A stretch of DNA of 62,990 nt, filler included, from Hausera hauseri (taxonomy: Eukaryota), in the NCBI GenBank assembly GCA_046269625.1. It is 12 parts of 12 records of this genome, joined end to end, with 100 filler letters (N's around TTAATTAATTAA, not from the genome) between each part and the next. Parts side by side here need not be neighbours in the genome. Positions count along the whole stretch, not along the records: positions 1 to 10,243 come from JBJURY010214410.1; 11 more parts are not named here. One strand, written 5' to 3'. This document shows, piece by piece, positions 1 through 62,990 of the stretch. The notes below the pieces were generated by a model. That model worked only from the letters and a program-made list of their open reading frames with translations. It made no database searches and had not been told where the DNA came from. The first letter of the stretch is position 1. The number at the start of each line of letters is the position of its first letter. A program made the position numbers and the translations under genes.

Positions 1-538
1 TCCAAATCGCGAAACATTTATTAATTTAGCAATAGATCGCTGTGAATAACCTGCTTTGTGCAGAATAACTATTTAAGATCTTTTTTCCAAAGATATTTGC
101 GCAAGTCTTGCCATTTTGAGGGCTAATAACGTGCGTTTAAACTCTAACTAATATCGAAAATGAAGCGACTGTATGACAAGTGTTGAGGCCAGATTTTACC
201 ATTGTTTTCATGAAAATTGGATTGCAAACGACAATTAAAAACGTTTGTGAATGTTTGAGTGCAATAATCTTTGATTTTGAATTGACTGGTTTGTAAAAAA
301 CATCAAAAATTTAATGAAATATGGTTCACTGGCAATGTATTGATTTTCATTTTTCTTCAAAATTTTATATCTGGAGGATTTTTTCCATTAAAAGTGATCA
401 AATACTAATAAATATTTGGCAAAATAGTTATATCTTGTTATTTGTTGCAAACAGTCTCAACAAAAAGGGTGTATGATGTTAAAAATAAATATAAATCAGT
501 TTTTTCAAGGTGGCCTCAAACTTTTGACTGGGGGTGTA
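1..538 (-). mobile_element. Tc1/mariner transposon 5' end (TIR plus transposase N-terminus)
   Basis: The minus strand begins TA-CACCCCCAGTCAAAAGTTTGAGGCCA, a Tc1-type TIR with TA target. Minus 114..1 translates MARLAQISLEKRS*IVILHKAGYSQRSIAKLINVSRFG, a Tc1 paired-like HTH with one stop. Confidence 0.88.
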
Positions 539-3300
539 CATAGCCAAGAGTGGAAATTGATGATATACTCTGGATGGAAAATGAAGAAGTCCAAATGGAA
601 CTCAATAGAATAGCAATAGACCAATATATCGTCTTAGATAACAATAAATTTAAATCAATTACCAATATTATCCTATTAGAATTCGGAAAAACCTACGAGA
701 AAATGTCAGCAGAAGATAAATTCTTATTGTTAAAATCGTGTGATGCAATATGAAATAATGAGATAGCAAAAGGAAATACTTTGGATAGTTCATATACAGA
801 AATATAACGGCAATTATTAAAAGATTCAAATTTTATAACAATAATGATGTCGACCGATCAATTAAAGTACATGAAATAACGCATTTGCTACGAATGCATA
901 GTAAACCACTGGATCAAAAACTGGACGTGGAATGTAAAATTACTAAATTGAAACAACAACACCCTCAGCAGAGCCTAAATGAAATTATACATACCTTTCG
1001 TCAAAAACATATAAAAAATCGGAAAACAGAAAGCATTGAAATAGAACCAACTAGAGAAATAACAACAAATTCAGATGCTGAGTTGACTCATAAGCAAACC
1101 TGAATGCGTTTATTCTTATGGGAAATTAATAGAACCCCGGATAAACGACAATCTCCAGAATACCATTACCTAAATACAAATATTTATAACCCTGAAAAAC
1201 AATATTTCACACAAGGTGAAGCATATGCTCTCAAAACTATAGCCTTAGAGGGCCAGAAATATATGAAAACTAATCCTCTTGAATTACATGCAGGAGCTTT
1301 TACATCCTTCACCACGTGGAACACATTTGTCTATCAACTACTCAATATAACTTTACATAGACCCAAGCAATCGGAAATCTCGACTGAGGATATAGAAACT
1401 TTTGACGACCTAGTAGAAGACTGTGACATCGACCACGTAATCAACGAACTATGGACACGAAAAATGCAGAATATTGGGGATGACCCTGAGGAGTATAAGA
1501 AGCATATATGGATAGTTTTATTATTATGGGAAACTGGATTGGAAGATGAACCCCTCACAATGAAACTGGTTGAAGCTATCACTAGCGTAATGGAGAAAAC
1601 AGAGTATTACAAAACATTAGTAAAATCAAAAATACAAACATGAGAACTACGGCACGAAGTAGAAATATTACATAATGGATACCTGAAAGACAAATTAACA
1701 TTAGGAATTGTACATCTCGACAGAGAATGGATAAGAGCAAAAAATAGATATGTACATAAAACACGAATAAATATAGATAGTTATAGATAGATAGTTGGAA
1801 AAGAAAATTTATGAAAGAGGACAATCCCCTGAGGCTATCTATAGATTACGAATACGTAAATATTATGAAAAGAAAATCATTATACTAGCTTTTAGGCATG
1901 GTTATGATAAAAAAGAATGTAGAAACAAAATTTGGACAACTCGATTATTACACCAAGTAAAGATATATATTATCCAACTAGTAAGCAATATGTACAGATG
2001 CACGCATGTCTAAGAGTTTTTAACAGCACTAAATTAGAATTCCTAGGTTATTCGAGATGTACCAGATAGAATGGAATCATTCAAACGATAATTAGTGATT
2101 TCAATAAAGGTTACAATCAACCCTTACAACCAGGATCATCAAATGATGTTAAGTCTAACTCAAAGAATATATAACCCAGAATATGAGTTATATCATGATA
2201 ATGCTAGCCAACCAGAAAAAGTCCAAAACATTATAAGAGAATGGAAAAGACTGTTTATCCACTGTATAGAGGAAGAAAATCCTCAAATTATAAAAGAAAA
2301 GCAAGCCGTACTGAATTACGTATTTAACATGGAAAAATATTGATTGTATAATCCCATAATATGCTTCAATTTCCAATATTATGATATGATGAGAAGGTTT
2401 GCTGATAAATATTTGGATATTCTAACCCGAAAAGAGTGATTACAGAAAAAGATCCCGATATCCAAACTAGAAAGTGTTGTATGAACGAACTACAAGAGTC
2501 AGCTACCATCAGCAAGAGTCACAAATAGAAATGTTTCTATTACAAGACTTTTACATAAGTGCTTGAACAATATCCGAACCGAACCCAGAGATTGAAAGAT
2601 GGATATACCAAGTCGTATGGGAACTGGGCCTAACCCATTACGACATACTAAAAAGGACAATTAATTGGATCAAGGGTCAATATCTGGATTACTTTTATTA
2701 CCTTAATGAATACCAACAACAGAGTTTACTACAAAAAATAGTAGATCACTTCCATATCAATAATTTTGTCCTAGCACCTGACTTCCATACAAAAGAAGTT
2801 AGACAATACATGATACAATTTCTTTTTCAGAGTTTTAATAGAAACATTAATCAGCCCAAAGGAATAAAAGTAACTGATAAAGAAACAATTAGCTTGACAC
2901 AAGCAAATACCATAAAAATTTGCCATAGATCAGTACAACTACACAACGCAAGAATCGACATACTTGCTCAGAAATGCGGAGTAAAGCTCAGTAGAGTAAT
3001 TTATACCAGATGGACCAGTAGAATCACAGCTTATTTAGAGTTAACCTGTGTTGACTTGCTACAGATGGAAAAAGGTTATCTAACAGATTATTTAATACAC
3101 TTTCCAGCAGAAAAAATTCCAGTAACTACAATGTCTTATCTGCAATATCTTACAAAAATGCATAAAGAAATCACTGATATAAACCAACACTTAAAGAACA
3201 AGAAGAATTAATTTATAGGTCCCGTCAGAGACAAAAAATCTTGGCTGATAATAAATAACAATATTTATAAGCTAAGCCAACTCACCTCAAATTCCACATT

Positions 3301-3460
3301 AAAAGGAGAATCTGTTACGAACGAAAACCTTATCGGAACAATCAAATCGAATTCCATAATAAAAGGAGAGTCCATTACGAATGAAAATTCTACTGAACCA
3401 CATGATTCAAATTATACACCAAAAGAGAAGTCCATTACAAATGCAAACTCTACCGAAATG
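3301..3460 (+). repeat. Three diverged 60-bp in-frame repeats (KGESVTNEN / KGESITNEN / KEKSITNAN)
   Basis: aaaaggagaatctgttacgaacgaaaac at 3301, aaaaggagagtccattacgaatgaaaat at 3361, aaaagagaagtccattacaaatgcaaac at 3421. Confidence 0.8.
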
Positions 3461-5184
3461 GATAACCAGCAGAATACAGAAAGTGTTTCAATAAATTATC
3501 AAGGCACGAAGCCGAAACTTAGTCAAGCAGTATTATTTTCATGTATCTTAGCACTATGTATGACGAACATATTGGCACAACCGAAAGCAAAATTCCCAGA
3601 AACCGCAAGACAATCAGCAGTCGACTATATTAAACAGCCACCTCCACAAACAAATTACTTAAAGAATCAAATAGATTCAATATGGTCAAGAAATGCCTTA
3701 TCAATAAAAACTAATGAGTAAAATCATGAGAAAGTTCTGCTAATAATTATCAATATTTTTACAACAATAATGGGCACTACCTTATGTAAGAATAAATTCC
3801 GATCTATAATACTAATTTATATACCAGGATTATTGGCACAAATAACCCCAACAATTCGATTGAAGTTAAATTTAATCACCACTATTTCTAGCCAGCAAAG
3901 ATTACACACCATGTTTCGAGATTATGCGAAATTACGGGAAATACTATATTCAAATTAAAGCATAATCGACGATTCACGTTCAAAGTTTTCTCTATCCAAT
4001 ACAATCCTGAGAGAAAATGTTTAGTGATAACCTACGTAAACAAACCAAAGGGACAGGAAAAGGAAGCATCAACTTTGTTTGAATTATATAGAACTATATG
4101 CGTTACGTACTCAGAACTAAGAGAAAACATGTGTTGTCGCGTTTCCCAAGGACACACCTATTCCTTAATATTCCAAATATCAGAACTCATAAGTGGGTGA
4201 AGTTATAACATTACCATACGACGAACTATCTTCGTCACAATACCCGCGAGAATAACAACAATTAAACCAATAGAAACAAGATTCGAAATGGAGAACTCAG
4301 TTAAGAAATTCGATATTATAACCATACATCTTGTCAGTGGCAAGTTAACTATGAATATAGACTATAATCATCCTATATTTAACATTGATTACGAACTACC
4401 TGATAACTCCAGTGTAATTATCACTATCCCTCATGTGGAATTATTGTCTTTTACCATTTTTTCTCTAACCAACTGTATATACACTGTGGAAGCAATCCAA
4501 CCAAAACTAATATACACTCATGATGAGGACTAAGACCAACCGACTCGTATACTCAAACCGCTTTTACCAGTAAGTGAGTACATTTTCACACTAGAAGGAT
4601 TATCTTTATGATATTTAGAACCTCTATTATCCTTTGTATTATATAATTACGTCACCACTCAACCTAATCCGACAGCTATTAACCAAAACATTGTTGATAT
4701 TGCTATTCTAGATTATAAAGACTAAATTTTATTACTGCAACAAATGTACCCCAGGCATAAAGTCATCGACTAGAGAACACCTTTTACAAGCATAAGGGAT
4801 GATCTTGCCCTGAATAAAATCGACAACGAAGACTTCTTACCCCCTATGCAAGATATATTGAAGCATAAATTCATTATAACAACAGAACTAGATTTATTCT
4901 TATGCTCATTGATGCTACCTATTAGTAATACCAATGGCTGCTTTGATCTTAGCCACCACCCTATCGCTGCAAACTTCTCAACAGACCCAGTACTCATAAT
5001 TCGCCTTACTGAACAATTATTATACACCATCATAATGCCTACGTATATATCACCGTTAGTACAAGCCCACATACTCAGACAATTATATAACTATCTGTCG
5101 AACTCATTGTATATTGAAGACACTGATAATTTTTTAGATCTTAATATTATTGAATTAAATCTCGATTAATTATACTTATTTTCA

Positions 5185-5340
5185 GATTTCCCAGAATGTA
5201 TGGAATTCCGAGTAATACTCTGTGTAGTGTATCGACTTACACCCTGCCTACACATGCTATGTCTATACTGTATAGATCGAGTCCGATCCCAAGCAAATCA
5301 AATGCCATATTGCCCAATTTGTAAATATGAAATTAAATAT
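5185..5340 (+). pseudogene. RING-HC finger 1
   Basis: DFPECMEF...PCLHMLCLYCIDR...CPICK. C3HC4 spacing, with the first Cys replaced by Phe (TTC for TGC). Confidence 0.8.
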
Positions 5341-6081
5341 TACATCCAGCATAATGAACACCTATCTGATGCTGACCAACTCCTACTTGATATTACAACA
5401 TTTGAAATTACCGAACCTACTGACCACATGACATATTACTATACTTGGGATGTGTCAACCCATTTTTCTATCCCATATTTTTAACTTCATACATGTTGTC
5501 TATGCCATAAACACATTAAAACAACCTACCAATTTAGTTGCTGTAACGCCGAATATTGCTCTCATAGTTACCAAATGGAATCTCACCATCGACATCTGAT
5601 TTGTAGCATACGTTATCTTTATCTTCAATTTATATATTCTTACTTCCACCACCCTGTAAGAGCCCTCCTCACTATTACTAACACGCCGATTCCCCAATTA
5701 TTGCCAACCAGATACATCCGATTAGAGCAACAGTCATCGGCTAGAGTTGAATTTCCAATCCATCGTTTTAGGCCACCTACAATAGTTAGACCACCGCCAA
5801 GTACATACCGTGGACCTTTACCCCACATAAACGTCACATCCTTTCTACGTCAACCATCCTCCATACCACATCCACGTTATTGTCCTGAACAAATTGTTAG
5901 ACCTTTATCTTTACTACCAGTACTTATACCGACTATATCTCATAGTTCTCCATTAGCATCACCATTACAACTAAATTGATTCCCAGTCTTAAATCGATGC
6001 CCAATCGGCCTTATTTTTGATCTACATCCACCAGATATTTGTGCATCACTACAAATCCTTTTCTATGACCAACTCCCAACT

Positions 6082-6260
6082 TATGAAAGTACCATATGCC
6101 TTACTGAACGTATAACTGTTGTCCAATTTCAATGCAACCATAATCTATGCGCAACGTGCTTCAAAAATCTTCGTTCCCAATTCCTTCAATCCATCGATCC
6201 AAATGATACACTTCGTATGACCTTCCAGAATGGCATTTCATGTCCATACTGCCGTCAACC
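6082..6260 (+). pseudogene. RING-HC finger 2
   Basis: YESTICLTERITVVQFQCNHNLCATCFKNL...ISCPYCRQP. First Cys replaced by Ser (AGT for TGT). Same frame as RING 1. Confidence 0.8.
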
Positions 6261-6421
6261 ATCAGTTTATTACCACTTCTCATACACCTACAACAATCAT
6301 GTCCAACGATTATTCCATTGGATCAATCCTGTAAACGATGCGACATTAATAATCAGACCCAGAAACCTCAGCTTTATTGACGTCAGTACCCAGAGTGATC
6401 CGGAGGACCGAATCCTTTTTC

Positions 6422-6768
6422 AAAGGGGGGGAGAAATGTTAGAATTTATTGGCAGCAACAAAAACCCAATTATGAACAACCAAAATCCGAAACATCAATT
6501 CTACCAAAACATCAATCCAAGTGCAATTTTGACTTTTATTTCGATCATTCGATTGGACTTTGATTTTATTTAATCATTTCTTACAGTTCAGACATACAAA
6601 CTATGACAATGTGAATATTGTGTTATAATTAATAAACTCGTTGTATATAAATGTCTGTCTTCTTGTTATATTGTTGAACCCTGATGGGTATCTTCGCCAC
6701 ACCGTTTTATGTACAAGTATTGTTAACCAAAGCAGCTAATTAATATTGATACTGAATGGGTTAAAACA
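6422..6768 (+). repeat. Polypurine tract (6422-6436) and 3' LTR starting TGTT at 6437 (right end ~6768 uncertain)
   Basis: AAAGGGGGGGAGAAA is immediately followed by TGTTAGAA. AATAAA at 6631. Candidate ...AAAACA end at 6768. Confidence 0.65.
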
Positions 6769-7004
6769 ACGACAAATTGCATATACAAAATTAGGAACCT
6801 TTGATTTATTAGTTGTAGGTCATAAATCATGGAATATTATTGATTAACAGTCAAGCCATGAATCATGGAAAAATATGAAATACATAAATTATTTTTTGGA
6901 ATAATAACCGCAATCAGAACAAAAGTGGAAATTTTGGAATTAACAAGTGGAGATAAATCATTGTACTTGTAGAATTGATTTAACAAATAGTAATAAATTA
7001 GTTT

Positions 7005-7072
7005 TATTAATTTGACAAGTTGTATTAATTCGACAAGTTGTATTAATTCGACAAGTTGTATTAATTCGACAA
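7005..7072. repeat. 18-bp minisatellite, ~4 copies
   Basis: Unit tattaattcgacaagttg repeated in tandem. Confidence 0.9.
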
Positions 7073-8821
7073 TTTGCGTTACATTTTGGAATCAGTTAGA
7101 CAATTTAATAAATCATTATTCTGCATTTTAAAATCAGACTGACAATATAATAAAATAAATCATTATGTCACATCTAGTATAAAAGCTAGCTACAATTGCA
7201 AAGAAGAACAAGAAATAATCCTTTTTAACAATTTCCAGAACACAAAAGAGCAGATTTTGCGGATACAAATCTTAGAAGAGAAAATTGGGTGAGTGCTTCT
7301 TACAGTGATCCTGAGTTAATTATTTTATATTAAGAAACGCAATCATGTTTAACCTATAATGAAATTTATTACAAAGAATTTTGTCGACGATCGGCATACT
7401 CTGTTAGTGGAAGTATAGATAGTTCGCATCCGAAATTTCTATTTGATAGAAGAAATTATTTCACCCTACATTGCAGACAGTTCTTTTCATCAAATCATTC
7501 CAGTTGCATATTCGAAGAATGGAATTGAACCGAAATAATAAGTTTGGAGTAGAAAATGGTAAATAGTTATTGTAAATATAATGATGAATAAGATTGAATT
7601 AATAAATGATGCCGCCAATCAATTTGTATATTTTGTTCTATGAATAAATATTTTTATTCTGTAATTGATAGACGAATGGATTGTCCATTAGATAACTATG
7701 GTTTTTGCGTTGTATTTGAATTCAGGTTTAGAGTTTAGGTATCAATATTACAATAGATGTGTTTGTTAGAACGGAAATGATACAATAGGAAAAGTTTAGT
7801 AAAATGAACCTTTGGGTTAATAATATTAGAGATAAACTTAACACGAATAGTGCATACTAGTATTCCATGCATTAATTTAACCAATCATTAACTGTGAGTG
7901 AAAAGAAACGTTAAACGACATTATGCAAGATGAACTATTATTTTAAACATGAATATAGAGGTTATCAGTTGTTGGGATACTGCAGTATGATCTTATTACG
8001 AATAGTGAAACTGGGACTGTGATAGATATGAGAAACAATTGAAGATGTAAACCTGTCAAGAAATTTTCTTACAATACAACAAAGGTTGCTAATAAAGATA
8101 ACTAATTGAGAAAGAGTAAAAGGAGTGAATATTAACATATAAGTATAAAAGGACTATAATATGCAACGGTTTATCATGATTTTGAAGAAGCAAATCCAAA
8201 TCTTTATTATTAAAATGATTTTACAAATATCATTATTGATTCTTAAGATGATGATGGGAACTAAAATGAGACAAACAAACCCAGCAATAGACAATATATG
8301 ATATTCATTTAATAAAGAGCGAACAAATATAACCATACAAGAAGAATAAATAGGTATTTGGCTCTGAAATATCTTATTAATTTAGAAAGGTCCGAATTAA
8401 TAAGTGTATTCCTCACAGTTAAAAAAGTTTTGAGCTTGAGAATCGTAAGAAATGATTAATTGCGACGCACAGAAATATTTGAATAGATCATGCTATTATA
8501 TTTCACAAATTGAAAAATCGGAATTTTAAATACTAAGCTCAATGGATAACTCATTTGAAATGTTTTGTAAATTTATGGTTAGAATGAAATGAAGGTAATC
8601 AGATACATATTCATGTGATCCGCTGGATATTTGAAAGAAACATATCGCAGCAATATTCCCCAAAGAAGGCAGACATCAGAATATCATTATGAATAAATCA
8701 CTTATAATTCTAATTATAATCCTATTAATTTTTCCCCATTTTACCATTCTTAATATGTTGACATGAAGATAAAGGTTAGGTGCATGTGTATGTAAATTGA
8801 CCCCTATGCCACCATATAAAC

Positions 8822-8838
8822 TGGTGCCCTGAGTGAGG
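8822..8838 (+). promoter_or_regulatory. Candidate primer-binding site (elongator tRNA-Met-like)
   Basis: TGGTGCCCTGAGTGAGG resembles the complement of a metazoan tRNA-Met(e) 3' end (TGGTGCCCCGTGTGAGG) and the PBS at 28795. Confidence 0.5.
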
Positions 8839-8889
8839 AACACCTCGCTCTTCCACTAATAAAAGAAATATTATAGTTTTAAATTAATA

Positions 8890-9087
8890 TTGATATTGAT
8901 GAAATATTTAGATGACAAGCCTATTAAATGCAGGTTATGTTTTGAACCCCTAGGAAGAAAATATGCACTATTTCGCTACACACACATCATGTGTGTTAAC
9001 TGTGCAGACAGCTGGTTAAGAAAGAACCAGAGTTGCCCTTTTGTCGGAGAATGGCGACAGCATATCAGTGTTGGGGAACCACTGTAA
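8890..9087 (+). pseudogene. RING-HC finger 3 (decayed)
   Basis: CRLCFEPLGRKYALFRYTHIMCVNCADSWLRKNQSCPF, then CRR after a 1-nt frameshift. Third Cys replaced by Tyr (TAC). Confidence 0.8.
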
Positions 9088-9524
9088 TGGGGCTCCCTGA
9101 TGATGATGAAGAAGAAAACAATGACGTTGTATAGTTGCTTGGACCAAATGGATTCAGATATCACCTACCCTGATTTATGAAATATATTGTGTATAGTTTT
9201 GTGGCTCTAGTAATACAGTTTAATCGCTTGTAATTACTTCATATGAATGAGAGTACTGACACGTTCAAGGAATGATCATGTTCTGAAGATTTGCTGACGA
9301 TTAAATGCCCTGGTAGATTTGGGAATGGATGTATTGGAAGACGTTAGCAATAAATAATCATTACTAAAAGAAAGAAGTTAGAAGGAAATAAAAGAAATAT
9401 TAATAGAAAAATATGAACATTTTGTAAATTTGTTATATTATTTTAATATATGATGTCTTGTTACTAAGGTACGGTTTCTCAGTGTTTAGATTTTTCTGAC
9501 CCTTTCATCAGCCAGCAGGCTCAC

Positions 9525-10243
9525 CTTGAGCTTGGCGTCCTGGCTGAGGATGTCTGCGATGAACTGCAGCTCCGCTGACGGGTCGTTCAGCCACTCCACC
9601 ACCATGCGCCTGTGATGCCTGGACAGAAAGTTAGGAAATACGCAAATACTCGGTCATAATGACTCCTGAGTTCTGTAAATTGATCCATTTTACAATAATT
9701 CTAGTTTTTCTTTTCATCCCTCATTAGTCTTTTTATCTCACTGCAACAACAAAAAAAATAATCAAAATGAAATCAAAATATCTGTTTTGTTATGAGCCTC
9801 AATTCTAAACATCAAAATGAAGTAAAAATAAAAGATGTAAAGATAAAGCCCACGCTTTAATTCTCTCCTTTAATATTTATATCTTTAATCGCTGCGATGG
9901 AGATTGTGATTAGGAACGCACTGATAGGAACATTTGAGCCGATATTGATATCCGATTTTAATACTGCTGTTATGGCCGATAACATATCGTACAAAGTTTC
10001 TCTACCGTTTTGACACCTCTGCTAAAATTGTTCCTAAAGTCTCTCTGACCTTAGGAACAAGGAAACGAATGGCAACAAGATGAAAATCGATACTGATACA
10101 TAAAAAAAAAAGACAAATGTTGGATACCGATACCGATGTTAGTGATATTGTGTACGACTTATTGTGATCAGTGGAAACGCGGCTCACCAGACTTGATAGT
10201 TCTTGGGCTGCTCCTCGATGATGTTGGTGATGTATCTCATCTC
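9525..10243 (-). CDS. FNTA: Two exons of farnesyltransferase/GGTase-I alpha subunit, teleost-like (exons 10243-10188 and 9618-9525)
   Basis: Spliced translation [19 protein letters not shown]|[29 protein letters not shown] matches the FNTA PFTA repeats. GTGAG donors, CAG acceptor, GC3-rich codons. Confidence 0.92.
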
Positions 10244-10343
10244 NNNNNNNNNNNNNNNNNNNNNNNNNNNNNNNNNNNNNNNNNNNNTTAATTAATTAAN
10301 NNNNNNNNNNNNNNNNNNNNNNNNNNNNNNNNNNNNNNNNNNN
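10244..10343. other. Artificial contig spacer (first of 11; others start at 14606, 19427, 24759, 30096, 34709, 39876, 44531, 49203, 53355, 58712)
   Basis: Each is an identical 100-bp block of 44 N + TTAATTAATTAA (stops in all six frames) + 44 N. Adjacent contigs are not physically linked. Confidence 0.98.
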
Positions 10344-10348
10344 GACAA

Positions 10349-10723
10349 ATGAGGTTAGCAGACAAAGAAGAGAGGATTAACCAGGAACAAAATCAGATAC
10401 CTACGAATGAGGAAGAAGAAGAAGGGATAAGTCAAGATAGAGTGGAAGAACAATCCTCGAAAATAACGAGCAAAGACAAGAGTGAGGAAGAAATGGAGGA
10501 AAATATGAGAGGAGCAATAAAAAGACAGCTCACAGAAGACAGCTCAAGTGAGAACGGACCAGTAGTAAAAAGGAAACATCAATCAGCAGTGAGGAGGAGG
10601 AAGAAAAAACAAAACAAAATTGATGAAGTCCAGTTAGAAGTAATACAGCAGGATGCAAACAAGATCAAAACAAAACCAAAATCTGCAAGGAAGCAATCGA
10701 GATCGGAGGAAAAGGAAACATAG
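10349..10723 (+). CDS. Low-complexity Glu/Lys/Arg-rich ORF upstream of env remnant, probably retroelement-derived
   Basis: 124-aa charged ORF with the basic cluster RRRKKK; purine-rich strand. Confidence 0.35.
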   Translation: MRLADKEERINQEQNQIPTNEEEEEGISQDRVEEQSSKITSKDKSEEEMEENMRGAIKRQLTEDSSSENGPVVKRKHQSAVRRRKKKQNKIDEVQLEVIQQDANKIKTKPKSARKQSRSEEKET

Positions 10724-10925
10724 ACGGATGAAAAGCAGAAACGAGCAGAGGAAACACGAAGTAATGCAGTAAGGAACTAGATTAAAACTGTGGAAGTCGG
10801 GAAGAGTGGATTCAATAAGCAGATCCTAGCGTTGCTGTCTAAGATGCTATGAAAAACTTTAGGAGAAGGTAACCGTATTAACGGACGAATAATGTTAGGT
10901 TATATTATTTCAAATTCGAAGACAA

Positions 10926-11450
10926 ATGGACAAGTGGATCCAGATTTTATTGTGGTCAGTGATAGGAATCACTGCAACTCTGAGCAAACAAAAAGAGATC
11001 AACATAGTAGTGAGAGACAACACAGTGTCCATAAAAGCAAAAGAAGTATCAGACATTAAAGCACATTGGAAATTAACCATCGCCACAGACATGCAACCAT
11101 ATGAGGAAGAATTAATGAATGCAACCAAACAAACGATGAACTTACACGATATCGTCGACAGAAATACGAAATGGTACAAGACGAAGGGCAATAGTCATAA
11201 TTTTAATGATCATCGTAATAGGAATAACAGTAATGAAGAATAGACACACCATCGTAAACAAAATAAACTTTGGAAAACAAAAGGAACAAAAACACCAAAG
11301 ACAAAAGAACACGTAGAATTACAAGACATAACTACAGACACCATACACTAACCAAACCGGCTAATCATGAAATTAGAACAACCACCGAAACACAAAAACA
11401 ACAATCAACCCAATTAGAGATACCTTCCTCTACCCAAGCCTGAGGTTTAC
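10926..11450 (+). pseudogene. env: Internally deleted envelope gene, probably baculovirus-F/errantivirus (class I) type
   Basis: Signal peptide MDKWIQILLWSVIGITATLS and motif AHWKLTIATDMQPYEEEL. In a shifted frame, NGTRRR-AIVIILMIIVIGITV (basic site fused to a TM helix) followed by a basic tail. Confidence 0.5.
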
Positions 11451-11578
11451 AAAAAAAAAAAAAAACAGTACAAACCCCAGGGGGGAGGAAATTTTTCGAT
11501 GATAGGAATAGACTTTGAAATTACAGTTATTTTCTTATATTTCAGATTCTATACTAATCTTGAAGAACTAAGCCAGGT

Positions 11579-12013
11579 ATGGAACAGGATCCTTGGTGGA
11601 GACGCCATAAGGATGAGGGCTTACCCGACAACTGGATAGTAGTCGAAGATCAACCAGGGTTTAGACTATTAAGTAGATTAGATGAAGACAGATACTGTAA
11701 ATGTGGACACCGGACAATAATAAAATATTTAAGAGATGAAGGGGGGCAAATGAAAAACTTTGATTTGTGTATCGATCCAGAGGGATGTGATTTCAAGGAA
11801 CCGGTAGAGTTGAAACAAGTTGAGAAGAGATGCGAACATCATCATAGACTAATGAAAAGAAAAATAGTAGATCATCCATGGCGACTGGGAGAATACACCA
11901 TACATTACGAATGTGATGGGGGAATAGAAGGGAGAAATCGAATATGCCGACAACTCGAACGTGGTATTATATGTGAACTGAAGGAACCGGACAATGAAGA
12001 GAACAAGTGGTGA
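11579..12013 (+). CDS. Intact 144-aa protein with two GRF-like zinc ribbons
   Basis: CKCG-x20-C-x5-CDF and CEH-x~24-C-x10-C. Preceded by a pyrimidine tract and TTTCAG acceptor at ~11530-11545. Confidence 0.55.
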   Translation: MEQDPWWRRHKDEGLPDNWIVVEDQPGFRLLSRLDEDRYCKCGHRTIIKYLRDEGGQMKNFDLCIDPEGCDFKEPVELKQVEKRCEHHHRLMKRKIVDHPWRLGEYTIHYECDGGIEGRNRICRQLERGIICELKEPDNEENKW

Positions 12014-13785
12014 ACATTTAGAAAGCCTTGTGAGGGAACAAAACTGTAGTAGTAATATACCGAAACGTAACTACAGGTGGATACCTTAACATACTCGCTG
12101 GGGATGGTTATATTATGTAATACTGATGGAATTCATGCTACTTACATGAATTTTTGTCTTCATTCACAACTATGATGATATTAATTATCGATATAGTTTT
12201 ATATATGATTAACTTACTTATCGGTTTAATTTTCAGCCTATGTGTTTATGAATTTTTACAAACTTTATGTGTTTATGCCAATATATAAAAGAGAAATAGT
12301 ATGAGCTACGTATGGAGATGACATGTGGCACATGAGGACTTAGGGACTAACTCCATAAAAGTCGGTTACATGGCGTGTGAATACAGAGCCTCCACATAAC
12401 CGATGCGCAGAGTAGTGAAAAATGCTGCCAGAAGTGATGCATAAACAGGGTCCGTCACTCAAGAAATGGGTGATATTCATCATAATTGCTATTATTAGAA
12501 AAAAAGTACATGTTCACACATTAGAAATTTTGCATGCTCTTAGGTAGTTCACAAGTCATTGGTTATGACAATCTGGATCGAAATTGTGAATGTAAATTGA
12601 ATTTTTTTAATAAGTATTATATAAACTGTGTGGGAAAGACAACGTATAGCGTGGTTGACTTGTAGGTTCAAGATCTCAGATGATGATAACTTGATTGACA
12701 ATTATCAGACTGACAATTATCATGTGTAATCTGGAGGACTTTTAGATTTTGACAGAAGGAAAAGGAGAAAACCTGAGCAGAGGATGTATCGTATCCACAT
12801 GAAGAATTAATCTGAGAATCAATAAGGGATTCTGTTATTCTAACATTACATAGGACGATCAATCCCAACAGAGTGTGAAATTCATCAGCAACGGGGATGA
12901 GCGGTCGCTAGAGACGGTACCAAAATTACACATTTTATTTGTACATGACCATATATCATACTTATGCTATGTTAAAGGATTGATGTTTTGATTTTTGTTG
13001 TTTGAAATTTTGATGACATAATGGGTTATGAATTCACAACGTGATACCTAATCGATTTTCGTTTCCATTTACTTTGTTTATGATAAATTAACATGGGGCG
13101 AAATTAGACACGAGATGAGGAAATGAATGTCCGAAGTCACCAATTAAACACTGAAGCAAAATGAAAGAGTCATTACAGCCAACTCAAAAAAAAAAAAGTC
13201 TACATTCCAGTGACTCATGGTCACGAATCAGATAGAAGATGTCGAAAACTCCAATTTTTTTTTACTATGATACACAGATCATTACAAGCCTGAGTGGATG
13301 AGCATTATTGAATTATTTCTGTTGCCATTGATTTTTGCTATATAATTGACATGTGTTTTATATGTATAACGTTGGATTGTTGAAGATTAAGATATGTTTT
13401 TTTAGGACGTGACATAAATTTGTGAATTATGCTTTTGATTAATGAGACTGACATAGAACTTTGACATTGTAAGGACAGGAATAAGGCTATGAGTGGAAAC
13501 AATAGGTAGAAATGTAAACCACATGGATGTAACATGACGAGTAGAAGACTTTAACCAATTATAAGTCTCCTTAAGGAAGGGTGGGATATGTAGTAGTATC
13601 GATGTGGAAACCAATTAAATTATTTAAAAATTTAATTTAAAAACTCAAACCTAAAGTCAGAAATACAGCGAGGAAAGCACAGAAGAATGGATAAAGGAAA
13701 ACCATACGATTTAATGGGACTGAAATATATAAGGGACAGTTAGTTACAATCTAACTAAAAATAGCTCCGATTAACTATAACAGAA

Positions 13786-13966
13786 TGTAACACCTGCAAG
13801 GATTTTCAGGCCCTGTATTTCTGGCAGGAGGTTAACCAAACAAAAATTCGCTGTAGGGGATTAAAAACCCATTGACTGAACAAAACAAAATGGTAAGACA
13901 GACGATTGCAACAAAAATTAACCCAGATTAATTGTTACATTATTACTTCAGAATGGACTAGTTACA
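13786..13966 (-). repeat. Candidate short LTR of a minus-strand gypsy element
   Basis: Terminal inverted TGTAAC...GTTACA, with a short purine run (AGGGAA) just before the minus-strand start. Confidence 0.4.
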
Positions 13967-14705
13967 ATTCCCTAATTTACAGACAGAGGGTTAAAATAAT
14001 AAGGCCCAGACTTTTTGCGACTTAGGAGAAGACATCACGTTACGTTAAAACAACAACGACGGAAACTCATTATTATCGGGTAGATCTCATACAAAAACAC
14101 AGCGCGTACGACCGTTAATTTCAGCGGCTATGATAAATGAGGATAAAAAAATCATGTGACGAAAGGAATGTCCATTTTAATTACCAGTCAAACAGAGGAA
14201 TTTTGAGGTGCAGCAATTACCGGGTAATTTGTCACGTGACAAGAGCTTAAAAAGGAACAATTGGAAGGAGCCAGAAAGCTGATTTTACCTATGTAAGACC
14301 AGACCCGGAAATTCAGCTCCAATTAGCTCATGGACTCTCCAGAGAGCGTTTGCTCGTTCGTAATATCGGAATAGAGACCAGATAAACTATTGGGCATTAG
14401 CTCGTGTAGAGGTACCAATAGTATTGTCATCGTAACTGAAATAAGACAAACCGTCAGAAGATGAGACAGAGTAAGGAACAGAGAGCAAGTAAATTAAATT
14501 GTCAAATTAATTCTGAGGAAAACCGTGGTAGTATAGTAGTCAGAGTGCGATTCATTTTTCGGAATAACTAACATCAAGATTTTCAACAGACCAAGACTGA
14601 TCTGTNNNNNNNNNNNNNNNNNNNNNNNNNNNNNNNNNNNNNNNNNNNNTTAATTAATTAANNNNNNNNNNNNNNNNNNNNNNNNNNNNNNNNNNNNNNN
14701 NNNNN

Positions 14706-17700
14706 GATGATGTGTTTAGGTGAGCCGAATCGGCTGAGCCATATGCGTATAAAGGCATCAGCTATGGACTCAGTGTTTGTGGATCGAAGTGGAACTGCTT
14801 CTGGCCATCTAGACGCGCGGTCCATCATTACAAGGATGAATTGATGACCGTTGTCTGGTGGAAGAGGGCCAACAATATCGAGATGGACAGTATCAAAGCG
14901 TGACGTACAGGGGAAATGATAAGGTAGCGGCTTTAGGTGTTTAGTGATTTTGAATTTTTGGCATGCCGCACAATCCTTAACCCATGACTGTACGTCTGTT
15001 TTCATTGACGGCCATGTAACTTCGGCTTTTAAGTGGTAATATGTAGCCTTTGATCCTGGATGGTGTAAGGCGTGAATATTTGTAAGAGCTATTTTTGGAG
15101 AGAAGAAACTAATATGATTTTAGGCTATGCAGGGTTGGTGGTATGGAAGGCCACGCCATCACTGATTTTAAAAGATTTATAAGAAGTGAGAGTTTCAGCA
15201 TCCGGTTGATTTCGTCGAAGAGTCTCATTATCTGGAATTGGTTTAAATGTTATACAGTCAACTGAACGTGACAAAAAATCAGCTATTACATTGCTATGCC
15301 ATTTATATGTTTTATTGTAAAATTGAAAGTTGACAAATAGGATATATGTCTTTTCTGACGTAGAGAGGGAGATTTCATGGTAAAGATGTGCAGCAGCGGC
15401 TTATGGTCCGTTTGAATTGTGAAGGTGCGCGCTGTTAGAAGGTGCCTAAATGCTTGACTGCGAGGACCATTGCTAAAGGTTCTCTATAGAAGGTTGAGTA
15501 CTTTTGTTCTGTTGTAGTAAATTTTCTAGAGAAGAACTCTAAAGGTTGATGTGCATTGTTTTTAAATTGGTGAAGTACTGCGCCTGCTGCGATAGTTGAT
15601 GCGTCTGTTGTAAGAAAAAGTTCTGATGTAGAATCTGGATAGGCTAATATTTTCATTGTTTTGTGATTTGCTTTTAGGTGTTCGAAAGCATTAACAAGTT
15701 CAGGCGTTTAAATAATAGGTTATTTCTTTTGGCCAAAATTTAAGGTAGCGAATGGAGCGGTTTAGGTTGAACAATGTGACACCGATTTGTGGACAAAATG
15801 CAAGGTGCCAAGGAAGGAACGCATTTCTGAAGTTGTATGTGGTAATTAAATGTTTTTCAGTTGAGTGATGCGGTCTTACTATGGAGCGTGTCCAGTTGGA
15901 GTAATAATGTGTCCAAGGAAATTGATTTTTTGTTTAAAAAGGAACATGTGCGAAGTTTATTTGGAGATTGTTTTGGTGAAGTCATTTGAAAACGATGCGT
16001 AGGTGCTCAGTATGCTGTTTAGAGGATGAGGAGGCAATGAAAATATCGTCGATGTAGGGATATGCGAAGTCTAGGTCTGCGAGGACCGTGTATATGTGCC
16101 TCTAAAAGGTTTGGGCTGCACTGCGTAAGCCAAGTGTAATGAATAGATATTAAAAAAGTCCAAAAGGAGTTGTAACTGCCGTTTTTGGAATGTCTGCTGG
16201 TGCTACAGGGATTTGGTGGTATGCCTTATAGAGATTGATGTTTAAGAAAATGGTGGAGGCATGAAGTCTATGTAGGATGTCATTGATTAGATGCAGAGGG
16301 TAGGCGTCCATGGTTGTGATTAGATTCAGTTGCTTGTAGTCACCGCATGGGCGAAATGATCCGTACTTTTTGGGGCAACATGTAATGGCGAAGCCCATGG
16401 AGATTTAGATCTTTTGATGATGCCTAAGCGTTGTAGTTCTGAAAATTCGGGTTCGACTGCCCGCCTGCGACGTGGGGATAATTGTCGTACCTTTTGTCGT
16501 ATTGGTCTTCGGTGTTCTGTAACGATATAATGAAAAGTATGCATGGCTGGTTTAAAAGTTTTGTCTTTCTGCAACAAATGAGTGCACGAAGAAAATACAT
16601 AGGATTGCAATTTGCGTGGAAGTGATGATAAGGCGGTTGACGGTGATGATGATATTGCGATTTGCCTGGCGTCAGTTAGAGAAGCAGTTGTATTATGAGA
16701 ACTAGGCGGAATTTGGTGCAATATGGTGGAACTGAAAATTGTGTTGCGGGAGGTTTTGTTAGCAAAAGGTGCCAAAAAGTTGGCACTGTCATATTTTTTA
16801 ACTGTATTATAGTAGTCGCTGAATAAGGGATGATTGTAATAATACTTTAAATTAATATGTGATTTTTTAAGAGCAGGTTTATGGTCAGTGATCGTCCGCT
16901 CGGTCGTCGAAATGATATTCACTGAGTTAGATTGTTCGAATTGATTTGAGTTAAGCAAGCAGCAACGTCTGCAATCCACCAGTAGTTGGTAATGGGATAG
17001 AAAGTCTGATCCCAATATAGGTGTTTGTACATTGGCAACTGTGAATGTCCAATTGTATGTCTTTTTGCTGCCTGGCAATGTAAAGGTGATGTTGATAATG
17101 CCAAAGGTATTTAGTTATGCCCCTGATGCAGTGAATAATTTTTTGTGTAAATTTGTTTTGTTATGCATTTGATGTTCAGTAGGAAGTAGAGAGGCAGCTG
17201 CTCCAGTGTTTATGAGGAAATTAATGTTTTGTTTTGTTGGAGTAACGACGGTTGCATCAAACGTAAAAAACTGCAAATGTTGTGCTTCGGCTGTCATTTT
17301 GTAAAGTGGAGCCTTTGCTAGAGGCGGCCGATGACTCTAGCGGCGTTATTAGTTTTTTAGCTGTGTTTGATTTTGTTTGTTAGTTGAGGGTCGCCTATTC
17401 TCATGCGAGTAGGAATTGCATCGTGGTAAACATCTTATGGCTTTAGTGTTGAATTTAGAATGATAGATGCAAATGTTGTTGCCGGACTTAAATTTAGGTG
17501 TAAAGAATTTGCACCCAATGCAACATTTGTGTGTGTTGTTTTCGATATTGTTATGATAATAACAAATAGACGATCGTACGGGCGATGGCAATCGTCTGTT
17601 GTGCAGTGGAGATTTATCGGAATGGGTGGCACCCGGAAATTTTGTCTGGAGAAGGTCAGTTGGCTCAACTTATTGTTCATACTGTTAATGGTTTCTAGCA

Positions 17701-18745
17701 GTGCCTTGTTGTCAGCCTTTAATTGAGTTATTTGTTGTTGTAATGCGTTTTGCTGTGTATCGTTTGGTGTGATGATGGTAGAGATAAGTGAGGTAGTGTG
17801 CATTTTGAATAATTCATATGATTTATCAGCTAACTCGCTTAGTTTGTTAAGATATAATGATTCCTCAACAACGGTTAACGGGCCCCTCATTTGTAAAGGT
17901 AAAGCGTGGAGAAAATAGCGTCTTAGGCGATCTGCGTTGTGTTCCTGTGTTACACCGAGTGCCTTTAAGTTCTTAAGGGCTATTTGTAAGAATTCGGAGG
18001 GCTTTTGATTGCTTAGGGTGTTCTCGTTGAAGTAACGTTGAATAATAGAATCCAAGGAAGGCTCTGTAAGCCTAAGAACGGCGTTATGTAGCTCCTTGTA
18101 AGGATCAGGATATTCGAAGAGTTGTAAAAGATTAGGTATTCGAGTTTTGACTGAATTTGGTAGATAGTAAAAGAGGCTATGGGCTTTTGAGAGAGATTCG
18201 TTGATGTTTGCAGATGTGATGGAATTGAAGCCAGGTTTGTCTTGAGTTCTGATTGTCGATGAAGAATTCGGTACATTGGTGTCCGAAAGGGAGACCGGGA
18301 GGTGTGACTGTACCGGCGCAGCGTAATATTGGAATAGATTTTGGCTTTTCCGTAGTGTCAGTGGAGGATGGGGAGTTCATGCCGCCGAGGATTTTAAAGT
18401 TGATATGAATAAGAAAAAAAGTCTGTCTGAAGTGAAGAAGATCGTAGAAGTTGTGGATGGTGAGACCGTTGTAGGATAAGAAAAAACTAGAGGAACCTAG
18501 CAGGTTGACAAGGTGGTGGTAGATGCGTGTTGGGTCTAGTGTGTCCTTTTATATGTATGTATATGTTTTTGTTGTTGATTAAAAAATGAAGAGAAAGATA
18601 GGGGGTATGGGCGACGGATGGGCACTGCGGCGCGTGACGTAAACACGCCCGGCGTCCGGACGGCGCCGGCGTGGCGATCTCTGGGCGGCCGAACCTCCGT
18701 AACCAGGTCCGGCAGCTGCCCGACGGTCTTTGCGGTGAAAGGTGT
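14706..18745 (-). mobile_element. Decayed Ty3/gypsy LTR retrotransposon, CsRn1-like clade (gag-PR-RT-RH-IN)
   Basis: Gag with CHCC boxes; protease FLINTGAAASLLP (D to N); RT WASPLH, RPCGDYKQLN, KAYHQIP, YIDD; RNase H TDAS; integrase VHLDIVGPLP. Confidence 0.93.
17317..17358 (-). promoter_or_regulatory. gag-pol -1 ribosomal frameshift signal
   Basis: In-frame A AAA AAC immediately before the gag TAA, followed by the stem GCTAGAG...CTCTAGC. Confidence 0.75.
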
Positions 18746-19426
18746 TGTGGAGATTAAGGATGTCGTATGAACAACTTGGACCACTTGAGTGTCCAGTACG
18801 GACAACATTTTATTAGGTGGTGGAACGACGCCTTGTTGCACGAAATATGCAACTTGATTGGGTGTTGCACTAACTTTAAAATTTGAAATAACCCAAGAAA
18901 CTTCCTTTTGGGTTTGGAAGTCACCTTTATCCTGATGCTAATGTATGAGTAATGTGAGCTGACAGTCAATGACATTTTTGGTTTGTTCTTGATTTCCGGG
19001 AGTAATGTTTGACAAAACCCAAACAGCTTCCTTGTTGATTTCTTTTTTTTGAATGTTGCAGCAATTGTGAGAAATGAGATAATGCGTTGTAATTTAATTT
19101 GTATTGCGTTTGTTCGTCAGTTCTCGTTGCACTATTACCGACTGCCCGAAATGCAGCCGTTTGCACTTTTACGTCATTATGTGACAACAGTGGTACTAAA
19201 ATCCGAACGATATCAGCATCGATAACCATTTGTATTTGGTGATTTCCTCCGTCAGTTAAATAAGATAATTTCGAAACAATATCGACCAAAATATTAGAAT
19301 CTGGACTGTGTATAAGATACCACAATACGAGTAGCAATTCGCCGACAGTTAACATGCTAGGAGATTGGTCTTTGTTACGGCGGAGACTGACGGTAACGCA
19401 CGTAACGTCTCGTAAAAACGTTATTG
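18746..19426 (-). pseudogene. KPNA3: Importin-alpha (alpha-3/KPNA3-4 type) intronless frameshifted fragment
   Basis: [73 protein letters not shown] across frameshifts (ARM repeats). Confidence 0.9.
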
Positions 19427-19904
19427 NNNNNNNNNNNNNNNNNNNNNNNNNNNNNNNNNNNNNNNNNNNNTTAATTAATTAANNNNNNNNNNNNNNNNNN
19501 NNNNNNNNNNNNNNNNNNNNNNNNNNATAGTAAACTATACCGGACTCCAAGGCGACATACTGTCCGAAAAAGAAAGATTAATATATAATATAGCACGGAC
19601 CATGAAAACTTCGAGATTTAAATTATCTAAAAGCACCCTCCCGGACAAAACAGTGATTGACAGAATTATGGCAGATAATACAACGGAAGAATTAAGGAAA
19701 GTTTTGATATATTTGGCGGTAAGAACCAACCCCCACCGAGAAAACGAATTTGAAAAGACAATTGGATTGGCTAGAAAAGCTGCGAGAAGAATAACTAAAG
19801 AAGTAAAGTGGACTAAATTTTTTGAAAAAGAGGAAAATGTAAAAGGGACTAATAAGTTAGAAGATATGATACGAAATATCTCTTTAAATAGAGGCAATGA
19901 ATCC

Positions 19905-22024
19905 AATTGGTTAGTCAATCTACTAACAATAATGATGCTAGTGAAACAGCTAGGAGCAGTCACTATCTACGACTGTGATAAATTCAAGATGGGTCAAAGA
20001 TATTGTCTAATGGATCTGGAAGCGTGTGAAGATACCAGACCACACAAGTTAGAAACAAGAGAGAGAAATTACTTCTTGTACCAGCAACAAGAACTGATAT
20101 CGCTAGACGGAATGGAATGCATGTTGCGACGATCTCGCAGTATTTTTCACTGTGAATTAATGCACGGACATTCTTCAATAATCAAACCAACGATCCCTCC
20201 AATTCCCATGAACTTGGTACGGCAGCACTGCAAACAGGCTAAAGAGACTGGAAGAGTACATTGGGACAATATGGAATTAGAAATGCAAGCGGACAAAATA
20301 ATTAGGGCGTACAAAGTTGTAGCCGGAAGGTTAGACATGCACAATGGACACTGTAGTGGAGCTGAATACGATACTGGTAAGGGATTAGAACCAAACGCAG
20401 TAGTTGTGGATTTCTACGAATCGGAAATGCGATCACAAAAGGTAATGTTTCATAGCGTCACCAAGTTATATACGGAACACCAAAAATGTCATTTACAAGA
20501 TGGAACCTGTGCTTTTATGAGCTCGGTTACAATATGGGAACCGCCCTCAGGAAGAAGTTGTAAGTTTATTAAAATTAAAAAACTACAGTTTAATGAGACC
20601 ACCGGCAAGCGATACGTGGATAAATTGGATACCAACTCAAGGACGCACGAGGCTGTATTAGAACATCCTACGCCCATCATATTAATCTCACGTTGTGATG
20701 TGGTAATGTTTGCTACTAACTACGAAGAGTTCTTCGTAGCCGAAACTGAGATAAATGCGAGGACTTATAAGTTGGAAACACAAGATATCAGGATTGAGGA
20801 CTATCTAAAGAATAGAAACGATTATTTTTATTACAAAGGACAAACTGGAATAACTGAGTTATACCACAAAATGATAACGAACGACTGTAAATTGGATACT
20901 GAGATCATTAGGACAAAACTGGCTCTTATATATGCCAATCCAGAATCGGCTTCTCCAATAATTCCTATGATAGAGGGAATCTTTGGTCGAGTTACAGGCG
21001 AAGTATGACTAACTTACTAATGTGAAAAGAGAGATGTACCCATAAATGTAGAAGAGAAACGCTGCATCCAAAACACTCCTAGACTAGCTACACCATTGAT
21101 GAGAGTATTATTGGATAATGCAACCCAACTTACTATTCTTAAAGATTGTAAAGCGAGCTTAGCAGAGCCCATGTTTAGGCCTAGTGAGACAGAATGGGTC
21201 AGTTTACCGAATGGAGGTATTACTGCCACCTCATACAAATTAACATAAACAAATCTGGCGAAAGGAATTACGGACGACAAATTTCAGGACACTTCATCGA
21301 AAGGCATATATAGGCCTAAAGAGATTAAAGCCTTTAGACAATTCCTCGCTTTTTTACGACAACGAACGCATGAATTAAACCGAGCCATGGCCTCTGTGGT
21401 AGACGATACCTAATATCAGGCTAAGTGGGAATCTCTACTTGGCGCTAATAACTACCAAAGAGTAACTTCGGAAATATTGTATAAGATTTGAGGAAGATTT
21501 TTAATTTTCGGAAAGCTGCATCTGGATTTTTAGCCATCTACTTCTTAGTCCAGTTAGTTAAGGCCGTCTTACAAGCTATCATTAACGGATACGAAATATT
21601 CACATTAACCAGATTCTCCTGTAAGGTTTTAACTGCAAGTATTATACCCTTTGGGAAAATGCTCAAGGCCTACGAGGAAAATCAATGGAAAAATGATGTA
21701 AAACGCCATGTTGGATACTATAATCGCAAGCGACGAGGAAAACCTTCGATATTGTATAAACGTAAAAATAAGACAACAGTAACACGCAGGGATGATTCAG
21801 ATGATGACGAGCCTAAGGGAAGAGATGTGAATTGCAGAATGAAGATGCGCAAGATGTATTCAGTAATTAACGCGCCATTACCTATAATGCGGCCAACAGC
21901 ACCAATATATGAAGACTGTGACCGCAAATCAATCGTATCATGTCGGTCGGAAATCTATCAAAAACCGTCTAATTACGAAGATCCTTATGAAAAAACAAAA
22001 CAATATGGAGACTACGGAAAATAA
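19905..22024 (+). pseudogene. env: Chuvirus-like / gB-type class III fusion glycoprotein with internal signal peptide, TM anchor and cytoplasmic tail
   Basis: Ordered motifs YDC, CMLRRSRSIFHC..HGHSS, AGRLD..GHCSG, C..DGTC..TIW, C..D..I..KL..NP, GEV..Y.C, GIY, W(TGA)GRFLIFG and a TM (FLAIYFLVQLVKAVL) match chuviral G. Several stops after 21008 and a frameshift near 21512. Confidence 0.85.
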
Positions 22025-22029
22025 ATGTT

Positions 22030-24758
22030 ATGTACCAAGGACCAACAGAAAACGACCACGGAATATTGTACTCAAAAAGGATACCGCGCCACATAGAATC
22101 GGAATCAACAATCTGGGGGAACCCGAAACTGTGTTCGATCTCAAGTTCACTACCCCAGGAGCCGCTCATTGACAGTCGCGTTATTGAAATAATAAATAAC
22201 AATTTGTATCCGAATGGAGAATTAAGACAATTAAGGCAAGATATCATTTTATCGCCAGAAATAAAGATAAACGGACACAGAGTCTCTACTATAAAACGGT
22301 CCAAGATAGTGTCAAATTGCTACGGAACAGTAGCAGAAGGGAGACCTTTCGCTAACATACACATCGAAGATAGGGAAGTGTATGCGTTAATCGACACAGG
22401 ATCAGAAAAATCATTTATAAAATATGAATCGATACCAACCACATTTGGGCAAGTATCGAAGCCGAAATTTAAATGGACTCGTACCGTTTATCTAATGGGC
22501 CGAGCACTTCAACGTGAATTCGAGGTAATGGACCAGTTGTCAGACAATGTAGTACTAGGTTGTGATATATCAAAACAGATACCAGGTATGGCAATCGATG
22601 TCCATAACGGAAAATTAATTGAGCTGGAACCAATTAATAGGACAAAAATAATAAAGGAAAGGAAATCGGGCGAAGTATGGATTCCAGTAGATGAGGACAT
22701 CCCTCCCAGAACTGAAATGATAATTTTTGCGCAGATTCTTTAGGACGAAGATCTACCAGTACATTTTGAACCTCAAGAGAATATCGATCCAAATCTCATG
22801 ATTAGCAATATTCTATGTAGAATAGTGATGGGACAAATGCCTATCAGATTAGTGAACAATGCACCAACTACCGTACGATTGCATGCTAACACTACTCTAG
22901 GTCACACTTGTAGAGTATGGGCAATAACAATAGAAGAAAAACCATACAAATGCACAGAATTTCCACCTCACGTCGAAACCAAATTCTCTCCGGAAGAGTA
23001 TTGCAAGTTCTACGAATTATTATGTAAATACAGTTCGATAATCGCACAAAATGAAGAAGATATAGGTAGAGCAAAATCTTTAAGGTTAACAATTCCATTA
23101 AGGAAGAAACCCGGCTCAAATGACAAGATTGATCTAGAAGAACAGAAAATGCCCAAGTGGTACCAGCCTCCTCATTCATTGAGACCGGAGATAACTAAGG
23201 AAGTAGAGCGGATGTTGAAGGCCGATATAATTTGACCAATCTACCGATCGTGATACTCTTCTATACTTATGGTTAAAAAGAAAGAAACTAAAAAACATAG
23301 GTTTTGTATAGATTATCGGGCATTAAACACGTTGATGAAGAAAGACTCCTTTCCCCTACCGTCAGTAAAGGAAGCTTTAGACAGACTATAAGGAGCAAAA
23401 TGGTTTACCACTCTCGATTTACAATTGGGATACTGGCAGGTGGAAATCGAAGAAAAAGATCGATATAAGGCAGCGTTCAAAACACACGATGGCGTATACG
23501 AATTTAATGTTATGCCTTTCGTCATCACCACAGGACTAGCTATTTTTACTAGAATGATGAATAAGATGCTCATGGGACTTGATCATTCTTTTGCGTACTT
23601 AGACGACGTGATGATAGCATCAAATACGGAGGAGGAACACTTAAAGGATATTGAAGATACCCTCATGCGACTAGAACAAGCGAGTTTGAAACTAAATCCA
23701 AAGAAATGTAAATGGGCACAAAATGCAGTATCGTATCTCGGACACATAGTTGGAGAAGGAGAATCAAAACCGGACAAATCTCTACTAAATAAGATATCCG
23801 ATTACATGGAGCCGCAGAATCAAAAGAAATTAAGACATTGGTTAGGCCTATGTGGATATTATGCCACTTACGTACCAAACAATTCAAAAATTAACGCGTC
23901 ACTATATTGCCTACTCAAAAAAGGAATTAAGTGGAGATGGACGGAAGTGGAGCAAATAGTCTTCGATGAAATGAAGAAAGTTTTGACAAGTGAACCAGTT
24001 TTAAGATACCTGGATTTTAACCTGCCATTCATGATTAAAACAGATGCAAGTAAAGAAGGCATAAGATACGAATTAGCTCAAAAACGAGAAGGCGAAGAAC
24101 TGAAACATCCAATAGCTTATGGTGGACGCTCGTTAAAGAAAGCAGAAAAGAATTATTTAGTTACCGAATTAGAAACGCTAGCCGTTAAGGAAGCACTACG
24201 ACACTTTAACGTCTATGTCTACAGACAAAAGATCATAATACTAACCGACCACAAAGCTGTTACGACATTAAAAGGACGAGCTAATAACCCAACATGTAGA
24301 TTAAACAGTTAGATCGAGGAAATCTCACGATATAACATTGAATTTCAATACAAACCGCGGTAATAAACACGTCGACACCGACGCACTGTCAAGGTTAAAG
24401 ACAAAAACGAGTGCAATAACCACACTAAAGAAACCATAACTCGAACAGCTGATCGAACGACAAAGAACTCTGATATCGGATAAGACAATTAGAATTACAG
24501 CAGAGAAAGCTAAAGACACAGTTATTCAGCAAATTATCGAGTTCGTCAAAACAACAAAACGCCAAAAGGACGGCAACTGAAAAGCATCTACAGAAACACG
24601 GACATAAATATCGCGCATCAAACCAAGATAACACCCTGTATTACGAATGGAAAGGAAAAAGATTAATAGCCATTCCAAAATATTACGCACCGAAGTACTC
24701 ATGGCTGAACATGACTTGTATTTAGCTGGACACATGTCTTGGAAGAAGACATTGGAAA
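22030..24758 (+). pseudogene. pol: Pol: aspartic protease, RT, RNase H, integrase N-terminus
   Basis: ALIDTGS at 22393; [19 protein letters not shown] at 23596; IKTDAS, ELETLA, TDH, DALSR; EHDLYLAGHMSWKKT. Mostly one frame with stops. Confidence 0.95.
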
Positions 24759-25029
24759 NNNNNNNNNNNNNNNNNNNNNNNNNNNNNNNNNNNNNNNNNN
24801 NNTTAATTAATTAANNNNNNNNNNNNNNNNNNNNNNNNNNNNNNNNNNNNNNNNNNNNTAATAACATAATAAACTCTAAAATTATACACAATACATAATA
24901 TATATACATCTATGCTGTATATTCAATATTCTTAACAACGTAACAGTTTTTTTAAAATTATGTACATTATTCATAAGTTCGCTATTTTCACGTCCACCGG
25001 ATTACCCAACTAAACAGCCGGGTTTCAAA

Positions 25030-27810
25030 AAATGATTAGGGTAGGTATGACATGTCACCATGTATAATTTTACAAAAGAAATCCTGACTTAGCCGGACGA
25101 AATGATTTTGAGCGGATCTTATTGTTTCATCACTCAGCGTACTGTCCAAGTAGGTTATTTCGAAAGTGCGCGTATTGTAGTGCCAAAAAGTGTGTCTGCA
25201 AGTGCTCAATTCGTGGTAGTAGACGACGTGTTGCGCCACCCGAGTAATACGAACGGGAGGATGGTCGTTGAATTCGCATGAGTTTCAGCAAGGATTTTTA
25301 TGAAAATTTTTAATGTCCTGTGGAAACGCACCAGCAAACCGTTCGACTGGGATAGTACGGAGTTGTGTGGATATGGCTTATGCCCAATCAATTAACTAAA
25401 GTTTGAATAAGCTCGATTGGAATTGGGGGCCTTAATCTGTTATAATATATTGTGGCGAACCGAACCCGCTAATCCAAATCATTATAAAAGCATCGGCGAT
25501 GGAGTCCGTATTAGTGGAGCGAAGAGAAATGGCCTCAGACCAACGATATGCACGGTCCGTCATTGTTAGAACGAATTGATGGCCGTTATCAGATGGTAAA
25601 GGACCGACAATGTCTAAATGGACGGAATCGAAGTGGGACGTACAGGGGAAATGAAATAATTGTTGCTTAATATGTCCGACAACCTTAAATTTTTGGTAAG
25701 CCACACATTGCCCAATCAAGCCCTTACGTCAGATCTCATCTATGGTCATGTTACACGGAGTTTAATGAGGTGAAATATAGCCTCCAAACCTGGGTGATGC
25801 AAAAAGTGAACGTAGTTAAAGGCTATTTGTTGAAGAGTTGGTGCTAAAATCGGTAAGTGATTCCTCGGTTTCGAAGTGTCCAATGCTACGCTATCGATGA
25901 TTTTGACTGATTTATATTGGTTTAGTATATCTACATTATAGTATATATATCTATTTAGTATATCTGGTCGGAGGGCTGTGAATTAGTTGTTCCTTAGGAA
26001 AAATTGACGAAACACTTTTCGCACCAACCGACCAAGACAAAGAATCAGCAATTAGATTTTTAGTACCAGAATTATGGCAAATTTTAAAAATAAAAGTTGA
26101 AAAATATGAAATATGGCCTTCCTGCCGAAGTAATGGATGTTTCCCGCTTATTACGTGAACAAGAGGAGTGTAGTACGTTTTAATGGTAAAAGACTGATCG
26201 ATGAGAAGGTGTGAAAAATGCTTAAGTGCTAAAATGATGTCTAACAATTCTCCATCAAACGTGGAATAGCTGCGTTCTTGTGGCTCTAATTTCCGTGAGA
26301 AAAACTCGAGTGGTTCATTTGTTTCTTCGTATGTTTGATGAAGAATTGCTCTGACTGCTGCTGTTGATGCATCGGTTATAAGTATGAGATCAGCATCAGG
26401 TCTGCGATAGGTTAGGACCTCAACTGTTTTCAGGCTGTTACCGAACTCATCAAATTCATTTACCAGGCTTGGTGTCCAGTGTAAGGGTTGTTTCGTTTTG
26501 CCTGCTCCTAGTTAAGCGAAAGCAGCAGTTAACTGATTACAATGTGGAACGTATTTATGGATAAAGTGCAAAGTTAAAAGGAAACTGCGCGTGTCTGTAG
26601 ACGTTTCTGAACTGTTGTACTCTATTAGAATGTGGACTGTGCCCGTCAGGTATGATTATGTGCTCGAGAAAGTTCACTTCTTTTAAAAAAATGAGCATTT
26701 TGCGAAGTTGACTTGCTAGGTGTTATTGTGCAATCGTTGGAAAAGTAGTTTAAGATGTTCTTCGCGTTGCTTTGGCGAAGTTGATGCGACCAGAATATCG
26801 TCGATGTATGGGTATGCAAGTGCTAAACCGGAAAGGATAGAGTCAATGTACCGCTGAAAGGTTTGAGCTGCAGTTTTGAAACCGAATGGAATTTACGTGT
26901 ATTCAAAAAGACCGAAAGGCGTGATTATGGCTGTTTTTTATGTCATCCAGCACCACTGCTATCTGGTAGTAAGCCTTTTCAAGATCGATGGTTGAATATA
27001 TGGTGGTACTGTGAAGTTAGTGTAAGATATTTTTTATTAATGGTAATTGATATGCGTCTATGGTAGTAACATTATTAAGTTGGTAGTAGTCGCCACATAG
27101 ACGGAATGTGCCATCCTTTTTTAAAACCACATGAAATGGTGATATTTAAAGCGATTTAGAAAGGTATATGACTCCAGCTTGTTCGAGAGAAGAGAATTCT
27201 GCTTGTACTACTGGTTGACGGCGTGGTGAAAGTGGTCGGAATTTTTGTCTAATGTGTCTAAGATTTTTAGTGGTGATATGGTGAAATGTTGTACTACCTG
27301 GTCGGAATGTTGAGTCTTTTTCAATGGTGTAAAAGCAAAACTTGGTTATGTATTTTTGGATACGGTGGTGAATTGTAGAACAAGCCGCAGCAGATATTGA
27401 GCTCCAAAAATCATCTTTGTCAAAGTTTTTTGTTTGATCGTTATTATAATTCGATTGAAATATAAAATTATTCGACATCGTATTATCAGAATTCGTATTT
27501 ATTTTGATAAAGGATGATAAGGTTTTAATACTGATTTGACGAACTATGCAGGTTGTGCAACCGGTGGCGCATTATTTGTACACGTTGCATTTTTTGAATT
27601 ATTAACGATCAGACATTGCCTGCAGTCAACAAGGAAGTTGTAAAAAGGGAGGAAATCTGAATCAAGTATGGGTGATTGTGCATCAGCTACGATAAAGGTC
27701 CAAATGAAGGTGTCGGGAAAAGATTATAATATAAAAGAAATTTTTGAAGTGCCTAAGGGGCGTAAAGCTTGACCTTTAGCAGTATATAGCTAGGTAGTAG
27801 ATGGGTAGGT
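25030..27810 (-). mobile_element. pol: Second decayed CsRn1-like Ty3/gypsy pol
   Basis: Collinear with 14706-17300: HIRQKFRPLSPRRQ, YIDD, TDAS, LEFFSRK, VHLDIVGPLPSDNGHQF, QSNGLLVRFHRTLK. Confidence 0.9.
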
Positions 27811-28589
27811 GTGGTACCCACCGTTCTTTGCAACCCTCTGGCCCATTTCGACCGGGTACAGCCAGGTGCGACGATTTCGCCCCGACAGTGTCGTTAGTAG
27901 GGGCCCGTCACTTAAATCCCGTCACCTAAGCCCGTCCTTCGGAAAATCCTGCCGTTAGATTTGTCACTGGTCAGAAAGATGATAAAGAAGCCGTAGAAGA
28001 GCCACCGATTACAAATTGTTTTCATAATTACACTGGATATTTAATTTTTTACTCATTTAGATAATTCACATTGTTGAACCAACTGAAAATAGATCAAATA
28101 ATTTAACAACAAACGATCCAAACCGATTACATGACTCAATTAATTAACATATGTTTAGTCTGACCATATTAAAATTTATTTGTGCTTTTTCTCATTGTAT
28201 ACTTTGAATATTCAAATTTATTGTGATTTCTTTGCACACCTTTGAAATTGTATTTTTATTTTTCCTTCTTGGATTACATTGAGAAAATGGTATAAATAGA
28301 ATCTCTCATTGATAACGAACAATAGTTTTCATAATGACATCATACTATTACAACTCTTGTAAGTTTTTTGTATTCTTCATTTTCAAGATATTTATACATT
28401 TATTAATATTGCTTTTAAAAGTAATAAAGTATATTGACTTAATATTCTTGTTGATATTTCATTAGATAACGCGATTATATTATCAATTGGAATAATAAAT
28501 AATCTTACGTATTGTAATAGGTTAAGTAATTAATTTCTGGGTCCGTCTTTTCGGTATACTGAACAGTAAAATCCGGTTGTAAAACTCAT

Positions 28590-28811
28590 AAAGAAGGGGG
28601 AGGGTTGTCAGTGTGTCCCCTGACGAACACAGTAAGTTCAAATAAATTAAGTAAAGATATCGGCAGCCCAATGGTTGCTACAGACTGACAAATAATAATA
28701 AAAAGTGTGAAGAAAGGAGAACCTTCAAACAGTGAAAGAAAGACAATAAGTTTAAGGTTGTAAGACCAAATTTCTACACCTATAAAATTATCACTGGGGC
28801 CCCGAGTGAGG
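28590..28811 (+). repeat. PPT (28590-28604) - ~188-bp LTR (28606-28793, TG...CA) - PBS (28795-28811)
   Basis: AAAGAAGGGGGAGGG-t-TGTCAG ... AATAAA ... TTATCA-c-TGGGGCCCCGAGTGAGG, with gag ~130 bp downstream. Confidence 0.65.
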
Positions 28812-28911
28812 TGACACACTGACGTATAACACTCGAAGTAGAGTTAAAGCTAATATTACAATTTCACGCACTGATTCAGCAAGGAGTAGCTCTGAATCAA
28901 ACGAAAATCCC

Positions 28912-30095
28912 TTGATTGAACCAAATATAGAAAGGAATCCAATGTCTAGCTTTGGAATAGGAACTGGCTCAAGTACAACTGGTACAATGATACTTCCGAT
29001 GGGTAAGTTCGAAGGAAAACCGGACCAAGATAATAATAAGTTTTTAGTGCAATACCAAATGTATTCACAAAATTTACATGGTCAAATGAGCTCAGGATAC
29101 AACGTCTTCCCTTACATCTTAAAGGAATAGCACTTGGTGCTTATGCTCAGCTTACGGATGATGATAAGGCTGATTGGGCTAGCCTTAAGGATGCCCTGGA
29201 AGAAAGACTCTTAGTAGACCCATCGGGAAAAGGTCGAATAAGAGAGTTTAACAGGCGACGACAAAGGAAAGGCGAAACAGTGCAAGAGTTTGCATGTGCC
29301 CTTCAAAAGCTGGCTCAAAGAGCTTACACAGATGTTGATATAAGGGAAGATGCCCTCCTAGCTCAATTTTGGCTATGGGGTTAACAGGGAAATTCAAAAT
29401 TATATTATTGTTGCTGACCCTGACACTTATAAAGAAGCTATTAGTAAAGCTAGAAAAATTGAGTTAAACTATGAAAGATTGGAAAATACTAAAAAGCCTC
29501 CTAAAACGATGACAGAAAGTTAAAAAATTTTCAGTCGAAGAAAAATTCCCAAAAGCCGTCTTATAAAGTCCAGAATCAAATAGAACAACAGCCGAAAAAG
29601 GTTACGTAACAAGAGATCAACCTCAAAAATCTGCGATGAAGAATCCAACGGTTAACCAGAATGGACAACCATTATCTTTCGCTTGTCAAAAATACGGACA
29701 TATGGCTCGCTTTTGTCCTAACCAAGGATAGTTAAGTCAGAAGAAGAAAAACGTTGATATAGTAGGCAATATATCTGATACGGATAATGAACACGTAACT
29801 ACAGATATAGAACTTAAAGAAACAACTGAAAAGCTACAGTTGAAGATGAAATCTAAATTAAAAGAAGGCAAAACCAATACAGTAGAAGATGAAGATAAGA
29901 CAGCCGAATTAAAACATCTGTACCTTGAATTAAAGGAACAACAAACTTGCGAGAGAAGACAGAAAATGAATGATGAAAGTTCAGTCATTGCTCCTATAGG
30001 TAGACCCAAAAAGACTCCTACATCAGGATCAGATACCAAAAAGAAAAGGGCCAAGAAAATGGATAAACCTTTGATACAAGAAAAAGAATTGAAGA
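28912..30095 (+). pseudogene. gag: Ty3/gypsy Gag (CA and zinc knuckle) plus start of a downstream charged region; relative of the gag at 30.5 kb
   Basis: KFEGKPDQD, RLPLHLKGIALGAY, RRQRKGETVQEFA, knuckle VNQNGQPLSFACQKYGHMARFCP (compare VNRNGNLVCFTCGKGHISRSCP). Confidence 0.85.
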
Positions 30096-30373
30096 NNNNN
30101 NNNNNNNNNNNNNNNNNNNNNNNNNNNNNNNNNNNNNNNTTAATTAATTAANNNNNNNNNNNNNNNNNNNNNNNNNNNNNNNNNNNNNNNNNNNNTCTAC
30201 AAATTTTATTTATTTCTTTCATATTATTTTTTCATTTCCAACATATGGTTTTATTTCTAAATCAATATATTTTTATGCAGCAACTGTGAAAACACTAATA
30301 AAAAAATAATTTTGCAACCACCAATGTCTAATATTAACAGAATATATTTATAATTGAAAGATTTATGCAACTT

Positions 30374-30433
30374 AGGTGCTATTTACAAACCACTATAGCG
30401 CTATTTACAAACCACTATAGTGCTATTTACAAC
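30374..30433. repeat. 22-bp tandem repeat, ~2.6 copies
   Basis: gctatttacaaaccactatag(c/t) repeated. Confidence 0.8.
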
Positions 30434-30499
30434 AGTTAAAACGAAAATTAAATGGGGTATATAAGGCTATTGAACGGGGATAAGTAACGCAACCTTTAA

Positions 30500-31770
30500 T
30501 CCAGAACAAGCATTGATAAGTCAAAAGCAAACCGTGTATTAAATGATAATTCACCTATACGTGAGACACGTCGAAACATATCTAGAGATATACAAAAAGT
30601 AGATAAACGTTCAAATTCAGAGAATAGAACCAAATTTGACGTTACCGAGCAGAATAAGCAATTTAAAATTCCACTTGAGAAGCATAGAATAACGAAACCA
30701 AATTTAGAGATAAATAACGTAAATAATTTGGCAGCAGATGACCCACCAGTAGCGCAGAAAATGGACATCTTTACCTTTGACTCTCTGAACTTGCCGGCAT
30801 ACGATGGCGACCCGGACGGGCTTAACGAATTCTTGAGAACTTATAAATTGCACACAGAAGTGCTAGTCTCACTCCTGAGGTAATGATTAAACGCTTGTCA
30901 TTATATTTGAAAAATGTAGCCGCTGACGCTTATAGTGAGCTCACAAATGATGAGAAAAAATCCTGGTCCTCCTTGGTAGGAGCATTAAACAGTAAATTAT
31001 TACCGACCGTAACTCCGCAGCAGAAGCTTATGGCGTTTCAGAATAGAGTACAACGAAAGGGTGAATCAGTAACCCAATTCGCATTTGCGTTGAAGAAGCT
31101 TGTAATAGTTATATAAACACACTACGTATAGCCAACGTAGCTAGAGCCAAAACGGATGCGGAACGCGAGGCCGCAGAAAAGGCAACACCACCAGATCTAG
31201 ATGTCATGATGACGACTCAATTAATCTATGATATTTGGTCACGAGATTTGGTTAAACAATTAATTTTGGCTAGACCTGAAAACTTTGAAGGAACTCTACA
31301 GTTAGCTCAAGATTTAGAAATGGCACTCGACAGATATGCCAGACACAACGATAGAAACAACAGAAATAATTATCGAAGTGATCGTAACGACAGAAATCGG
31401 AATGATAATCGTGGAAGAGAAGATAGACGATTTACGGGTATTAAAAATTATGGGAATCGAAATAATCATAGCAGTTACAGAAATGGCGGAGGTAATAATT
31501 ATACTAATACGAAGAGATCATATTTTAACTGGAATAGGACTAGAGGAAATTATAAAGGCTCAAACTACTCGAATCAAAACGGCGATAACCAAAATAATGA
31601 TAATCGACAAAATGCAGGTAACGCGCAAAGTTTGTCAAATCAGTATAATAAAAGTATGAACAGATCTAAGTCACCTGTGAACGAAGATGGTCGACAAAGA
31701 GTCAACAGAAATGGGAATTTAGTTTGTTTTACTTGCGGAAAAGGACACATTTCAAGATCATGTCCAAACC
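30500..31770 (+). pseudogene. gag: Ty3/gypsy Gag (capsid, Asn/Arg-rich linker, CCHC-type knuckle)
   Basis: LPAYDGDPDGLNEFL, RLSLYLKNVAADAY, RVQRKGESVTQFAFAL, CFTCGKGHISRSC at 31725-31763. Confidence 0.88.
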
Positions 31771-34708
31771 CACGTAGCGTTTCATTTACTAAGCCGAACA
31801 AGACTAGTATGATCAGAACTAACGAAAATTTAGAAGCAAAGTATGGGGTTCGCGGTGATACAGGCACTATCATTGACATACAAGATTTACGGTGGTTTCT
31901 AGACGCTCAGCCTAAATCCAATAACCCACAAATTTTGATGGCTAGAAAAGAATACAGAGATAAGCTGAGACTACTAGAGGTATATCATGGTATAGTAGAA
32001 CCAGAAACTGACTATGAGCATGCGATTTCCCCTAAGCGAATTTATATGACACGGAAAAAGAGTGTTCCGACAAGTAATAAACCATCTGATAAGCCAGGCA
32101 CATCGACAGAAGTCGACTTAGATGCAGAGCCTGAGCTCACAGTTGAAAAGATAGAGAAGCCCACGAATGACGATGCAGCAGAAAAAGAATGTATGCAACC
32201 ATTAATACTTAAAATTACCAAAAATAGAGGCCGTAGCCCTTCATTAAAAACAAAACGTAGAAGCCGTTCACGTTCAGAAGTAACTAGAGCGAAAATAGCA
32301 GAAATGAAGGATACGAGCATCTCGGTAGGAAGCGACGTAGCACAAAACTTAGAAACACCAGAAGTCGGCCCATTTACACCTATCGAAGTGAGAGAACCTA
32401 AAGAGTTAGTCAATGAAATTAACGAGATTTGTCCACTTCCCATTAGTGAGGAAGAAACGGTAAATACCGACTATTCTGATCCAAAGAAGTGGAAAGTCCT
32501 ACGCTCATGGAAAAATGCCGATGAGCTAAAGGAAATGAGAGTTAGATGTCACGATCCAGAAATACTACAGCAAAATTTGGAAAGACTTAGACAGATTAGC
32601 CAGCAAGTAGATATATCTGGAAAAGAACAGCAGTATGCTGAGAGACTATATAAAAGTTTGAAATTATATAGTGAAGGGAAACTTACAGAAGCAATCGACT
32701 TAGGACAATCGGAAGATGTATCACCTCAAACATTGTCAAAATGGGAGCATGAGTTAGAATCATGGATTAAAAGAGGAGTAGAATTTTCGGAAGGATGGAG
32801 CCAAATAGAAGATAGTGTCGACGCAAAAGTCACTAAAGCTCAGACGCTATTGTCAACCTTAGAAGCAAACCCAAAATTAAAGAGTGTGGTCCGAAATTTA
32901 GAACGTATGATGGATGAAATTCGTCACGCAATAATTAATCGGCTTAGGGAAAAACCGGTTAACCATCGAAGTAATATCAATTTAGAAATATTGGGCATAG
33001 ACCCTATATATATTCCCCCTTTGACGGCGATGATAAAAATCACCTTTGGTGTACCCAAACAATATACAAACCTAGAAAATTGAATTAAGATAGAAAGTGA
33101 AAGGCGAGCGCAGATTTATAGTTTGAGAAACCGGATTATGTTTCCAAACAACGAAGAAAACAAAGTACGTAGTAAAAGCTTGTATCATAGAATTTGATGA
33201 ACATAAGGACGAGTTTAGCTATGTCGGCTGGATTATGGATTTCCTAAGAGGGCCGGACGATGAGTTGAAAGATGCATGTAAGATGCTAGATAAGACTATA
33301 ATGACAAAGCCAATAATCTCAAATCAGTTGTCGGAATGGTTTGAATTAGTAATATGGTTAAGCAATTTAGTGGGAAGTCGTAAGAAAGAATTCCAAGAGA
33401 GCGAGCTTTCTGTAAAGAAATAGTTAGAAGAAAGCGCGCGCAATTTAGACACAGTACTAACATAAATCGACATCGAACGCGATTTGAAGCATTACGACGA
33501 CTCAATTTTATGAAAAAGAAACAAGAAGCGACGATTCTGGAAGAGATATGTAAAATGGTCGAAGAGACGAATTTTACAGAAAAGCTGAATATGACTTGCA
33601 ATTTTTATCCAAGATTGAGAAATGTCCGATTAGAAGGAGTTCAACATTTAACAGAGAAACCTATTGACGAGATCTCTGTCCAAGACATCGAAACCTTAGA
33701 CATTTGTCCGGAACACCGAGCCACTTTGACGTACACGATAAAATTTTAGCACAAGCCACAAGAATAGATGGCCGGATCAGATCAGAATTTCCATACCGAG
33801 TTGATAAAGATAAGAAACGATCAACATCTTAGTGTTCAATAATCTAAGTTCGTAAAGAAATTGCTGGATGCAATAGATCCAGACTCAAAAGCCTACTTAT
33901 TGGTATCAATGGCAGAAATTAATGACGAAAGGATGAGACAACTGATGCAAAAATTACAGCAAGTCGAAGAGACGTACATCAGAACAAAACAAAGAGCATC
34001 TAGGCTAGATGAACTGGCAAAAGAATTCGAAATTTACCGAAACAAATATGCGTTATCGAATCAGAGATTAAAAATAAACGAGAATTCGTATAAAGATGGC
34101 AAAAGATGTAATTATTTAATTAACATATTATCACCAAAAAGGACTCATCGAGTCTAACAAATTCGGCGAATTACTGAAAATGATTCGATGTGACTGTGGA
34201 AACGGAATAGGGTTCCGAATTGCACAGATGAAGGAAATACAATCAAGACTAAAAAAAATTACGGAAAACGTGAAACGAACAAATACAGCCTTGGTAGACT
34301 ATGGACTTCCAGACGACGGAAACGAACCCGAATGGGATGCATACTTTGTCGCGATACTTGCCGAAAAGCTTATGACTCCAGTACAACTAAATGAGATAGA
34401 AATATGTCTGCAGAACAGGAGATTCAATGTGGTGATACTTCTGGATTCGGCGCTAGCTGAAAAGAGTTAATCGAATTAATTAACGTAAACATTACTGGAA
34501 GTAAGTTAAGACAACTTATTCCAACATTAACTAAATTATCCAGTAAGAATAGGATTTATAGCACGGTGCCGAAACTTTTGATTAGGAAATACGCTAAATT
34601 CTTAAGGGCTAAACCAGAAGTAGCGATAAAAATATTGGTAACATCCGAATGGATGGAGGAAAAAGAATGTGAGCTAACTACATATTTCTACGGAAAAGAT
34701 GTAAGAGA
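31771..34708 (+). pseudogene. Gag-fused ~1000-aa unknown region X (copy 1), ending in the N-half of a ubiquitin-like domain
   Basis: In frame with the knuckle in ORF 31206-33083. Collinear with 49479-52217 (RSWKNADELK.MR.RCHDPE, GPDDELKDA, QDIETLDI, LVDYGLPD.GNEPEWDAY, SEWM.EKECELTTY). Confidence 0.85.
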
Positions 34709-34929
34709 NNNNNNNNNNNNNNNNNNNNNNNNNNNNNNNNNNNNNNNNNNNNTTAATTAATTAANNNNNNNNNNNNNNNNNNNNNNNNNNNNNNNNNNNN
34801 NNNNNNNNTAAGAAATTGGACTGCAACCAAATTTAACCCTTTAAATAGAAAATCTTTCAATTGTTTGGTATAGAAAGTGGTTTCCCTCTATGCTCTACTC
34901 CTCAGCTTTATTCTTCTGATTACGATACC

Positions 34930-35124
34930 TCATAAACAGGTGTGGGGAGATGTTTCGGGGAGGCAGGTTCCATGTTGAAGTGAAGCAGTGCATTTATGAT
35001 GAACACAGAGGTACCAGATATGTGCACCTGCATTATAGTTACGTGGAGCAATTCTATTTGGATTATAGAGTTTTTGATTTGAAGTACGCACATGCCTGTT
35101 TAAATAATCCAAATGAATAAACAT
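34930..35124 (-). other. Possible FLYWCH/WRKY-type zinc finger fragment
   Basis: IWYLCVHHKCTASL...PHTC gives C-x4-C ... H-x-C. No transposase core seen. Confidence 0.3.
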
Positions 35125-35934
35125 CCATCATGAAGTAGCTTGAGTTGACACCTAGATGTTTTAAAATAGATGTTTTCTTTACTTTTCAGCATATTATCAT
35201 TATTTATCTTCTAGTTGATTTATTAACAAACTTTAATGGATTTTCTTAATGAAATTGGGTAGCGAGAGGGCTTAACTAACAAGATCGATGTTTATTTTTT
35301 GTAAGATCTTCAACTATAGTTTGTCGAATCGTTTTTTTCGGAAGAATGTTTATTCGATATTTTTACGTGGTGCTTCCAATAAGTAATGAGCCCAATTTGG
35401 AAGTATATTTTCGAATAATGTCAGAATTTACGTGCAGCATTTGGATTTAGGAAGTCTTTTGCAGAATATTCTAAAGATGTATGAAATTCTGCTGTTCCTC
35501 TATGTCTCATAATTAAGATGGGAGTCTTAAGAGTTGAAATTTTCATGCGAAGAGTGTTCAAAGAAATAACGGATACTCACTATGTTTGGGAATACTTATA
35601 TCATACTCGTCGATTTTAAGTCATATTGCAATTGATTCATCATTTGGCCTTTTTATAAGAACTAGCTGAAATTGATATTTTCTTATCTCTTGTATAAATT
35701 GTCAAAACTTCGTTTGTCGCAACAATAATTATTGAAAGTAAAATATATATCAGTGATTTCTAACTGCTTAAGCCTAAATGATCATTATAGAATATTAAAT
35801 ATTTATAAAAATAATACAAATAATTTGGTCTTCTTTACATAGTATAGAGTTACCTTGTGTTATAAAGAGAGCTGAGAATCACAAATTGTATATATGTACA
35901 GTAAGAATAATAAGTACATTCTGACATGTATAAA

Positions 35935-36760
35935 TAGATTAACCCATTTTGTCGAACTGATGGCATTAGTGGACCAAAAAGCGTAGACTGGCAGAAGCCG
36001 TAGTAAGGAAAATCATCTGCAGATACGAACCTCCTGAACAAATTCTGACAGATCGAGGAAGGAACTTTACGAGTGAATTATTCGAAGGGATTACCAAAAT
36101 ATTTGAGATTGAACGATTAACCGCAACTGCTTACCACCTGCAATGTAACGGAATGGTCGAACGGATGAACGCAACCGTTATACGAATCTTATCAATAGTA
36201 GTTGCGAAAGACCAGAAGGATTGGGATGAATTCTTAGAGGGTACACAGTTTGACATAAACACTACATCACATCCCTCAACAGGATTTACTCCATTTTTAT
36301 GATGTATGGTAGAGACGCTGTACTACCCACGGACTTATGAATAATACCATATACAGTAAAAACGGATAATCTAATACTAAACTTTGTTAAATTGTTGCAG
36401 ACGGGATTACGCAAACGATGGGATATAGCCAAAGAATTGTCCAAAAAATATCAAGAGCAATTTAAAAGGCAATATGATAATAACGCTATACCATATGATT
36501 TGGAGAAAGGAAACTGGGTTTATGTGCATTATCTGGTTGCGAAGAAAGACAAATCTTTAAAACTAACCCGAACTGGCAGAGGACCTTATAAAATTATTAG
36601 AACCACACCAACTAAAGTCTATATTAATAAAAATGGCAAAGAGGTCGTATCCATACAAAGAGTGGTCAAAACGGAAATAAGGCCAAATAAACGATATAAT
36701 CTGCGTTCGACTGAGAAAAATCCAAGTCAAACCAAGAAAGAAAAGAAAACGTCATCGATA
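35935..36760 (+). pseudogene. pol: Ty3/gypsy integrase core and GPY/F C-terminus
   Basis: PEQILTDRGRNFTSELF, TAYHLQCNGMVERMN, QKDWD, STGFTPF..YGRD, RGPYKII, RYNLRS. Confidence 0.93.
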
Positions 36761-37910
36761 GTAACTAGACCGATATCATGTGCACAAATAATTCTTGAAC
36801 TATCGCTAATCGCTTCATATATACCAAGTGAAAAAACACAATGAATACTGTGTTTAGTAGAATATAACCACGGAGTTATGCCATATTTCGCAACTGAAAA
36901 AGAACAACATGCAGGAAGACGGCAAGACATACAGAATTTACAGTTGCTCAGAGTCTACGATATGAATTCAATAAAACACTGCGCCTGGTTTAAGACAAGC
37001 GAATCTGTTAAGAACAATGTAAAATTTCAGATTATATTTGTGGATCAAACAAGTTCTAGGATGAAGACATGTGATTTTCCATATGGACCCTATCAGAAAT
37101 GTTGCGATTTAGATTTCGGACGAACATATTAATATAAATTTTAGACGTTCTATTATAATCTGCCTGGAGCCCAAGCCTATATAACTACCGAATTGGAAAT
37201 ACAAATGCCTCAAGGTAACGACACAAGTTAAGCCAAGACAGATGATATAGTCCGAAATACCGATCCATTTAAGAGACTCTTAGATTATAGCATTATTGTG
37301 AACTCCAAAGACTTTGAAAACCAATGTATTCGAATTAAGAACAAAATAGAGTTGCATGGAGATAGACGAATTTCCATCCGATTCACAACGACACATAAAT
37401 CAACCCCTCCTGTGAAATATTGTTATATTGCGCGAGAACAACAAAATCCGGGCTGCAGGATATCTTTGGATTATGAATACCAAATGCAATTTGATTTGTA
37501 CAATACATACCCGAACGAACCGAGTACTTATTTAATAGTATATCGTCCAAAAGTCGGAATATGGAAGATTTCCTTCCCAACAACTACAAGAAAACCGTCT
37601 ACCATTCCAAGTACGACTCGCACCACTAATATTAATACTTCGAGTAAAATGACCGATAGAGAATTGGAAAACATACATGTTAAAATTTTGGCGCGACATA
37701 ATAGAATTGTATTTTATGTTGAAAAAACAGTGGATTATGAAATTAAAATCGAATGTCGTAACTTACATACCAACAAAATTGTAATCTTAAGGAAGAATAG
37801 TCAGAAAATCGAACGTAAATCTCTACGATGACAAAATGAGCATATAATTCAAATGACCGCAATGGTAAGAGACATAAAACTCTTACAGTACAAAGTCTTA
37901 ACAACGAAGT
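36761..37910 (+). pseudogene. In-frame post-integrase extension: signal-like segment, beta-rich Cys-containing (FN3-like) domains, Thr/Pro linker
   Basis: ORFs at 36392, 36878 and 37298 share one frame. AQIILELSLIASYIPS; KTCDFPYGPYQKCCDLDFGRTY; PTTTRKPSTIPSTTRTT. Confidence 0.6.
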
Positions 37911-38229
37911 TAACTTAATTCCATATGTTGGCTGCGTGCACATCCACGCCGTCCACATCGTCGCCCAACTTGGGGACAAATGGAAAATCTCCGACCCTGG
38001 TATGTCCGCAGAAGCAGAATTGGATCGTTTGTAGTTAATCATTGAAAAGTTAACATCAATTGTTGAAAATTTTACTATCATCCAAATACTTATTTGGAAA
38101 CAAATTTTCCCAAATTTTCCCAAATTCTAAATTTAAATTATACTTTTAATGTTACACTTTTAAATTAAATTTTTTTTATAATTTAAATGTTTCTAATTTA
38201 AATTTAGAATTTCCGTTCTCGATTATATC

Positions 38230-38370
38230 CTCACAATTATATACACCAATTTTTCCTCAATGTATGAGCAGAAAACGCTTTGAGACCATAAAACAATATT
38301 TACATTTTTCCGACAACAACGAATTTGATCCAGCAAATCACCTTAGCCTGAAACTCAACTAAATATAGCC
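38230..38370 (+). mobile_element. piggyBac transposase fragment
   Basis: TPIFPQCMSRKRFETIKQYLHFSDN (PGBD-type MSR.RF...LHF.DN motif). Confidence 0.85.
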
Positions 38371-38418
38371 AGATAAATAAACCGATGAACAAGGTTGCCT
38401 TATTTTAGATTTAAATTT

Positions 38419-39875
38419 TCTATATAATAAAGTAATTTGTCTGTCTGTAACACCCCGCAATTTCGACAAAGTAGATCATTCTCGAGAAAAGTGGAAATGT
38501 GCAGATCTACTCTAGAACTTTGTGGAAATTCCTAACATTTCAATATTTTTGGTATAAATTCAATAATCAATTCAGGGTATTTGAAACTCTACCAAAGTTT
38601 ATTTATAAAAGCAATGAAATACCATCTCGAAGGCCCGTTGTAGTACGCGCCAGAAGATTGACAAAGTCAAGAGATAACAGAAAATGCCTCTCAAAGAGAA
38701 TCTCGGCTAACAAACGCACGTTTGAGAAGAAATCGCTCACGAATACGACGTAAAATCGGCCATGAAAGGCAACAAGTTAGGAGGTCGCAAGCAAGCGCCA
38801 CAGCTACAGCTTTCTCCGCTTACTCCTATGACAAAAAGTTTTTTCATCGTGTGGTGCTTTTCATTTTGTTGGTGAGCGAACCGGAACTGACAAATTTTTC
38901 TTTACTTCGTATTGCCAAAAGGGAAAAATTAATTTAAAGTCAGTAACAATTGTACAATATGATACAAATCTTGAAAGGAAAACTGAAGCTTTGCAATTTC
39001 TTAATTCCCTTTTAACCAGTGAGCATTGTCAGAGTGCCAATTTTCTTAATGAAGTTCGCCCTTATAACGGTTCCTTAGCAATTGCGTCGTAAAACCTCAA
39101 TCTTCATGTGTTTAACTCGTCAGGTCCGTACGTCTACTGTGTGCATGGACAAATTTACCATTGCTTATGCCCAACTAATGCAGGAATTGGGCAAACTCCT
39201 CAATTTAACCAATTATACTTCCTCAGTACCGATGAGGCGATGACGCATCGTCAGCAAACATCAATTCAACATGATCTAAATGCCATTTTACTGCTCCAAT
39301 TGGAAAACGCAATTCTTCTTTTTAATCCAATTGCCCAAGCATACCAGACTGTGAAAGATGTCATCGAACAAAAGACTTCAACGGTATTTAATGATAAAAG
39401 ATCGGAGAGATCTCAGATTAATTTTTGATGAAGGGAGTAATTTAGATCTACGTCACTACAATGCACCAACTGCTAATCAAATTGCAGCTGTTATAGTCGG
39501 TGATTCATCAAATTGTTTTCAACTTCAGGATTTCAGATGTTTTGTCTCAAATCCCAATTATCAACGGCAATTGTGACCAAATATGTTATCCAATCGCTGA
39601 CACCCGACGCTTCTACGCATTACAAGGAGAAAATTTTTCAATGATGCAATTCTATTCTTATAAGCTTGCGTATCGTGATAGTCTCAATTCTATTCGATAC
39701 GGAGGAAAATTGTTCCAGCAATATGTCGTTGATGCTTATGTCAAAGTTAAAGGAGAACGTCTCAATTTTCTGCGCAGTAATCAATAAATTCTTCGAGCTG
39801 AAAGTTACCAAGGACTCATGGACTATTTAGCCAATACTACTGATGTTATAAATGCATGCATTGGCAAAACAATTA
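38419..39875 (+). mobile_element. Helitron 5' end and decayed Rep/helicase N-terminal region
   Basis: 5' TCTATATAATAAAG..GTCTGTCTG; GPYVYCVHGQIYH, QLYF, YNAPTANQIAAVIVG, GGKLFQQYVVDAYVKV..ERL, LRAESY. Confidence 0.92.
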
Positions 39876-41619
39876 NNNNNNNNNNNNNNNNNNNNNNNNN
39901 NNNNNNNNNNNNNNNNNNNTTAATTAATTAANNNNNNNNNNNNNNNNNNNNNNNNNNNNNNNNNNNNNNNNNNNNATCTCTGACTTCAGTAATCCAAGTA
40001 ATGCTTCAGATTCAGACTCCAGTCCACAGCCCTGCACCAAACAGAGCCATCAGTATTACCAATATGATTCTTTCAGACGTATCATCCATAAATGATACTG
40101 AGCATACGCTGGTTCTTGAATCACAACCAATGTTCTTTAAACACCTTCAGATGTCAATTTTAATGAAAAGCTTGAAAAAAAAAATGACCAGTAACCCCGA
40201 GATTATCAACAATGCCAAACAGTTTAATCTCTAAGGATACCGGCTACCACAATGATGTTCCCTGTAAACAGAACAATTAAAAACAAACAAATGTAACACA
40301 GGTGAAGACAACAAATCTTGCATTCATTCAACCAACCACAAAGACTACCACCCTGCAATCAAAATCTCAAGCATCTCAGCAAGTGCAAGTGAAAAAAAGC
40401 ATGTAACACAAAACATGAAGATGAAAAGAAAATAAATACGGTAACATGTGCCAACCACAACAATCCATTTTAACAATAGTTAATATTTATAGTTAACAAA
40501 TACTGGTAAAAAGAAAGGAGAAACAAATATGAACAAACAAAAAGTCTTTTCACTCTAACATATTCCAATATGAGCACATATCCACCTCAGACATATGGTT
40601 CATCTATAATCAGAGATTTTAATCAGATTAGATTCTGAGCAGACAAGAAGTCTGTCTCATTTTTTAAAATTTGCCTGAGACAGCTGGCTGTCTAAAAGAT
40701 TCTCCATGAGACCTTGTACATCTAAACACAATTCCAGCCGGATCTGATCCTCACGAACAACCCAGGATGAACATGACTGACGCAGGACTGCTGGCTAGTT
40801 AACTGCCAGGTTTCTCTGGGTGGGGAATCAGACCGGTGCAACATATTTAAAGAAGCTTAATTAAAAGTGGTGTGCTCCATCTAGTCTCTGCTGATACAAT
40901 TAGAAAGCTCGTGCCTTTGTGTGGTAGTGCTTTCTTTTCCTGTATTGTCTCTGTGCGGGGTCATTCTGTAACCACATGCTGGTTTTATATGTTTATTGTA
41001 TTAAGCTTTGCTCTTTCTACCTCACTCAGTCATGTTGAAATCATTCGTGTGGAAAATAGATGCAGCAGTTAATTAACTTTATGGAAAAAAGTACCCTATG
41101 TTTTTCCATATCTAAATGGCACAATTTAGAAGATTAAAATGGTACGTCCAAATATTTGCTATTGTTGTGTAGTAAAGATGTTACTACACAACAATATTTT
41201 ACTATAAAATATTTTCCACCTAAAAGATTTAGCGACCACAGAGAGAATCTTGTTCAGTAGAGATCTACCAACAGTTGATCTTTTCAAGTGTCCCACAAAA
41301 CCAATAAAGAAAGAAACTCATCGGTTCTGGAAACTAAATGCATTTCTCTATTGGTTTTGAAATTCTTCTTCTTCTGAAAGGTTTGAGTTTTGAAAATCAG
41401 GGAGAAATGATAGATAGATTTTAATCATATTTTTGAAAAAACAAATTGCACAATGGATGGAGAGCTGAATGAGATCTCTACTCAGCTTACCTCCGTGAAT
41501 TACTATGAAGGTTTTCAATGTGAGAACTTTGGGAATTCTCACTTTCTAAACTAGATCAATCTTGCCTGTCTCTATGTCCTGCTTGTCTCTATGTCTTGTG
41601 TCCTGTATTGTTGCGTTCA

Positions 41620-41911
41620 ATACGGGACGCAACATGTGACAGCCAAATACGGGACGATTCTGTATTTTACAGGACGGGTGGCAACCCTAGTTGCAGATGT
41701 TGTATGTGGTTGCTATGACTACTATTAGAGGAGAGTGTGTTGGCGCCAAAAAAGCTGGAGAACATTATGGGATTTGTAGTGTTAGTGATGAATATGCTGT
41801 ATAATACTGGCAGGCTAGCTCTACTAGTCATTTAGTTTTGCTTCGTGGGCTAACTGTAATTACACTGCGGGCCAAATTTGGTCCGCGGGCCATAAGAGTT
41901 TGACACTTATG
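41620..41911. mobile_element. Fish-type hAT MITE termini remnants
   Basis: ...GACGGGTGGCAACCCTA (41672-41689) and CGGGCCAAATTTGGTCCGCGGGCC..GAGTTTGACAC (41868-41906) resemble common teleost hAT MITE ends. Confidence 0.55.
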
Positions 41912-42541
41912 GCTTACAGCATTCACACTAATTAAACAGAAACCAGAAAATATTTATTACAGAACCAAAAAAGCACCAGGAGAGTGAAACTTTGGGTTTT
42001 ACAACGAGCCCTCCAGCATCTACCCTACACAATGGAAAACCATCAATTGACATCATGGAAAAAAATAGACGTCCATCATAGTGTGATGAAGCTACAAACA
42101 GGAGGGTTATAAAGGAGAAATCTAACACTAACATTAATTAAGAAAACAAAACACTCAAGTCTTCTGTTCAAACTTGGTCTCATTTTCTCCCATCTGTAAA
42201 ATGTTTATAGTAACAATCATACAACACAAGACCATTCATCTTTTATTAAAGTGTTGATTACAGAGAATTAGTTTAAACTGAATTCTAGGTCAACTGTAAA
42301 ATGTTCCAGCGCTGGTAAACATTCATCACCATGGTAACGAACGGCTATGTCATCATACATGTATCACAGTCAGCCAGAACAAATACTATGACATCACTCA
42401 TTACACAGCAGTTTTCAAAGGGATTTAACATTAAGTCATATTGCTCTCAACTCAGTTCCGAGGTGCACATTTCACTGAAGGTATTTAGTAGTTATTCTTC
42501 AAGAAGCAGATTACTGTTGGAAGCAATTTGTTCCAAGTACA

Positions 42542-44410
42542 ATGATGAATAGTTCCACACAACAACCGACCGAGGACAGGTCGGACCAAATAAATGACAA
42601 TGATGACCGATTCAATAAGGACAAGTCGGACCAAATAAATGACAATGATGACCGATTCAATAAGGACAGGTCGGACCAAATAAATGACAATGATGACCGA
42701 TTCAATAAGAAAGACAGCAAAAGAGAAAGTCTTTTGTCCAATGTTGAAGACAGGAGTCAGCGTAAAGAAATGGATGTTCAGAAACTAATTAAAAAGCTGG
42801 AGGTAAAATGCTTCAAGTTATCTAGCAAGAATAAAGAAGTTACGGCCAAACTTGAACAAAGTAAGGCAAAAGTTGAGCATCTGGAAGGTCAGTTGCGAAA
42901 CACCGAACAAACTCTTGCAGAAAAATCAAAGACTCTGATGCTTGAAACTGCGCAGAGACGGGACCTGGCTGACAACGTGGCAGCACTGAAGGTGTTCCGA
43001 GAACGAGCGCTGGACGCAGAGAAACAGGTCAAAGAGCTTATGGACGAGAACCAAAGACTCAAAGTGCAAGCAGACTTATCGCAGCAAAAAGCAAGATCAT
43101 CTAAAAATGAAATGGAGGCTCAGAAAGTTGAGCATAAAAAAATGACGGATCTCTTGAGAATTAAAGACAACTTGAACGACAATCTTAATGTTGCATTGGA
43201 AGCAAAAGAAAAGGAAGTGGATGCTAAGACAGAGGAGCTTCAGAAGCAACACAGAATTATGGAAGAGGCTGACCGTGAAGCAAAAAGACGTCGCCAAAAT
43301 GAGGCAATGATTTTACAAAGAATAAAACGCAAAGATGACGAAAATTTAAGTCTACGAAATGAAGTGAGATTACTGAAAACGGCTTTGCTTGACGTCGAGA
43401 AGAGCTTGAGAAAGAGAGATTTGAGGCATCAAAAACTCCAGGAGAAATTTGAAAATGTCCAGTCAGAGAAAGCACAATTTGAAGAAGAAAACAACACCCT
43501 GATAGATGCCAAAGAGAAACTTGAAAGAAAGGTTCTGGACAAACAAGCACATCTGCAGAAGTCCCACAAAAAGATTACGTCTTTAAAGAATAAAGTGGAG
43601 CAAGTCAAGATGAAACTGGCTGAAGCGATTAATATCAGCAAAGAAAACCAGATCAATTTTGAAAAGGAAATCCTGGGCGCAAAAGAAGATTGCAAAAAAG
43701 TAGAACTACAGAGAGAAGAAGCTCTGACTAAAAACAGAAGGGCCACAGAAACTCTTCACTCATATGAGAGGAAAATTGGCCAACAGTTTTATAAAATTCG
43801 CCAACAGGAATCTCAGATTACAGAGCTCTCTAAGGAGGTTCTGAAACTCCGTACGGAAGAGGAGAAAATTAAGAAGATAGAAGATGCTTCTTGTAAGCCG
43901 GAGATATTATTTATAGTGGAAGAGAACGGAGAGGTCGTATTTATCTCAGAGGACACTCGCAAGGAGCAAGTTGGAACGCTTCGTGCATGTAAGCTCAAAT
44001 TATCCACCAAACTAAAAGAGATGGGGAACGAAAATATGGCGCTCAAGCATGAGGTGGAGAAGCTGCAGCAAGTGGTGAAGGACCTCGAGTGCAAGGTAAG
44101 CCGACAGCCGGAAGACAAAGGCCCAAGACTGAAAGAAAGTCAGACCCAGGTTAGAGCTCTGAAGGAGCAGGTACAAATCCAAGAGGCAGAAATCAGCTCC
44201 TATGTGGCAAAAGTAAAACTGCAAGAAGAGAACATTTATAAGCTGAGAAATGACTTGGGAAGAGCCACATTTAATGTGAAAAAGAAGCTTCCACAAATTA
44301 CTCCTCAGTCAAAACACGACAAAGTAAATACTGAGGATACCATAAAAAAATCCAGGAACATCGTTTATCTGCCGCCCATCCAGAACAACTCATTTGGAAA
44401 GGGCAAATAA
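42542..44410 (+). CDS. Intact intronless 622-aa coiled-coil protein, teleost-like context
   Basis: Uninterrupted ORF rich in K/E/Q/L heptads; no catalytic motif. Confidence 0.75.
   Translation: MMNSSTQQPTEDRSDQINDNDDRFNKDKSDQINDNDDRFNKDRSDQINDNDDRFNKKDSKRESLLSNVEDRSQRKEMDVQKLIKKLEVKCFKLSSKNKEVTAKLEQSKAKVEHLEGQLRNTEQTLAEKSKTLMLETAQRRDLADNVAALKVFRERALDAEKQVKELMDENQRLKVQADLSQQKARSSKNEMEAQKVEHKKMTDLLRIKDNLNDNLNVALEAKEKEVDAKTEELQKQHRIMEEADREAKRRRQNEAMILQRIKRKDDENLSLRNEVRLLKTALLDVEKSLRKRDLRHQKLQEKFENVQSEKAQFEEENNTLIDAKEKLERKVLDKQAHLQKSHKKITSLKNKVEQVKMKLAEAINISKENQINFEKEILGAKEDCKKVELQREEALTKNRRATETLHSYERKIGQQFYKIRQQESQITELSKEVLKLRTEEEKIKKIEDASCKPEILFIVEENGEVVFISEDTRKEQVGTLRACKLKLSTKLKEMGNENMALKHEVEKLQQVVKDLECKVSRQPEDKGPRLKESQTQVRALKEQVQIQEAEISSYVAKVKLQEENIYKLRNDLGRATFNVKKKLPQITPQSKHDKVNTEDTIKKSRNIVYLPPIQNNSFGKGK
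42572..42708 (+). repeat. 45-bp coding tandem repeat x3
   Basis: D(R/K)SDQINDNDDRFNK repeated three times, nearly identical at DNA level. Confidence 0.95.
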
Positions 44411-45430
44411 AAGAAGCTGCCTTTTTTTTCTTTCAGTTTCGGGATTTCCTTATGGCCGTCACAATCGTCGGAGATCCCGGTGCCTGAGCCGCCAGATGGC
44501 CCGATTTGTCCCACGCAGGATCTGCATGTGNNNNNNNNNNNNNNNNNNNNNNNNNNNNNNNNNNNNNNNNNNNNTTAATTAATTAANNNNNNNNNNNNNN
44601 NNNNNNNNNNNNNNNNNNNNNNNNNNNNNNATCATACTGGTCATAATGAGAGCAGCCGTACGGCCAAGAGTGAGTGCTGTGTGGACCTGATGGGGTCGTA
44701 GCCCAGGCATGACCAACATAGCTTGTCCTCCTTCAACTCCTCATTGGCCAAGATACAGAAGGATGCATGGGCCCACCTCCTGAACACACGTGCACCCCTG
44801 ATCACTACAACCATAAACCATTAAGAAGAACAAAGTCACTACAACAGGTTTATGCTTGAGCCAAACCCTCAACACTTCATTACACTGAATAAGTAATCCT
44901 CTGGTTTAAGACATACCTAAAGACCTCTCCAAGATCCCGAAGAGACGTTCCACAGACTTGATGATGATTTTATACCCGTGTACATTTTACATTGTGCGAA
45001 ATTGGTGGTTTGTTTAAGGAAGTATACTTAACGAATATGACGAGAGCACAATGTGCCAAATGTGTTGCAAGATTGCTAAGGCAAATAAAATTCTGTCATA
45101 AAGAAGTAAATTTCTTATTGAAGCAACTACAGACTCATATGAATAAAGATTTTATTCATTTTATCAACGAGAAATCCAGATTCAGCATTATTCATGCATT
45201 GGATGGTTTGTATAACAAAAAATTTTTCACAAAATTATGGGAATCATTTGACAAAATCAAAGACCCGGTTCAATGATTTTCAAATGTTATTTAATAAAGA
45301 TTTTTGTTTTAACGACATGCCATTTGTGTTATTCTTTATGCATTAAATAGAAATTGTTTTGACTAGGCTGAATGACTTTTTTGAACTGAAATATTTAATA
45401 TGTTTTGTTAGTTAATTAATCAAACTATAC

Positions 45431-45878
45431 TACGTGGGTAGTTCAAAAAGTTCGCGGAAAAATTATTCTTAGGATTTTGTTTAATCGAATTTGACTATTG
45501 AAAAATTTTATTTTAATCATTGTGCATAAATTCATTGATTATAAATACATTTTAATTTTGTAAATGAAATTTCATATAGATCAATACAAAGCATATGTTC
45601 ATTATCCTTGTATATTGTATCAAATAAGTATTTAAATGAGGTGAAAGTGTGTTTTTCAGATGAATCTTGAATACTTCATATATCATACTACTCATTTTAT
45701 GCACAATATAAATATTTATAATGACTATATACAGAGTTAAGCAAACTTTTTGTTTTTCTTTTTTGTTTTGAACGCGAATTATGCAAAGGAATGTGAAAAT
45801 TTCGCAAAATTTATTATTCTAAATTGATGGAGATAAACAAAATCCTAAGAATAATTTTTTCACGAACTTTCTGAACTA
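45431..45878. mobile_element. Mariner-like MITE
   Basis: TA-CGTGGGTAGTTCAAAAAGTTCGCGGAAAAATTATTCTTAGGATTTTGTTT and its inverted copy AAACAAAATCCTAAGAATAATTTTTTCACGAACTTTCTGAACTA. Confidence 0.8.
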
Positions 45879-47607
45879 ATTTTGTTTTAAATTTTAGACG
45901 TCTAAAGATGATCTGGCTATTTGGATGGTGATTTTCGATTATTATCGATTGCGACATTCTTGTCTTCGTTTATTCTTTTTACAATGTGTAGCCGTAGATG
46001 ATTGAATATATGTGGATGTCTTTTACAGTAAGCAGTGGATGACAGTCAACAAAAGGCATTCCGGAAACTAATAAATTTGAAATTATAACATCATACAATC
46101 ACATTGCAGCTCTCGAGTTAGTAAAAGTTTTTTATCAATAAGTTCATGTCTTTGTGGATTGCCGTATCTTTAGGACAAAATTATTAGATGAGATTTACAT
46201 AATAATGATAACGATTACGAGAATTCATGGCATTATGAATTAGTACCTAGTTTTATATACCTTAAAGTTTTTAGCAAATCTGACGAAACAATAAAAATTT
46301 TACTCTTATGATGTTATATTGTGACAATGACTGTTTATTACGGTACACAATTTCTGTCTGTTTTTGATGAGATATGATCCTGGAAAATATACATTAAACT
46401 ACAACACTAATGATTTTTTCACATTCTTTTCTCTGTGTGACCAAAATCCCGAATTGTTATAAAGGGAATAGTTTGCTGAACCTCTTAGTTACTAAAACGT
46501 TGAATGTGTAGCACCAAAGTAACTTTTCTGGAGGAAATATTTTAATGATCAAATTTTCTAGTGTCTCTCAGATTTCACTCACTGACTGTAACCAATTGAA
46601 CTGTCAAACTCTACTTGCCAACAAGAGTTTACTGCAGTTCATACTTTCATTCTATCTGATTCGAAGGTTCATTTTGAACTACAGTGTAAAAATCAGATCA
46701 CTTTCAAGGGAACTATCATTGTAGCGACCAACTTCCAACTGTGAAAATATAGATAATGTCATCAGGATTTTGTACCAACAATCAGATAATGCTGAGGATT
46801 AATGTAGTGCTTAAAGTGTGGTCACAATGGAGGGGTTACCAGATCGGTGAGAGGACTTTCCCCACCACGTGACTATACGACACAAAAGTTGTCATCTTAG
46901 ACAAAGGTGTGCCAACAGTATTCGTTCGAATATTTTGCAAAAGTTACTATTGATACGTTTAACAGTGTGTAAACAATTTCAAATTTTCTTTTGTCAAAAC
47001 ATATTTGGTGAAACATAAATATTTTGGACGTTTTCTTTTATTTGGAATCTGTTGCAAGTTTACCCCAATTGTTTCTGACAAGTAAAACTGGTGAAGTTGA
47101 ATCCACAATGTATCATTATTTGTTTGCATTTGGATCGTGCAGAACATTGTATGAATTCATTAATGAAAAGAATATATTTTTGTGATAATCCTGTGGCAAA
47201 TGAATTACGCTACAACTTTAGAACCATTTTATAAATCTCCATGTGTAATTTATGAAACTACTAGGATGCTGTGAACAAAAGAAGTTGAAATATGGTTATT
47301 CCAAGTAGTTTATATATTCCGATATTGGAATGAAACGAAAATTACCAGCGGATAGATGTTTAAAGACATTAGTTGCATTATCTACAACTAATTAATTAAT
47401 TAGTTGCATCTGCGTGTATATATCTGTTTGTATATGTATATACAAGATATTGATTTGTTGATTATTAATTATCTTGAAAGTAAAGAAATAAATTGTTACT
47501 ATAGAAATTTGCCGTTTGGACTTATCATTTCTTATTGGATTCATTTACTACGTTGGTGTCAGATAATTGGAATTTTTGAAAACACTAGTAATCAAGTCTT
47601 TGTTGCA

Positions 47608-48255
47608 ATGACGGATAGTGAAAGCCAAGATTCTACGCCTATGGATGATACGATTTTTCTTGTTAATGTTGATCCACAATTGAAGACATCGAATGCCTAT
47701 CAAAACTTAATGCAAGAAGTTTTAATCGAATCCCAAGAAAGAAATTCCACTCCAACCTACAATAAAACTGAAAGAGGATCTATAGACAACATGAAATTGT
47801 ATTACAACTACTACAGCGACGTATGCTTTCTTGGAAAGACCGTTATTCGAAAGCCGAACGATCCAGCTGAAGTGAATCATTGTATTGCCGATTTTAATAA
47901 ACAAAAACGAACGATTTGTTCTGTATCACTTCTGATTCCATTTTGCAATAGTGATGCAGTCAAAATGATTGATCCGGAGAACTCAACAGTTCTTGCTATG
48001 TTTCCAATTTACCGAATCGGTTTTTGTACCAGTGGCTATCGAGGACAATTCGGTGAATATCTGGCATTTTCTTTTTTGGAAAGTCAAAATGCCGAAGTTA
48101 TTATTCCAGACCGAATTCGAAATTCCATATTTCTCTGTGTAAAAAATGTTCGACACATGACAGAAAAATTAGTCGCTATTGTTGCGTCATTGAATAAAAG
48201 AGATGAACCATCATCTGGACCAAGTGAAATCAATAGTACACCTTGTAAGGATTGA
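47608..48255 (+). CDS. RABGAP1: RABGAP1-like PTB domain protein (N-terminal part only; no TBC domain seen)
   Basis: VCFLGKTVIRKP...VSLLIP..SDAVKMIDPENSTVLAMFPIYRIGFC..G...LAFS matches the Rab6-GAP PTB. Likely start is ATG 47608. Confidence 0.7.
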   Translation: MTDSESQDSTPMDDTIFLVNVDPQLKTSNAYQNLMQEVLIESQERNSTPTYNKTERGSIDNMKLYYNYYSDVCFLGKTVIRKPNDPAEVNHCIADFNKQKRTICSVSLLIPFCNSDAVKMIDPENSTVLAMFPIYRIGFCTSGYRGQFGEYLAFSFLESQNAEVIIPDRIRNSIFLCVKNVRHMTEKLVAIVASLNKRDEPSSGPSEINSTPCKD

Positions 48256-48629
48256 AATGATAATGCATTTTTATAGTATTTTTCCGGGCGATGTTGTAAT
48301 TCAACTGAACTTTCCTTAACTTCATCATGTTGTAGTGAAGGTACATTGAATAACTTGTCTTTCCAAACAATATCGTCCATGTACTCCGAGGAAAAGGCTG
48401 AGATGTTGTATAAGATATTTGTGTGTCTGTCCGACTCAGTATCACCAAAGCGATTGTGAGTCATTGTGCTATTGTGGAAATAGCCAAGACGCAATTCTTG
48501 TCATTCATTCGTGATTTAAAACAGAATCAGAACCCAGGAGAAATCAAACAACGGCCAATTCCTCACAGACCACACCGAATGCGTTCGGGAGTTCAAAAAG
48601 TTTCGAGAATAATTGCGTCGATGTCCGTA

Positions 48630-49202
48630 TGAATGTTGAAGACAGTATTGTTTGTAACGAACAGCATTTCCAGATGGATAACAAAATAATCAGTGTTAAA
48701 TCACAATTGTCAATTTGTGTCCATCAATGTACAAAGGAAATAAAACCGGATAAAGTCTGCAGGTAGCCTTGTTCAAATGATGAATTTCTAATCAAAGTAC
48801 CGTACGAAAAGTATTTAGCATGCAGGAAAATTGATGACACTTGTGACCCCACATTTGTAGAGAAGTGGATGATATATGCGAAGTACCTTGTGAAAAGTAT
48901 GATCCTTGTAAAAAATTCATATGCGTTTGTCAGAAGCCTGATCCATGCGAATAAGCAAACCATGTATACAAAACACCATATGTAAAGCACGACCCTTGTA
49001 CGAAAGTTAAATGCTTTTGTCAAAAGCATGAAATAGAGGATATCTGCGAAACACCCCATGTAAAGGACGACCCGTGCAAAAACGTAGAATATTTTTGTAT
49101 AAAATGCATTTACCAAAGATCAGATTCATGCAAAAAAGTCCAACACATATGTGAATTGCCAACTGAAACTCATGATCCTTGTAGCAAAGTAGAATGCCTT
49201 TG
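48630..49202 (+). pseudogene. Cys-rich repetitive (DPC-repeat) protein, interrupted
   Basis: ICEVPCEKYDPCKKFICVCQKPDPCE*...KHDPCTKVKCFCQK...KDDPCKNVEYFC...THDPCSKVECLC. Confidence 0.6.
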
Positions 49203-49302
49203 NNNNNNNNNNNNNNNNNNNNNNNNNNNNNNNNNNNNNNNNNNNNTTAATTAATTAANNNNNNNNNNNNNNNNNNNNNNNNNNNNNNNNNNNNNNNNNN
49301 NN

Positions 49303-49478
49303 GCAATCGGTTGGGGAAAAGTGCAAAAGTGCCCTTAGCAACGGTGCCCTTAGGCACCGTTGCTAGGCACTCTATGGATCGGTAGTGCACAGTGTTCACT
49401 ATCGATCGGCACGTGCAAAATCGATTTATCGATTACCCCCTCCCCGGGGTGGGACCGAACCGCCATTTTTACACTACT
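49303..49478 (-). mobile_element. Polinton/Maverick-like terminus abutting region X
   Basis: Minus strand starts AGTAGT-GTAAAAATGG. Internal hairpin TAGCAACGGTGCC..GGCACCGTTGCTA. Homologous to 61292 onward. Confidence 0.45.
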
Positions 49479-52400
49479 GAAGAGAAATTACAATTAATGG
49501 AAGTTTTTCACGGGCCAGAAACCGAGAATGAATATGCACTGGCACCAAACAATACTAATATGGGGCGGAAAAAGCCTATTCCGCAAGGAATAGCCCAGTT
49601 AGAGAAACAAATGACACCTCAGAATATAGATTTAGACGCCGAAATAGAATCCGGAATGAATAACCCAGATGAAACGACAGATGAAGTCGAAAGTGAATTT
49701 ACTGGGCTCTTAGTTCTCAAAATAACAGAACAAGAGCAGAAGCCCAACGCCTAAGAGGGGGTCCAAGACTCGCTCTCGGTCTTCCGTTCAAAGGGACTCG
49801 GAAGAGAAGATTTCTATACTGTTACCTTAGGTGATGATTTGCTCTCAAACACTCCTATTATGCCTAAAAAACCTTCAGAAACGTTAGAAACACCAGATGT
49901 AATAAATATTAATGACGAAATTAACGAGATTTTTTCGCCTCCCACTACTGAGGAAGAAACAGAAAATAGTAATGATTTTGACCAGAGGAAATGGAAATTT
50001 CCACGCTCATGGAAGAATGCCGATGAATTAAAGAAAATGAGAATTAGATGTCACGATCCGGAGGTAATCTAAAACAATTTAGAAAGACTTAAACAGATTA
50101 GCAGACAAGTAGATATATCTGGTAAAGAAGAACAATTTGCGAAGTTATAAAAGTTTAAAATTATGTAGCAAGGGGAAGCTCGATGAAGCAATCGAATTAA
50201 GACAATCCGAAGAGGTATCACAGGATACGTTGAGCAAATGGAACCAGGAATTAGAGTCATGGATTAAAAGTGGAGTCGAATTCTCAAATGGATCTAGTAA
50301 AAACCAAGACTGGATGTAAAAGTTGCTAAAGCACAAACGTTACTATCAACCTTAGAAGTTAATCCCAAGTTGACAAGAGTAATCCGTGATTTAGAACGCA
50401 AGATGGATGAAATCCGTTATGCAATGATCAACCGGCTTATAGAAAAAAAGTCAGCAATCGAAAAGATATCGATTTAGAAATATTTGGTATAGACCCAGTA
50501 GATATTCCTCCCTTGATGGAAATGATAAAAATTACCTTTGCCTTACCCAGACGATGTAAGAATTTAGAGAATCGTATTAAAATGGAGAACGAAGAGATCA
50601 CAGATCAGTAGTTTGAGAAATCGAATTATGTTAATGAATAACGAAGAAACCAAATACATAATAAAGGCTTGTATCATAAAATTCGATGAACATAAGGATG
50701 AGTTTAACTACGTTATCCAAATTATGAATTTCATAAAAGGTCCAGACGACGAATTAAAAGATGCATATAAGATGCTAGACAAGGCTATATTGGCAAAACC
50801 AGTAATCGCCAACCAGTTGTCAGAATGGTCCGAGTTAATAACGAGATTAAGCAAATTAGTAGAAGACCGTAAGAAAGAATTCCCAGAAAGCGAACCATCT
50901 GTAAAAATGCAATTAGAAGAAAGTGTACGTAACCTAGATACCATACAAGCAGAAATAGACATCCGAACACAGTTCGAAGTATTACGACGTTTAAATTTTA
51001 TGAAGAAGGAGCAAGAAACGATGATATTGGTAGAGATTTATAAAATGATCGAAGAAACAAACTTTACAGAAAAACGAAATGGCTTGCAATTTTTATCCGA
51101 AATTAGCAAACATCCAGTTATAAGGAGTCCAATACTTGACGGCTAAATCCATCGACAAAATTTTAATACAAGATATCGAAACTTTAGATATTTATACAAA
51201 ACATAGAGTGGCCATGGAAGAAGCGATGAGGTTCATATGTAACCCACACGAATGTATGCCTGGAACAGATCAAAACTGTCATACCGAGTTAACCAAAATA
51301 AGAAACGAGCAACATTTCAGTTTCGAAGAAGCTAAATTTGTAAAGAAATTGCTCGACGCAATGGATCCCGATTCAAAAATCATAAATGAGATGTGAGTTA
51401 ATCTACTTATTAGTAGAAATGGCAGAGATTAACGATTAGATGAGACAACTGATGTCCCAATTACGACAAGTTGAGGAAACATGCATCAGAACTAAACAAA
51501 GAGCAACAAGGTTAGACTAATTAGTAAAAGAACTTGAAGTCTATCGAAACAAACATGCTTTCACCAAGTCAGAAATCGTAAACAAATGAGAATTTGTGCA
51601 AAGATGGCAGAGATGTAATTATTGAATTGACTGATTATCACCAGAAGGGATTCATCAATTGTAATGAATTAGACGAATTGCTGAAAACGATTCAGTATGC
51701 CTGTGGGAACGAAATATGTTTCCGGACTATGCAGATGAAGGAAATACAACCAAGATTGGAAGAAATTCGGGAAAATGTGCAAAGAACGAATACGGCCTTA
51801 GTAGACTATGGACTTCCAGATGTTGGGAATGAACCGGAATGGGATGCGTATTTAGAGGCGATAACGGCCGAAAATCCTATAACTCCAGTACCCCTAAATA
51901 AAATAGAAGCATATCCGCAGAACAAGAAGTTCAATGTGGAGATGCTCCTGGATTTAGCACCAACCGCAAAAGATATAATCGAGCTAATTAACGTAAACAT
52001 TACTGAAAATAAGTTAAGACAACTTATTCCGACCTTAACTAAATTATCTAGTGAGAACACAATTTACAATACGACGCCGAAACTTTTGATAAAGATGTAT
52101 GCCAAAATCTTCAGGGCTAAACCTGAAGCAACAATGAAAATAAAAATATCGTCCGAGTGGATGGACGAAAAAGAATGCGAGTTGACCACTTATTCCTTCG
52201 TAAAGGACGTAAGAGTGGTTAAGGAATAACGGTGGAACGAACGAGTCAAATTATAGATTTTATTTCAGAGGTAGAATACTAGACGATTTAGAACAGTTAA
52301 TAGACGTCGGAATTATACCCGACGAAACAAACAGAATAGTGGTAACAATAACCAACGAACAGACTAAAGAAGCCACACGTAAAGCAAAGACAGAACAATG

Positions 52401-53064
52401 TGTAGGACAAATCATGGGAGTTCAAGACGCCGCAATTTATTTCGATTATTTTCAAACAGACGAAGACAAGGAACAATATGACAAGAATTTAGTACCATTA
52501 AGCATAACATTGCCAGCTGCCCCGAAACAGACGGCCAGTAGGTAAGCCTAGGAAAATTCGAGAAGACGTCGATCACAACTGAGAGCTAATTAGAGAATTG
52601 AGACAGATGTCAATTCCCACTTTCAGTACGGATAATGAAGAATTAATTGAATTAATGAGGAATCTAATGCGAATCGTGAATTATTCGAGCCTTCGAGGAG
52701 ACGCATTAGATGACAAAGAGAAAGTGATATTTAATGCAGCTAGGAGAATGAGGAGCTCGCATTTTAAGTTATCAAAGAGTAACCTAACTGACGATGTAGT
52801 AGTTGAGAAAATTATGGTGGAGAACACGACAGAAGAGCTAAGGAAAGTATTCTTGTACTTAGCAATCATGACAAATCCTAATGGAGAAAATGAATTTCAT
52901 CGAGCTACAAGCTTGGCGCGACAGGCGGCTAGGAAGCTTCCTTGCAAAGTAAGTTGGCCAAAATTATTTGATAAAGAAGACAAAAGGATCAGTAGTAACA
53001 ATAGAATTGAAGACATCTTACGGAACTTGACGACAACGGATAATAACAACCAGAAGAATGAATC
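49479..53064 (+). pseudogene. Region X (copy 2) including ubiquitin-like domain and pre-env segment
   Basis: Collinear with 31970-34708. IVNYSSLRGD...ENTTEELRKVFLYLA..TNP..ENEF is collinear with 19527-19904. Confidence 0.88.
52134..52350 (+). pseudogene. Ubiquitin-like domain (one frameshift near 52215)
   Basis: MKIKISSEWMDEKECELTTYSFVKDVR/(E)WLRNNGGTNESNYRFYFRGRILDDLEQLIDVGIIPDETNRIVV aligns without gaps to ubiquitin 1-71. Confidence 0.75.
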
Positions 53065-53354
53065 TAACTGGTTGATCAGCTTACTCACTATAATGATGCT
53101 AATAAAACAGATAGGTGCTGTCACTCTATGATTGCGATAGATTTAAGCTCGGACAAAAATATTCACTAATGGACTTAGAGGCGTGTGAAAAACGCCAGAC
53201 CACACAAATTGGAAACGAAGGAGAAGAGTTATTTCCTATACCAATAACAAGAATTGATATCTTTGGACGGCATAGAGTGTATGCTGAGACGATCTCGTAG
53301 CATTTTCCACTGTGGACTAATGCACGGACATTCCTCGATAATCAAACCAACAAC
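53065..53354 (+). pseudogene. env: Signal peptide and N-terminus of chuvirus/gB-type glycoprotein (copy 2)
   Basis: NWLISLLTIMMLIKQIGAVT-LYDCDRFKLGQKYSLMDLEACE...CMLRRSRSIFHCGLMHGHSSIIKP. Confidence 0.9.
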
Positions 53355-53454
53355 NNNNNNNNNNNNNNNNNNNNNNNNNNNNNNNNNNNNNNNNNNNNTT
53401 AATTAATTAANNNNNNNNNNNNNNNNNNNNNNNNNNNNNNNNNNNNNNNNNNNN

Positions 53455-56400
53455 CAGGTTCAAACAGCACCATTTCCCTGCCTATATGATTATAAAAAAC
53501 TTTTGAAAATATCCACTCAAGAGATTTCAGATGAGATAATTTCCTCACGTATATGATTACAACAAACTTTTGAAAAAATCCCCTGAACCAGTTCCATACC
53601 ACACTGTTTCACCAACTATATGAATATAGCAAACATTTGAAAAAATTCAATCAACCAATTTCAGAAAATACCATTTCCCCACCTATCTGACTATAACAAA
53701 AATTTGCAAAAATGATTGGTACAACACAATTTCCCCGCCCGTTTGACTATAACACAGATTTGTAAAAATCCCTTCACCTAGTTTCAAACAAAACAATTTC
53801 CCCACATAACTTATTAGAACAAACTTCTGAAAATGTCCCCTGAACCACTTTCTATGAACATCAATTCCCCACTTATATAAGTATAACCAACTTTTGAAAA
53901 AATCCCCTCAACCAGTTTCAGACGACAACATTTCACCAACTATCTGAATATAACAAATATTTAAAAAAATCCCTTGACCCAGTTTAAGACAACACCATTA
54001 TCCCACCACTCCGACTATAAAAAACAAGTGAAAAAAATCTCCTCATCCAGCTTCAGACAACATCATTTCACCGCCTATCTGATTAAAGTAAATATTTGAA
54101 AAAAATCCATTGAACCAATTTCAGAAAACACCATTTCCCCACCTATCTGACTATAAAACAAATTTGCAAAAAATGCCCTCAACCAGTTTCAGACAACACA
54201 ATTTCCCTGCCTATCTGATTATAAAAACTTTTGAAAAAATCCACTCAAGAGATTTCAGACGACACAATTTCCTCACGTATCTGACTATAACAAAGTTTTG
54301 AAGATATCCCCTCAACCAGTTACATACCACACCGTTTCACCAACTATCTGATTAGAGCAAACATTTAAAAAAATCCAATCAACCAATTTCAGAGAACACA
54401 ATTTCCCCATATATCCGTCTATAAGAAAAATTTACAAAAAAATCCCCTCAATCGGTTTCAAACAACAGAATTTCCCCACATATCTCAGTATAACAAACAC
54501 TTGAAAAATTCGCCTGACTCAGATTTGTACAATACCATTTCCACACCTGCCTGACTACAACACATATTTGTAAAAATCCCTTCATCCAGTTTCAGAAAAC
54601 ATGAATTCCCCACTTATCTGATTATAACAAACTATAAAAAAGTGCCCTGACCAAGTTTCGGACAACGCAATTATCCCACCACTCTGACTATAAAAAACGT
54701 GAAAAAAATCTCCTCATATAGCTCCAGACAACACCATTTCACCGCCTATCTGATCAGAGCAAATATTTGAAAATTCCACTCGACCAATTTCAAAAAGCAC
54801 CATGTCGCACCTATCTGACTGTAACCCAAATTTAAAAAAATGCCCTCAATTAGTTTCAGACAACAAAAATTTCCCGCCTATTTGAGTATAACAATTCGCC
54901 TGATCTACATTTGACTAACACCATTTCCCCACCTATCTGACCACAACACAGAATCGAAAAAAGTCCACTCAACTAATTTCAGAAAACACCATTTCCCCAC
55001 ATATCTATCTATGACAAAACCTTGAAAAAATACCCTCAACCAGTTTCAGACAAAACAAATTCCCCACATATCTGAGCATTACAACCGTTTGAAAAATTTG
55101 CCTGACTCAGATTGGTACAACAACATTTCCCCGCCTGCATGATTATAAAACAATACAATTTCCACACCTGCCTGACTATAACACACATTTGTAAAAGTCC
55201 CTTTATCCAGTTTCAGAAAACGTGATTTTCCCACTTATCTGATTATAACAAACTATGAAAAAATACCCTGACCCAGTTTCAGAAAACACCATTATCCCAC
55301 GACTCTGTCTATAAAAAACATGTGAAAAAATTTAATCATCCAGCTTCAGACAACACAATTTCACCGCCTATCTGATTAGAGCAAACATGTGAAAAAAGTC
55401 GACTGAACCAATTTCAGAAAACAACATTTCCCACCTATTTGACTATAACAAAAATTTGCAAAAATGCCCTCAACCACTTTCAGACAACACAAATTCCCCA
55501 ACTATATAAGTATAACAAACATGTAAAAAATTGTCCTGACGCAGATTTGTACAACACGATTTCCCCACCTCTCTGATAATAACAAAAATTTTCAAAAATG
55601 CACTCAACCAGTTTCGGACAACATCATTTCCGTACCCATCTGAGGATAACAAAAGTTTGTAAAAATCCCCTCTACCGATTTCAGACAACAGAATTTCCCC
55701 ACCTATCTGAGTATAACAAACATTTGAAAAATTTGCCTGACTCAGACTTGTACAATATCATTCCCACACCTCCCTGATTATAACACACATTTGGAAAAAT
55801 CCCTTTATCCAGTTTTATATAACATGATTTCCCCACATTTCAGATTATAACAAACTATGAAAAAATACCCTGACCCAGTTTCAGACAACACCATTATGCA
55901 ACCACTATGACTATAAAAAATATGTAAAAAAAATCTCCTCATGCAGCTTCAGACAACACCATTTCACCGCCTATCTGATTATAGCAAACATTTGAAAAAA
56001 GTCCACTGAACCAATTTCAGAAAATAGCATTTCCCACCTATCTGACTATAACAGAAATTTGCAAAAGTGACCTCAACCAATTTCAGACAACACAAATTCC
56101 CCAACTATATGAGTATAACAAACATGTAAAAAATTGTCCTGACGCAGATTTGTACAACACAATTTCCCTTCCTGTCTGGCAATAACACAGATTTGTAAAA
56201 ATCCCATCATACAGTTTCAGACAACACGATTTCCGCACTTATCTGATTATAACAAACTATGAAAAGATGCCCTGACCCAGTTTCAGCAATACCATTATCC
56301 CACCACTCTGACTATAAAAACGTTTAAAAAATCTCCTCCTATAGCTTCACACGACACCATTACACCGCCTATTAGACTGCAAAAATATCTGCAAAAATGC

Positions 56401-57530
56401 CCTCAACCAGTTTCAGACAACATAAATTCCCCAGCTATCTGAGTATAACAAATATTTGAGAAATTCGCCTGACCCAGATTTGTACAATACCATTTCCCCA
56501 CCTGTCTGACTATAACATACATTTGTAAAAATACCTTCATCCATTTACAGACGACACAATTTCACCACCTATCTGACTATAACAAACATTTGAAAAGATC
56601 CCTTGACCCAGTTTCAGACAACATCATTTCCCTTTCTATCTGGTTATAAAAACTTTTGAAAAAATCCACTCAAGAGATTTCAAACGACACAATTCCCTCA
56701 CGTATCTGACTGTAACAGACTTTTGAAAAAATCAGCTCAAGCAGTTCCAGGGCACACCGTTTCACCACTTATCTGATTATAGCAAAGATTTGAAAAAAAT
56801 CCAATCAACCAATTTCAGAAAACTGTATTTCACCTCATATCTGACTATAAGAAAAATTTGTAAAAATCCTCTCAACGGGTTTCAGGTAACAGAATTTCCC
56901 ACCTATCTGACTGTAACAAAAATTTGCAAAAATACCATGACCCAGTTTCAGACAACACCATTATGCCACCACTCTGACTATAAAAAATATGTAAAAAAAT
57001 CTCATGCAGCTTCAGACAACACCATTTCACCGCCTATCTGATTAGAGCAAACATTTGAAAAAAGTCCACTGAACCAATTTCAGAAAATAACATTTCTCAC
57101 CTATCTGATTGTAACAAAAATTTGCAAAAATGTCCTCAACCAGTTTCAGATAACACAAATTTCCCACGTATCTGAGTATTACAAACATTTGAAAAATTCT
57201 CCTGACCCAGATTTGTACAACACCATTTCCCCGCCTGTCTGACTATAACACATATTTGTAAAAATCCCTTCATTTAGTTTCAGAAAACATGATTTACCCT
57301 CTTATCTGATTATAAAAAACTTTTGAAAAATTCCCCTCAACCAGTTTCGGGCAACTCCGTTTCACCAACTATCTGATTATAGCAAACATTTAAAAATTCC
57401 TCTCAACCAATTTCAATAAACACCATTTCCCCACCTATTTCAGTATAACAAACATGTGAAAAATTCCACTCAACCAGTTGCAGACAACATCATTTCACCA
57501 CCTATCTGATTATAGCAAAAATTTAAAAAA
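53455..57530. repeat. Satellite array, ~67-68-bp monomer, ~60 diverged copies
   Basis: Consensus approx. tcagacaacaccatttccccacctatctgactataacaaacatttgaaaaaatcccctcaaccagtt. Confidence 0.95.
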
Positions 57531-58989
57531 TCGGCCAGAACAGATCTGCAGAAACTGCGTCACCTTCCACCATTAAGATACCAACCCACATCTTTAACTA
57601 ACCGGCAAAATTAAGAAAACTTAATAAGGAATTGTCAATGTGTCCACTATATAGATCTGAATTTGCACTACCAGGTAACAATTTATTCCTATCTATGCAG
57701 AACAGCTTGAATGCACGCGAGTTTCAAAAGAGATCTGTAAATGTTACTAATCACAGTTTTCTTGTTCAGAAACAACGTTGTCAGAAAATTGCCACTATTT
57801 TGACTGTAAAAAGCTCAATACTCTTGATTATCCACTATATTGCTATTCATAATTCGTATGAAATTATAAAGTGCAAAAACGATAGACTGGGTTTAAATCA
57901 ATAAAACAATCCAGATCTATATTCGTCCATGAAATATGTCCAACATGTCATTTACCTGTACTGTGGGAGATCATCAATCAATTTTGCTAATTCTTTTGTG
58001 CTCTCTGAATTACTTGGTGAATAACAAACAATGCGTCCCATAAAGCTGTTGGTAAATTTTCGGCGAACATTCAACTGTTTAATACCATACTGAACACGAT
58101 CGATTGCAGACTGAGACCATTTAAGAATTCGTTTCTGTTTGAACTTTGTGCTGAAACGTCCATGAACACTTCATTTTCATTCCGTGTGGAACGTTACTGC
58201 TTTCCAAAAATGTCATTATGTCCGCAGTATTGTAGGGCTGATCGGTCAGCTGTATCGAACGGAATTGAGGTTCACCATTTCTTCAATTCGATCAGAAGTT
58301 GTTTCAATGTTCCGCCGAAGTCGAATATTTTTTTGAGCCTTCTTATGGTTCGCTAACGTTTGTGCCACTTATGTGGCCAGTGCTTTACACGCATGAGGCT
58401 TTTTAACGGTAGACACCGATGAAACCACCGATTGTGGAAAAATAATAGATCAACGCAAATAACCTTCTGAACTTAGGGAAAGAAACTTTCTGTCCAGAAT
58501 AGGAATTTTTGGAAATTTCAATTACGGGTAACTAACATCCGAACAACGCCCCCCCCCCCCCCGGATTCAAAATCACCGACTAGTAAAGATTGTGTCCGTT
58601 GAAAGTTTTTATGATTGATATTTCCAAATTTATTCACGTAGAAAATTCGAATGACGATGATTCCAATCATTTCGTGTAATTGTTAGACTTCTGCAAAAAC
58701 TTAATTGTGGTNNNNNNNNNNNNNNNNNNNNNNNNNNNNNNNNNNNNNNNNNNNNTTAATTAATTAANNNNNNNNNNNNNNNNNNNNNNNNNNNNNNNNN
58801 NNNNNNNNNNNAGTAATCAATCTTTTATTATTAATTTAAAATTTAATTTATTACATCCATTTGTTTATAAATTTAAAACAATTTTATTAAAAGTTTTTGT
58901 GTACCTTTCTGTTCATTACAGATACCAGCCGGTACAATATCATCAGCTACATCTAGTCAGGTTCGGAAGTTTATGAAAAAACTCGAGTG

Positions 58990-60078
58990 TAGAAGGAAAT
59001 GTCAATGTCTGTTATGTGTTCCATGTAAAACTCATACTCTGCAACTTGTTGTCCATGCAGATTTTGGAGTGCTGGTAATCCAGGAACTCATTTATGCACG
59101 CCAAAAATTGGCGGGACACTTCAAACATAGTATCACTGCCAATTTTGCTTGGCAAAGAAGCAGCCGGAGTCAGGAATACCTCAGCATCGCCTGCAGCAAG
59201 ACGTGACAACCAGATGGAATAGTATTCTTCTGCGAGCGAGCACTAGAGCAGCGGTTTGCTATAAGCAAGGTTCTGGAGAACATGGATACCACCCCAAATC
59301 GAGATCATCGCAGTCTGGATCTCAACTCTGATAAATGGGAGTCAATGAGAGAACTCGTGCAGGTTCCCAAACCATTAGATGTGGGAACAACTGTCTTCTG
59401 CTCAGTGCACCAAATGCCCTTGTACTGTGTTTACTGTATCCTTGTGCGAATGAGGCTCACACTAACCCCATCTAGAAATGAACTGCCTGCTATTAAAATG
59501 TAAAAGAGGAAATGAAGCGTCAACTAGAAGTCAGTTGGAAGATGAACACAACTGACCTTTCGTGCCTTCTTATTTTATTCTCAGCCTTGGATCCCCGCTT
59601 TAAGGGACTGAACTATGTCTTTTCCTCAGAAGTTCACTTGGTGAAATCCCAGATTGTCAAGATGTATGCTAAAGAGAGTGAGAAACTAGAGCAGAAAAAG
59701 TGGTATTGCGAGTGGACCGGATCAAAAGAAGTGGAAGACAAATATGAGTGCATGAGATATCCTACTTGGAGAGCAGAAAGGTTCTGCTAACCCAAACAGT
59801 TCCACGCAGGAAGAATGCAATAGTTACTGGGTTGAGATTTCTGTGGCCCAAGATGGTGATCCACTCTACTGGTGGTCAGTCAAGGAAGCATCGTACCCGT
59901 TCGATGAGCGCCTTGCAAAGGGACTCTTGTGCATTCTAGCTACATCTGCTGCATTCGAAAGAGTCTAATCAACAACGGGCAATACTGTGACGCATTTACG
60001 AAATTCTCTCGCCGGAAATACTGTGGAAAGTTTAACATTTTTATCCATGAATGCTGATCTGTTGGATAGTGTCAAGTA
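58990..60078 (+). mobile_element. hAT (ZBED1/Ac-like) transposase pseudogene
   Basis: PCKTHTLQLVV, KLAGHFKHS, LQQDVTTRWNS, LDPRFK, and hATC motifs DPLYWW...LCILATSAAFERV*S..G...RNSL. Confidence 0.92.
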
Positions 60079-60270
60079 ATTATATACCCGATGATTGTTT
60101 AATAAATGTTTACGAATGACACTTTGTGGATTCTCTTATGATTTATGAGATGACTGTTTAGAGTCGACTAACTATTTTGTTATTTTTTCAGTACTGGCAA
60201 AGCTTCGAAGCAAACAATTCACCATTTGTTTTACTAATTTCAAAGTATAAATATAATCAAAAAATAATTT

Positions 60271-61110
60271 TTATAGAAGTTTAGTTACTTTGTTTTGCAC
60301 AAAAGTCTTAAACCGGTTTACCAATGATAAAACAAGGCCGTCAAATAAAACGACCGGAAATAAAGCAACACAAAGGCAAAGGACAATGTAATATTCAACA
60401 TGTTTATGGATTTCTACAATGGGTTTGTTCACCGATTCTAATGAGTCATCGGAACTCGATCTAATGAGTCTCTCTCTTGCCGGTTCAAGCCGACGTCTAC
60501 AGGAGCGACCAGGCACTAATTCGCTTTCCGTTGATACCAGGGCCTGGAACAGTTGGTCGACTGCCGTCATTATCTTCAGGAAAATCCCGAGGAATCTGGC
60601 CGAATCGAACGACCGTCGCTCGTCTCCGTCCTGGTAGTAGGCGCCGAGATGAACCCTAACCAGGTGATGCGGATCTTCTACCGGCAGGCTTGTTAGGTGC
60701 CGTGCGAACCGGTTTTGCTCTAAGAACTCTCGTACTGTACAAAAATCTGAATATGATCTGTACGATTGGGGACGTCGGTCGATTTGACGTTGCCCTCGCC
60801 ATGGCTTGGAGTTTCGTCGGATAGGATGTCTATTGTGGCTTGTTTCCAGCACATCAGGTGACCCGTAGCTTGGGACGTGTACGTTTTTCCAGTTGGTACT
60901 TTAAGAATTTTTACCCCGGATCAACGTATGCAGTCTCTCTGGAGATAATTTCACTAATTCGGGCCTTGGCTGGAGGTGACGCAGGCATAATTGACTTCTC
61001 TTGTTCCCGGATGATTGGTTCAACGGACTTTGCAGTAGTTCTGGTTCTCGCCAAGCTTTTGTTACCGTCGATGAAAGATTTCTTGTTAAAACTTGAAGAC
61101 TGCTTTTCAC
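60271..61110 (-). CDS. Unknown protein with C-terminal hydrophobic anchor (one internal stop at 60901-60903)
   Basis: ORFs 61110-60901 and 60852-60271 are in the same frame. GC is higher than the flanks. TM-like YYIVLCLCVALFPVVLFDGLVLSLV. Confidence 0.4.
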
Positions 61111-61291
61111 ATCTTTTTTGAAAATTTTTACTGAACTTTTTTCTGTGAATTAAAACAAATGGAATTTAATCCATGGATTTTTGTCACTTGTAATGGTAAT
61201 TGATTACAAGTGCTGGTTACTTCGACCGTGAATTCATTTTCAGCACTTGCAATAATTGTATCGATTTCAAACCCAGTTGTTGGGTTGGGTA

Positions 61292-62195
61292 AATAGTAGG
61301 GAAAAATGGGAAGTCTGCCTCACCCCCTCCGGGGGTGTGCGAATCGATCAATCAGTTTACACATATGCCAATCGATAGTTCACACGGAATACTAACGATC
61401 GATAGTGTGCTAGGCGACTGTGCCGCTATGCGCCGTTGCTATGCACATTTTTCCACATTTCACAAATCGATCGCTGCACAGTGTAGTATTGATCGAATCG
61501 ATCGGGACAAAGTGCTAAACGATAGTGCACATCAGTTCACATCGATTAGTGCACAGTGCATGTGTGCAAACCATGTGCAAGTGTGCAAAATTCAATAATA
61601 TCGGATTTCCGATAATCCCAATGTTGATGATTGGGGCACGCCACCGGGTGAAATGGAAAGCATACATGATGCACTGTGCCAATGTGCAGTTAGAATTTAA
61701 ATATATTGATTGGTTTTTGAATAATTGCCAACTGAGGCAGACTTCCCATAGGCCTTTCCGCTATAAATTGAAAATTAATAATATCAATATAGCACATATA
61801 CTGGCGAGTGCAGTACTTGATGTACTATCGTTCAGTGAAATACTCGAATTAGGTGTGCTCTTAAATACAGTTGCCAAGGCACTTTTTACTTTTTACATAT
61901 TTGTCACTGCAGCGTAGGATTGATGAAATCGATTGGGGTCAAGTGCAGTTAGATACAGCACATCGAGATTCACCTTGATATATACTGTGCAGTGCAAAAA
62001 CACATGTGCAAGTGTGAAAAAATCAATAATATCGGTTTTCCAATATTTCCAATATTGATTATTAAGACATGAGACCGCGTGCATTGAAACAAACACATGG
62101 TGCGGTATATGAATGTGCAGTTAGAATTTATATTTATCGATTAGATTTTGAATAATATCGATCAAAAATGAAACTGAGACAGACTTCCCATAGGT
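61292..62195 (+). mobile_element. Polinton-like terminal region with internal ~180-bp direct repeat
   Basis: Starts (a)TAGTAGGGAAAAATGG and is rich in ATCGAT/GTGCAC palindromes. 61573-61753 is repeated at 62003-62194. Confidence 0.45.
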
Positions 62196-62990
62196 TTTAT
62201 TTTCTCCTAGCACTCAAAACTCGATATTATATTTAGCGGGGACAGATTGAAAGTCGAATGTGGCGATCTCAAATCTCAAGTCAGATAATCGAAATTCGAA
62301 CATTTTCAAGCTGGAAAATCAAAGTTCGAATTACTCGAAAAATCTAACAAAGGCAATTGATTTCCCATATATGGAAACCCCCTTATGCATAAAAATTATT
62401 TCATGAAAATGATCTATATAGATATAAAATCAATATTTTGAATTAATCAAAATATGTATTTAAATCTCAGTGGGGACAAAAAAATATGACTAACCAACCA
62501 AAATGCAACAATCTTGAAATAAATATGGCTATTCCTTGCATGATTTAGTACATGATGGTCAAGGCGCTGTGATGCATTGATTATTACATGAGGTAATCAA
62601 CATAAAATATGGTAAATATTAAAGGGGAAAAAAACCTTTCAAATATTTTCAAGGTTTTAAGACAGCTTAGAGTTTTGAAATGTGAAGTGAAACACTAACC
62701 ATTATTCTCCGATGTAGAAATTCTCAATTCAAATCATCAACAACTAATAGAGGAAATGCACCTTTATATAAAAGCTAGATGCCTGTTAGCCACAATTAGC
62801 TTTAGGTTAAGGTTCCGTACCTGGCAGCCTTTTTTGTGGTGAAACCCAACAACCACGATGTGCAACACCGGTCCTTTCCCGTCGTCTCTTCCGTGAGACT
62901 CCATTCCCCCTTTTAGTGTTATGTTCTTCAGCCCGGGGGTTCGGACGTAAACACAGCAAACGGAGCCGAATTTCAAACCCGAATCATAAG

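Follow-up and report, generated by a model that had tools for sequence, protein, structure and literature searches.

LTR retrotransposons are usually viewed as gag-pol(-env) units that are silenced by the host. The locus studied here raises the question of what kind of element carries, immediately before its LTR, several kilobases of other coding sequence that includes RING fingers. It lies in a window of 62,990 nucleotides (the whole stretch of DNA analysed, from Hausera hauseri, assembly GCA_046269625.1), which consists of 12 contigs with N44-TTAATTAATTAA-N44 spacers between them; the arm sits on contig 1 (positions 1-10243). Tc1 and gypsy elements and an FNTA-like exon point to an animal host. 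A first-pass annotation had described it as a single long frame with an FN3-like domain and two RING fingers, and had tentatively joined it to a Gag-X-Env-Pol family. Our results support the identification of this stretch as the decayed 3' arm of an LTR element that exists in many copies and carries non-gag/pol cargo. Going further, we consider it probable, judging from the sequence, that this is the decayed 3' end of a likely Ty3/gypsy retroelement present in many copies, in which a jelly-roll-pseudonuclease gene would be followed by a putative triple-finger ubiquitin-ligase gene. The observations underlying this reading are the repeat status, the purine-tract/TG junction, the domain homologies, the intact relatives, the third-position bias and the shared stop position.

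A repeated element ending in a purine tract and a putative LTR

We compared contig 1 with X1, a run holding 41% of the sampled words, which may be the window's own sample. Among its 15.5 million contigs, 13,322 map to 1-10243 at 80% or more, and most of these (10,908) are less than 95% alike to contig 1; the bands of 99% and above, 95-99%, 90-95% and below 90% identity hold 625, 1789, 4780 and 6128 contigs, respectively. Summed X1 contig depth, which does not equal copy number, ranges from hundreds to thousands across 1-6840 and is 8-50 in 7 of the 10 remaining bins. On a finer scale it peaks above 100,000 at 6380-6429 and drops to 6-14, a single-copy-like level, from about 6755.

At the 3' end of the coding region, a polypurine tract of 15 purines (6422-6436, forward strand, as are all features of the arm below) coincides in part with the final codons of the RING ORF; it was recognised from the letters, X1 depth and the ends of related proteins. 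It is followed by a putative 3' LTR of 332 bp (6437-6768) with TGTT...AACA ends and an AATAAA at 6631, delimited by its letters, the divergence of copies and repeat depth. The earlier description of the arm as ending in a polypurine tract and a TG-starting LTR was borne out, since the junction is common to many copies. Indeed, among the loose-end positions listed (the best 6 of 189), four fall at 6429-6442, with 25, 24, 14 and 20 contigs, and in these the first LTR letters are kept and divergence sets in after them. This pattern is the one expected for a conserved purine-tract junction followed by the variable U3 of LTR subfamilies. That the sequence from 6437 onward is a repeated LTR likewise stands: 6605-6729 is repeated by X1 depth, the ends form a TG...CA inversion, and depth beyond is single-copy-like, one near-identical X1 contig of depth 6 spanning the right end of the LTR into flanking DNA. 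Positions 6455-6529 are without X1 cover, which proves nothing. No second copy of the 332-bp LTR, as a 5' LTR, occurs within the window, no primer-binding site or target-site duplication was seen on contig 1, and there was no loose end at 6768 among the best 6 of 189.

The junction also fixes where the last ORF stops. The C-termini of the related proteins P0002, P0011 and P0013 correspond to window frame 2 residues up to a TAG at 6440-6442, which places the usual end of the ORF across the tract; in the contig 1 copy the RING ORF continues past the junction in another frame. This bears on the suggestion that an endogenous fragment of a large DNA virus or Polinton happens to lie beside an unrelated solo LTR. 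RING ligases and runs of orphan ORFs are common in baculo- and nudiviruses, which is what would recommend such an origin. We nevertheless judge it extremely improbable, because the last codons of independent relatives extend over the purine tract into the beginning of the LTR, no related locus was found in three scans of viral_contigs (IMG/VR) or in metagenome_contigs, and no viral core gene was seen.

Natural relatives and coding capacity

A phmmer search against 1.84 billion representatives returned five matches, four of them family members. The relatives so found were P0002 (425 aa, 63% identity), P0003 (349 aa, 56%), P0004 (240 aa, 51%), P0005 and P0006. P0013 came from a search with a RING profile, which gave 3 out of 3589, all family members. 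These relatives are ENA or Logan proteins, gene-caller products that were compared at the protein level. The contig that encodes P0002 measures 19,467 bp, which would accommodate a full element. P0003 and P0013 each lie on a 3286-bp contig and abut in the same order as in the window, from which we infer that they share one contig.

In window frame 1, positions 3892-6435 hold 8 stops in 848 codons, compared with 43-76 in the other five frames, and in 1000 dinucleotide shuffles the lowest best-of-six-frames stop count was 30. The earlier claim of a single frame of about 2.5 kb thus holds as regards its low stop density but not its unity, as the relative P0003 ends just where the stop at 5167 lies. 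Nor is the frame broken only by point stops: that at 4609 falls inside an insertion absent from P0003, and that at 5167 is likely a genuine ORF end. Five of the eight stops stand opposite a residue in confidently aligned relatives, and the stop at 4198 lies in a zone of unreliable alignment. The copy in contig 1 is unable to make either protein.

Upstream, at 541-3958, low stop density and X1 depth delimit decayed cargo ORFs of the same repeat. Low-stop stretches follow one another with a changing frame (541-900, 789-1814, 1801-2568 and 2567-3958), hydropathy marks hydrophobic stretches near 3518-3580 and 3731-3790, and summed X1 depth is 660-3600 in the bins from 685 to 3762. This repeated, low-stop DNA agrees with the earlier statement that at least 5.9 kb of non-gag/pol coding sequence precedes the LTR, and Pfam searches found no gag or pol domain in those 5.9 kb. 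There was no convincing match to 541-3958 in Pfam, PHROG, homologue or Atlas searches: none of 565 candidates for the upstream ORF product P0009 in the homologue search, no usable Atlas match for 2567-3208, and none of five proteins matched in PHROGs. A separate homologue search, with P0001 at 466-1484 aa, gave none of 4583 candidates.

The element is truncated on its 5' side, with 6.2 kb left on the contig, by the left end of a Tc1/mariner-like DNA transposon (1-538, reverse strand), recognised from its terminal letters and helix-turn-helix (HTH) matches. It comprises a terminal repeat, which we take to resemble that of Tc1, and the start of the transposase HTH (Pfam HTH_38, E 1.3e-5; HTH_SB, Sleeping Beauty-type, E 4.6e-4). 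The Tc1 insertion already proposed upstream is confirmed as a Tc1-like end, the Sleeping Beauty-type HTH matching at about E 5e-4.

Gene 1: a predicted beta domain and a DEDDh-type pseudonuclease

The first part of the frame (3961-4220) is a beta-rich, Cys-containing segment without a Pfam match, modelled at pLDDT below 50 and, by alignment, not common to P0003. It is followed by a predicted jelly-roll or double-stranded beta-helix (4222-4520) that is common to P0003 and P0006. In the N-terminal structure model, whose mean pLDDT of 33 is poor, residues 88-186 match jelly-roll and cupin, GOLD and CBM chains with Z of 6-8 and rmsd mostly 2.3-3.5, so this domain looks jelly-roll/cupin- or GOLD-like with low confidence; Foldseek gave no match for the model at E 0.001. 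The FN3-like domain of the first-pass annotation found no counterpart, either as a Pfam fn3 match or among 50 VIA-align structural rows, which derive from a low-confidence model and barely probe its upstream part; an FN3 fold may still occur at 3961-4220.

Further along, gene 1 has (about 4630-5100) a DEDDh 3'-5' exonuclease fold of REX4/ISG20/SDN1 type, according to phmmer, profile and Atlas comparisons. P0006, itself an RNase_T protein (E 5.7e-9), aligns to aa 190-359 of the frame; it matches P0003 at E 2e-15, and a three-row profile that includes it retrieves SDN1 (E 3.2e-5), ISG20L2 (9.6e-5) and the PolC exonuclease (2.8e-4). The Atlas lead for P0003 is RNase_T as well (0.81), and 10 of 10 family matches agree. 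The D-x-E motif of ExoI is present in P0006 and absent both in the contig 1 copy, which has three stops at 4609-4771 in or just before this domain, and in the stop-free P0003; it therefore seems that what the family encodes is a pseudonuclease and not an enzyme in decay. The ExoIII motif gave no reliable alignment. This exonuclease-fold domain had been overlooked in the earlier annotation.

Gene 2: three fingers in tandem

Both RING fingers that had been proposed for the downstream part are present, at 5197-5322 and 6088-6252, and match Pfam RING families with E values from 1e-4 to 2e-7. RING-A (5197-5322), identified by Pfam and by alignment with relatives, is of C3HC4 type, its first Cys pair being one ligand short (zf-C3HC4, E 1.2e-3; Prok-RING_4, 7e-5). 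RING-C (6088-6252), found by Pfam, is a C3HC4 finger with a long loop and lacks its first ligand (RING_XB3-XBAT31, E 2e-7; zf-C3HC4_3, PF13920, 27.0 bits against a cut-off of 27). A Pfam check of the frame, which had been recommended, thus returns RING families at or below the curated cut-offs, most window scores falling below them and that of RING-C equalling the PF13920 cut-off. Scores rise in the relatives, P0013 matching over RING-C at E 1.9e-8 and P0002 passing the gathering score of PF00097 (21.8 against 21 bits).

A middle finger (5494-5613), damaged in the contig 1 copy, is recognised from the cysteines of the relatives. Its pattern, C-x2-C-x11-C-C-x4-C-x2-C-x11-C-x2-C, has eight of eight Cys in P0002, P0004 and P0013, in a RING-like C4C4 spacing that presumably resembles that of NOT4-type RINGs, and its local similarity score to RING-C was reached by 4 of 1000 shuffles. 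This finger, too, had escaped the earlier annotation. The Pro/Ser-rich linker that follows (5677-5976) has 20 Pro per 100 residues, as expected of the Pro-rich linker described before. No IBR domain was matched in Pfam, hence there is no sign of an RBR ligase.

All three fingers are short of ligands in the contig 1 copy and intact in natural relatives. The C3HC4 ligand set of RING-C is full in P0002 and P0013, and that of RING-A is full in P0002 except for the first Cys, which would precede the called start; across the stop-free relatives, at 51-63% identity, every Cys/His ligand is kept where the predicted sequences cover it. An AlphaFold model of P0002 was poor (pLDDT 28). In the intact relatives, the ligand spacing of RING-A and RING-C is that of C3HC4 RING E3 ligases, a class that includes viral accessory RING ligases. 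Unlike these, the arm has three tandem fingers and a Pro-rich linker, and its middle finger has neither a His nor a Pfam match at E up to 10.

Two likely genes, their possible expression and their maintenance

The last residue of P0003 aligns exactly one column before the stop at 5167, and P0002, P0004 and P0013 all begin downstream of it. The supposed single frame at 3892-6435 therefore likely comprises a pair of genes, the 5167 stop being a true ORF end, a conclusion from alignments in which the conservation of that stop rests on the end of one relative and the Met starts of gene-caller products. Letters and the P0003 alignment place an acceptor-like, pyrimidine-rich TTTTCAG just after the stop (5167-5185); it begins at 5179 and ends at 5185, and contig 1 has two such sequences. 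Past the stop, the codon just before the first Met encodes the first zinc ligand of RING-A, so plain initiation at that Met would give a broken finger, provided that the relatives have the same upstream Cys. Because of this position, the RING gene would most simply be expressed from a spliced subgenomic RNA through the acceptor-like site at 5185, as env genes are. Alternatively, read-through of the 5167 stop would yield a pseudonuclease-RING fusion. A donor-like GTAAGT at 4570, the only one in contig 1, was considered as a partner for 5185 and rejected for a phase mismatch.

Variation among copies suggests that gene 2 has been maintained. Third codon positions account for 18 of the 29 variable sites listed in 6216-6415 (binomial p 0.0014; 40 of 45 rows listed, the sites not being independent), and this bias argues that the family's RING ORF is under purifying selection. 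It also weighs against capture of a host gene, in which a retrocopy of a RING ligase and a REX4-like nuclease would be a passive passenger with no role for the element. Both domains are indeed of cellular type. Yet a passenger origin appears highly unlikely to us, given not only the third-position bias but also that no host-like full-length homologue came up among the 1.84 billion representatives, that relatives sharing about 60% identity have their ORF end at one place, the purine tract/LTR, and that the ExoI acids are lost in a stop-free relative as well.

Comparison with known elements and a candidate owner of the arm

Conceptually, our best reading by analogy places the arm close to the planarian Burro elements and to the DEDDy ORF3 of rotifer elements. 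Burro/GYPSM1 exceed 30 kb, carry AIR1/RING-type, MATH, SUMO-like, BIR and BCL2-like domains and have Env between Gag and Pol (PMC6431247); that their ubiquitin-related domains meddle with host ubiquitination was proposed there and left as an idea. The earlier view that RINGs are not LTR-retrotransposon genes does not, in its strong sense, survive the AIR1/RING-type motif of these elements (PMC6431247). Like them, the element on contig 1 is an LTR element with many kilobases of non-gag/pol coding sequence and ubiquitin-related domains, and contig 4 of the window has Env before Pol. In contrast, the domains of Burro lie mostly inside the Gag-Env-Pol polyprotein, whereas in the present arm the final ORF is that of the RINGs and overlaps the purine tract (PMC6431247). 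Burro-like giant elements have an internal region of about 25 kb with a Gag-Env-Pol polyprotein; contig 1 carries 6.2 kb of element and an LTR of 332 bp. No BIR, MATH, ankyrin or BCL2-like domain was matched by Pfam in the 3' part present on contig 1, from which the 5' part is absent, and neither a DEDDh domain nor a triple RING is named for Burro in section 7 of PMC6431247.

In the bdelloid rotifer elements Juno and Vesta, ORF3 encodes an RNase D-like DEDDy protein with intact catalytic residues (PMC5408684). The DnaQ-like 3'-5' exonuclease is shared, theirs being encoded as an accessory ORF behind pol and ahead of the 3' LTR; here, however, it is a REX4/ISG20-like DEDDh domain without the ExoI acids, joined to a jelly-roll and followed by RINGs. 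The word RING does not occur in the main text of PMC5408684. GAG-ENV-POL errantiviruses with an HSV/gB-type Env have been reported from Platyhelminthes, Bryozoa and Nematoda (PMC13524379), in whose main text RING, exonuclease and accessory have no occurrences. A 3' cassette of several RINGs and a DEDDh pseudonuclease in an LTR element was not found in the literature searched; annotations by Grohme et al. (2018) or in Repbase may include such domains.

Within the window, contig 1 matched none of the other 11 contigs at E 1e-3, either by blastn or by six-frame blastp, so that nothing ties it to the sequences for Gag, Env and Pol on other contigs of the window. A look-alike CC-x4-G-x-TY motif had suggested kinship between the arm and the ORF behind the integrase of contig 7; this was rejected, as the best BLASTP E was 0.55, the hhalign probability was 0.3% and the score was reached by 106 of 1000 shuffles. 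The proposed Gag-X-Env-Pol link and its composite of about 18 kb accordingly find no support here, contig 1 having no similarity to the other 11 contigs or to the contig 7 ORF. Pfam searches of contig 4 detected Monjiviricetes_fusion, then protease, then RT, which makes it likely an element of the GAG-ENV-POL errantivirus kind, and this kind of element is a candidate owner of the contig 1 arm.

The family might instead be non-autonomous and LARD-like, consisting of LTRs and accessory genes only and mobilised in trans by Gag-Env-Pol elements of the same genome. The 5.9 kb without a gag or pol domain and the lack of resemblance to the 3' arm on contig 7, which does carry an integrase, would fit this proposal, which would leave the function of the cargo the same and dispense with a giant autonomous element. 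It seems unlikely to us, since we would expect purifying selection on several kilobases of ORFs to fit an autonomous element better, the contig of P0002 could hold a full element, and there are precedents for giant autonomous gypsy elements with cargo of this sort (PMC6431247).

Possible function of the cassette

If the arm is indeed the end of an LTR element with these two genes, the gene 2 product would be an element-encoded E3 ligase and the pseudonuclease its RNA- or RNP-binding partner. The pseudonuclease would bind RNA or RNP without cutting, and the RINGs would recruit host E2 enzymes. The accessory ligases of DNA viruses mark host proteins, and by analogy the RINGs would mark host silencing or restriction proteins, which we regard as the most likely class of targets. 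A bolder version would have a giant enveloped gypsy-type family, very abundant in the genome, with a 3' counter-silencing module in which an RNA-binding pseudonuclease locates small-RNA or RNA-decay complexes and the triple-RING ligase, its expression turned on by splicing or by read-through of the stop, destroys them; to this version, which would make the module the retrotransposon counterpart of accessory ubiquitin ligases in complex viruses, we assign only a small chance.

If the two-gene reading is true, a multi-RING ligase that is encoded by the element and kept by selection, next to a dead RNA nuclease, would constitute a concrete candidate for transposon counter-defence, an idea already raised for Burro. 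Should E3 activity fail, it would be an odd but minor cargo arrangement. The intact natural copies P0002, P0003 and P0013 make ligase and binding tests feasible.

Results and discussion

The relative P0006, a Logan/ENA protein that matches the contig 1 frame, combines the beta domain of the contig 1 family with a DEDDh nuclease in which the catalytic motifs are kept, and may represent the active type from which this family's pseudonuclease descends.

Contig 4 carries an Env-Pol region (19527-24309, + strand) running from an HSV/gB-type Env (Monjiviricetes_fusion, E 1.8e-26) through protease and RT to RNase H. Env thus lies ahead of Pol, as it does in Burro, the giant gypsy-like LTR retrotransposons of planarians, and in the flatworm GAG-ENV-POL elements. 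The start of contig 4 resembles the end of contig 10 (69%), and contig 10 also matches the Gag-like contig 6 (75%). On contig 7, the integrase is followed in frame by a beta-rich ORF of no assigned family and ~330 codons (35970-37830 with the integrase, + strand), which gave no significant match when compared with the cargo of contig 1. Contig 7 also holds a piggyBac-like fragment (DDE_Tnp_1_7, ~38243-38332) and, at 39093-39784, ORF pieces with a Helitron-like motif, spotted by eye.

A search against Pfam returned no match for either the 643-codon coiled-coil ORF of contig 8 (42479-44410, + strand), which has three 14-residue repeats close to its start, or the contig 2 stretch at 10899-11243 (+ strand). 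The latter has a signal-peptide-like start and a beta-rich part, and looks, by eye, like an F-type Env. Contig 11 bears a diverged satellite of 67-bp unit with higher-order structure (53430-57600).

The window (1-62990) comprises 12 unrelated contigs of 4-10 kb each, joined by N44-TTAATTAATTAA-N44 spacers; long-range repeats that seemed to sit at these spacers were rejected as artefacts.

Right of the LTR on contig 1 lies a short tandem repeat (7010-7075; 18-bp unit, ~3.5 copies). Further along contig 1, in an AT-rich flank, a GC-rich, exon-like stretch of the farnesyltransferase alpha subunit (9534-9623, - strand) matches mammalian FNTA (E 2e-10) and is vertebrate-like to a striking degree, considering the host genome.

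Follow-up and report, generated by a model that had tools for sequence, protein, structure and literature searches.

The window, by which we mean the whole 62,990-nucleotide stretch of Hausera hauseri DNA that was analysed, comprises 12 unrelated contigs with N44-TTAATTAATTAA-N44 linkers between them. The contig of interest (19527-24758) carries an envelope gene followed by a polymerase gene, and two others (30196-34708 and 49303-53354) carry related sequence; contig size is 4-5 kb, and all features described below lie on the plus strand. Every gene of contig 19527-24758 is broken by stops and frameshifts. Its frame 1 has no stop between the contig start at 19527 and position 21005, and the first 127 codons (19527-19907) form the C-terminal end of a cargo region, here called X, a helical domain that continues in frame and without a stop into env and shares 57% amino acid identity with 52673-52980. 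A putative internal signal, recognised by eye as a hydrophobic stretch before a conserved YDC motif (19908-19958), precedes the ectodomain (19959-21510), which is interrupted by stops at 21006, 21018, 21246, 21411 and 21489 and by a frameshift near 21.5 kb. The remainder of the gene (21518-22024) encodes a transmembrane (TM) helix (~21518-21583) and a cytoplasmic tail of ~145 residues that includes a PTAP motif (21893-21904) and terminates at the stop codon 22022-22024. The first-pass annotation of this DNA had called the env complete, which is accurate for its extent from signal to tail but not for its integrity, given the five stops and the frameshift.

Profile and structural comparisons support the assignment of Env to the class III, gB-like glycoproteins, the type that had been proposed from the sequence. 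The PF24664 (Monjiviricetes_fusion) profile matches 19527-21005 (E 1.8e-26) as well as the TM/tail frame at 21485-22021 (E 4.3e-7), and likeness to chuvirus G was judged through this profile only. An AlphaFold (AF2) model of the ectodomain, for which the premature stops were read as X and the sequence was aligned with 99 homologues, has a pLDDT of 86.5 and a long central helix; used as a Foldseek query it found herpesvirus gB in 44 of the 44 matches listed (best E 1.3e-10, TM-scores 0.19-0.46). A profile of 100 Env homologues matches herpes gB weakly (best E 6e-4); a single-sequence PDB search with Env gave no matches.

The pol frame (21991-24354) is offset by -1 relative to the env tail and comprises a leader of ~115 codons, a protease (PR) with its DTG at 22393, a spacer, a reverse transcriptase (RT) with YLDD near 23596 and RNase H (RH). 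Premature stops lie at about 22741, 23233, 23251, 23389 and 24310, followed by frameshifts after 24350. Profile matches were obtained to RVP protease (E 3e-5), RVT_1 (E 7.6e-26) and RT_RNaseH (E 2.3e-25) and also to PF17917 and PF17919, and the contig ends within the start of an integrase (IN) H2C2 zinc domain (24632-24757; profile match 24677-24757, E 2.7e-4, covering positions 3-28 of the 59 in the model). The order PR-RT-RH-IN is that of the Metaviridae, with only the start of the integrase inside the contig. The best PDB match of the RT-RH segment is Ty3 RT (E 1.6e-52), with caulimovirus at 6.6e-41 and foamy virus/MLV at 1e-17, in a comparison that left out a BEL/Pao reference; this supports the earlier assignment of the polymerase to Ty3/gypsy (Metaviridae). 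The accompanying statement that env lies directly before protease, RT, RNase H and integrase is borne out for the first three enzymes, but the integrase is present only as the start of its zinc domain and pol itself is broken. Mosquito BEL/Pao elements with a chuvirus glycoprotein, reportedly described by Dezordi in 2020, are said to combine a BEL/Pao polymerase with an env located after pol; their Env is of the same family type as the one described here, whereas the polymerase is different.

The ten best Env matches are 30-33% identical to the window Env. Among 20 Env homologues scanned, five combine Env with RT in a single protein (P0004, P0005, P0013, P0014, P0020) and five more contain Env and protease, while Env is likewise joined to RT in P0153 and P0168; most of these Env-Pol relatives are gene predictions and could be spliced. 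A knuckle or gag match precedes Env in three of the 20 (P0007, P0011, P0018), and gag lies 5' of env in the single relatives P0007, P0010, P0011, P0014 and P0018. At the DNA level, L001 is one uninterrupted frame of 3,426 codons encoding Env-PR-RT-RH-IN, with 27% identity to the window in Env and 36% in Pol. Searches for related loci returned 0 of 204 candidates with a single query, and 1 of 592 metagenomic, 0 of 19 viral and 0 of 100 prokaryotic candidates with an alignment query. A five-relative profile of a post-integrase FN3 membrane protein reached a best E of 0.55 against 1,077 window frames, a weak test because leave-one-out runs recovered only 2 of 6 slices at E<0.01; a BLASTP comparison with L001 likewise gave no match.

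Two sequencing runs (X1, which may be the source sample, and X2) contain thousands of pieces that are 80-99% similar to contig 19527-24758 over its whole length, with 19,106 and 1,720 contig pieces placed, respectively, and 30 of 30 bins covered. The family is present in high copy number, and the copies described here are dead or decayed. Contig pieces from other copies bridge the junction between the env tail and pol, the long bridging pieces carrying 1-4 private gaps. The env stop and the protease are separated by ~310 nt of open pol-frame leader, in which neither an LTR nor gag was found, these being the signs of two elements that the first-pass annotation had singled out together with loss of the junction in other copies; repeats of at least 40 nt are likewise absent between env and protease. 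Nested or tandem insertion of two separate elements, or integration of a chuvirus-like glycoprotein gene beside an ordinary gypsy element, would account for the different frames of env and pol, for the many free-standing PF24664 proteins of ~650 aa, and for the behaviour of the window RT, a long branch (1.88) that in one of two trees (shorter alignment, LG+G4) falls outside the env clade and beside P0221 (SH-aLRT 89). In the other tree (mixture model, longer alignment) a branch with SH-aLRT 92 separates the window, seven env-bearing rows and P0164 from the remaining sequences. Against two elements stand the open and repeat-free leader, the bridging of the junction by other copies, the single frame of L001 and the identity of the nearest Env homologues, which are retroelement Env-Pol proteins, the free-standing PF24664 proteins being more distant; we regard such a dual origin as scarcely credible and treat env and pol as parts of one element.

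In the element contig and in most contigs of other copies a stop codon terminates Env, and pol follows in the -1 frame. In most copy contigs the env stop codon is preserved as a stop and overlaps a pol-frame AUG, an overlap that can arise by chance. A canonical slippery heptamer in phase with env was not apparent when the env-pol junction was inspected by eye, and in a search for a frameshift-stimulating structure the junction folded no better than shuffles (z +1.1). The offset might also reflect decay of a single copy within a family whose Env and Pol are fused in one frame, like those of Burro and L001. Seven relatives and L001 do join Env to Pol, the window copy has many lesions, and a Tyr-Pro motif that stands before the protease in the fused relatives is found in the pol leader of the element contig. 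However, no tail/leader indel recurs at a 5% threshold in 2,619 and 257 pieces, and the stretch from the env break to the protease is likewise free of recurrent indels apart from a locally compensating cluster in one or two contigs. Because the env stop persists and no recurrent indel is present, separate env and pol frames are probably a trait of the family, and decay from a fused arrangement is unlikely.

The 5' half of the family is represented by the two other contigs. A frameshifted gag of a paralogous copy (30500-31775) is recognised by profile matches to capsid and one CCHC knuckle, including Retrotrans_gag at 30847-31113 (E 6e-4). An open reading frame (31065-33083) joins the end of the capsid, the knuckle (E 0.052) and the first ~440 codons of X, and the fusion of Gag to X reported earlier for 30500-34708 is therefore present, but in a gag that is itself frameshifted. 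By comparison between copies, 31776-34708 comprises the first ~980 codons of X, low-complexity and then helical, broken after 33081 and devoid of Pfam matches at E<=0.02. The third copy (X at 49471-53056) contains a weak ubiquitin-like stretch (~52234-52350, E 0.11) at the place expected from the relatives, as well as a pre-signal helical domain (52583-53056). Its X runs in frame into env, as had been read from 49479-53354, and the signal and ectodomain start that follow (53057-53354) are frameshifted and 80-85% identical at the amino acid level to 19896-20193. Coordinate arithmetic gives X a length of ~1,250 codons. Mismatches between the window copies of X are distributed over the codon positions as 150:122:298 and 44:28:103, and no block of at least 45 nt contains a stop common to the X copies. 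X bears the mark of codon-level selection, and the third-position bias together with the lack of a shared stop implies that one open frame formerly led from the nucleocapsid (NC) through X into Env; NC and X share a frame in 31065-33083, and X and Env do so in two copies.

A search with the Gag-X ORF found no X homologue among 8,000 candidates, and X has no match to 18 relatives; an atlas search with 51582-52226 gave a best value of 0.89 to an unrelated family, which was rejected. The knuckle-to-signal span of the relatives varies widely, from ~200 to 580 aa in six of them. Five relatives have a Bcl-2-like BH2 motif directly before the Env signal, and the corresponding domain matches Pfam in two (E 9.6e-4 and 0.055) and Bcl-xL at E 0.016. 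The pre-signal helical domain of the window occupies the same position; a Bcl-2 identity for it found no support in profile comparison (E 1.7), hhalign (probability 0.15%), a single-sequence fold (pLDDT 41.8) or a PDB profile search, and no literature was found on Burro1 with anti-apoptotic cargo or on planarian Bcl-2.

Contig 49303-53354 overlaps 19527-24758 by 645 bp at 69% nucleotide identity, and 30196-34708 overlaps 49303-53354 by 2,321 bp at 75%. Since the overlaps are only 69% and 75% identical, the three contigs are diverged paralogs rather than one copy, and a single Gag-X-Env-Pol molecule is consequently not seen; no contig or read spanning gag to pol was found, nor any LTR in the contigs, which end inside the element. 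The protein-level overlaps used in the first-pass annotation to tile about 10 kb of coding sequence do exist, and the coordinates sum to ~9.9 kb before the integrase core, but the pieces belong to different, diverged copies. Were the gag-X contigs derived from sister subfamilies with different 5' halves, the tile would be a composite that never existed. The modest nucleotide identities would fit, as would the wide variation of X length and content among the relatives and the shuffling of cargo that PMC6431247 describes for Burro-like elements. The overlaps are nevertheless collinear over 0.65-2.3 kb, with 60-85% amino acid identity and third-position bias, and for this reason the order gag-X-env applies to the family regardless of differences in length; a composite is quite improbable. 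The three contigs very probably represent decayed copies of one Ty3/gypsy family with a gB-type env directly before PR-RT-RH, and we infer a likely gag-X-env-pol arrangement, the layout of Burro and of the GAG-ENV-POL errantiviruses.

Burro/GYPSM1, giant gypsy elements of planarians with sizes over 25 kb, carry an Env that lies between gag and pol, in frame and behind Ubl/Bcl-2 cargo (Arkhipova and Yushenova 2019, PMC6431247; Grohme 2018 and Jurka 2007 as cited there). Compared by description, not by Burro sequence, with that account, the family shares with Burro a CCHC-knuckle Gag, long cargo, a weakly Ubl-like stretch, a mononegavirus-type Env probably in frame after gag, the succession of PR, spacer, RT, RH and IN after Env, and a high copy number; its copies are decaying, as is reported for Dugesia japonica. 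Unlike Burro, it shows one knuckle instead of two or three, X yielded neither MATH, BIR or ankyrin domains nor a Bcl-2 match, and Env and Pol lie in separate frames rather than in the same polyprotein. Because of the stop after the Env tail and the -1 pol frame, we file the element as 'Burro-like' and not as Burro. Our literature search on gag-env-pol retrotransposons yielded PMC13524379 only (Chary and Hayashi, eLife 2026), which describes GAG-ENV-POL errantiviruses of the HSV/gB type from Nematoda, Bryozoa and Platyhelminthes, the copy numbers of some of them reaching the hundreds. Those elements likewise combine a Ty3/gypsy pol with a gB-fold Env that has a signal and TM helix and an env immediately 5' of pol, and by eye the window Env is like the Schmidtea C1a rows given there in its start (a Y-x-YQ motif and the cysteines after it) and unlike the one bryozoan row compared, a likeness that at ~27-30% identity to relatives does not name the host; the published elements are intact, whereas the window copies are dead. 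Nor is it new for env and pol to occupy separate frames, since the search in that paper allowed up to 2 kb between the two genes, and it also cites non-canonical nematode ERVs whose Env and pol are flipped in order (Sacco et al. 2022).

The novelty implied by the first-pass annotation thus falls away, the layout having been published in both accounts (PMC6431247, PMC13524379). The divergence of the lineage (27% Env identity to L001), the Env stop with its -1 pol and the late-domain-like motifs are small additions. That the family forms a deep, undescribed gag-env-pol branch, with cargo twice as long as that of the relatives found, Pol uncoupled from Gag-X-Env and ESCRT late domains in the Env tail instead of Gag, is a tentative reading on the doubtful side. 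With this divergent high-copy family, an already published class of invertebrate retroelements with envelopes gains a member; the layout of the class is confirmed independently and its general picture is unchanged. Questions at the level of the class concern the processing of a membrane-spanning Gag-Env(-Pol) polyprotein, particle formation and the role of the Ubl/Bcl-2 cargo, and testable handles are offered by the late-domain-like motifs in the Env tails and by Env-Pol being fused in some elements and separate in others.

The description of the element as enveloped and virus-like was drawn from its genes, and the copies here are dead; the following scheme would apply to the family when Gag, X and Env were still one reading frame. 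Translation would then yield a membrane-spanning Gag-X-Env precursor, with Gag-X in the cytoplasm and the ectodomain of Env directed by the internal signal into the ER lumen, where signal peptidase would free the Env N-terminus; the TM helix would stop transfer and leave the tail in the cytoplasm. In contrast to most relatives found, in which Env and Pol are fused, Pol might be made at a lower level, either by stop-start reinitiation or by -1 frameshifting. Cleavage by the retroviral protease would then set free the capsid, the nucleocapsid, the domains of X and the enzymes. PTAP in the Env tail may recruit ESCRT for budding, after which a gB-like trimer could fuse the particles with other cells and RT and IN would copy and insert the genome.

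Late-domain motifs bind TSG101, NEDD4 and ALIX. Among the matches listed in a literature search there was no errantivirus paper on late domains, and the main text of PMC13524379 makes no mention of late domain, ESCRT, fused, fibronectin, frameshift or polyprotein. With a motif set chosen post hoc, after the sequences had been seen, P[TS]AP, PPxY or YPxL occurs in the Env tails of 6 of 13 relatives (15 tried, 2 skipped), although Tyr-Pro could be a protease site. The tails, which are related to each other, hold nine such motifs against 0.76 expected in shuffles, none of 2,000 shuffles reaching as high a number, and the motifs are 20 times denser there than in the rest of the same proteins.

A second type-I membrane protein, comprising a signal peptide, an FN3-like region and a transmembrane (TM) helix, follows the integrase in P0004, P0005, P0153, P0159 and P0164, all related proteins found by homology, and in L001 (2-10282), a related DNA locus with an intact Env-PR-RT-RH-IN frame. 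The top Atlas match of this protein in P0164 is fn3 at 0.91. A long TM-bearing extension occurs in just three of the 61 other Pol matches with an integrase motif, two of these three belonging to the same clade as these relatives. By eye, L001 appears to contain a further unit of the signal-FN3-TM type between Env and Pol. In the window, an integrase core and C-terminus (35900-37830, plus strand) has its nearest matches among the env-bearing relatives (37-46% amino acid identity) and continues in frame into a decayed extension of approximately 330 codons, part of which is rich in Thr. This extension occupies the place of the signal-FN3-TM protein in the relatives, and comparison with that protein, by a profile of low sensitivity and by BLASTP to L001, gave no match. 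Integrase and extension reside on contig 34809-39875, separate from the contig (19527-24758) that carries Env directly before protease.

P0005 (HBK71150.1), an Env-Pol polyprotein of the gag-env-pol class, carries a Flavobacteriaceae MAG annotation, and its source is probably animal DNA binned into that MAG. Downstream in L001, a separate ORF (10617-12107) matches RNase_T/DEDDh exonucleases (E 1.4e-5). The end of the Env tail in the window (21900-22021, plus strand) bears the tyrosine motifs IYED, IYQK, NYED, PYEK and QYGD, which may be sorting or phosphorylation sites.

A decayed gag with knuckle (28945-30095, plus strand) is 66-83% identical to P0011, a relative with the domain order Gag-Ubl-Bcl-2-Env, and represents a second gag-env-type family in the genome of the window. 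Two other decayed gypsy gag-pol copies on the minus strand (14706-18400 and 25200-27570) share 67-69% nucleotide identity with each other, and no env match was seen in either.

The window further includes several unassigned ORFs (789-5166) preceding two RING-finger-like stretches (5170-6570, plus strand), a Helitron_like_N fragment (39497-39784, plus strand; E 4.9e-5) and an intact coiled-coil ORF of 643 codons with three 45-nt repeats (42479-44410, plus strand), for which a Pfam search returned no match. A diverged tandem repeat array of approximately 4 kb with strong C skew spans 53455-57530.

Follow-up and report, generated by a model that had tools for sequence, protein, structure and literature searches.

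In a stretch of 62,990 nucleotides from the genome of Hausera hauseri (hereafter the window), we recognize a decayed Ty3/gypsy LTR retrotransposon of the gag-env-pol kind, which resembles the planarian element Burro and in its intact form was most likely made as one polyprotein carrying its signal sequence internally. We put the probability of this reading at roughly two in three. The chain would run from Gag through a charged insert, a ubiquitin-like domain and a Bcl-2-like domain (termed X) to the signal, a class III glycoprotein, a transmembrane (TM) segment and a tail, and from there to a protease (PR), a reverse transcriptase (RT), an RNase H (RH) and an integrase (IN). The order of the parts, a conserved internal hydrophobic signal, one strong TM segment and continuity in related proteins are all observed.

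The element and its copies in the window

The window was taken as 13 unrelated short contigs of 4-10 kb with N spacers between them. Three of these overlap in sequence and represent one element: copy 1, which carries the env finding (contig 19527-24758), copy 2 (contig 49303-53354), which agrees with copy 1 in 69% of nucleotides along 645 nt, and copy 3 (contig 30196-34708), which agrees with copy 2 in 75% along 2.3 kb. All of them are decayed, copies 1 and 2 stop inside the element, and no contig covers both element ends; an intact copy of the family was not found, copies 1-3 of the window all being broken. Copies 2 and 3 are separated by 12 frame-changing gaps within 2293 nt, so lesions are common in the element.

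The N-terminal part is found on copy 3 (30847..34708, + strand), where a Gag capsid (PF03732, E 6e-4), a CCHC knuckle (~31722-31769; zf-CCHC, E 0.052) and a long charged insert lead into a ubiquitin-like domain, within which the feature ends. This Gag aligns with that of P0009, one of the related proteins described below, at 42.5% (E 4e-13). Capsid and knuckle are tied to copy 2 by the overlap and do not lie on the contig of the env finding.

Several other features share the window. At 28987-30095 (+) lies the 5' end of a second gag-env-pol family, broken by frame changes; its Gag (28987-29499) is ~80% identical to P0009, and at 29999 it holds the same G[RK]P[RK][RK] motif as described for copy 2 further on. 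The region 35900-37828 (+) encodes an integrase closest to those of P0004, P0002 and P0011, after which come a stretch of mild hydrophobicity, a region rich in beta structure and a stalk rich in Thr; a related element may have its 3' end here. Two decayed, mutually related copies of another Ty3/gypsy pol family, with PR-RT-RH-IN motifs, are found at 14706-17138 (-) and 25441-27789 (-). Two RING fingers are encoded in a long frame at 4774-6570 (+) that is interrupted by few stops; this frame and the likewise stop-poor region upstream of it (789-3721, with 2567-3718 giving no Pfam match) possibly belong to another decayed mobile element, and pieces at 38150-38359 (+) and 39093-39875 (+) resemble, by their motifs, a piggyBac transposase and a Helitron Rep. 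A 67-bp unit is repeated in tandem about 60 times at 53455-57532, with 65-69% match. Two further ORFs are probably host exons: one of 643 codons that encodes a coiled coil and contains a 45-bp triple repeat (42479-44410, +), and one that matches PTB/PID weakly (47404-48255, +; E 0.085).

An internal signal sequence in the env frame

A preliminary description of the window had placed a hydrophobic segment, NWLVNLLTIMMLVKQLGA followed by VTIYDC, at least 126 codons into an open frame. This is what copy 1 displays: the N of the segment is codon 127 (nt 19905), the first V stands at 19959, and the env frame is stop-free from the contig edge to a stop at 21006. At this composition, 126 open codons ahead of the signal have a chance probability of ~1e-4. 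The signal sequence (19905..19958, +), with a predicted signal-peptidase cut between 19958 and 19959, forms the only Kyte-Doolittle peak of at least 1.6 in 19527-21530 (19-residue window; 1.76), and the match to the glycoprotein profile PF24664 begins on it, at profile position 6. A small residue occupies position -1 of the aligned cut site in 13 of the 14 long relatives; in copy 1, the n-region beside it has no clear basic character. The signal, the cut and the TM segment discussed below were called by hydropathy and the -3/-1 rule only.

Conservation of the signal in copy 2, also claimed previously, holds as well. By hydropathy, the same segment is present there at 53066..53119 (+), with a peak of 1.94 and after 161 open codons; the start of the glycoprotein follows at 53120-53354, with a frame change just past the cut. 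Between copies 1 and 2, the signal shows pN 0.09 and pS 0.64 over 21 codons, and X shows pN 0.25 and pS 0.81 over 100 codons, the mismatches in both falling mostly on third positions. Purifying selection acts on both X and the signal in the env frame, and neither copy has a stop between X and env.

Glycoprotein, TM segment, tail and Pol

Downstream of the cut, copy 1 encodes a class III (gB/chuvirus-like) ectodomain and membrane-proximal region (19959..21514, +), recognized by PF24664, a Monjiviricetes fusion-glycoprotein profile, with E 2.5e-36 when stops are read as the letter X. The ectodomain contains two sequons and 15 Cys, compared to 0-1 Cys in domain X, and its frame is interrupted by five stops, at 21006, 21018, 21246, 21411 and 21489. 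Through a frame change within 21506-21530, the second frame takes over with a stop-transfer TM segment (21515..21583, +; Kyte-Doolittle 1.85; PF24664 positions 545-601), which in 13 relatives is in frame. Judged by hydropathy only, the ectodomain of copy 1 is bounded by the signal on one side and this TM segment on the other. The tail, predicted to be cytosolic (21584..22024, +), consists of an amphipathic stretch and then a basic cluster with 12 K/R in 30 residues; its frame comprises 179 open codons and ends at the stop 22022-22024.

Pol occupies a third frame (21991..24758, +), from the linker to the start of IN, where the contig end cuts it, and has five stops of its own. Pfam matches (PF00077, PF00078, PF17919, PF17917 and PF17921) locate the protease at ~22336-22452, RT at ~23275-23751, RNase H at ~23938-24333 and, in another frame, the start of the integrase zinc finger at ~24677-24757, all on the + strand. 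This PR-RT-RH-IN order is that of Ty3/gypsy (Metaviridae), and identity to the relatives is 39-45% (blastp). A class III gB-like env sits upstream of PR on one contig.

Because the ectodomain carries stops, the TM segment lies in a second frame and Pol in a third, no continuous Gag-X-Env-Pol frame is visible in the window. With copy 1 broken in this manner, the one-polyprotein topology rests on the relatives, and the breaks in copy 1 would be lesions.

Related proteins continue across the junctions

All relatives stem from one exhaustive search with 167 hits, 26 of which have E <= 1e-10; word-index homologue searches, with env queries and with an alignment, returned no relatives. They are known from protein sequence alone, and some could be joined gene models; one of these is presumably P0036, in which, judging by a motif, the signal seems to have been joined to a host protein. 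Identity of their env to the window env is only 26-33%. In a quick version of the env tree, covering 43 of 151 rows (17 from the top 30, 25 others and the window row; 103 had enough coverage), the window env lies on a long branch within a 13-row clade (SH-aLRT 97) that consists of 10 of these related proteins, two fragments and itself. The Bcl-2 domain is present in both of its closest env neighbours, P0005 and P0001, which speaks for a Bcl-2-like X in the window as well.

Nineteen of the 26 close hits keep the start of the glycoprotein. In 14 of the 19, the same protein has 140-1360 residues ahead of it, including a CCHC knuckle in six. The TM segment is kept in 13 of the 26; 11 of them run on into the protease (10 by Pfam, P0008 by motif), and the other two end 55-62 residues past the TM start. 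P0009 is continuous from Gag to env, and P0004 and P0012 unite knuckle, env, PR, RT, RH and IN in a single chain. The single polyprotein proposed earlier agrees with these relatives, which extend upstream and into the protease; the window has no intact copy.

The end of the tail frame allows for a different reading, in which the Gag-X-Env frame terminates at 22024 and a programmed -1 frameshift within the overlap 21991-22021 gives access to Pol. Tail stop and Pol frame overlap by 31 nt, the latter being open for 250 codons, and the overlap holds near-matches to slippery heptamers. None of these is exact, however, and 24 of 59 background windows contain near-matches too. A stimulatory structure is missing, as the tail-Pol RNA folds worse than shuffles (z +1.3 and +1.5). 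Copy 1, the one copy that covers this junction, has 10 other stops and at least two other frame changes, and the TM-bearing relatives read directly into the protease or end early. We therefore regard such a frameshift as improbable; at the three junctions examined, programmed-frameshift signals did not rise above background.

Some relatives display additional domains. Two to four tandem aspartic-protease-like domains lie past the env tail in P0002, P0003, P0005, P0006 and P0014, and a possible decayed extra protease repeat is located ahead of the protease of copy 1, at ~22200-22300. P0002, P0004 and P0011 have a further signal-like segment, domain and TM segment after the integrase, making a second membrane protein at the chain end possible, perhaps an attachment protein. 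In place of Gag, P0011 has an N-terminus with no Pfam match and an acidic motif that resembles a DEDD 3'-5' exonuclease.

The region upstream of X

Ahead of X, copy 2 encodes a helical and ubiquitin-like domain (51970..52350, +), split by a frame change within 52213-52229. A profile of this domain was built from four relatives and run on 1510 stop-free pieces of the window, and the three best-ranked pieces all belong to this domain: from copy 3 its N-half (E 0.0015), and from copy 2 both the N-half, ahead of the stop at 52227, and the C-half, which follows in the next frame (E 0.15-0.17 each). Pfam ubiquitin matched two of six inputs, namely the copy 2 C-half, weakly (E 0.021), and the P0009 domain (E 0.004). 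The weak Pfam match, the position and the relatives' profile together place a Ubi/SUMO-like domain ahead of X. The stop at 52227 lies inside this domain and so is not the gene end.

Splicing to TATTTCAG at 52261-52268 had been suggested as another route to env. This site encodes a conserved strand of the ubiquitin-like domain, and TTTCAG occurs three times on the copy 2 contig against 1.02 expected, a frequency no more than chance; we rejected it as an acceptor, and the suggestion was not borne out.

An env with an N-terminal leader of its own, derived from a nearby Met or by splicing at 52268, would resemble the Drosophila errantiviruses, which use a spliced env RNA. Apart from the presence of TTTCAG, this reading could draw on a Met in copy 1, 31 residues ahead of the cut (19866), and on five of the 19 relatives that begin at or within the signal. 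The Met, however, is not conserved in copy 2. The only Mets near the signal common to both copies are two inside the h-region, which would leave 8-9 signal residues, and therefore env is without its own leader, in line with the preliminary description. The selection acting on X in the env frame speaks against a leader as well, as does the location of the splice site, which falls within the coding region for the ubiquitin-like domain, 800 nt ahead of the signal. The five short relatives are fragments of 272-318 aa without the TM segment, two of which begin past the h-region. A separate env leader is largely refuted, and we consider it highly improbable.

Closer to X, the 75 nt upstream of the domain contain two breaks in copy 2, a frame change located within 52508-52542 and a stop at 52580-52582. 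Given the 12 frame-changing gaps between copies 2 and 3, the simple reading is that these breaks are lesions. Alternatively, the break could be regulated, with Gag and the insert forming one product and X-signal-Env-Pol being made at a lower level via readthrough, frameshift or splicing. For splicing, a second and stronger acceptor-like site is available just ahead of the first X Met codons (52614..52626, +; TTTCAG with 9 of 10 pyrimidines upstream), and translation would start at 52655 or 52667; the signal would still be internal, with capsid and fusogen no longer 1:1. Such a break would fit the excess of Gag over Pol that is the rule in retroelements, and the N-terminus of five of the 14 long relatives lies 145-165 residues ahead of the glycoprotein, close to the start of X. 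On the other hand, P0009, P0015 and P0006 are continuous across the region, lesion density in copies 2 and 3 is high, and the RNA behind the stop is without structure (z +0.44 and +0.73). Moreover, the stop is preceded, in the X frame, by an AT-hook-like G[RK]P[RK][RK] motif (52541..52582, +, including the in-frame stop). This motif has two matches in the 125,976 six-frame residues of the window and is found upstream of the signal in four of the 14 long relatives and never downstream. We judge a regulated break unlikely, though it is the less remote of the readings set against a single polyprotein. Equal amounts of capsid and fusogen, as put forward earlier, would follow only if no junction is regulated.

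X as a probable Bcl-2-like domain

Copy 1 contains the C-terminal part of X, predicted to be cytosolic, directly before the signal (19527..19904, +), at the place where relatives have a Bcl-2-fold domain. Copy 2 includes the N-terminal helix (52583..53065, +) and is 57% identical to copy 1 at the amino acid level.

In the relatives, X is a Bcl-2 fold. Four relatives chosen by eye for the pre-signal motif all match Pfam Bcl-2 (best E 2e-5), their profile found P0122 as a fifth Bcl-2-bearing relative, and the resulting five-sequence profile matches Bcl-xL with E 5e-5. For the predicted fold of the P0009 domain (pLDDT 82.5), cellular or viral Bcl-2-fold proteins fill the first 35 places in the list of structural matches (best Z 13.1, rmsd 3.3, 130 aligned), the next unrelated match having a Z of 5.4. 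The Foldseek list for this model likewise points at the Bcl-2 family (best E 3e-3).

In the window, X is probably a diverged form of the same fold. Copy 1 aligns with positions 34-115 of the relatives' Bcl-2 profile in the expected register at 8.1 bits, a score reached by 5 of 2000 shuffles; for copy 2 the match is not significant (118 of 2000). Pairwise comparison with the four relatives is weak, copy 1 against P0005 being the best (6 of 500 shuffles). Neither window copy matches Pfam Bcl-2, whereas all four relatives do, and BH1/BH2 motifs were not found in window X, where only the final Trp remains of the relatives' W..GGW. By hhalign, the probability for window X is 1%. When a reverse profile was built from the two window X domains, none of its 150 hits was a relative with the Bcl-2 domain (best 3.7 bits) and the PDB yielded no Bcl-2, and the ESM Atlas gave 0.82 at best, which is within chance. 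The copy 2 model has six helices at low confidence (pLDDT 53) and generic helical structural matches only (best Z 5.7). Helix by helix it corresponds to P0009, but through an alignment common to both.

Comparison with known systems

The closest known arrangement is that of Burro (GYPSM1), a giant planarian Ty3/gypsy element in which, according to the Burro section of PMC6431247, one ORF of 4,873-5,140 aa encodes Gag-CCHC, a coiled-coil insert, Ubi/SUMO-like and BCL2-like domains, env and PR-RT-RH-IN. The env has mononegavirus-glycoprotein hits and is called there the first in frame between gag and pol; signal peptide or topology is not discussed in that section. Compared by description, the window element has the same order of parts if X is taken as BCL2-like, its in-frame continuity being seen in the relatives only. 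Burro exceeds 30 kb, with LTRs and a planarian host, whereas the composite coding sequence of the window element is incomplete at ~3,200 codons; one knuckle is seen here, compared to two or three in Burro. The MATH, BIR, ankyrin and midasin-like domains of Burro gave no Pfam match in the decayed single-frame pieces at E <= 0.05, and its dUTPase-like domain gave none at E <= 1 in the ~270-codon PR-RT spacer of the window. Since the gag-env-pol order is already known from Burro, the finding itself is not a discovery, and the membrane-routing reading is the only addition.

Chary & Hayashi report GAG-ENV-POL errantiviruses with an HSV/gB-type env in Nematoda, Bryozoa and Platyhelminthes (PMC13524379). 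As in the window element, a Ty3/gypsy Pol is preceded by a gB-type env whose ectodomain lies between a signal peptide/TM and a TM segment. The main text of PMC13524379 contains no 'polyprotein', 'single ORF', 'frameshift', 'splic', 'ubiquitin' or Bcl-2, and the rows of its supplements 1 and 4 give element coordinates or structure classes and no ORF boundaries; as far as it was drawn on here, an internal-signal topology is not taken up there either. The window element works like Burro and these gB-type GAG-ENV-POL elements, the likeness to Burro being one of description. The nematode NERVs of Sacco et al. 2022 reportedly have a continuous gag-env-pro-pol ORF, in which the env before pol is said to have been captured from an RNA virus.

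The Anakin elements are BEL/Pao elements with a chuvirus glycoprotein, as outlined in the part of 10.1101/2020.02.15.950899 drawn on here. They share with the window element the glycoprotein family and its presence on an LTR element, and differ from it in their BEL/Pao Pol and in an env placed after pol, so that nothing need return to the cytosol for Pol. P0107, one of the search hits, looks by a motif like an Anakin-type fragment, its signal following an integrase-like stretch.

The topology had previously been likened to that of flaviviruses and alphaviruses. This likeness is no more than an analogy of topology, since the window fusogen is class III (PF24664). Flavivirus fusogens are class II, and no homology is involved. 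In the flavivirus anchored capsid, the signal lies inside a longer cytosolic N-terminal part, and this is the nearer analogue. The foamy-virus Env leader, described in the part of PMC7828637 used here as a type II membrane subunit of 120-130 aa that is retained in particles, similarly has its signal set within a longer cytosolic N-terminal part. Unlike the window env, to which it has no homology, foamy Env has its own gene and is processed mainly by furin.

We found no literature on an internal-signal topology of such elements. Searching for Bcl-2 and retrotransposons missed Burro, and because Burro surfaced by name only, absence from these searches is a weak argument.

Proposed membrane routing and implications

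Following the general course of ER targeting, SRP would engage the internal signal upon its emergence, with the N-terminal side staying cytosolic. Signal peptidase would then cut between GA and VT, allowing the ectodomain to fold in the ER lumen, until the TM segment halts transfer and the tail and Pol are made in the cytosol. Gag-X would thereby be tethered to the membrane by the signal remnant and Pol by the Env tail, and the element's own protease would free Gag, X and Pol from these tethers. A cytosolic Gag-X, a lumenal glycoprotein and a cytosolic Pol had been proposed in the preliminary description; the internal signal, the single TM segment and the relatives that occur as single proteins are in agreement, while the window copies are broken.

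Should this routing be correct, the signal remnant would keep X anchored in the way of tail-anchored Bcl-2 proteins, and Pol would be tied to Env rather than to Gag. More tentatively, the signal might also serve as the C-terminal anchor of a Bcl-2-fold cell-death regulator. As Env would split Gag from Pol during synthesis, Pol could then no longer ride into particles on Gag and would be packaged on the Env tail, with trimerisation there bringing protease monomers together, and Env would be needed even for intracellular transposition; we hold this reading to be doubtful.

The proposed routing makes concrete how a retroelement would work when its fusogen splits Gag from Pol within one chain, and it can be tested on the predicted cut site, the single TM segment and the Bcl-2-plus-anchor product alike. 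The relatives indicate that the cassette of ubiquitin-like domain, Bcl-2 domain and env also occurs in elements more compact than Burro, and two families of the gag-env-pol kind are present in this one window.

Follow-up and report, generated by a model that had tools for sequence, protein, structure and literature searches.

A conserved, mostly orphan region between Gag and a gB-type Env in decayed Ty3/gypsy elements of Hausera hauseri

In a contig of Hausera hauseri, the reading frame of a retrotransposon Gag runs past its zinc knuckle into a long region, here called X, and the question is what X encoded and what kind of element carried it. The window (the whole 62,990-nt stretch of DNA that was analysed) consists of 12 contigs linked by 100-nt N-linkers with a six-frame-stop core, and neighbours across these linkers are not meaningful. 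The contigs are 4-5 kb long and truncated. Copy 1 of X fills the right part of contig 30196-34708, and it stops at 34708 because the contig edge is there, which is not its natural end.

Order of Gag, X and Env in overlapping contigs

The following features define the element; P0102 is an intact relative whose sequence is compared with X further below.

30683-31110, plus strand: Gag capsid region in several broken frames (Pfam Retrotrans_gag and P0102 match)
31065-33083, plus strand: 672-aa open frame containing the late capsid, a basic region, the zinc knuckle and 437 aa from the start of X
31722-31769, plus strand: single CCHC zinc knuckle (Pfam zf-CCHC, PF00098, E 0.0015, under the curated cut-off)
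49482-53068, plus strand: copy 2 of X, on contig 49303-53354, reaching 850 nt beyond the end of copy 1
19527-21005, plus strand: third relative, with the X end, a signal-like stretch (19911-19967) and a gB-type Env in one 493-aa open frame
21500-21670, plus strand: Env end with a transmembrane-like stretch at 21527-21583 (PF24664, E 4.3e-7; hydropathy 2.11)
22336-24285, plus strand: protease, RT and RNase H after Env (RVP, E 3e-5; RVT_1, E 1.8e-32; RNase H, E 3e-28)

Pfam Retrotrans_gag (PF03732) matched 30877-31110 with an E-value of 4e-4, which is under its curated cut-off, and the capsid region 30683-31110 aligned to P0102 at residues 20-81 (E 0.026) and 87-160 (E 2e-10). By these weak Pfam scores and the P0102 Gag match, the Ty3/gypsy combination of a Gag capsid and a CCHC knuckle is present in the X element. 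The open frame 31065-33083 starts in the second half of the capsid, crosses the knuckle and enters X uninterrupted. The preliminary description had X fused in frame to Gag past the knuckle, and this is confirmed for the first 437 aa of X. After 33083, copy 1 is broken by stops or frameshifts near 33081, 33165, 33270, 33420-33475, 33750-33850, 34055-34120 and 34460. The length of Gag-X is ~1,600 aa.

The order Gag, X, signal-like stretch, gB-type Env, protease, RT and RNase H was obtained from three overlapping contigs, which are distinct subfamilies (69-75% identical) and none of which alone spans Gag to Pol. Env lies between Gag and Pol by a chain of overlaps, from copy 1 to copy 2 (75%) and from copy 2 to contig 19527-24758 (69% identity). 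On the latter contig, Pfam Monjiviricetes_fusion (PF24664) matched 19527-21005 with an E-value of 1.8e-26, and Pol has the order protease, RT, RNase H, with the integrase beyond the contig end. X is in frame with Gag in copy 1 and with the gB-type Env in contig 19527-24758. X had been placed where the protease normally begins, but the protease instead follows Env, and X sits between Gag and the gB-type Env. This Env, of the class III/HSV-gB type, is bounded on both ends by hydrophobic signal and transmembrane stretches. Hydropathy maxima were 1.76-1.94 for the Env signal and 2.11 for the Env anchor, and at most 1.21 inside the X pieces; X has no strongly hydrophobic stretch before its last 20 residues. 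Judging from its sequence, the X element is a Gag-Env-Pol Ty3/gypsy errantivirus, a layout that has already been published.

In sequencing run X1, which may be the window's own source, 10,758 contig pieces mapped to contig 30196-34708 at 80% identity or more. Summed depth, which is not a copy number, was 554-12,477 in the X bins, 2,580-13,761 in the Gag bins and 18-72 in the left flank, so that the ~300-nt flank is barely covered, unlike Gag and X. The run X1 coverage shows a large diverged family behind Gag-X. The run search returned no RNA run with the element, and one matching run was listed.

Several other features were noted in the window. A second Gag with a knuckle-like motif lies at 28810-29730 (plus strand); over 76 aa it shares 46% identity with the X element's capsid. 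Between protease and RT, the stretch 22620-23000 (plus strand) aligns to P0102 inside a single HSP and has no Pfam hit, and this is the position of the dUTPase-like domain in Burro. Armadillo-repeat fragments (18536-19424, minus strand; Pfam Arm, E 8.6e-15; importin-alpha-like by eye) lie directly upstream of a same-strand Gypsy-like gag-pol and may be a host-gene capture. A run of ORFs interrupted by stops (789-6573, plus strand) looks like the accessory genes of a decayed retroelement; it includes a RING finger at 5980-6570 (plus strand; Pfam E 2e-7) and, by eye, another RING-like motif at ~5200-5350. An ORF at 10899-11243 (plus strand) opens with a signal-like stretch and has, by eye, the look of an F-type Env start. 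At 35970-37831 (plus strand), an integrase-like fragment recognised by eye (MLVIN_C, E 0.038, weak) is followed by an unannotated ORF. A 45-nt unit occurs three times close to the start of an intact 643-aa coiled-coil-like ORF (42479-44410, plus strand), for which Pfam gave nothing, and 53455-57532 is a 67-bp satellite array of ~60 copies.

Extent and conservation of X

X and its counterpart in copy 2 are divided as follows.

31771-32414, plus strand: N-terminal low-complexity linker of X with an Arg/Ser-rich patch, weakly conserved
32415-34380, plus strand: conserved core of X, ~650 aa (dN/dS 0.16), with no relative or fold match
34467-34634, plus strand: helical bundle and start of the probable ubiquitin-like domain, aligning to P0102 539-598
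51894-52220, plus strand: copy 2 bundle and first half of the probable ubiquitin-like domain, aligning to P0102 521-622
52216-52365, plus strand: rest of the probable ubiquitin-like domain of copy 2, in a different frame (Pfam and PDB hints)
52583-53068, plus strand: copy 2 conserved 160-aa region immediately before the Env signal
53072-53128, plus strand: copy 2 hydrophobic signal-like stretch closing X, then the Env start (hydropathy 1.94)

Because copy 2 overlaps the third contig, which holds the X end and Env, the length of X from knuckle to Env signal can be estimated at ~1,260 aa. The preliminary description was right that X is a long orphan region, but its ~1000 aa was too short. The two copies are 75% identical across 2,321 nt and collinear from 31959/49482 onward. 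They are not collinear throughout, as had been thought: 31771-31958 has no counterpart in copy 2 in the alignment, and the linker 31959-32414 has only 36% amino acid identity over 141 codons (uncorrected pN/pS 0.53, pS 0.80). The first ~640 nt of X are thus far less conserved than the remainder. Basic patches are found close to the X start and the X end.

Many of the differences between the copies had been seen at third codon positions, and the count over 740 codons agrees (133, 118 and 276 at positions 1, 2 and 3). From blocks of at least 45 nt, in the frame with the fewest stops and with one 32-nt block omitted, dN/dS was 0.158 (bootstrap 0.12-0.21; 740 codons), while the two alternative frames gave 1.00 and 1.15. 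The chosen frame has 7 and 5 stops in the two copies, and the alternative frames have 48/47 and 87/94. The purifying selection proposed for X was thereby borne out by the codon alignment. Since both copies hold stops and frameshifts, this selection acted on active ancestors. The region 52583-53068 is 53% identical in amino acids to 19527-19904 (pN/pS 0.31, pS 0.85), and it is conserved even with synonymous sites near saturation. These results support the conclusion that X evolved under purifying selection as an element-encoded protein.

A module shared with an intact relative

P0102 is an ENA/MGnify protein cluster of 21 members with a single 3,771-aa ORF. It was found by an RT-region search of long proteins and is the sole carrier of a same-family Env among the 120 of 289 matches listed. 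In it, Gag is separated from Env by a linker of ~400 aa, and Env is followed by protease, RT, RNase H, integrase and a further C-terminal part. The window Env is 29% identical to that of P0102 (E 6e-53), and the window RT-RNase H is 42% identical. In a 32-row RT tree, built from 31 of 134 hits and the window RT, the latter has a long branch, belongs to no supported set and is not grouped with P0102. P0102 differs from the X element in additional protease-like domains (the protein has three such stretches, of which 3082-3179 lies after the integrase) and in a long C-terminal extension of ~600 aa with hydrophobic segments.

When 12 pieces of X were compared with the P0102 linker, two matched above all 500 shuffles, each a copy of one and the same module (34467-34634 to P0102 539-598, z 10.0; 51894-52220 to P0102 521-622, z 8.5; 0/500 shuffles in each case). 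The remaining 10 pieces did not match the linker (z at most 1.9). With a linker of ~400 aa sufficing for P0102, most of X is lineage-specific and unexplained.

The module consists of a helical bundle and, behind it, a probable ubiquitin-like domain. It was modelled on P0102 503-688 plus two window rows, not on the window copy alone, and in this model the bundle is confident (pLDDT 67-89) and the second part, strand-strand-helix-strand-strand-strand, has a pLDDT of 31-42. The window half-domain 52216-52365 hit Pfam ubiquitin with an E-value of 0.02, under the cut-off. Against PDB, ubiquitin chains made up all 18 of its hits at 2.6 bits per repeat, with E-values that are inflated because of the repeats. 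The corresponding piece of P0102 matched GABP-alpha (E 0.0096), in a domain that we take to have a ubiquitin-like fold. The fold-search rows listed for the module model contained no ubiquitin-fold entry. The second half of the module (52119-52365 in copy 2) is therefore described here as a probable ubiquitin-like domain.

For the bundle, Foldseek with the P0102 module ranked LEDGF IBD chains first (probability at most 0.96, E 0.14-0.15) and gave no matches at E 0.001 or below. In a second look with VIA, the first 11 rows were TFIIS-N/LEDGF/LW entries or 5n88, whose residue numbers correspond to the LEDGF IBD, with Z 7.9-8.9 and identity of at most 26%; in the best rows the rmsd was 1.7-2.6 over 70-80 residues. 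VIA carries a warning that Z below ~13 for helical bundles may reflect a common arrangement, and in the wide VIA search the TFIIS-N/LEDGF family, with 10 of 50 rows, was tied with HEAT/ARM (importin 13, Z 9.0). No LEDGF/TFIIS-N sequence match was found in Pfam or PDB with the window pieces or the whole of P0102, in shallow queries of 1-3 sequences. The predicted bundle best matches TFIIS-N/LEDGF integrase-binding domains (Z 8-9), and this identity is only a lead because HEAT/ARM repeats tie with it.

The rest of X, ~900 aa, has no relative or fold match. A single-sequence model of 32415-33164 was all-helical with a pLDDT of 44, and a fold search with this model found no match. A word-index search with 31770-33080 among longer proteins confirmed none of 7,101 candidates, and HMMER with 32415-33080 against 1.84 billion representatives gave no matches. 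ESM Atlas returned no usable match to X, with low recognition. Pattern matches to X in metagenome contigs were confirmed in 0 of 128 and 0 of 146 cases. With the frame of X-tail and Env, 0 of 5 IMG/VR viral contigs and 0 of 3,181 longer proteins were confirmed. These blank homologue searches are weak evidence, because the libraries contain few animal transposon proteins. PDB sequence searches with the window alignments gave noise only; sulfotransferase, UFD2 and ISG15 (E 0.08-1.7) were discarded, as alignment A4, used as the query, had one misaligned row. Pfam and PDB searches on the pre-signal region 52583-53068 gave no informative match. A BCL2-like reading of this region, which was based on the position in Burro and on eye only, was not adopted.

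All domain assignments within X stay below curated cut-offs. X had been described as free of recognisable motifs and mostly helical-looking. The former holds for the matchless ~900 aa but not for the module common to P0102, with its weak ubiquitin hit. As for the latter, the first ~250 aa of the core were predicted to be all-helical, at low confidence.

Possible roles of X and relation to known elements

We think that X is probably the decayed, once-selected middle of a Gag-X-Env-Pol polyprotein from an envelope-carrying Ty3/gypsy retrotransposon, likely a membrane-tethered spacer with small host-type interaction domains. From what is generally known of membrane polyproteins, Gag-X would be synthesized in the cytosol. 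The terminal hydrophobic stretch of X would thread Env into the ER, where signal peptidase would cut, and Gag-X would remain anchored in the Env-bearing membrane, so that X would take the role that the matrix protein has in retroviruses. Env's own transmembrane helix would bring the chain back to the cytosol for Pol, and the element protease would later release the pieces. The ubiquitin-like domain and the bundle may have host targets (factors of turnover, transcription or integration), comparable to the cargo proposal for Burro.

X may instead have been a purely structural protein, matrix- or tegument-like and possibly captured from the negative-strand RNA virus lineage of the glycoprotein, that would line the envelope and bridge it to the capsid. 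X directly precedes an Env of the Monjiviricetes-fusion family, it is large, helical-looking and conserved, and it has the basic patches near its start and end. However, no viral family was found in Pfam, among the 1.84 billion representatives (32415-33080), in IMG/VR (X-tail/Env) or in PDB, the sole recognisable pieces of X look host-like, and P0102 retains just the small module. We therefore regard a purely structural X as unlikely. The preliminary description had suggested a matrix/tegument-like protein; neither sequence nor fold searches matched one (the model, with pLDDT 44, covers part of X), and the suggestion survives solely as a functional analogy, that of a membrane tether. The host-like look of these pieces, together with the decayed copies and short contigs, would also suit a gene captured from the host or a second transposon nested here, with a conservation unrelated to the element, but the frame of X continues those of Gag and Env, the depth of run X1 is alike over X and Gag and low in the left flank, the same module is at the same place in P0102, and no host homologue appeared in the word-index and HMMER searches. 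This origin is very improbable, and an ordinary host gene or a different nested TE is not supported, given the Gag-like coverage in run X1 and the place of the module in P0102.

In a narrower reading, what matters most in X is a TFIIS-N/LEDGF-IBD-like domain, which would steer integration or transcription by binding either the integrase of the element itself or elongation factors of the host. LEDGF IBD chains top the Foldseek list, the family fills the first rows of the second VIA look, and the bundle, the confident part of the model, is also what a distant relative has retained of X. Set against this, the Foldseek matches are insignificant, HEAT/ARM ties under the Z warning of ~13, sequence matches in Pfam and PDB are absent, the fold was predicted for P0102 and not for the window copy, and only ~75 of 1,260 residues would be accounted for. 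We consider this quite unlikely. The same low probability attaches to its boldest form, in which an enveloped Gag-Env-Pol lineage encodes a LEDGF-like (TFIIS-N) integrase-binding domain of its own. Placed next to a ubiquitin-like domain and maintained across distant elements, this domain would hold integrase or RNA polymerase II elongation factors as a built-in version of the host cofactor borrowed by lentiviruses, and the other ~900 aa of X would be one or more new folds.

The spacer reading of X can be compared with known elements. The Gag-Env-Pol layout has been published (Burro; Chary and Hayashi). Burro/GYPSM1 are giant Ty3/gypsy elements of planarians, and the single ORF of Burro encodes Gag, Ubi2/SUMO-like, BCL2 and mononegavirus-like Env domains, all ahead of the protease, as given in the available part of PMC6431247. 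Like Burro, the X element has putative accessory domains that lie, in frame, between Gag and a mononegavirus-like Env ahead of the protease. A ubiquitin-like domain at this place would be a further likeness; the hints of it are consistent but weak, with none past the cut-off and no match in the fold searches. Of the single-ORF trait of Burro, Gag-X and X-Env are in frame in the window and the Env-Pol junction is broken, while this junction is intact in P0102. Unlike Burro, which has two or three zinc knuckles, the X element has one; no MATH, BIR, ankyrin or BCL2 hit was found in the scanned X pieces (Pfam, and PDB for the pre-signal region); and Gag-X, with ~1,600 aa, is far below the size implied by the 4,873-5,140-aa ORF1 of Burro. 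The position of BCL2 before Env is occupied in X by the conserved 160-aa region, for which Pfam and PDB gave nothing. The Burro features in the available part of PMC6431247 do not include a TFIIS-N-like bundle. Within a known architecture, X makes for a small variant of the Burro type whose content is mostly orphan, with the TFIIS-N/LEDGF likeness as an unproven lead.

Errantiviruses with the order GAG-ENV-POL and a gB-type Env, such as Smed_errantivirus_1-6, have been described from nematodes, bryozoans and flatworms (PMC13524379, available part). The X element is like the Smed_errantivirus_1-6 group in gene order and Env class, and its Env domain I-II pattern resembles, by eye only, the Platyhelminthes C1a rows in the accessible portion of supplement 2 of that paper, which makes a flatworm host probable. 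In contrast to those elements, the copies here are decayed. The spans of 14.8-18.0 kb with flanks, taken from the part of PMC13524379 at hand, would leave room for inserts of the size of X. The words 'ubiquitin' and 'matrix' do not occur in its main text, as far as that text was available, and the Gag-Env spacer is undescribed there; its bait sequences or figures may already include X-like regions.

P0102 and the X element share the arrangement Gag, linker, gB-type Env and Pol and have the bundle and ubiquitin-like module in common, and they differ in the length between Gag and Env (~1,260 aa in X, ~400 aa in P0102). Of the TFIIS-N family (LEDGF/p75 IBD, Elongin A, IWS1, LW domain), the predicted bundle superposes over nearly the whole domain; the likeness is one of predicted fold only, with the HEAT/ARM tie and no match at the sequence level.

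Gag-Env-Pol elements are known from several invertebrate phyla, and outside Burro the stretch between Gag and Env is undescribed in the available parts of PMC13524379 and PMC6431247. Because selection acted on X and its module occurs in a distant intact element, intact copies in nature offer a way to study this stretch. Our literature search, which covered no subscription journals, found no description of self-encoded integration targeting of the TFIIS-N/LEDGF type. If the bundle is truly of this type, it would give these elements a self-encoded route for targeting their integration.

Follow-up and report, generated by a model that had tools for sequence, protein, structure and literature searches.

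The locus analysed here raises the question of whether a decayed retroelement of Hausera hauseri (Eukaryota) encodes a ubiquitin-like domain split by a frameshift and, if so, what purpose such a domain would serve in a retrotransposon polyprotein. The entire DNA stretch, referred to below as the window, originates from assembly GCA_046269625.1 and measures 62,990 nt. It is composed of 12 unrelated contigs, mostly of 4-5 kb, joined by 11 artificial spacers of 100 N (34709-34808 and 53355-53454, for example), and adjacency across these spacers is therefore without meaning. The split domain is carried by contig 49303-53354 (JBJURY010792757.1), which holds a decayed element displaying many stops and shifts and truncated at both ends by the 4-5 kb contig limits. 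This element, hereafter the window copy, is dead. A repeat of very high depth, which includes a short inverted repeat, is located at the start of the contig (49303-49450) and recurs at about 61320-61475; it is likely another small element inserted into the dead copy. Copy A (contig 30196-34708) is 75% identical to contig 49303-53354 over 2.3 kb and additionally displays a Gag remnant and a zinc knuckle, and contig 19527-24758, which belongs to a sister family, is 69% identical to the last 640 bases of contig 49303-53354. In the single public run found to contain this DNA, 13,811 contig pieces matched the 4-kb copy at a likeness of at least 80%, and the element family is therefore very abundant in its host. 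No RNA data set was listed for this DNA, a result without bearing on its expression. The coordinates of the relevant features are collected in Table 1.

Table 1. Features of the element family in the window, in coordinates of the whole stretch.
Feature	Position	Strand	Remarks
Sister-family contig	19527-24309	+	pre-Env, Monjiviricetes-type Env (PF24664, E 1.8e-26), protease, RT, RNase H
PTAP motif	21893-21904	+	Env tail of the sister-family contig
Gag remnant, copy A	30895-31766	+	Retrotrans_gag E 0.002, sub-threshold; CCHC zinc knuckle at 31725
Helical domain and ubiquitin-like N-half, copy A	34461-34708	+	runs into the contig end ahead of the break
Possible decayed first ubiquitin-like domain	50519-50771; copy A 33024-33285	+	profile E 0.003; weak, chosen post hoc
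Helical domain, ~55 residues	51963-52121	+	precedes each ubiquitin-like domain in the window copy, copy A, P0019 and P0020
Ubiquitin-like domain, N-half	52134-52217	+	predicted strands 1-2 and helix start; frame of ORF 51582-52229
Frameshift	52210-52229	+	decayed copy; most bridging sibling copies stay in one frame
Ubiquitin-like domain, C-half	52222-52350	+	frame of ORF 52213-52545; I44 position is Tyr, no di-Gly
Helical pre-Env domain	52583-53128	+	position of Burro's BCL2-like domain; ends in hydrophobic segment 53072-53128
gB/chuvirus-like Env start	53129-53354	+	broken, truncated by the contig end; 69% nucleotide match to contig 19527-24758

The two halves of the domain are in different frames, as had been described in the first-pass annotation: the N-half lies at the end of the ORF terminating at 52229 and the C-half in the +1 frame. 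All 15 identities to ubiquitin listed at that stage were recovered when the sequence given in the PDB search alignments was taken as the reference, with 4 in the N-half (M1, I3, E16 and V26) and 11 in the C-half (G35, R42, F45, G47, L50, D52, L56, D58, I61, T66 and V70). The absence of a C-terminal di-Gly, from which an integral ubiquitin-like domain had been proposed, also holds, as positions 75-76 are NE in the window copy. For the purpose of database searches, the peptide was read through with an X at the break. The best of 24,736 Pfam models for this read-through was PF00240 (ubiquitin), with an E value of 0.036 and 14.3 bits for a cut-off of 25.4. The Pfam search of the repaired peptide thus returned the anticipated family as its top model, but below threshold and with an alignment limited to the C-half. 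PDB matches of the window peptide alone are sums over polyubiquitin repeats, with per-domain E values of at least 600.

Relatives were searched for by comparing the RT of the sister contig to proteins of 1,926-5,000 residues, which yielded 55 matches. P0019 (4,057 aa) and P0020 (3,700 aa), which rank first and second among these long proteins in RT bit score (47% and 45%), are both intact. Each comprises Gag, Env and Pol in a single frame, and their Env is 31% and 27% identical, respectively, to that of the window. When the X read-through was compared to all 55, its best matches were located in the same two proteins, upstream of Env (E 0.005 and 0.059). Each of them contains two units made of a helical domain of ~55 residues followed by a ubiquitin-like domain. 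The two modules within one element are ~20% identical to each other, and the module is present in 2 of the 55 long RT proteins. Residues 771-835 of P0019 match Pfam ubiquitin (E 4.4e-5) and Rad60-SLD (E 0.0015), and the two domains of P0020 match seven ubiquitin-like Pfam families, all sub-threshold; no ubiquitin-like Pfam match in the window or the relatives reaches the gathering cut-off.

An HMM built from the four modules of P0019 and P0020 alone, with the window excluded, scored the X read-through at 34.8 bits (E 9.4e-10), a value reached by none of 989 scored shuffles (maximum 11.2). Over 1,510 natural window segments, the three best hits of this HMM were the module's own pieces (E 1.7e-5, 0.0012 and 0.0031; next 0.42). 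The ubiquitin-only HMM of the relatives aligns just the C-half of the window domain. Comparison of the window module with the second module of the relatives using hhalign gave a probability of 92.8 (E 4e-7) over 129 columns spanning the break, and 1.0 with the first unit. Two family profiles, which contain P0019 and P0020 together with the window and thus partly measure the relatives, were compared to the PDB: ubiquitin-fold proteins accounted for 38 of the 41 matches of one profile (best, Dsk2 UBL, E 0.0016) and for 58 of the 60 top rows of the other (best single-domain E 0.015). The family profile aligns to ubiquitin 1-61 with one gap. An Atlas search with the P0020 module reached ubiquitin/Rad60-SLD clusters at only 0.80-0.81, which is a lead and not evidence. 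By way of the relatives and the family profiles, sequence-profile comparison supports homology of the region to ubiquitin-clan domains.

The C-half ORF (P0002) found no match among 1.84 billion representatives; the family is far from those in the protein libraries and the module has therefore been kept over a long distance. Relatives of P0001 were absent among proteins of 378-2,000 residues, as were those of the window Env among proteins of 864-2,465 residues. No relatives were found in viral contigs, in metagenome contigs searched with the window's own motifs or in the Atlas with the helical and N-half part. In an RT tree of 24 chosen rows, the window family, whose RT comes from a different contig, joins P0019/P0020 weakly (UFBoot 64); it is not joined to them in a FastTree of 55 rows (one short match omitted). 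The helical domain matched no named family in Pfam or PDB searches, and a by-eye likeness to the TFIIS N-terminal fold was rejected in the absence of Pfam or PDB support. A further helical domain considered near 32955-33100 was also discarded as 106 of 500 shuffles scored as well. The trace of a first unit, located ~1.5 kb upstream in both copies, was equalled by 0 of 1000 shuffles in copy A and by 46 of 1000 in the window copy, and displays no Pfam ubiquitin-clan match.

The history of the break was examined in sibling copies. In the same public run, 751 pieces covered 52120-52360; the depth collapses exactly at 52219-52227, and the sole insertion-deletion row of the interval sits at the break. 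Contigs with at least 31 letters on each side were considered as bridging, and five such contigs are present among the eight listed of about 750 pieces. In four of these five, the length difference with respect to the window restores a single frame for both halves, which bears out the frame repair expected earlier; in the fifth it does not. Variants were counted at 39 distinct places among 40 of the 64 variant rows, 8 places of the junction zone being excluded. Third codon positions in the half's own frame account for 7 of 9 listed places in the N-half (P 0.008) and for 18 of 22 in the C-half (P 4e-6), where the P values are a guide only as the copies are not independent. Purifying selection acted on both halves. 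Given this bias, both were coding during the spread of the family and the frameshift results from decay; it looks private to the decayed window copy. Copy A had been expected to suggest the bases lost at the frameshift. It does carry the N-half, but it stops at 34708, where the contig ends in an N spacer before the break is reached, and therefore says nothing on the lost bases.

Two further readings of the locus were weighed. One is that the likeness to ubiquitin is superficial or restricted to the C-half and that the region adopts another fold. The sub-threshold 14.3 bits of the window peptide alone, over its C-half, and its per-domain PDB E values point in this direction. AlphaFold models of the single peptide (pLDDT 52) and of a five-row input (pLDDT 44) display no beta-grasp, at a confidence too low to support or refute the fold, and Foldseek returned nothing at E <= 0.001 for these two models, whose quality makes the rows meaningless. 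Both halves are nevertheless homologous to modules matching the ubiquitin clan over their whole length, and the profile alignment to ubiquitin requires a single gap; another fold is quite improbable, and the region very probably has the ubiquitin (beta-grasp) fold. The other reading would explain the frameshift by programmed recoding, or as a signal for cleavage. Programmed frameshifts are used by retroelements, and pestivirus polyproteins carry ubiquitin inserts as cleavage signals. Both versions are extremely improbable here: most bridging contigs hold the domain in one frame, P0019 and P0020 are open across it, the window copy contains many further stops and shifts, and the di-Gly needed by a deubiquitinase is absent. 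The evidence supports the presence, between Gag and Env, of an integral ubiquitin-like domain that cannot be conjugated and that a frameshift interrupts in the window copy.

Taken together, copy A, the dead copy and the sister contig give the family order Gag - accessory region - Env - Pol. The gB/Monjiviricetes-type Env is found between Gag and Pol across two related window contigs and within the single frames of P0019 and P0020. The Pol order is PR-RT-RH on the sister contig, which is cut before the integrase, and the full PR-RT-RH-integrase is present in P0019 and P0020. A Bcl-2-like nature was considered for the pre-Env domain; no Bcl-2 match was obtained in Pfam or PDB for that of the window or of P0020, and the profile match of the window's domain to the relatives is not significant. 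P0003 and P0020 have a hydrophobic segment just ahead of Env, that of P0019 being below threshold, and segment 53072-53128 is likely an internal signal sequence of Env. Late-domain motifs are present in the Env tails of the relatives (PPVY and PPFY; P0019 1881, P0020 1871), and a PTAP is found in the sister contig. In three members of the group, motifs of this type are carried by the cytoplasmic Env tail instead of Gag.

Several other features were noted. A protease-like segment and ankyrin repeats are located between Env and the main protease of P0019 (~1950-2330), and P0020 has two protease-like stretches. Both proteins continue past the integrase with a signal-like segment, followed by a beta-rich region and then a membrane segment. 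In the window (35970-38031), an integrase has additional ORFs behind it, which begin with a hydrophobic stretch and include a Thr-rich one; in view of the shared extension, this region may be the 3' end of the same element group. At 4774-6570, where a long A-rich series of broken ORFs ends, decayed ORFs carry two RING fingers (PF13920 and PF24921); they may be ligase genes accessory to some other large element. An intron-less fragment on the minus strand (18539-19424), at the 5' end of a gypsy element, has no Pfam match and is presumably importin-alpha-like, as recognised by eye. The window also contains a 67-base satellite in ~60 copies (53455-57532) and a coiled-coil-like ORF of 643 residues (42479-44410), which includes a 45-base triple repeat and matches no Pfam family.

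The domain is real and its architecture is already known. The initial statement that no standard LTR element carries a ubiquitin-like domain between Gag and Env is contradicted by the planarian gypsy-like elements Burro/GYPSM1, in which, according to the accessible text of PMC6431247, a Ubi2/SUMO-like domain (PF11976) is flanked by MATH and BCL-2 domains and precedes a mononegavirus-like Env, which is in frame between gag and pol. The same text calls for experiments and cites Grohme 2018 and Jurka 2007. As far as Burro is described there, the likeness covers Gag with CCHC knuckles, the Ubi2/SUMO-like domain, an in-frame Env, protease, RT, RNase H and integrase, as well as the thousands of copies, the decayed copies with frameshifts and the ankyrin repeats, also present in P0019. 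However, MATH, BIR, AIR1 and Smc are absent in the 51 of 74 window ORFs covered by the Pfam scan and among the matches listed for the relatives (25 of 28 and 19 of 19). The relatives are also shorter (3,700-4,057 residues versus 4,873-5,140 for Burro in that account), and neither the helical and ubiquitin-like unit nor its duplication appears in the accessible portion of PMC6431247. The element, set against Burro by description only, is Burro-like but is not assigned to Burro, because the cargo domains and the giant ORF1 size were not encountered.

GAG-ENV-POL errantiviruses with an HSV/gB-type Env are described from Nematoda, Bryozoa and Platyhelminthes in the available text of PMC13524379. 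They share with the present family a Ty3/gypsy Pol, a gB-type Env before Pol and a multi-copy state, but the Gag-Env interval is left unannotated in that text, where 'ubiquitin' occurs 0 times; ubiquitin, SUMO, Ubl and Bcl likewise have 0 occurrences in 7 of its supplementary files. As the gene order of the present family is described from these three phyla, its host probably belongs to one of them (flatworm, nematode or bryozoan). For Drosophila Gag, a SUMO-interaction site is only mentioned in the accessible part of PMC3383448. Among the papers found, none examines the function of such a retrotransposon domain, and the sole mention is one sentence on Burro, without experiment, in the portion available; subscription papers, Repbase reports and Grohme 2018 may bear on both points. 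The integral type 2 ubiquitin-like domains (PF00240 ubiquitin, PF11976 Rad60-SLD, Dsk2, UHRF1) share with the present one a profile match that covers strands 1-4 and the helix, as well as the lack of di-Gly; the window domain differs by its ~20% identity, below the Pfam cut-off, and by the absence of the L8/I44 patch. This patch is carried by the ubiquitin-like domains of proteasome shuttles.

The surfaces of the domain bear on its role. Positions 75-76 are NE, DE and ND in the window and the relatives; in the absence of di-Gly, the domain is not conjugatable and offers no cleavage site to deubiquitinases. The L8-I44-V70 patch reads E-Y-V in the window, and H-T-T and K-T-T in the relatives. 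K48 and K63 are absent in the window, P0019 and P0020. R27, G47, D51, D52, D/E58 and P63 (ubiquitin numbering) are kept in all three, and the conserved acidic face rests on these three sequences. Our preferred reading, to which a rough probability of 0.55 is given, is that the ubiquitin-like domain and the small helical domain of this high-copy Gag-Env-Pol gypsy element form a cytoplasmic docking adaptor for the host ubiquitin/SUMO machinery. In the intact element, one long frame would be translated, the hydrophobic segment before Env would act as an internal signal and Env would enter the ER, the Gag, the helical and ubiquitin-like units and the pre-Env domain remaining cytoplasmic. The conserved acidic face would then bind a host conjugating enzyme, ligase or deubiquitinase, which is the least certain step, and such binding would damp the turnover of Gag products or cell-death signalling. 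Budding would be handled apart, by recruitment of ESCRT through the PPxY/PTAP late motifs of the Env tail. A role in damped turnover or cell death was proposed without test for Burro in the accessible text of PMC6431247.

Alternative roles have to be weighed against the docking adaptor. The first-pass annotation had suggested engagement of the proteasome or ESCRT. The domain could mimic Gag-attached ubiquitin in ESCRT budding, or deliver the polyprotein to the proteasome as do the ubiquitin-like domains of Rad23 and Dsk2. Ubiquitin without di-Gly, when fused to Gag, does promote ESCRT-dependent budding in the available text of PMC2958808, the best PDB profile match is the Dsk2 UBL and V70 is retained in the window copy. 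In the same available text, however, budding by Gag-fused ubiquitin needs L8 and I44 (PMC2958808), which are replaced by E/Y in the window and by H/T and K/T in the relatives, so that the patch required for this process is missing. V70 is also a Thr in both relatives, and separate late-domain motifs exist in the Env tail. Engagement in the manner of ubiquitin is not borne out by these replacements, and such mimicry is decidedly unlikely; E2/E3-type machinery could be engaged through a different surface. The helical and ubiquitin-like unit could also be a scaffold internal to the element, binding its own Gag/nucleocapsid or Env tail at assembly with no host ubiquitin enzyme involved, much as in coronavirus nsp3, where the nucleocapsid protein is bound by an integral ubiquitin-like domain. 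The duplication of the whole unit directly behind the zinc knuckles, the loss of all functional surfaces of ubiquitin and the divergence of the two modules of one element to ~20% identity are in keeping with this role, which is possible if tentative. Most Gag-Pol elements nevertheless assemble without the module, carried by just two of the 55 long RT proteins, and the Burro counterpart sits among ubiquitination- and cell-death-linked domains in the accessible part of PMC6431247.

Beyond the docking adaptor itself, the helical and ubiquitin-like pair could be an accessory unit, old and duplicated, of the enveloped retroelements of worms, which has shed every usual surface of ubiquitin and whose conserved acidic face hijacks a host SUMO/ubiquitin conjugating enzyme as a virus-style counter-defence against silencing or cell death, a more specific proposal that is doubtful at this stage. 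What is new here is the conserved unit, made of a helical and a ubiquitin-like domain, arranged in tandem and devoid of the L8/I44 patch, the absence of which narrows the range of possible binding partners. If docking on host ubiquitin/SUMO enzymes is true, it would show how giant enveloped retroelements steer host cells; the hijack of a conjugating enzyme, if true, would make the pair the first effector of this kind to be defined in the polyprotein of a retrotransposon.
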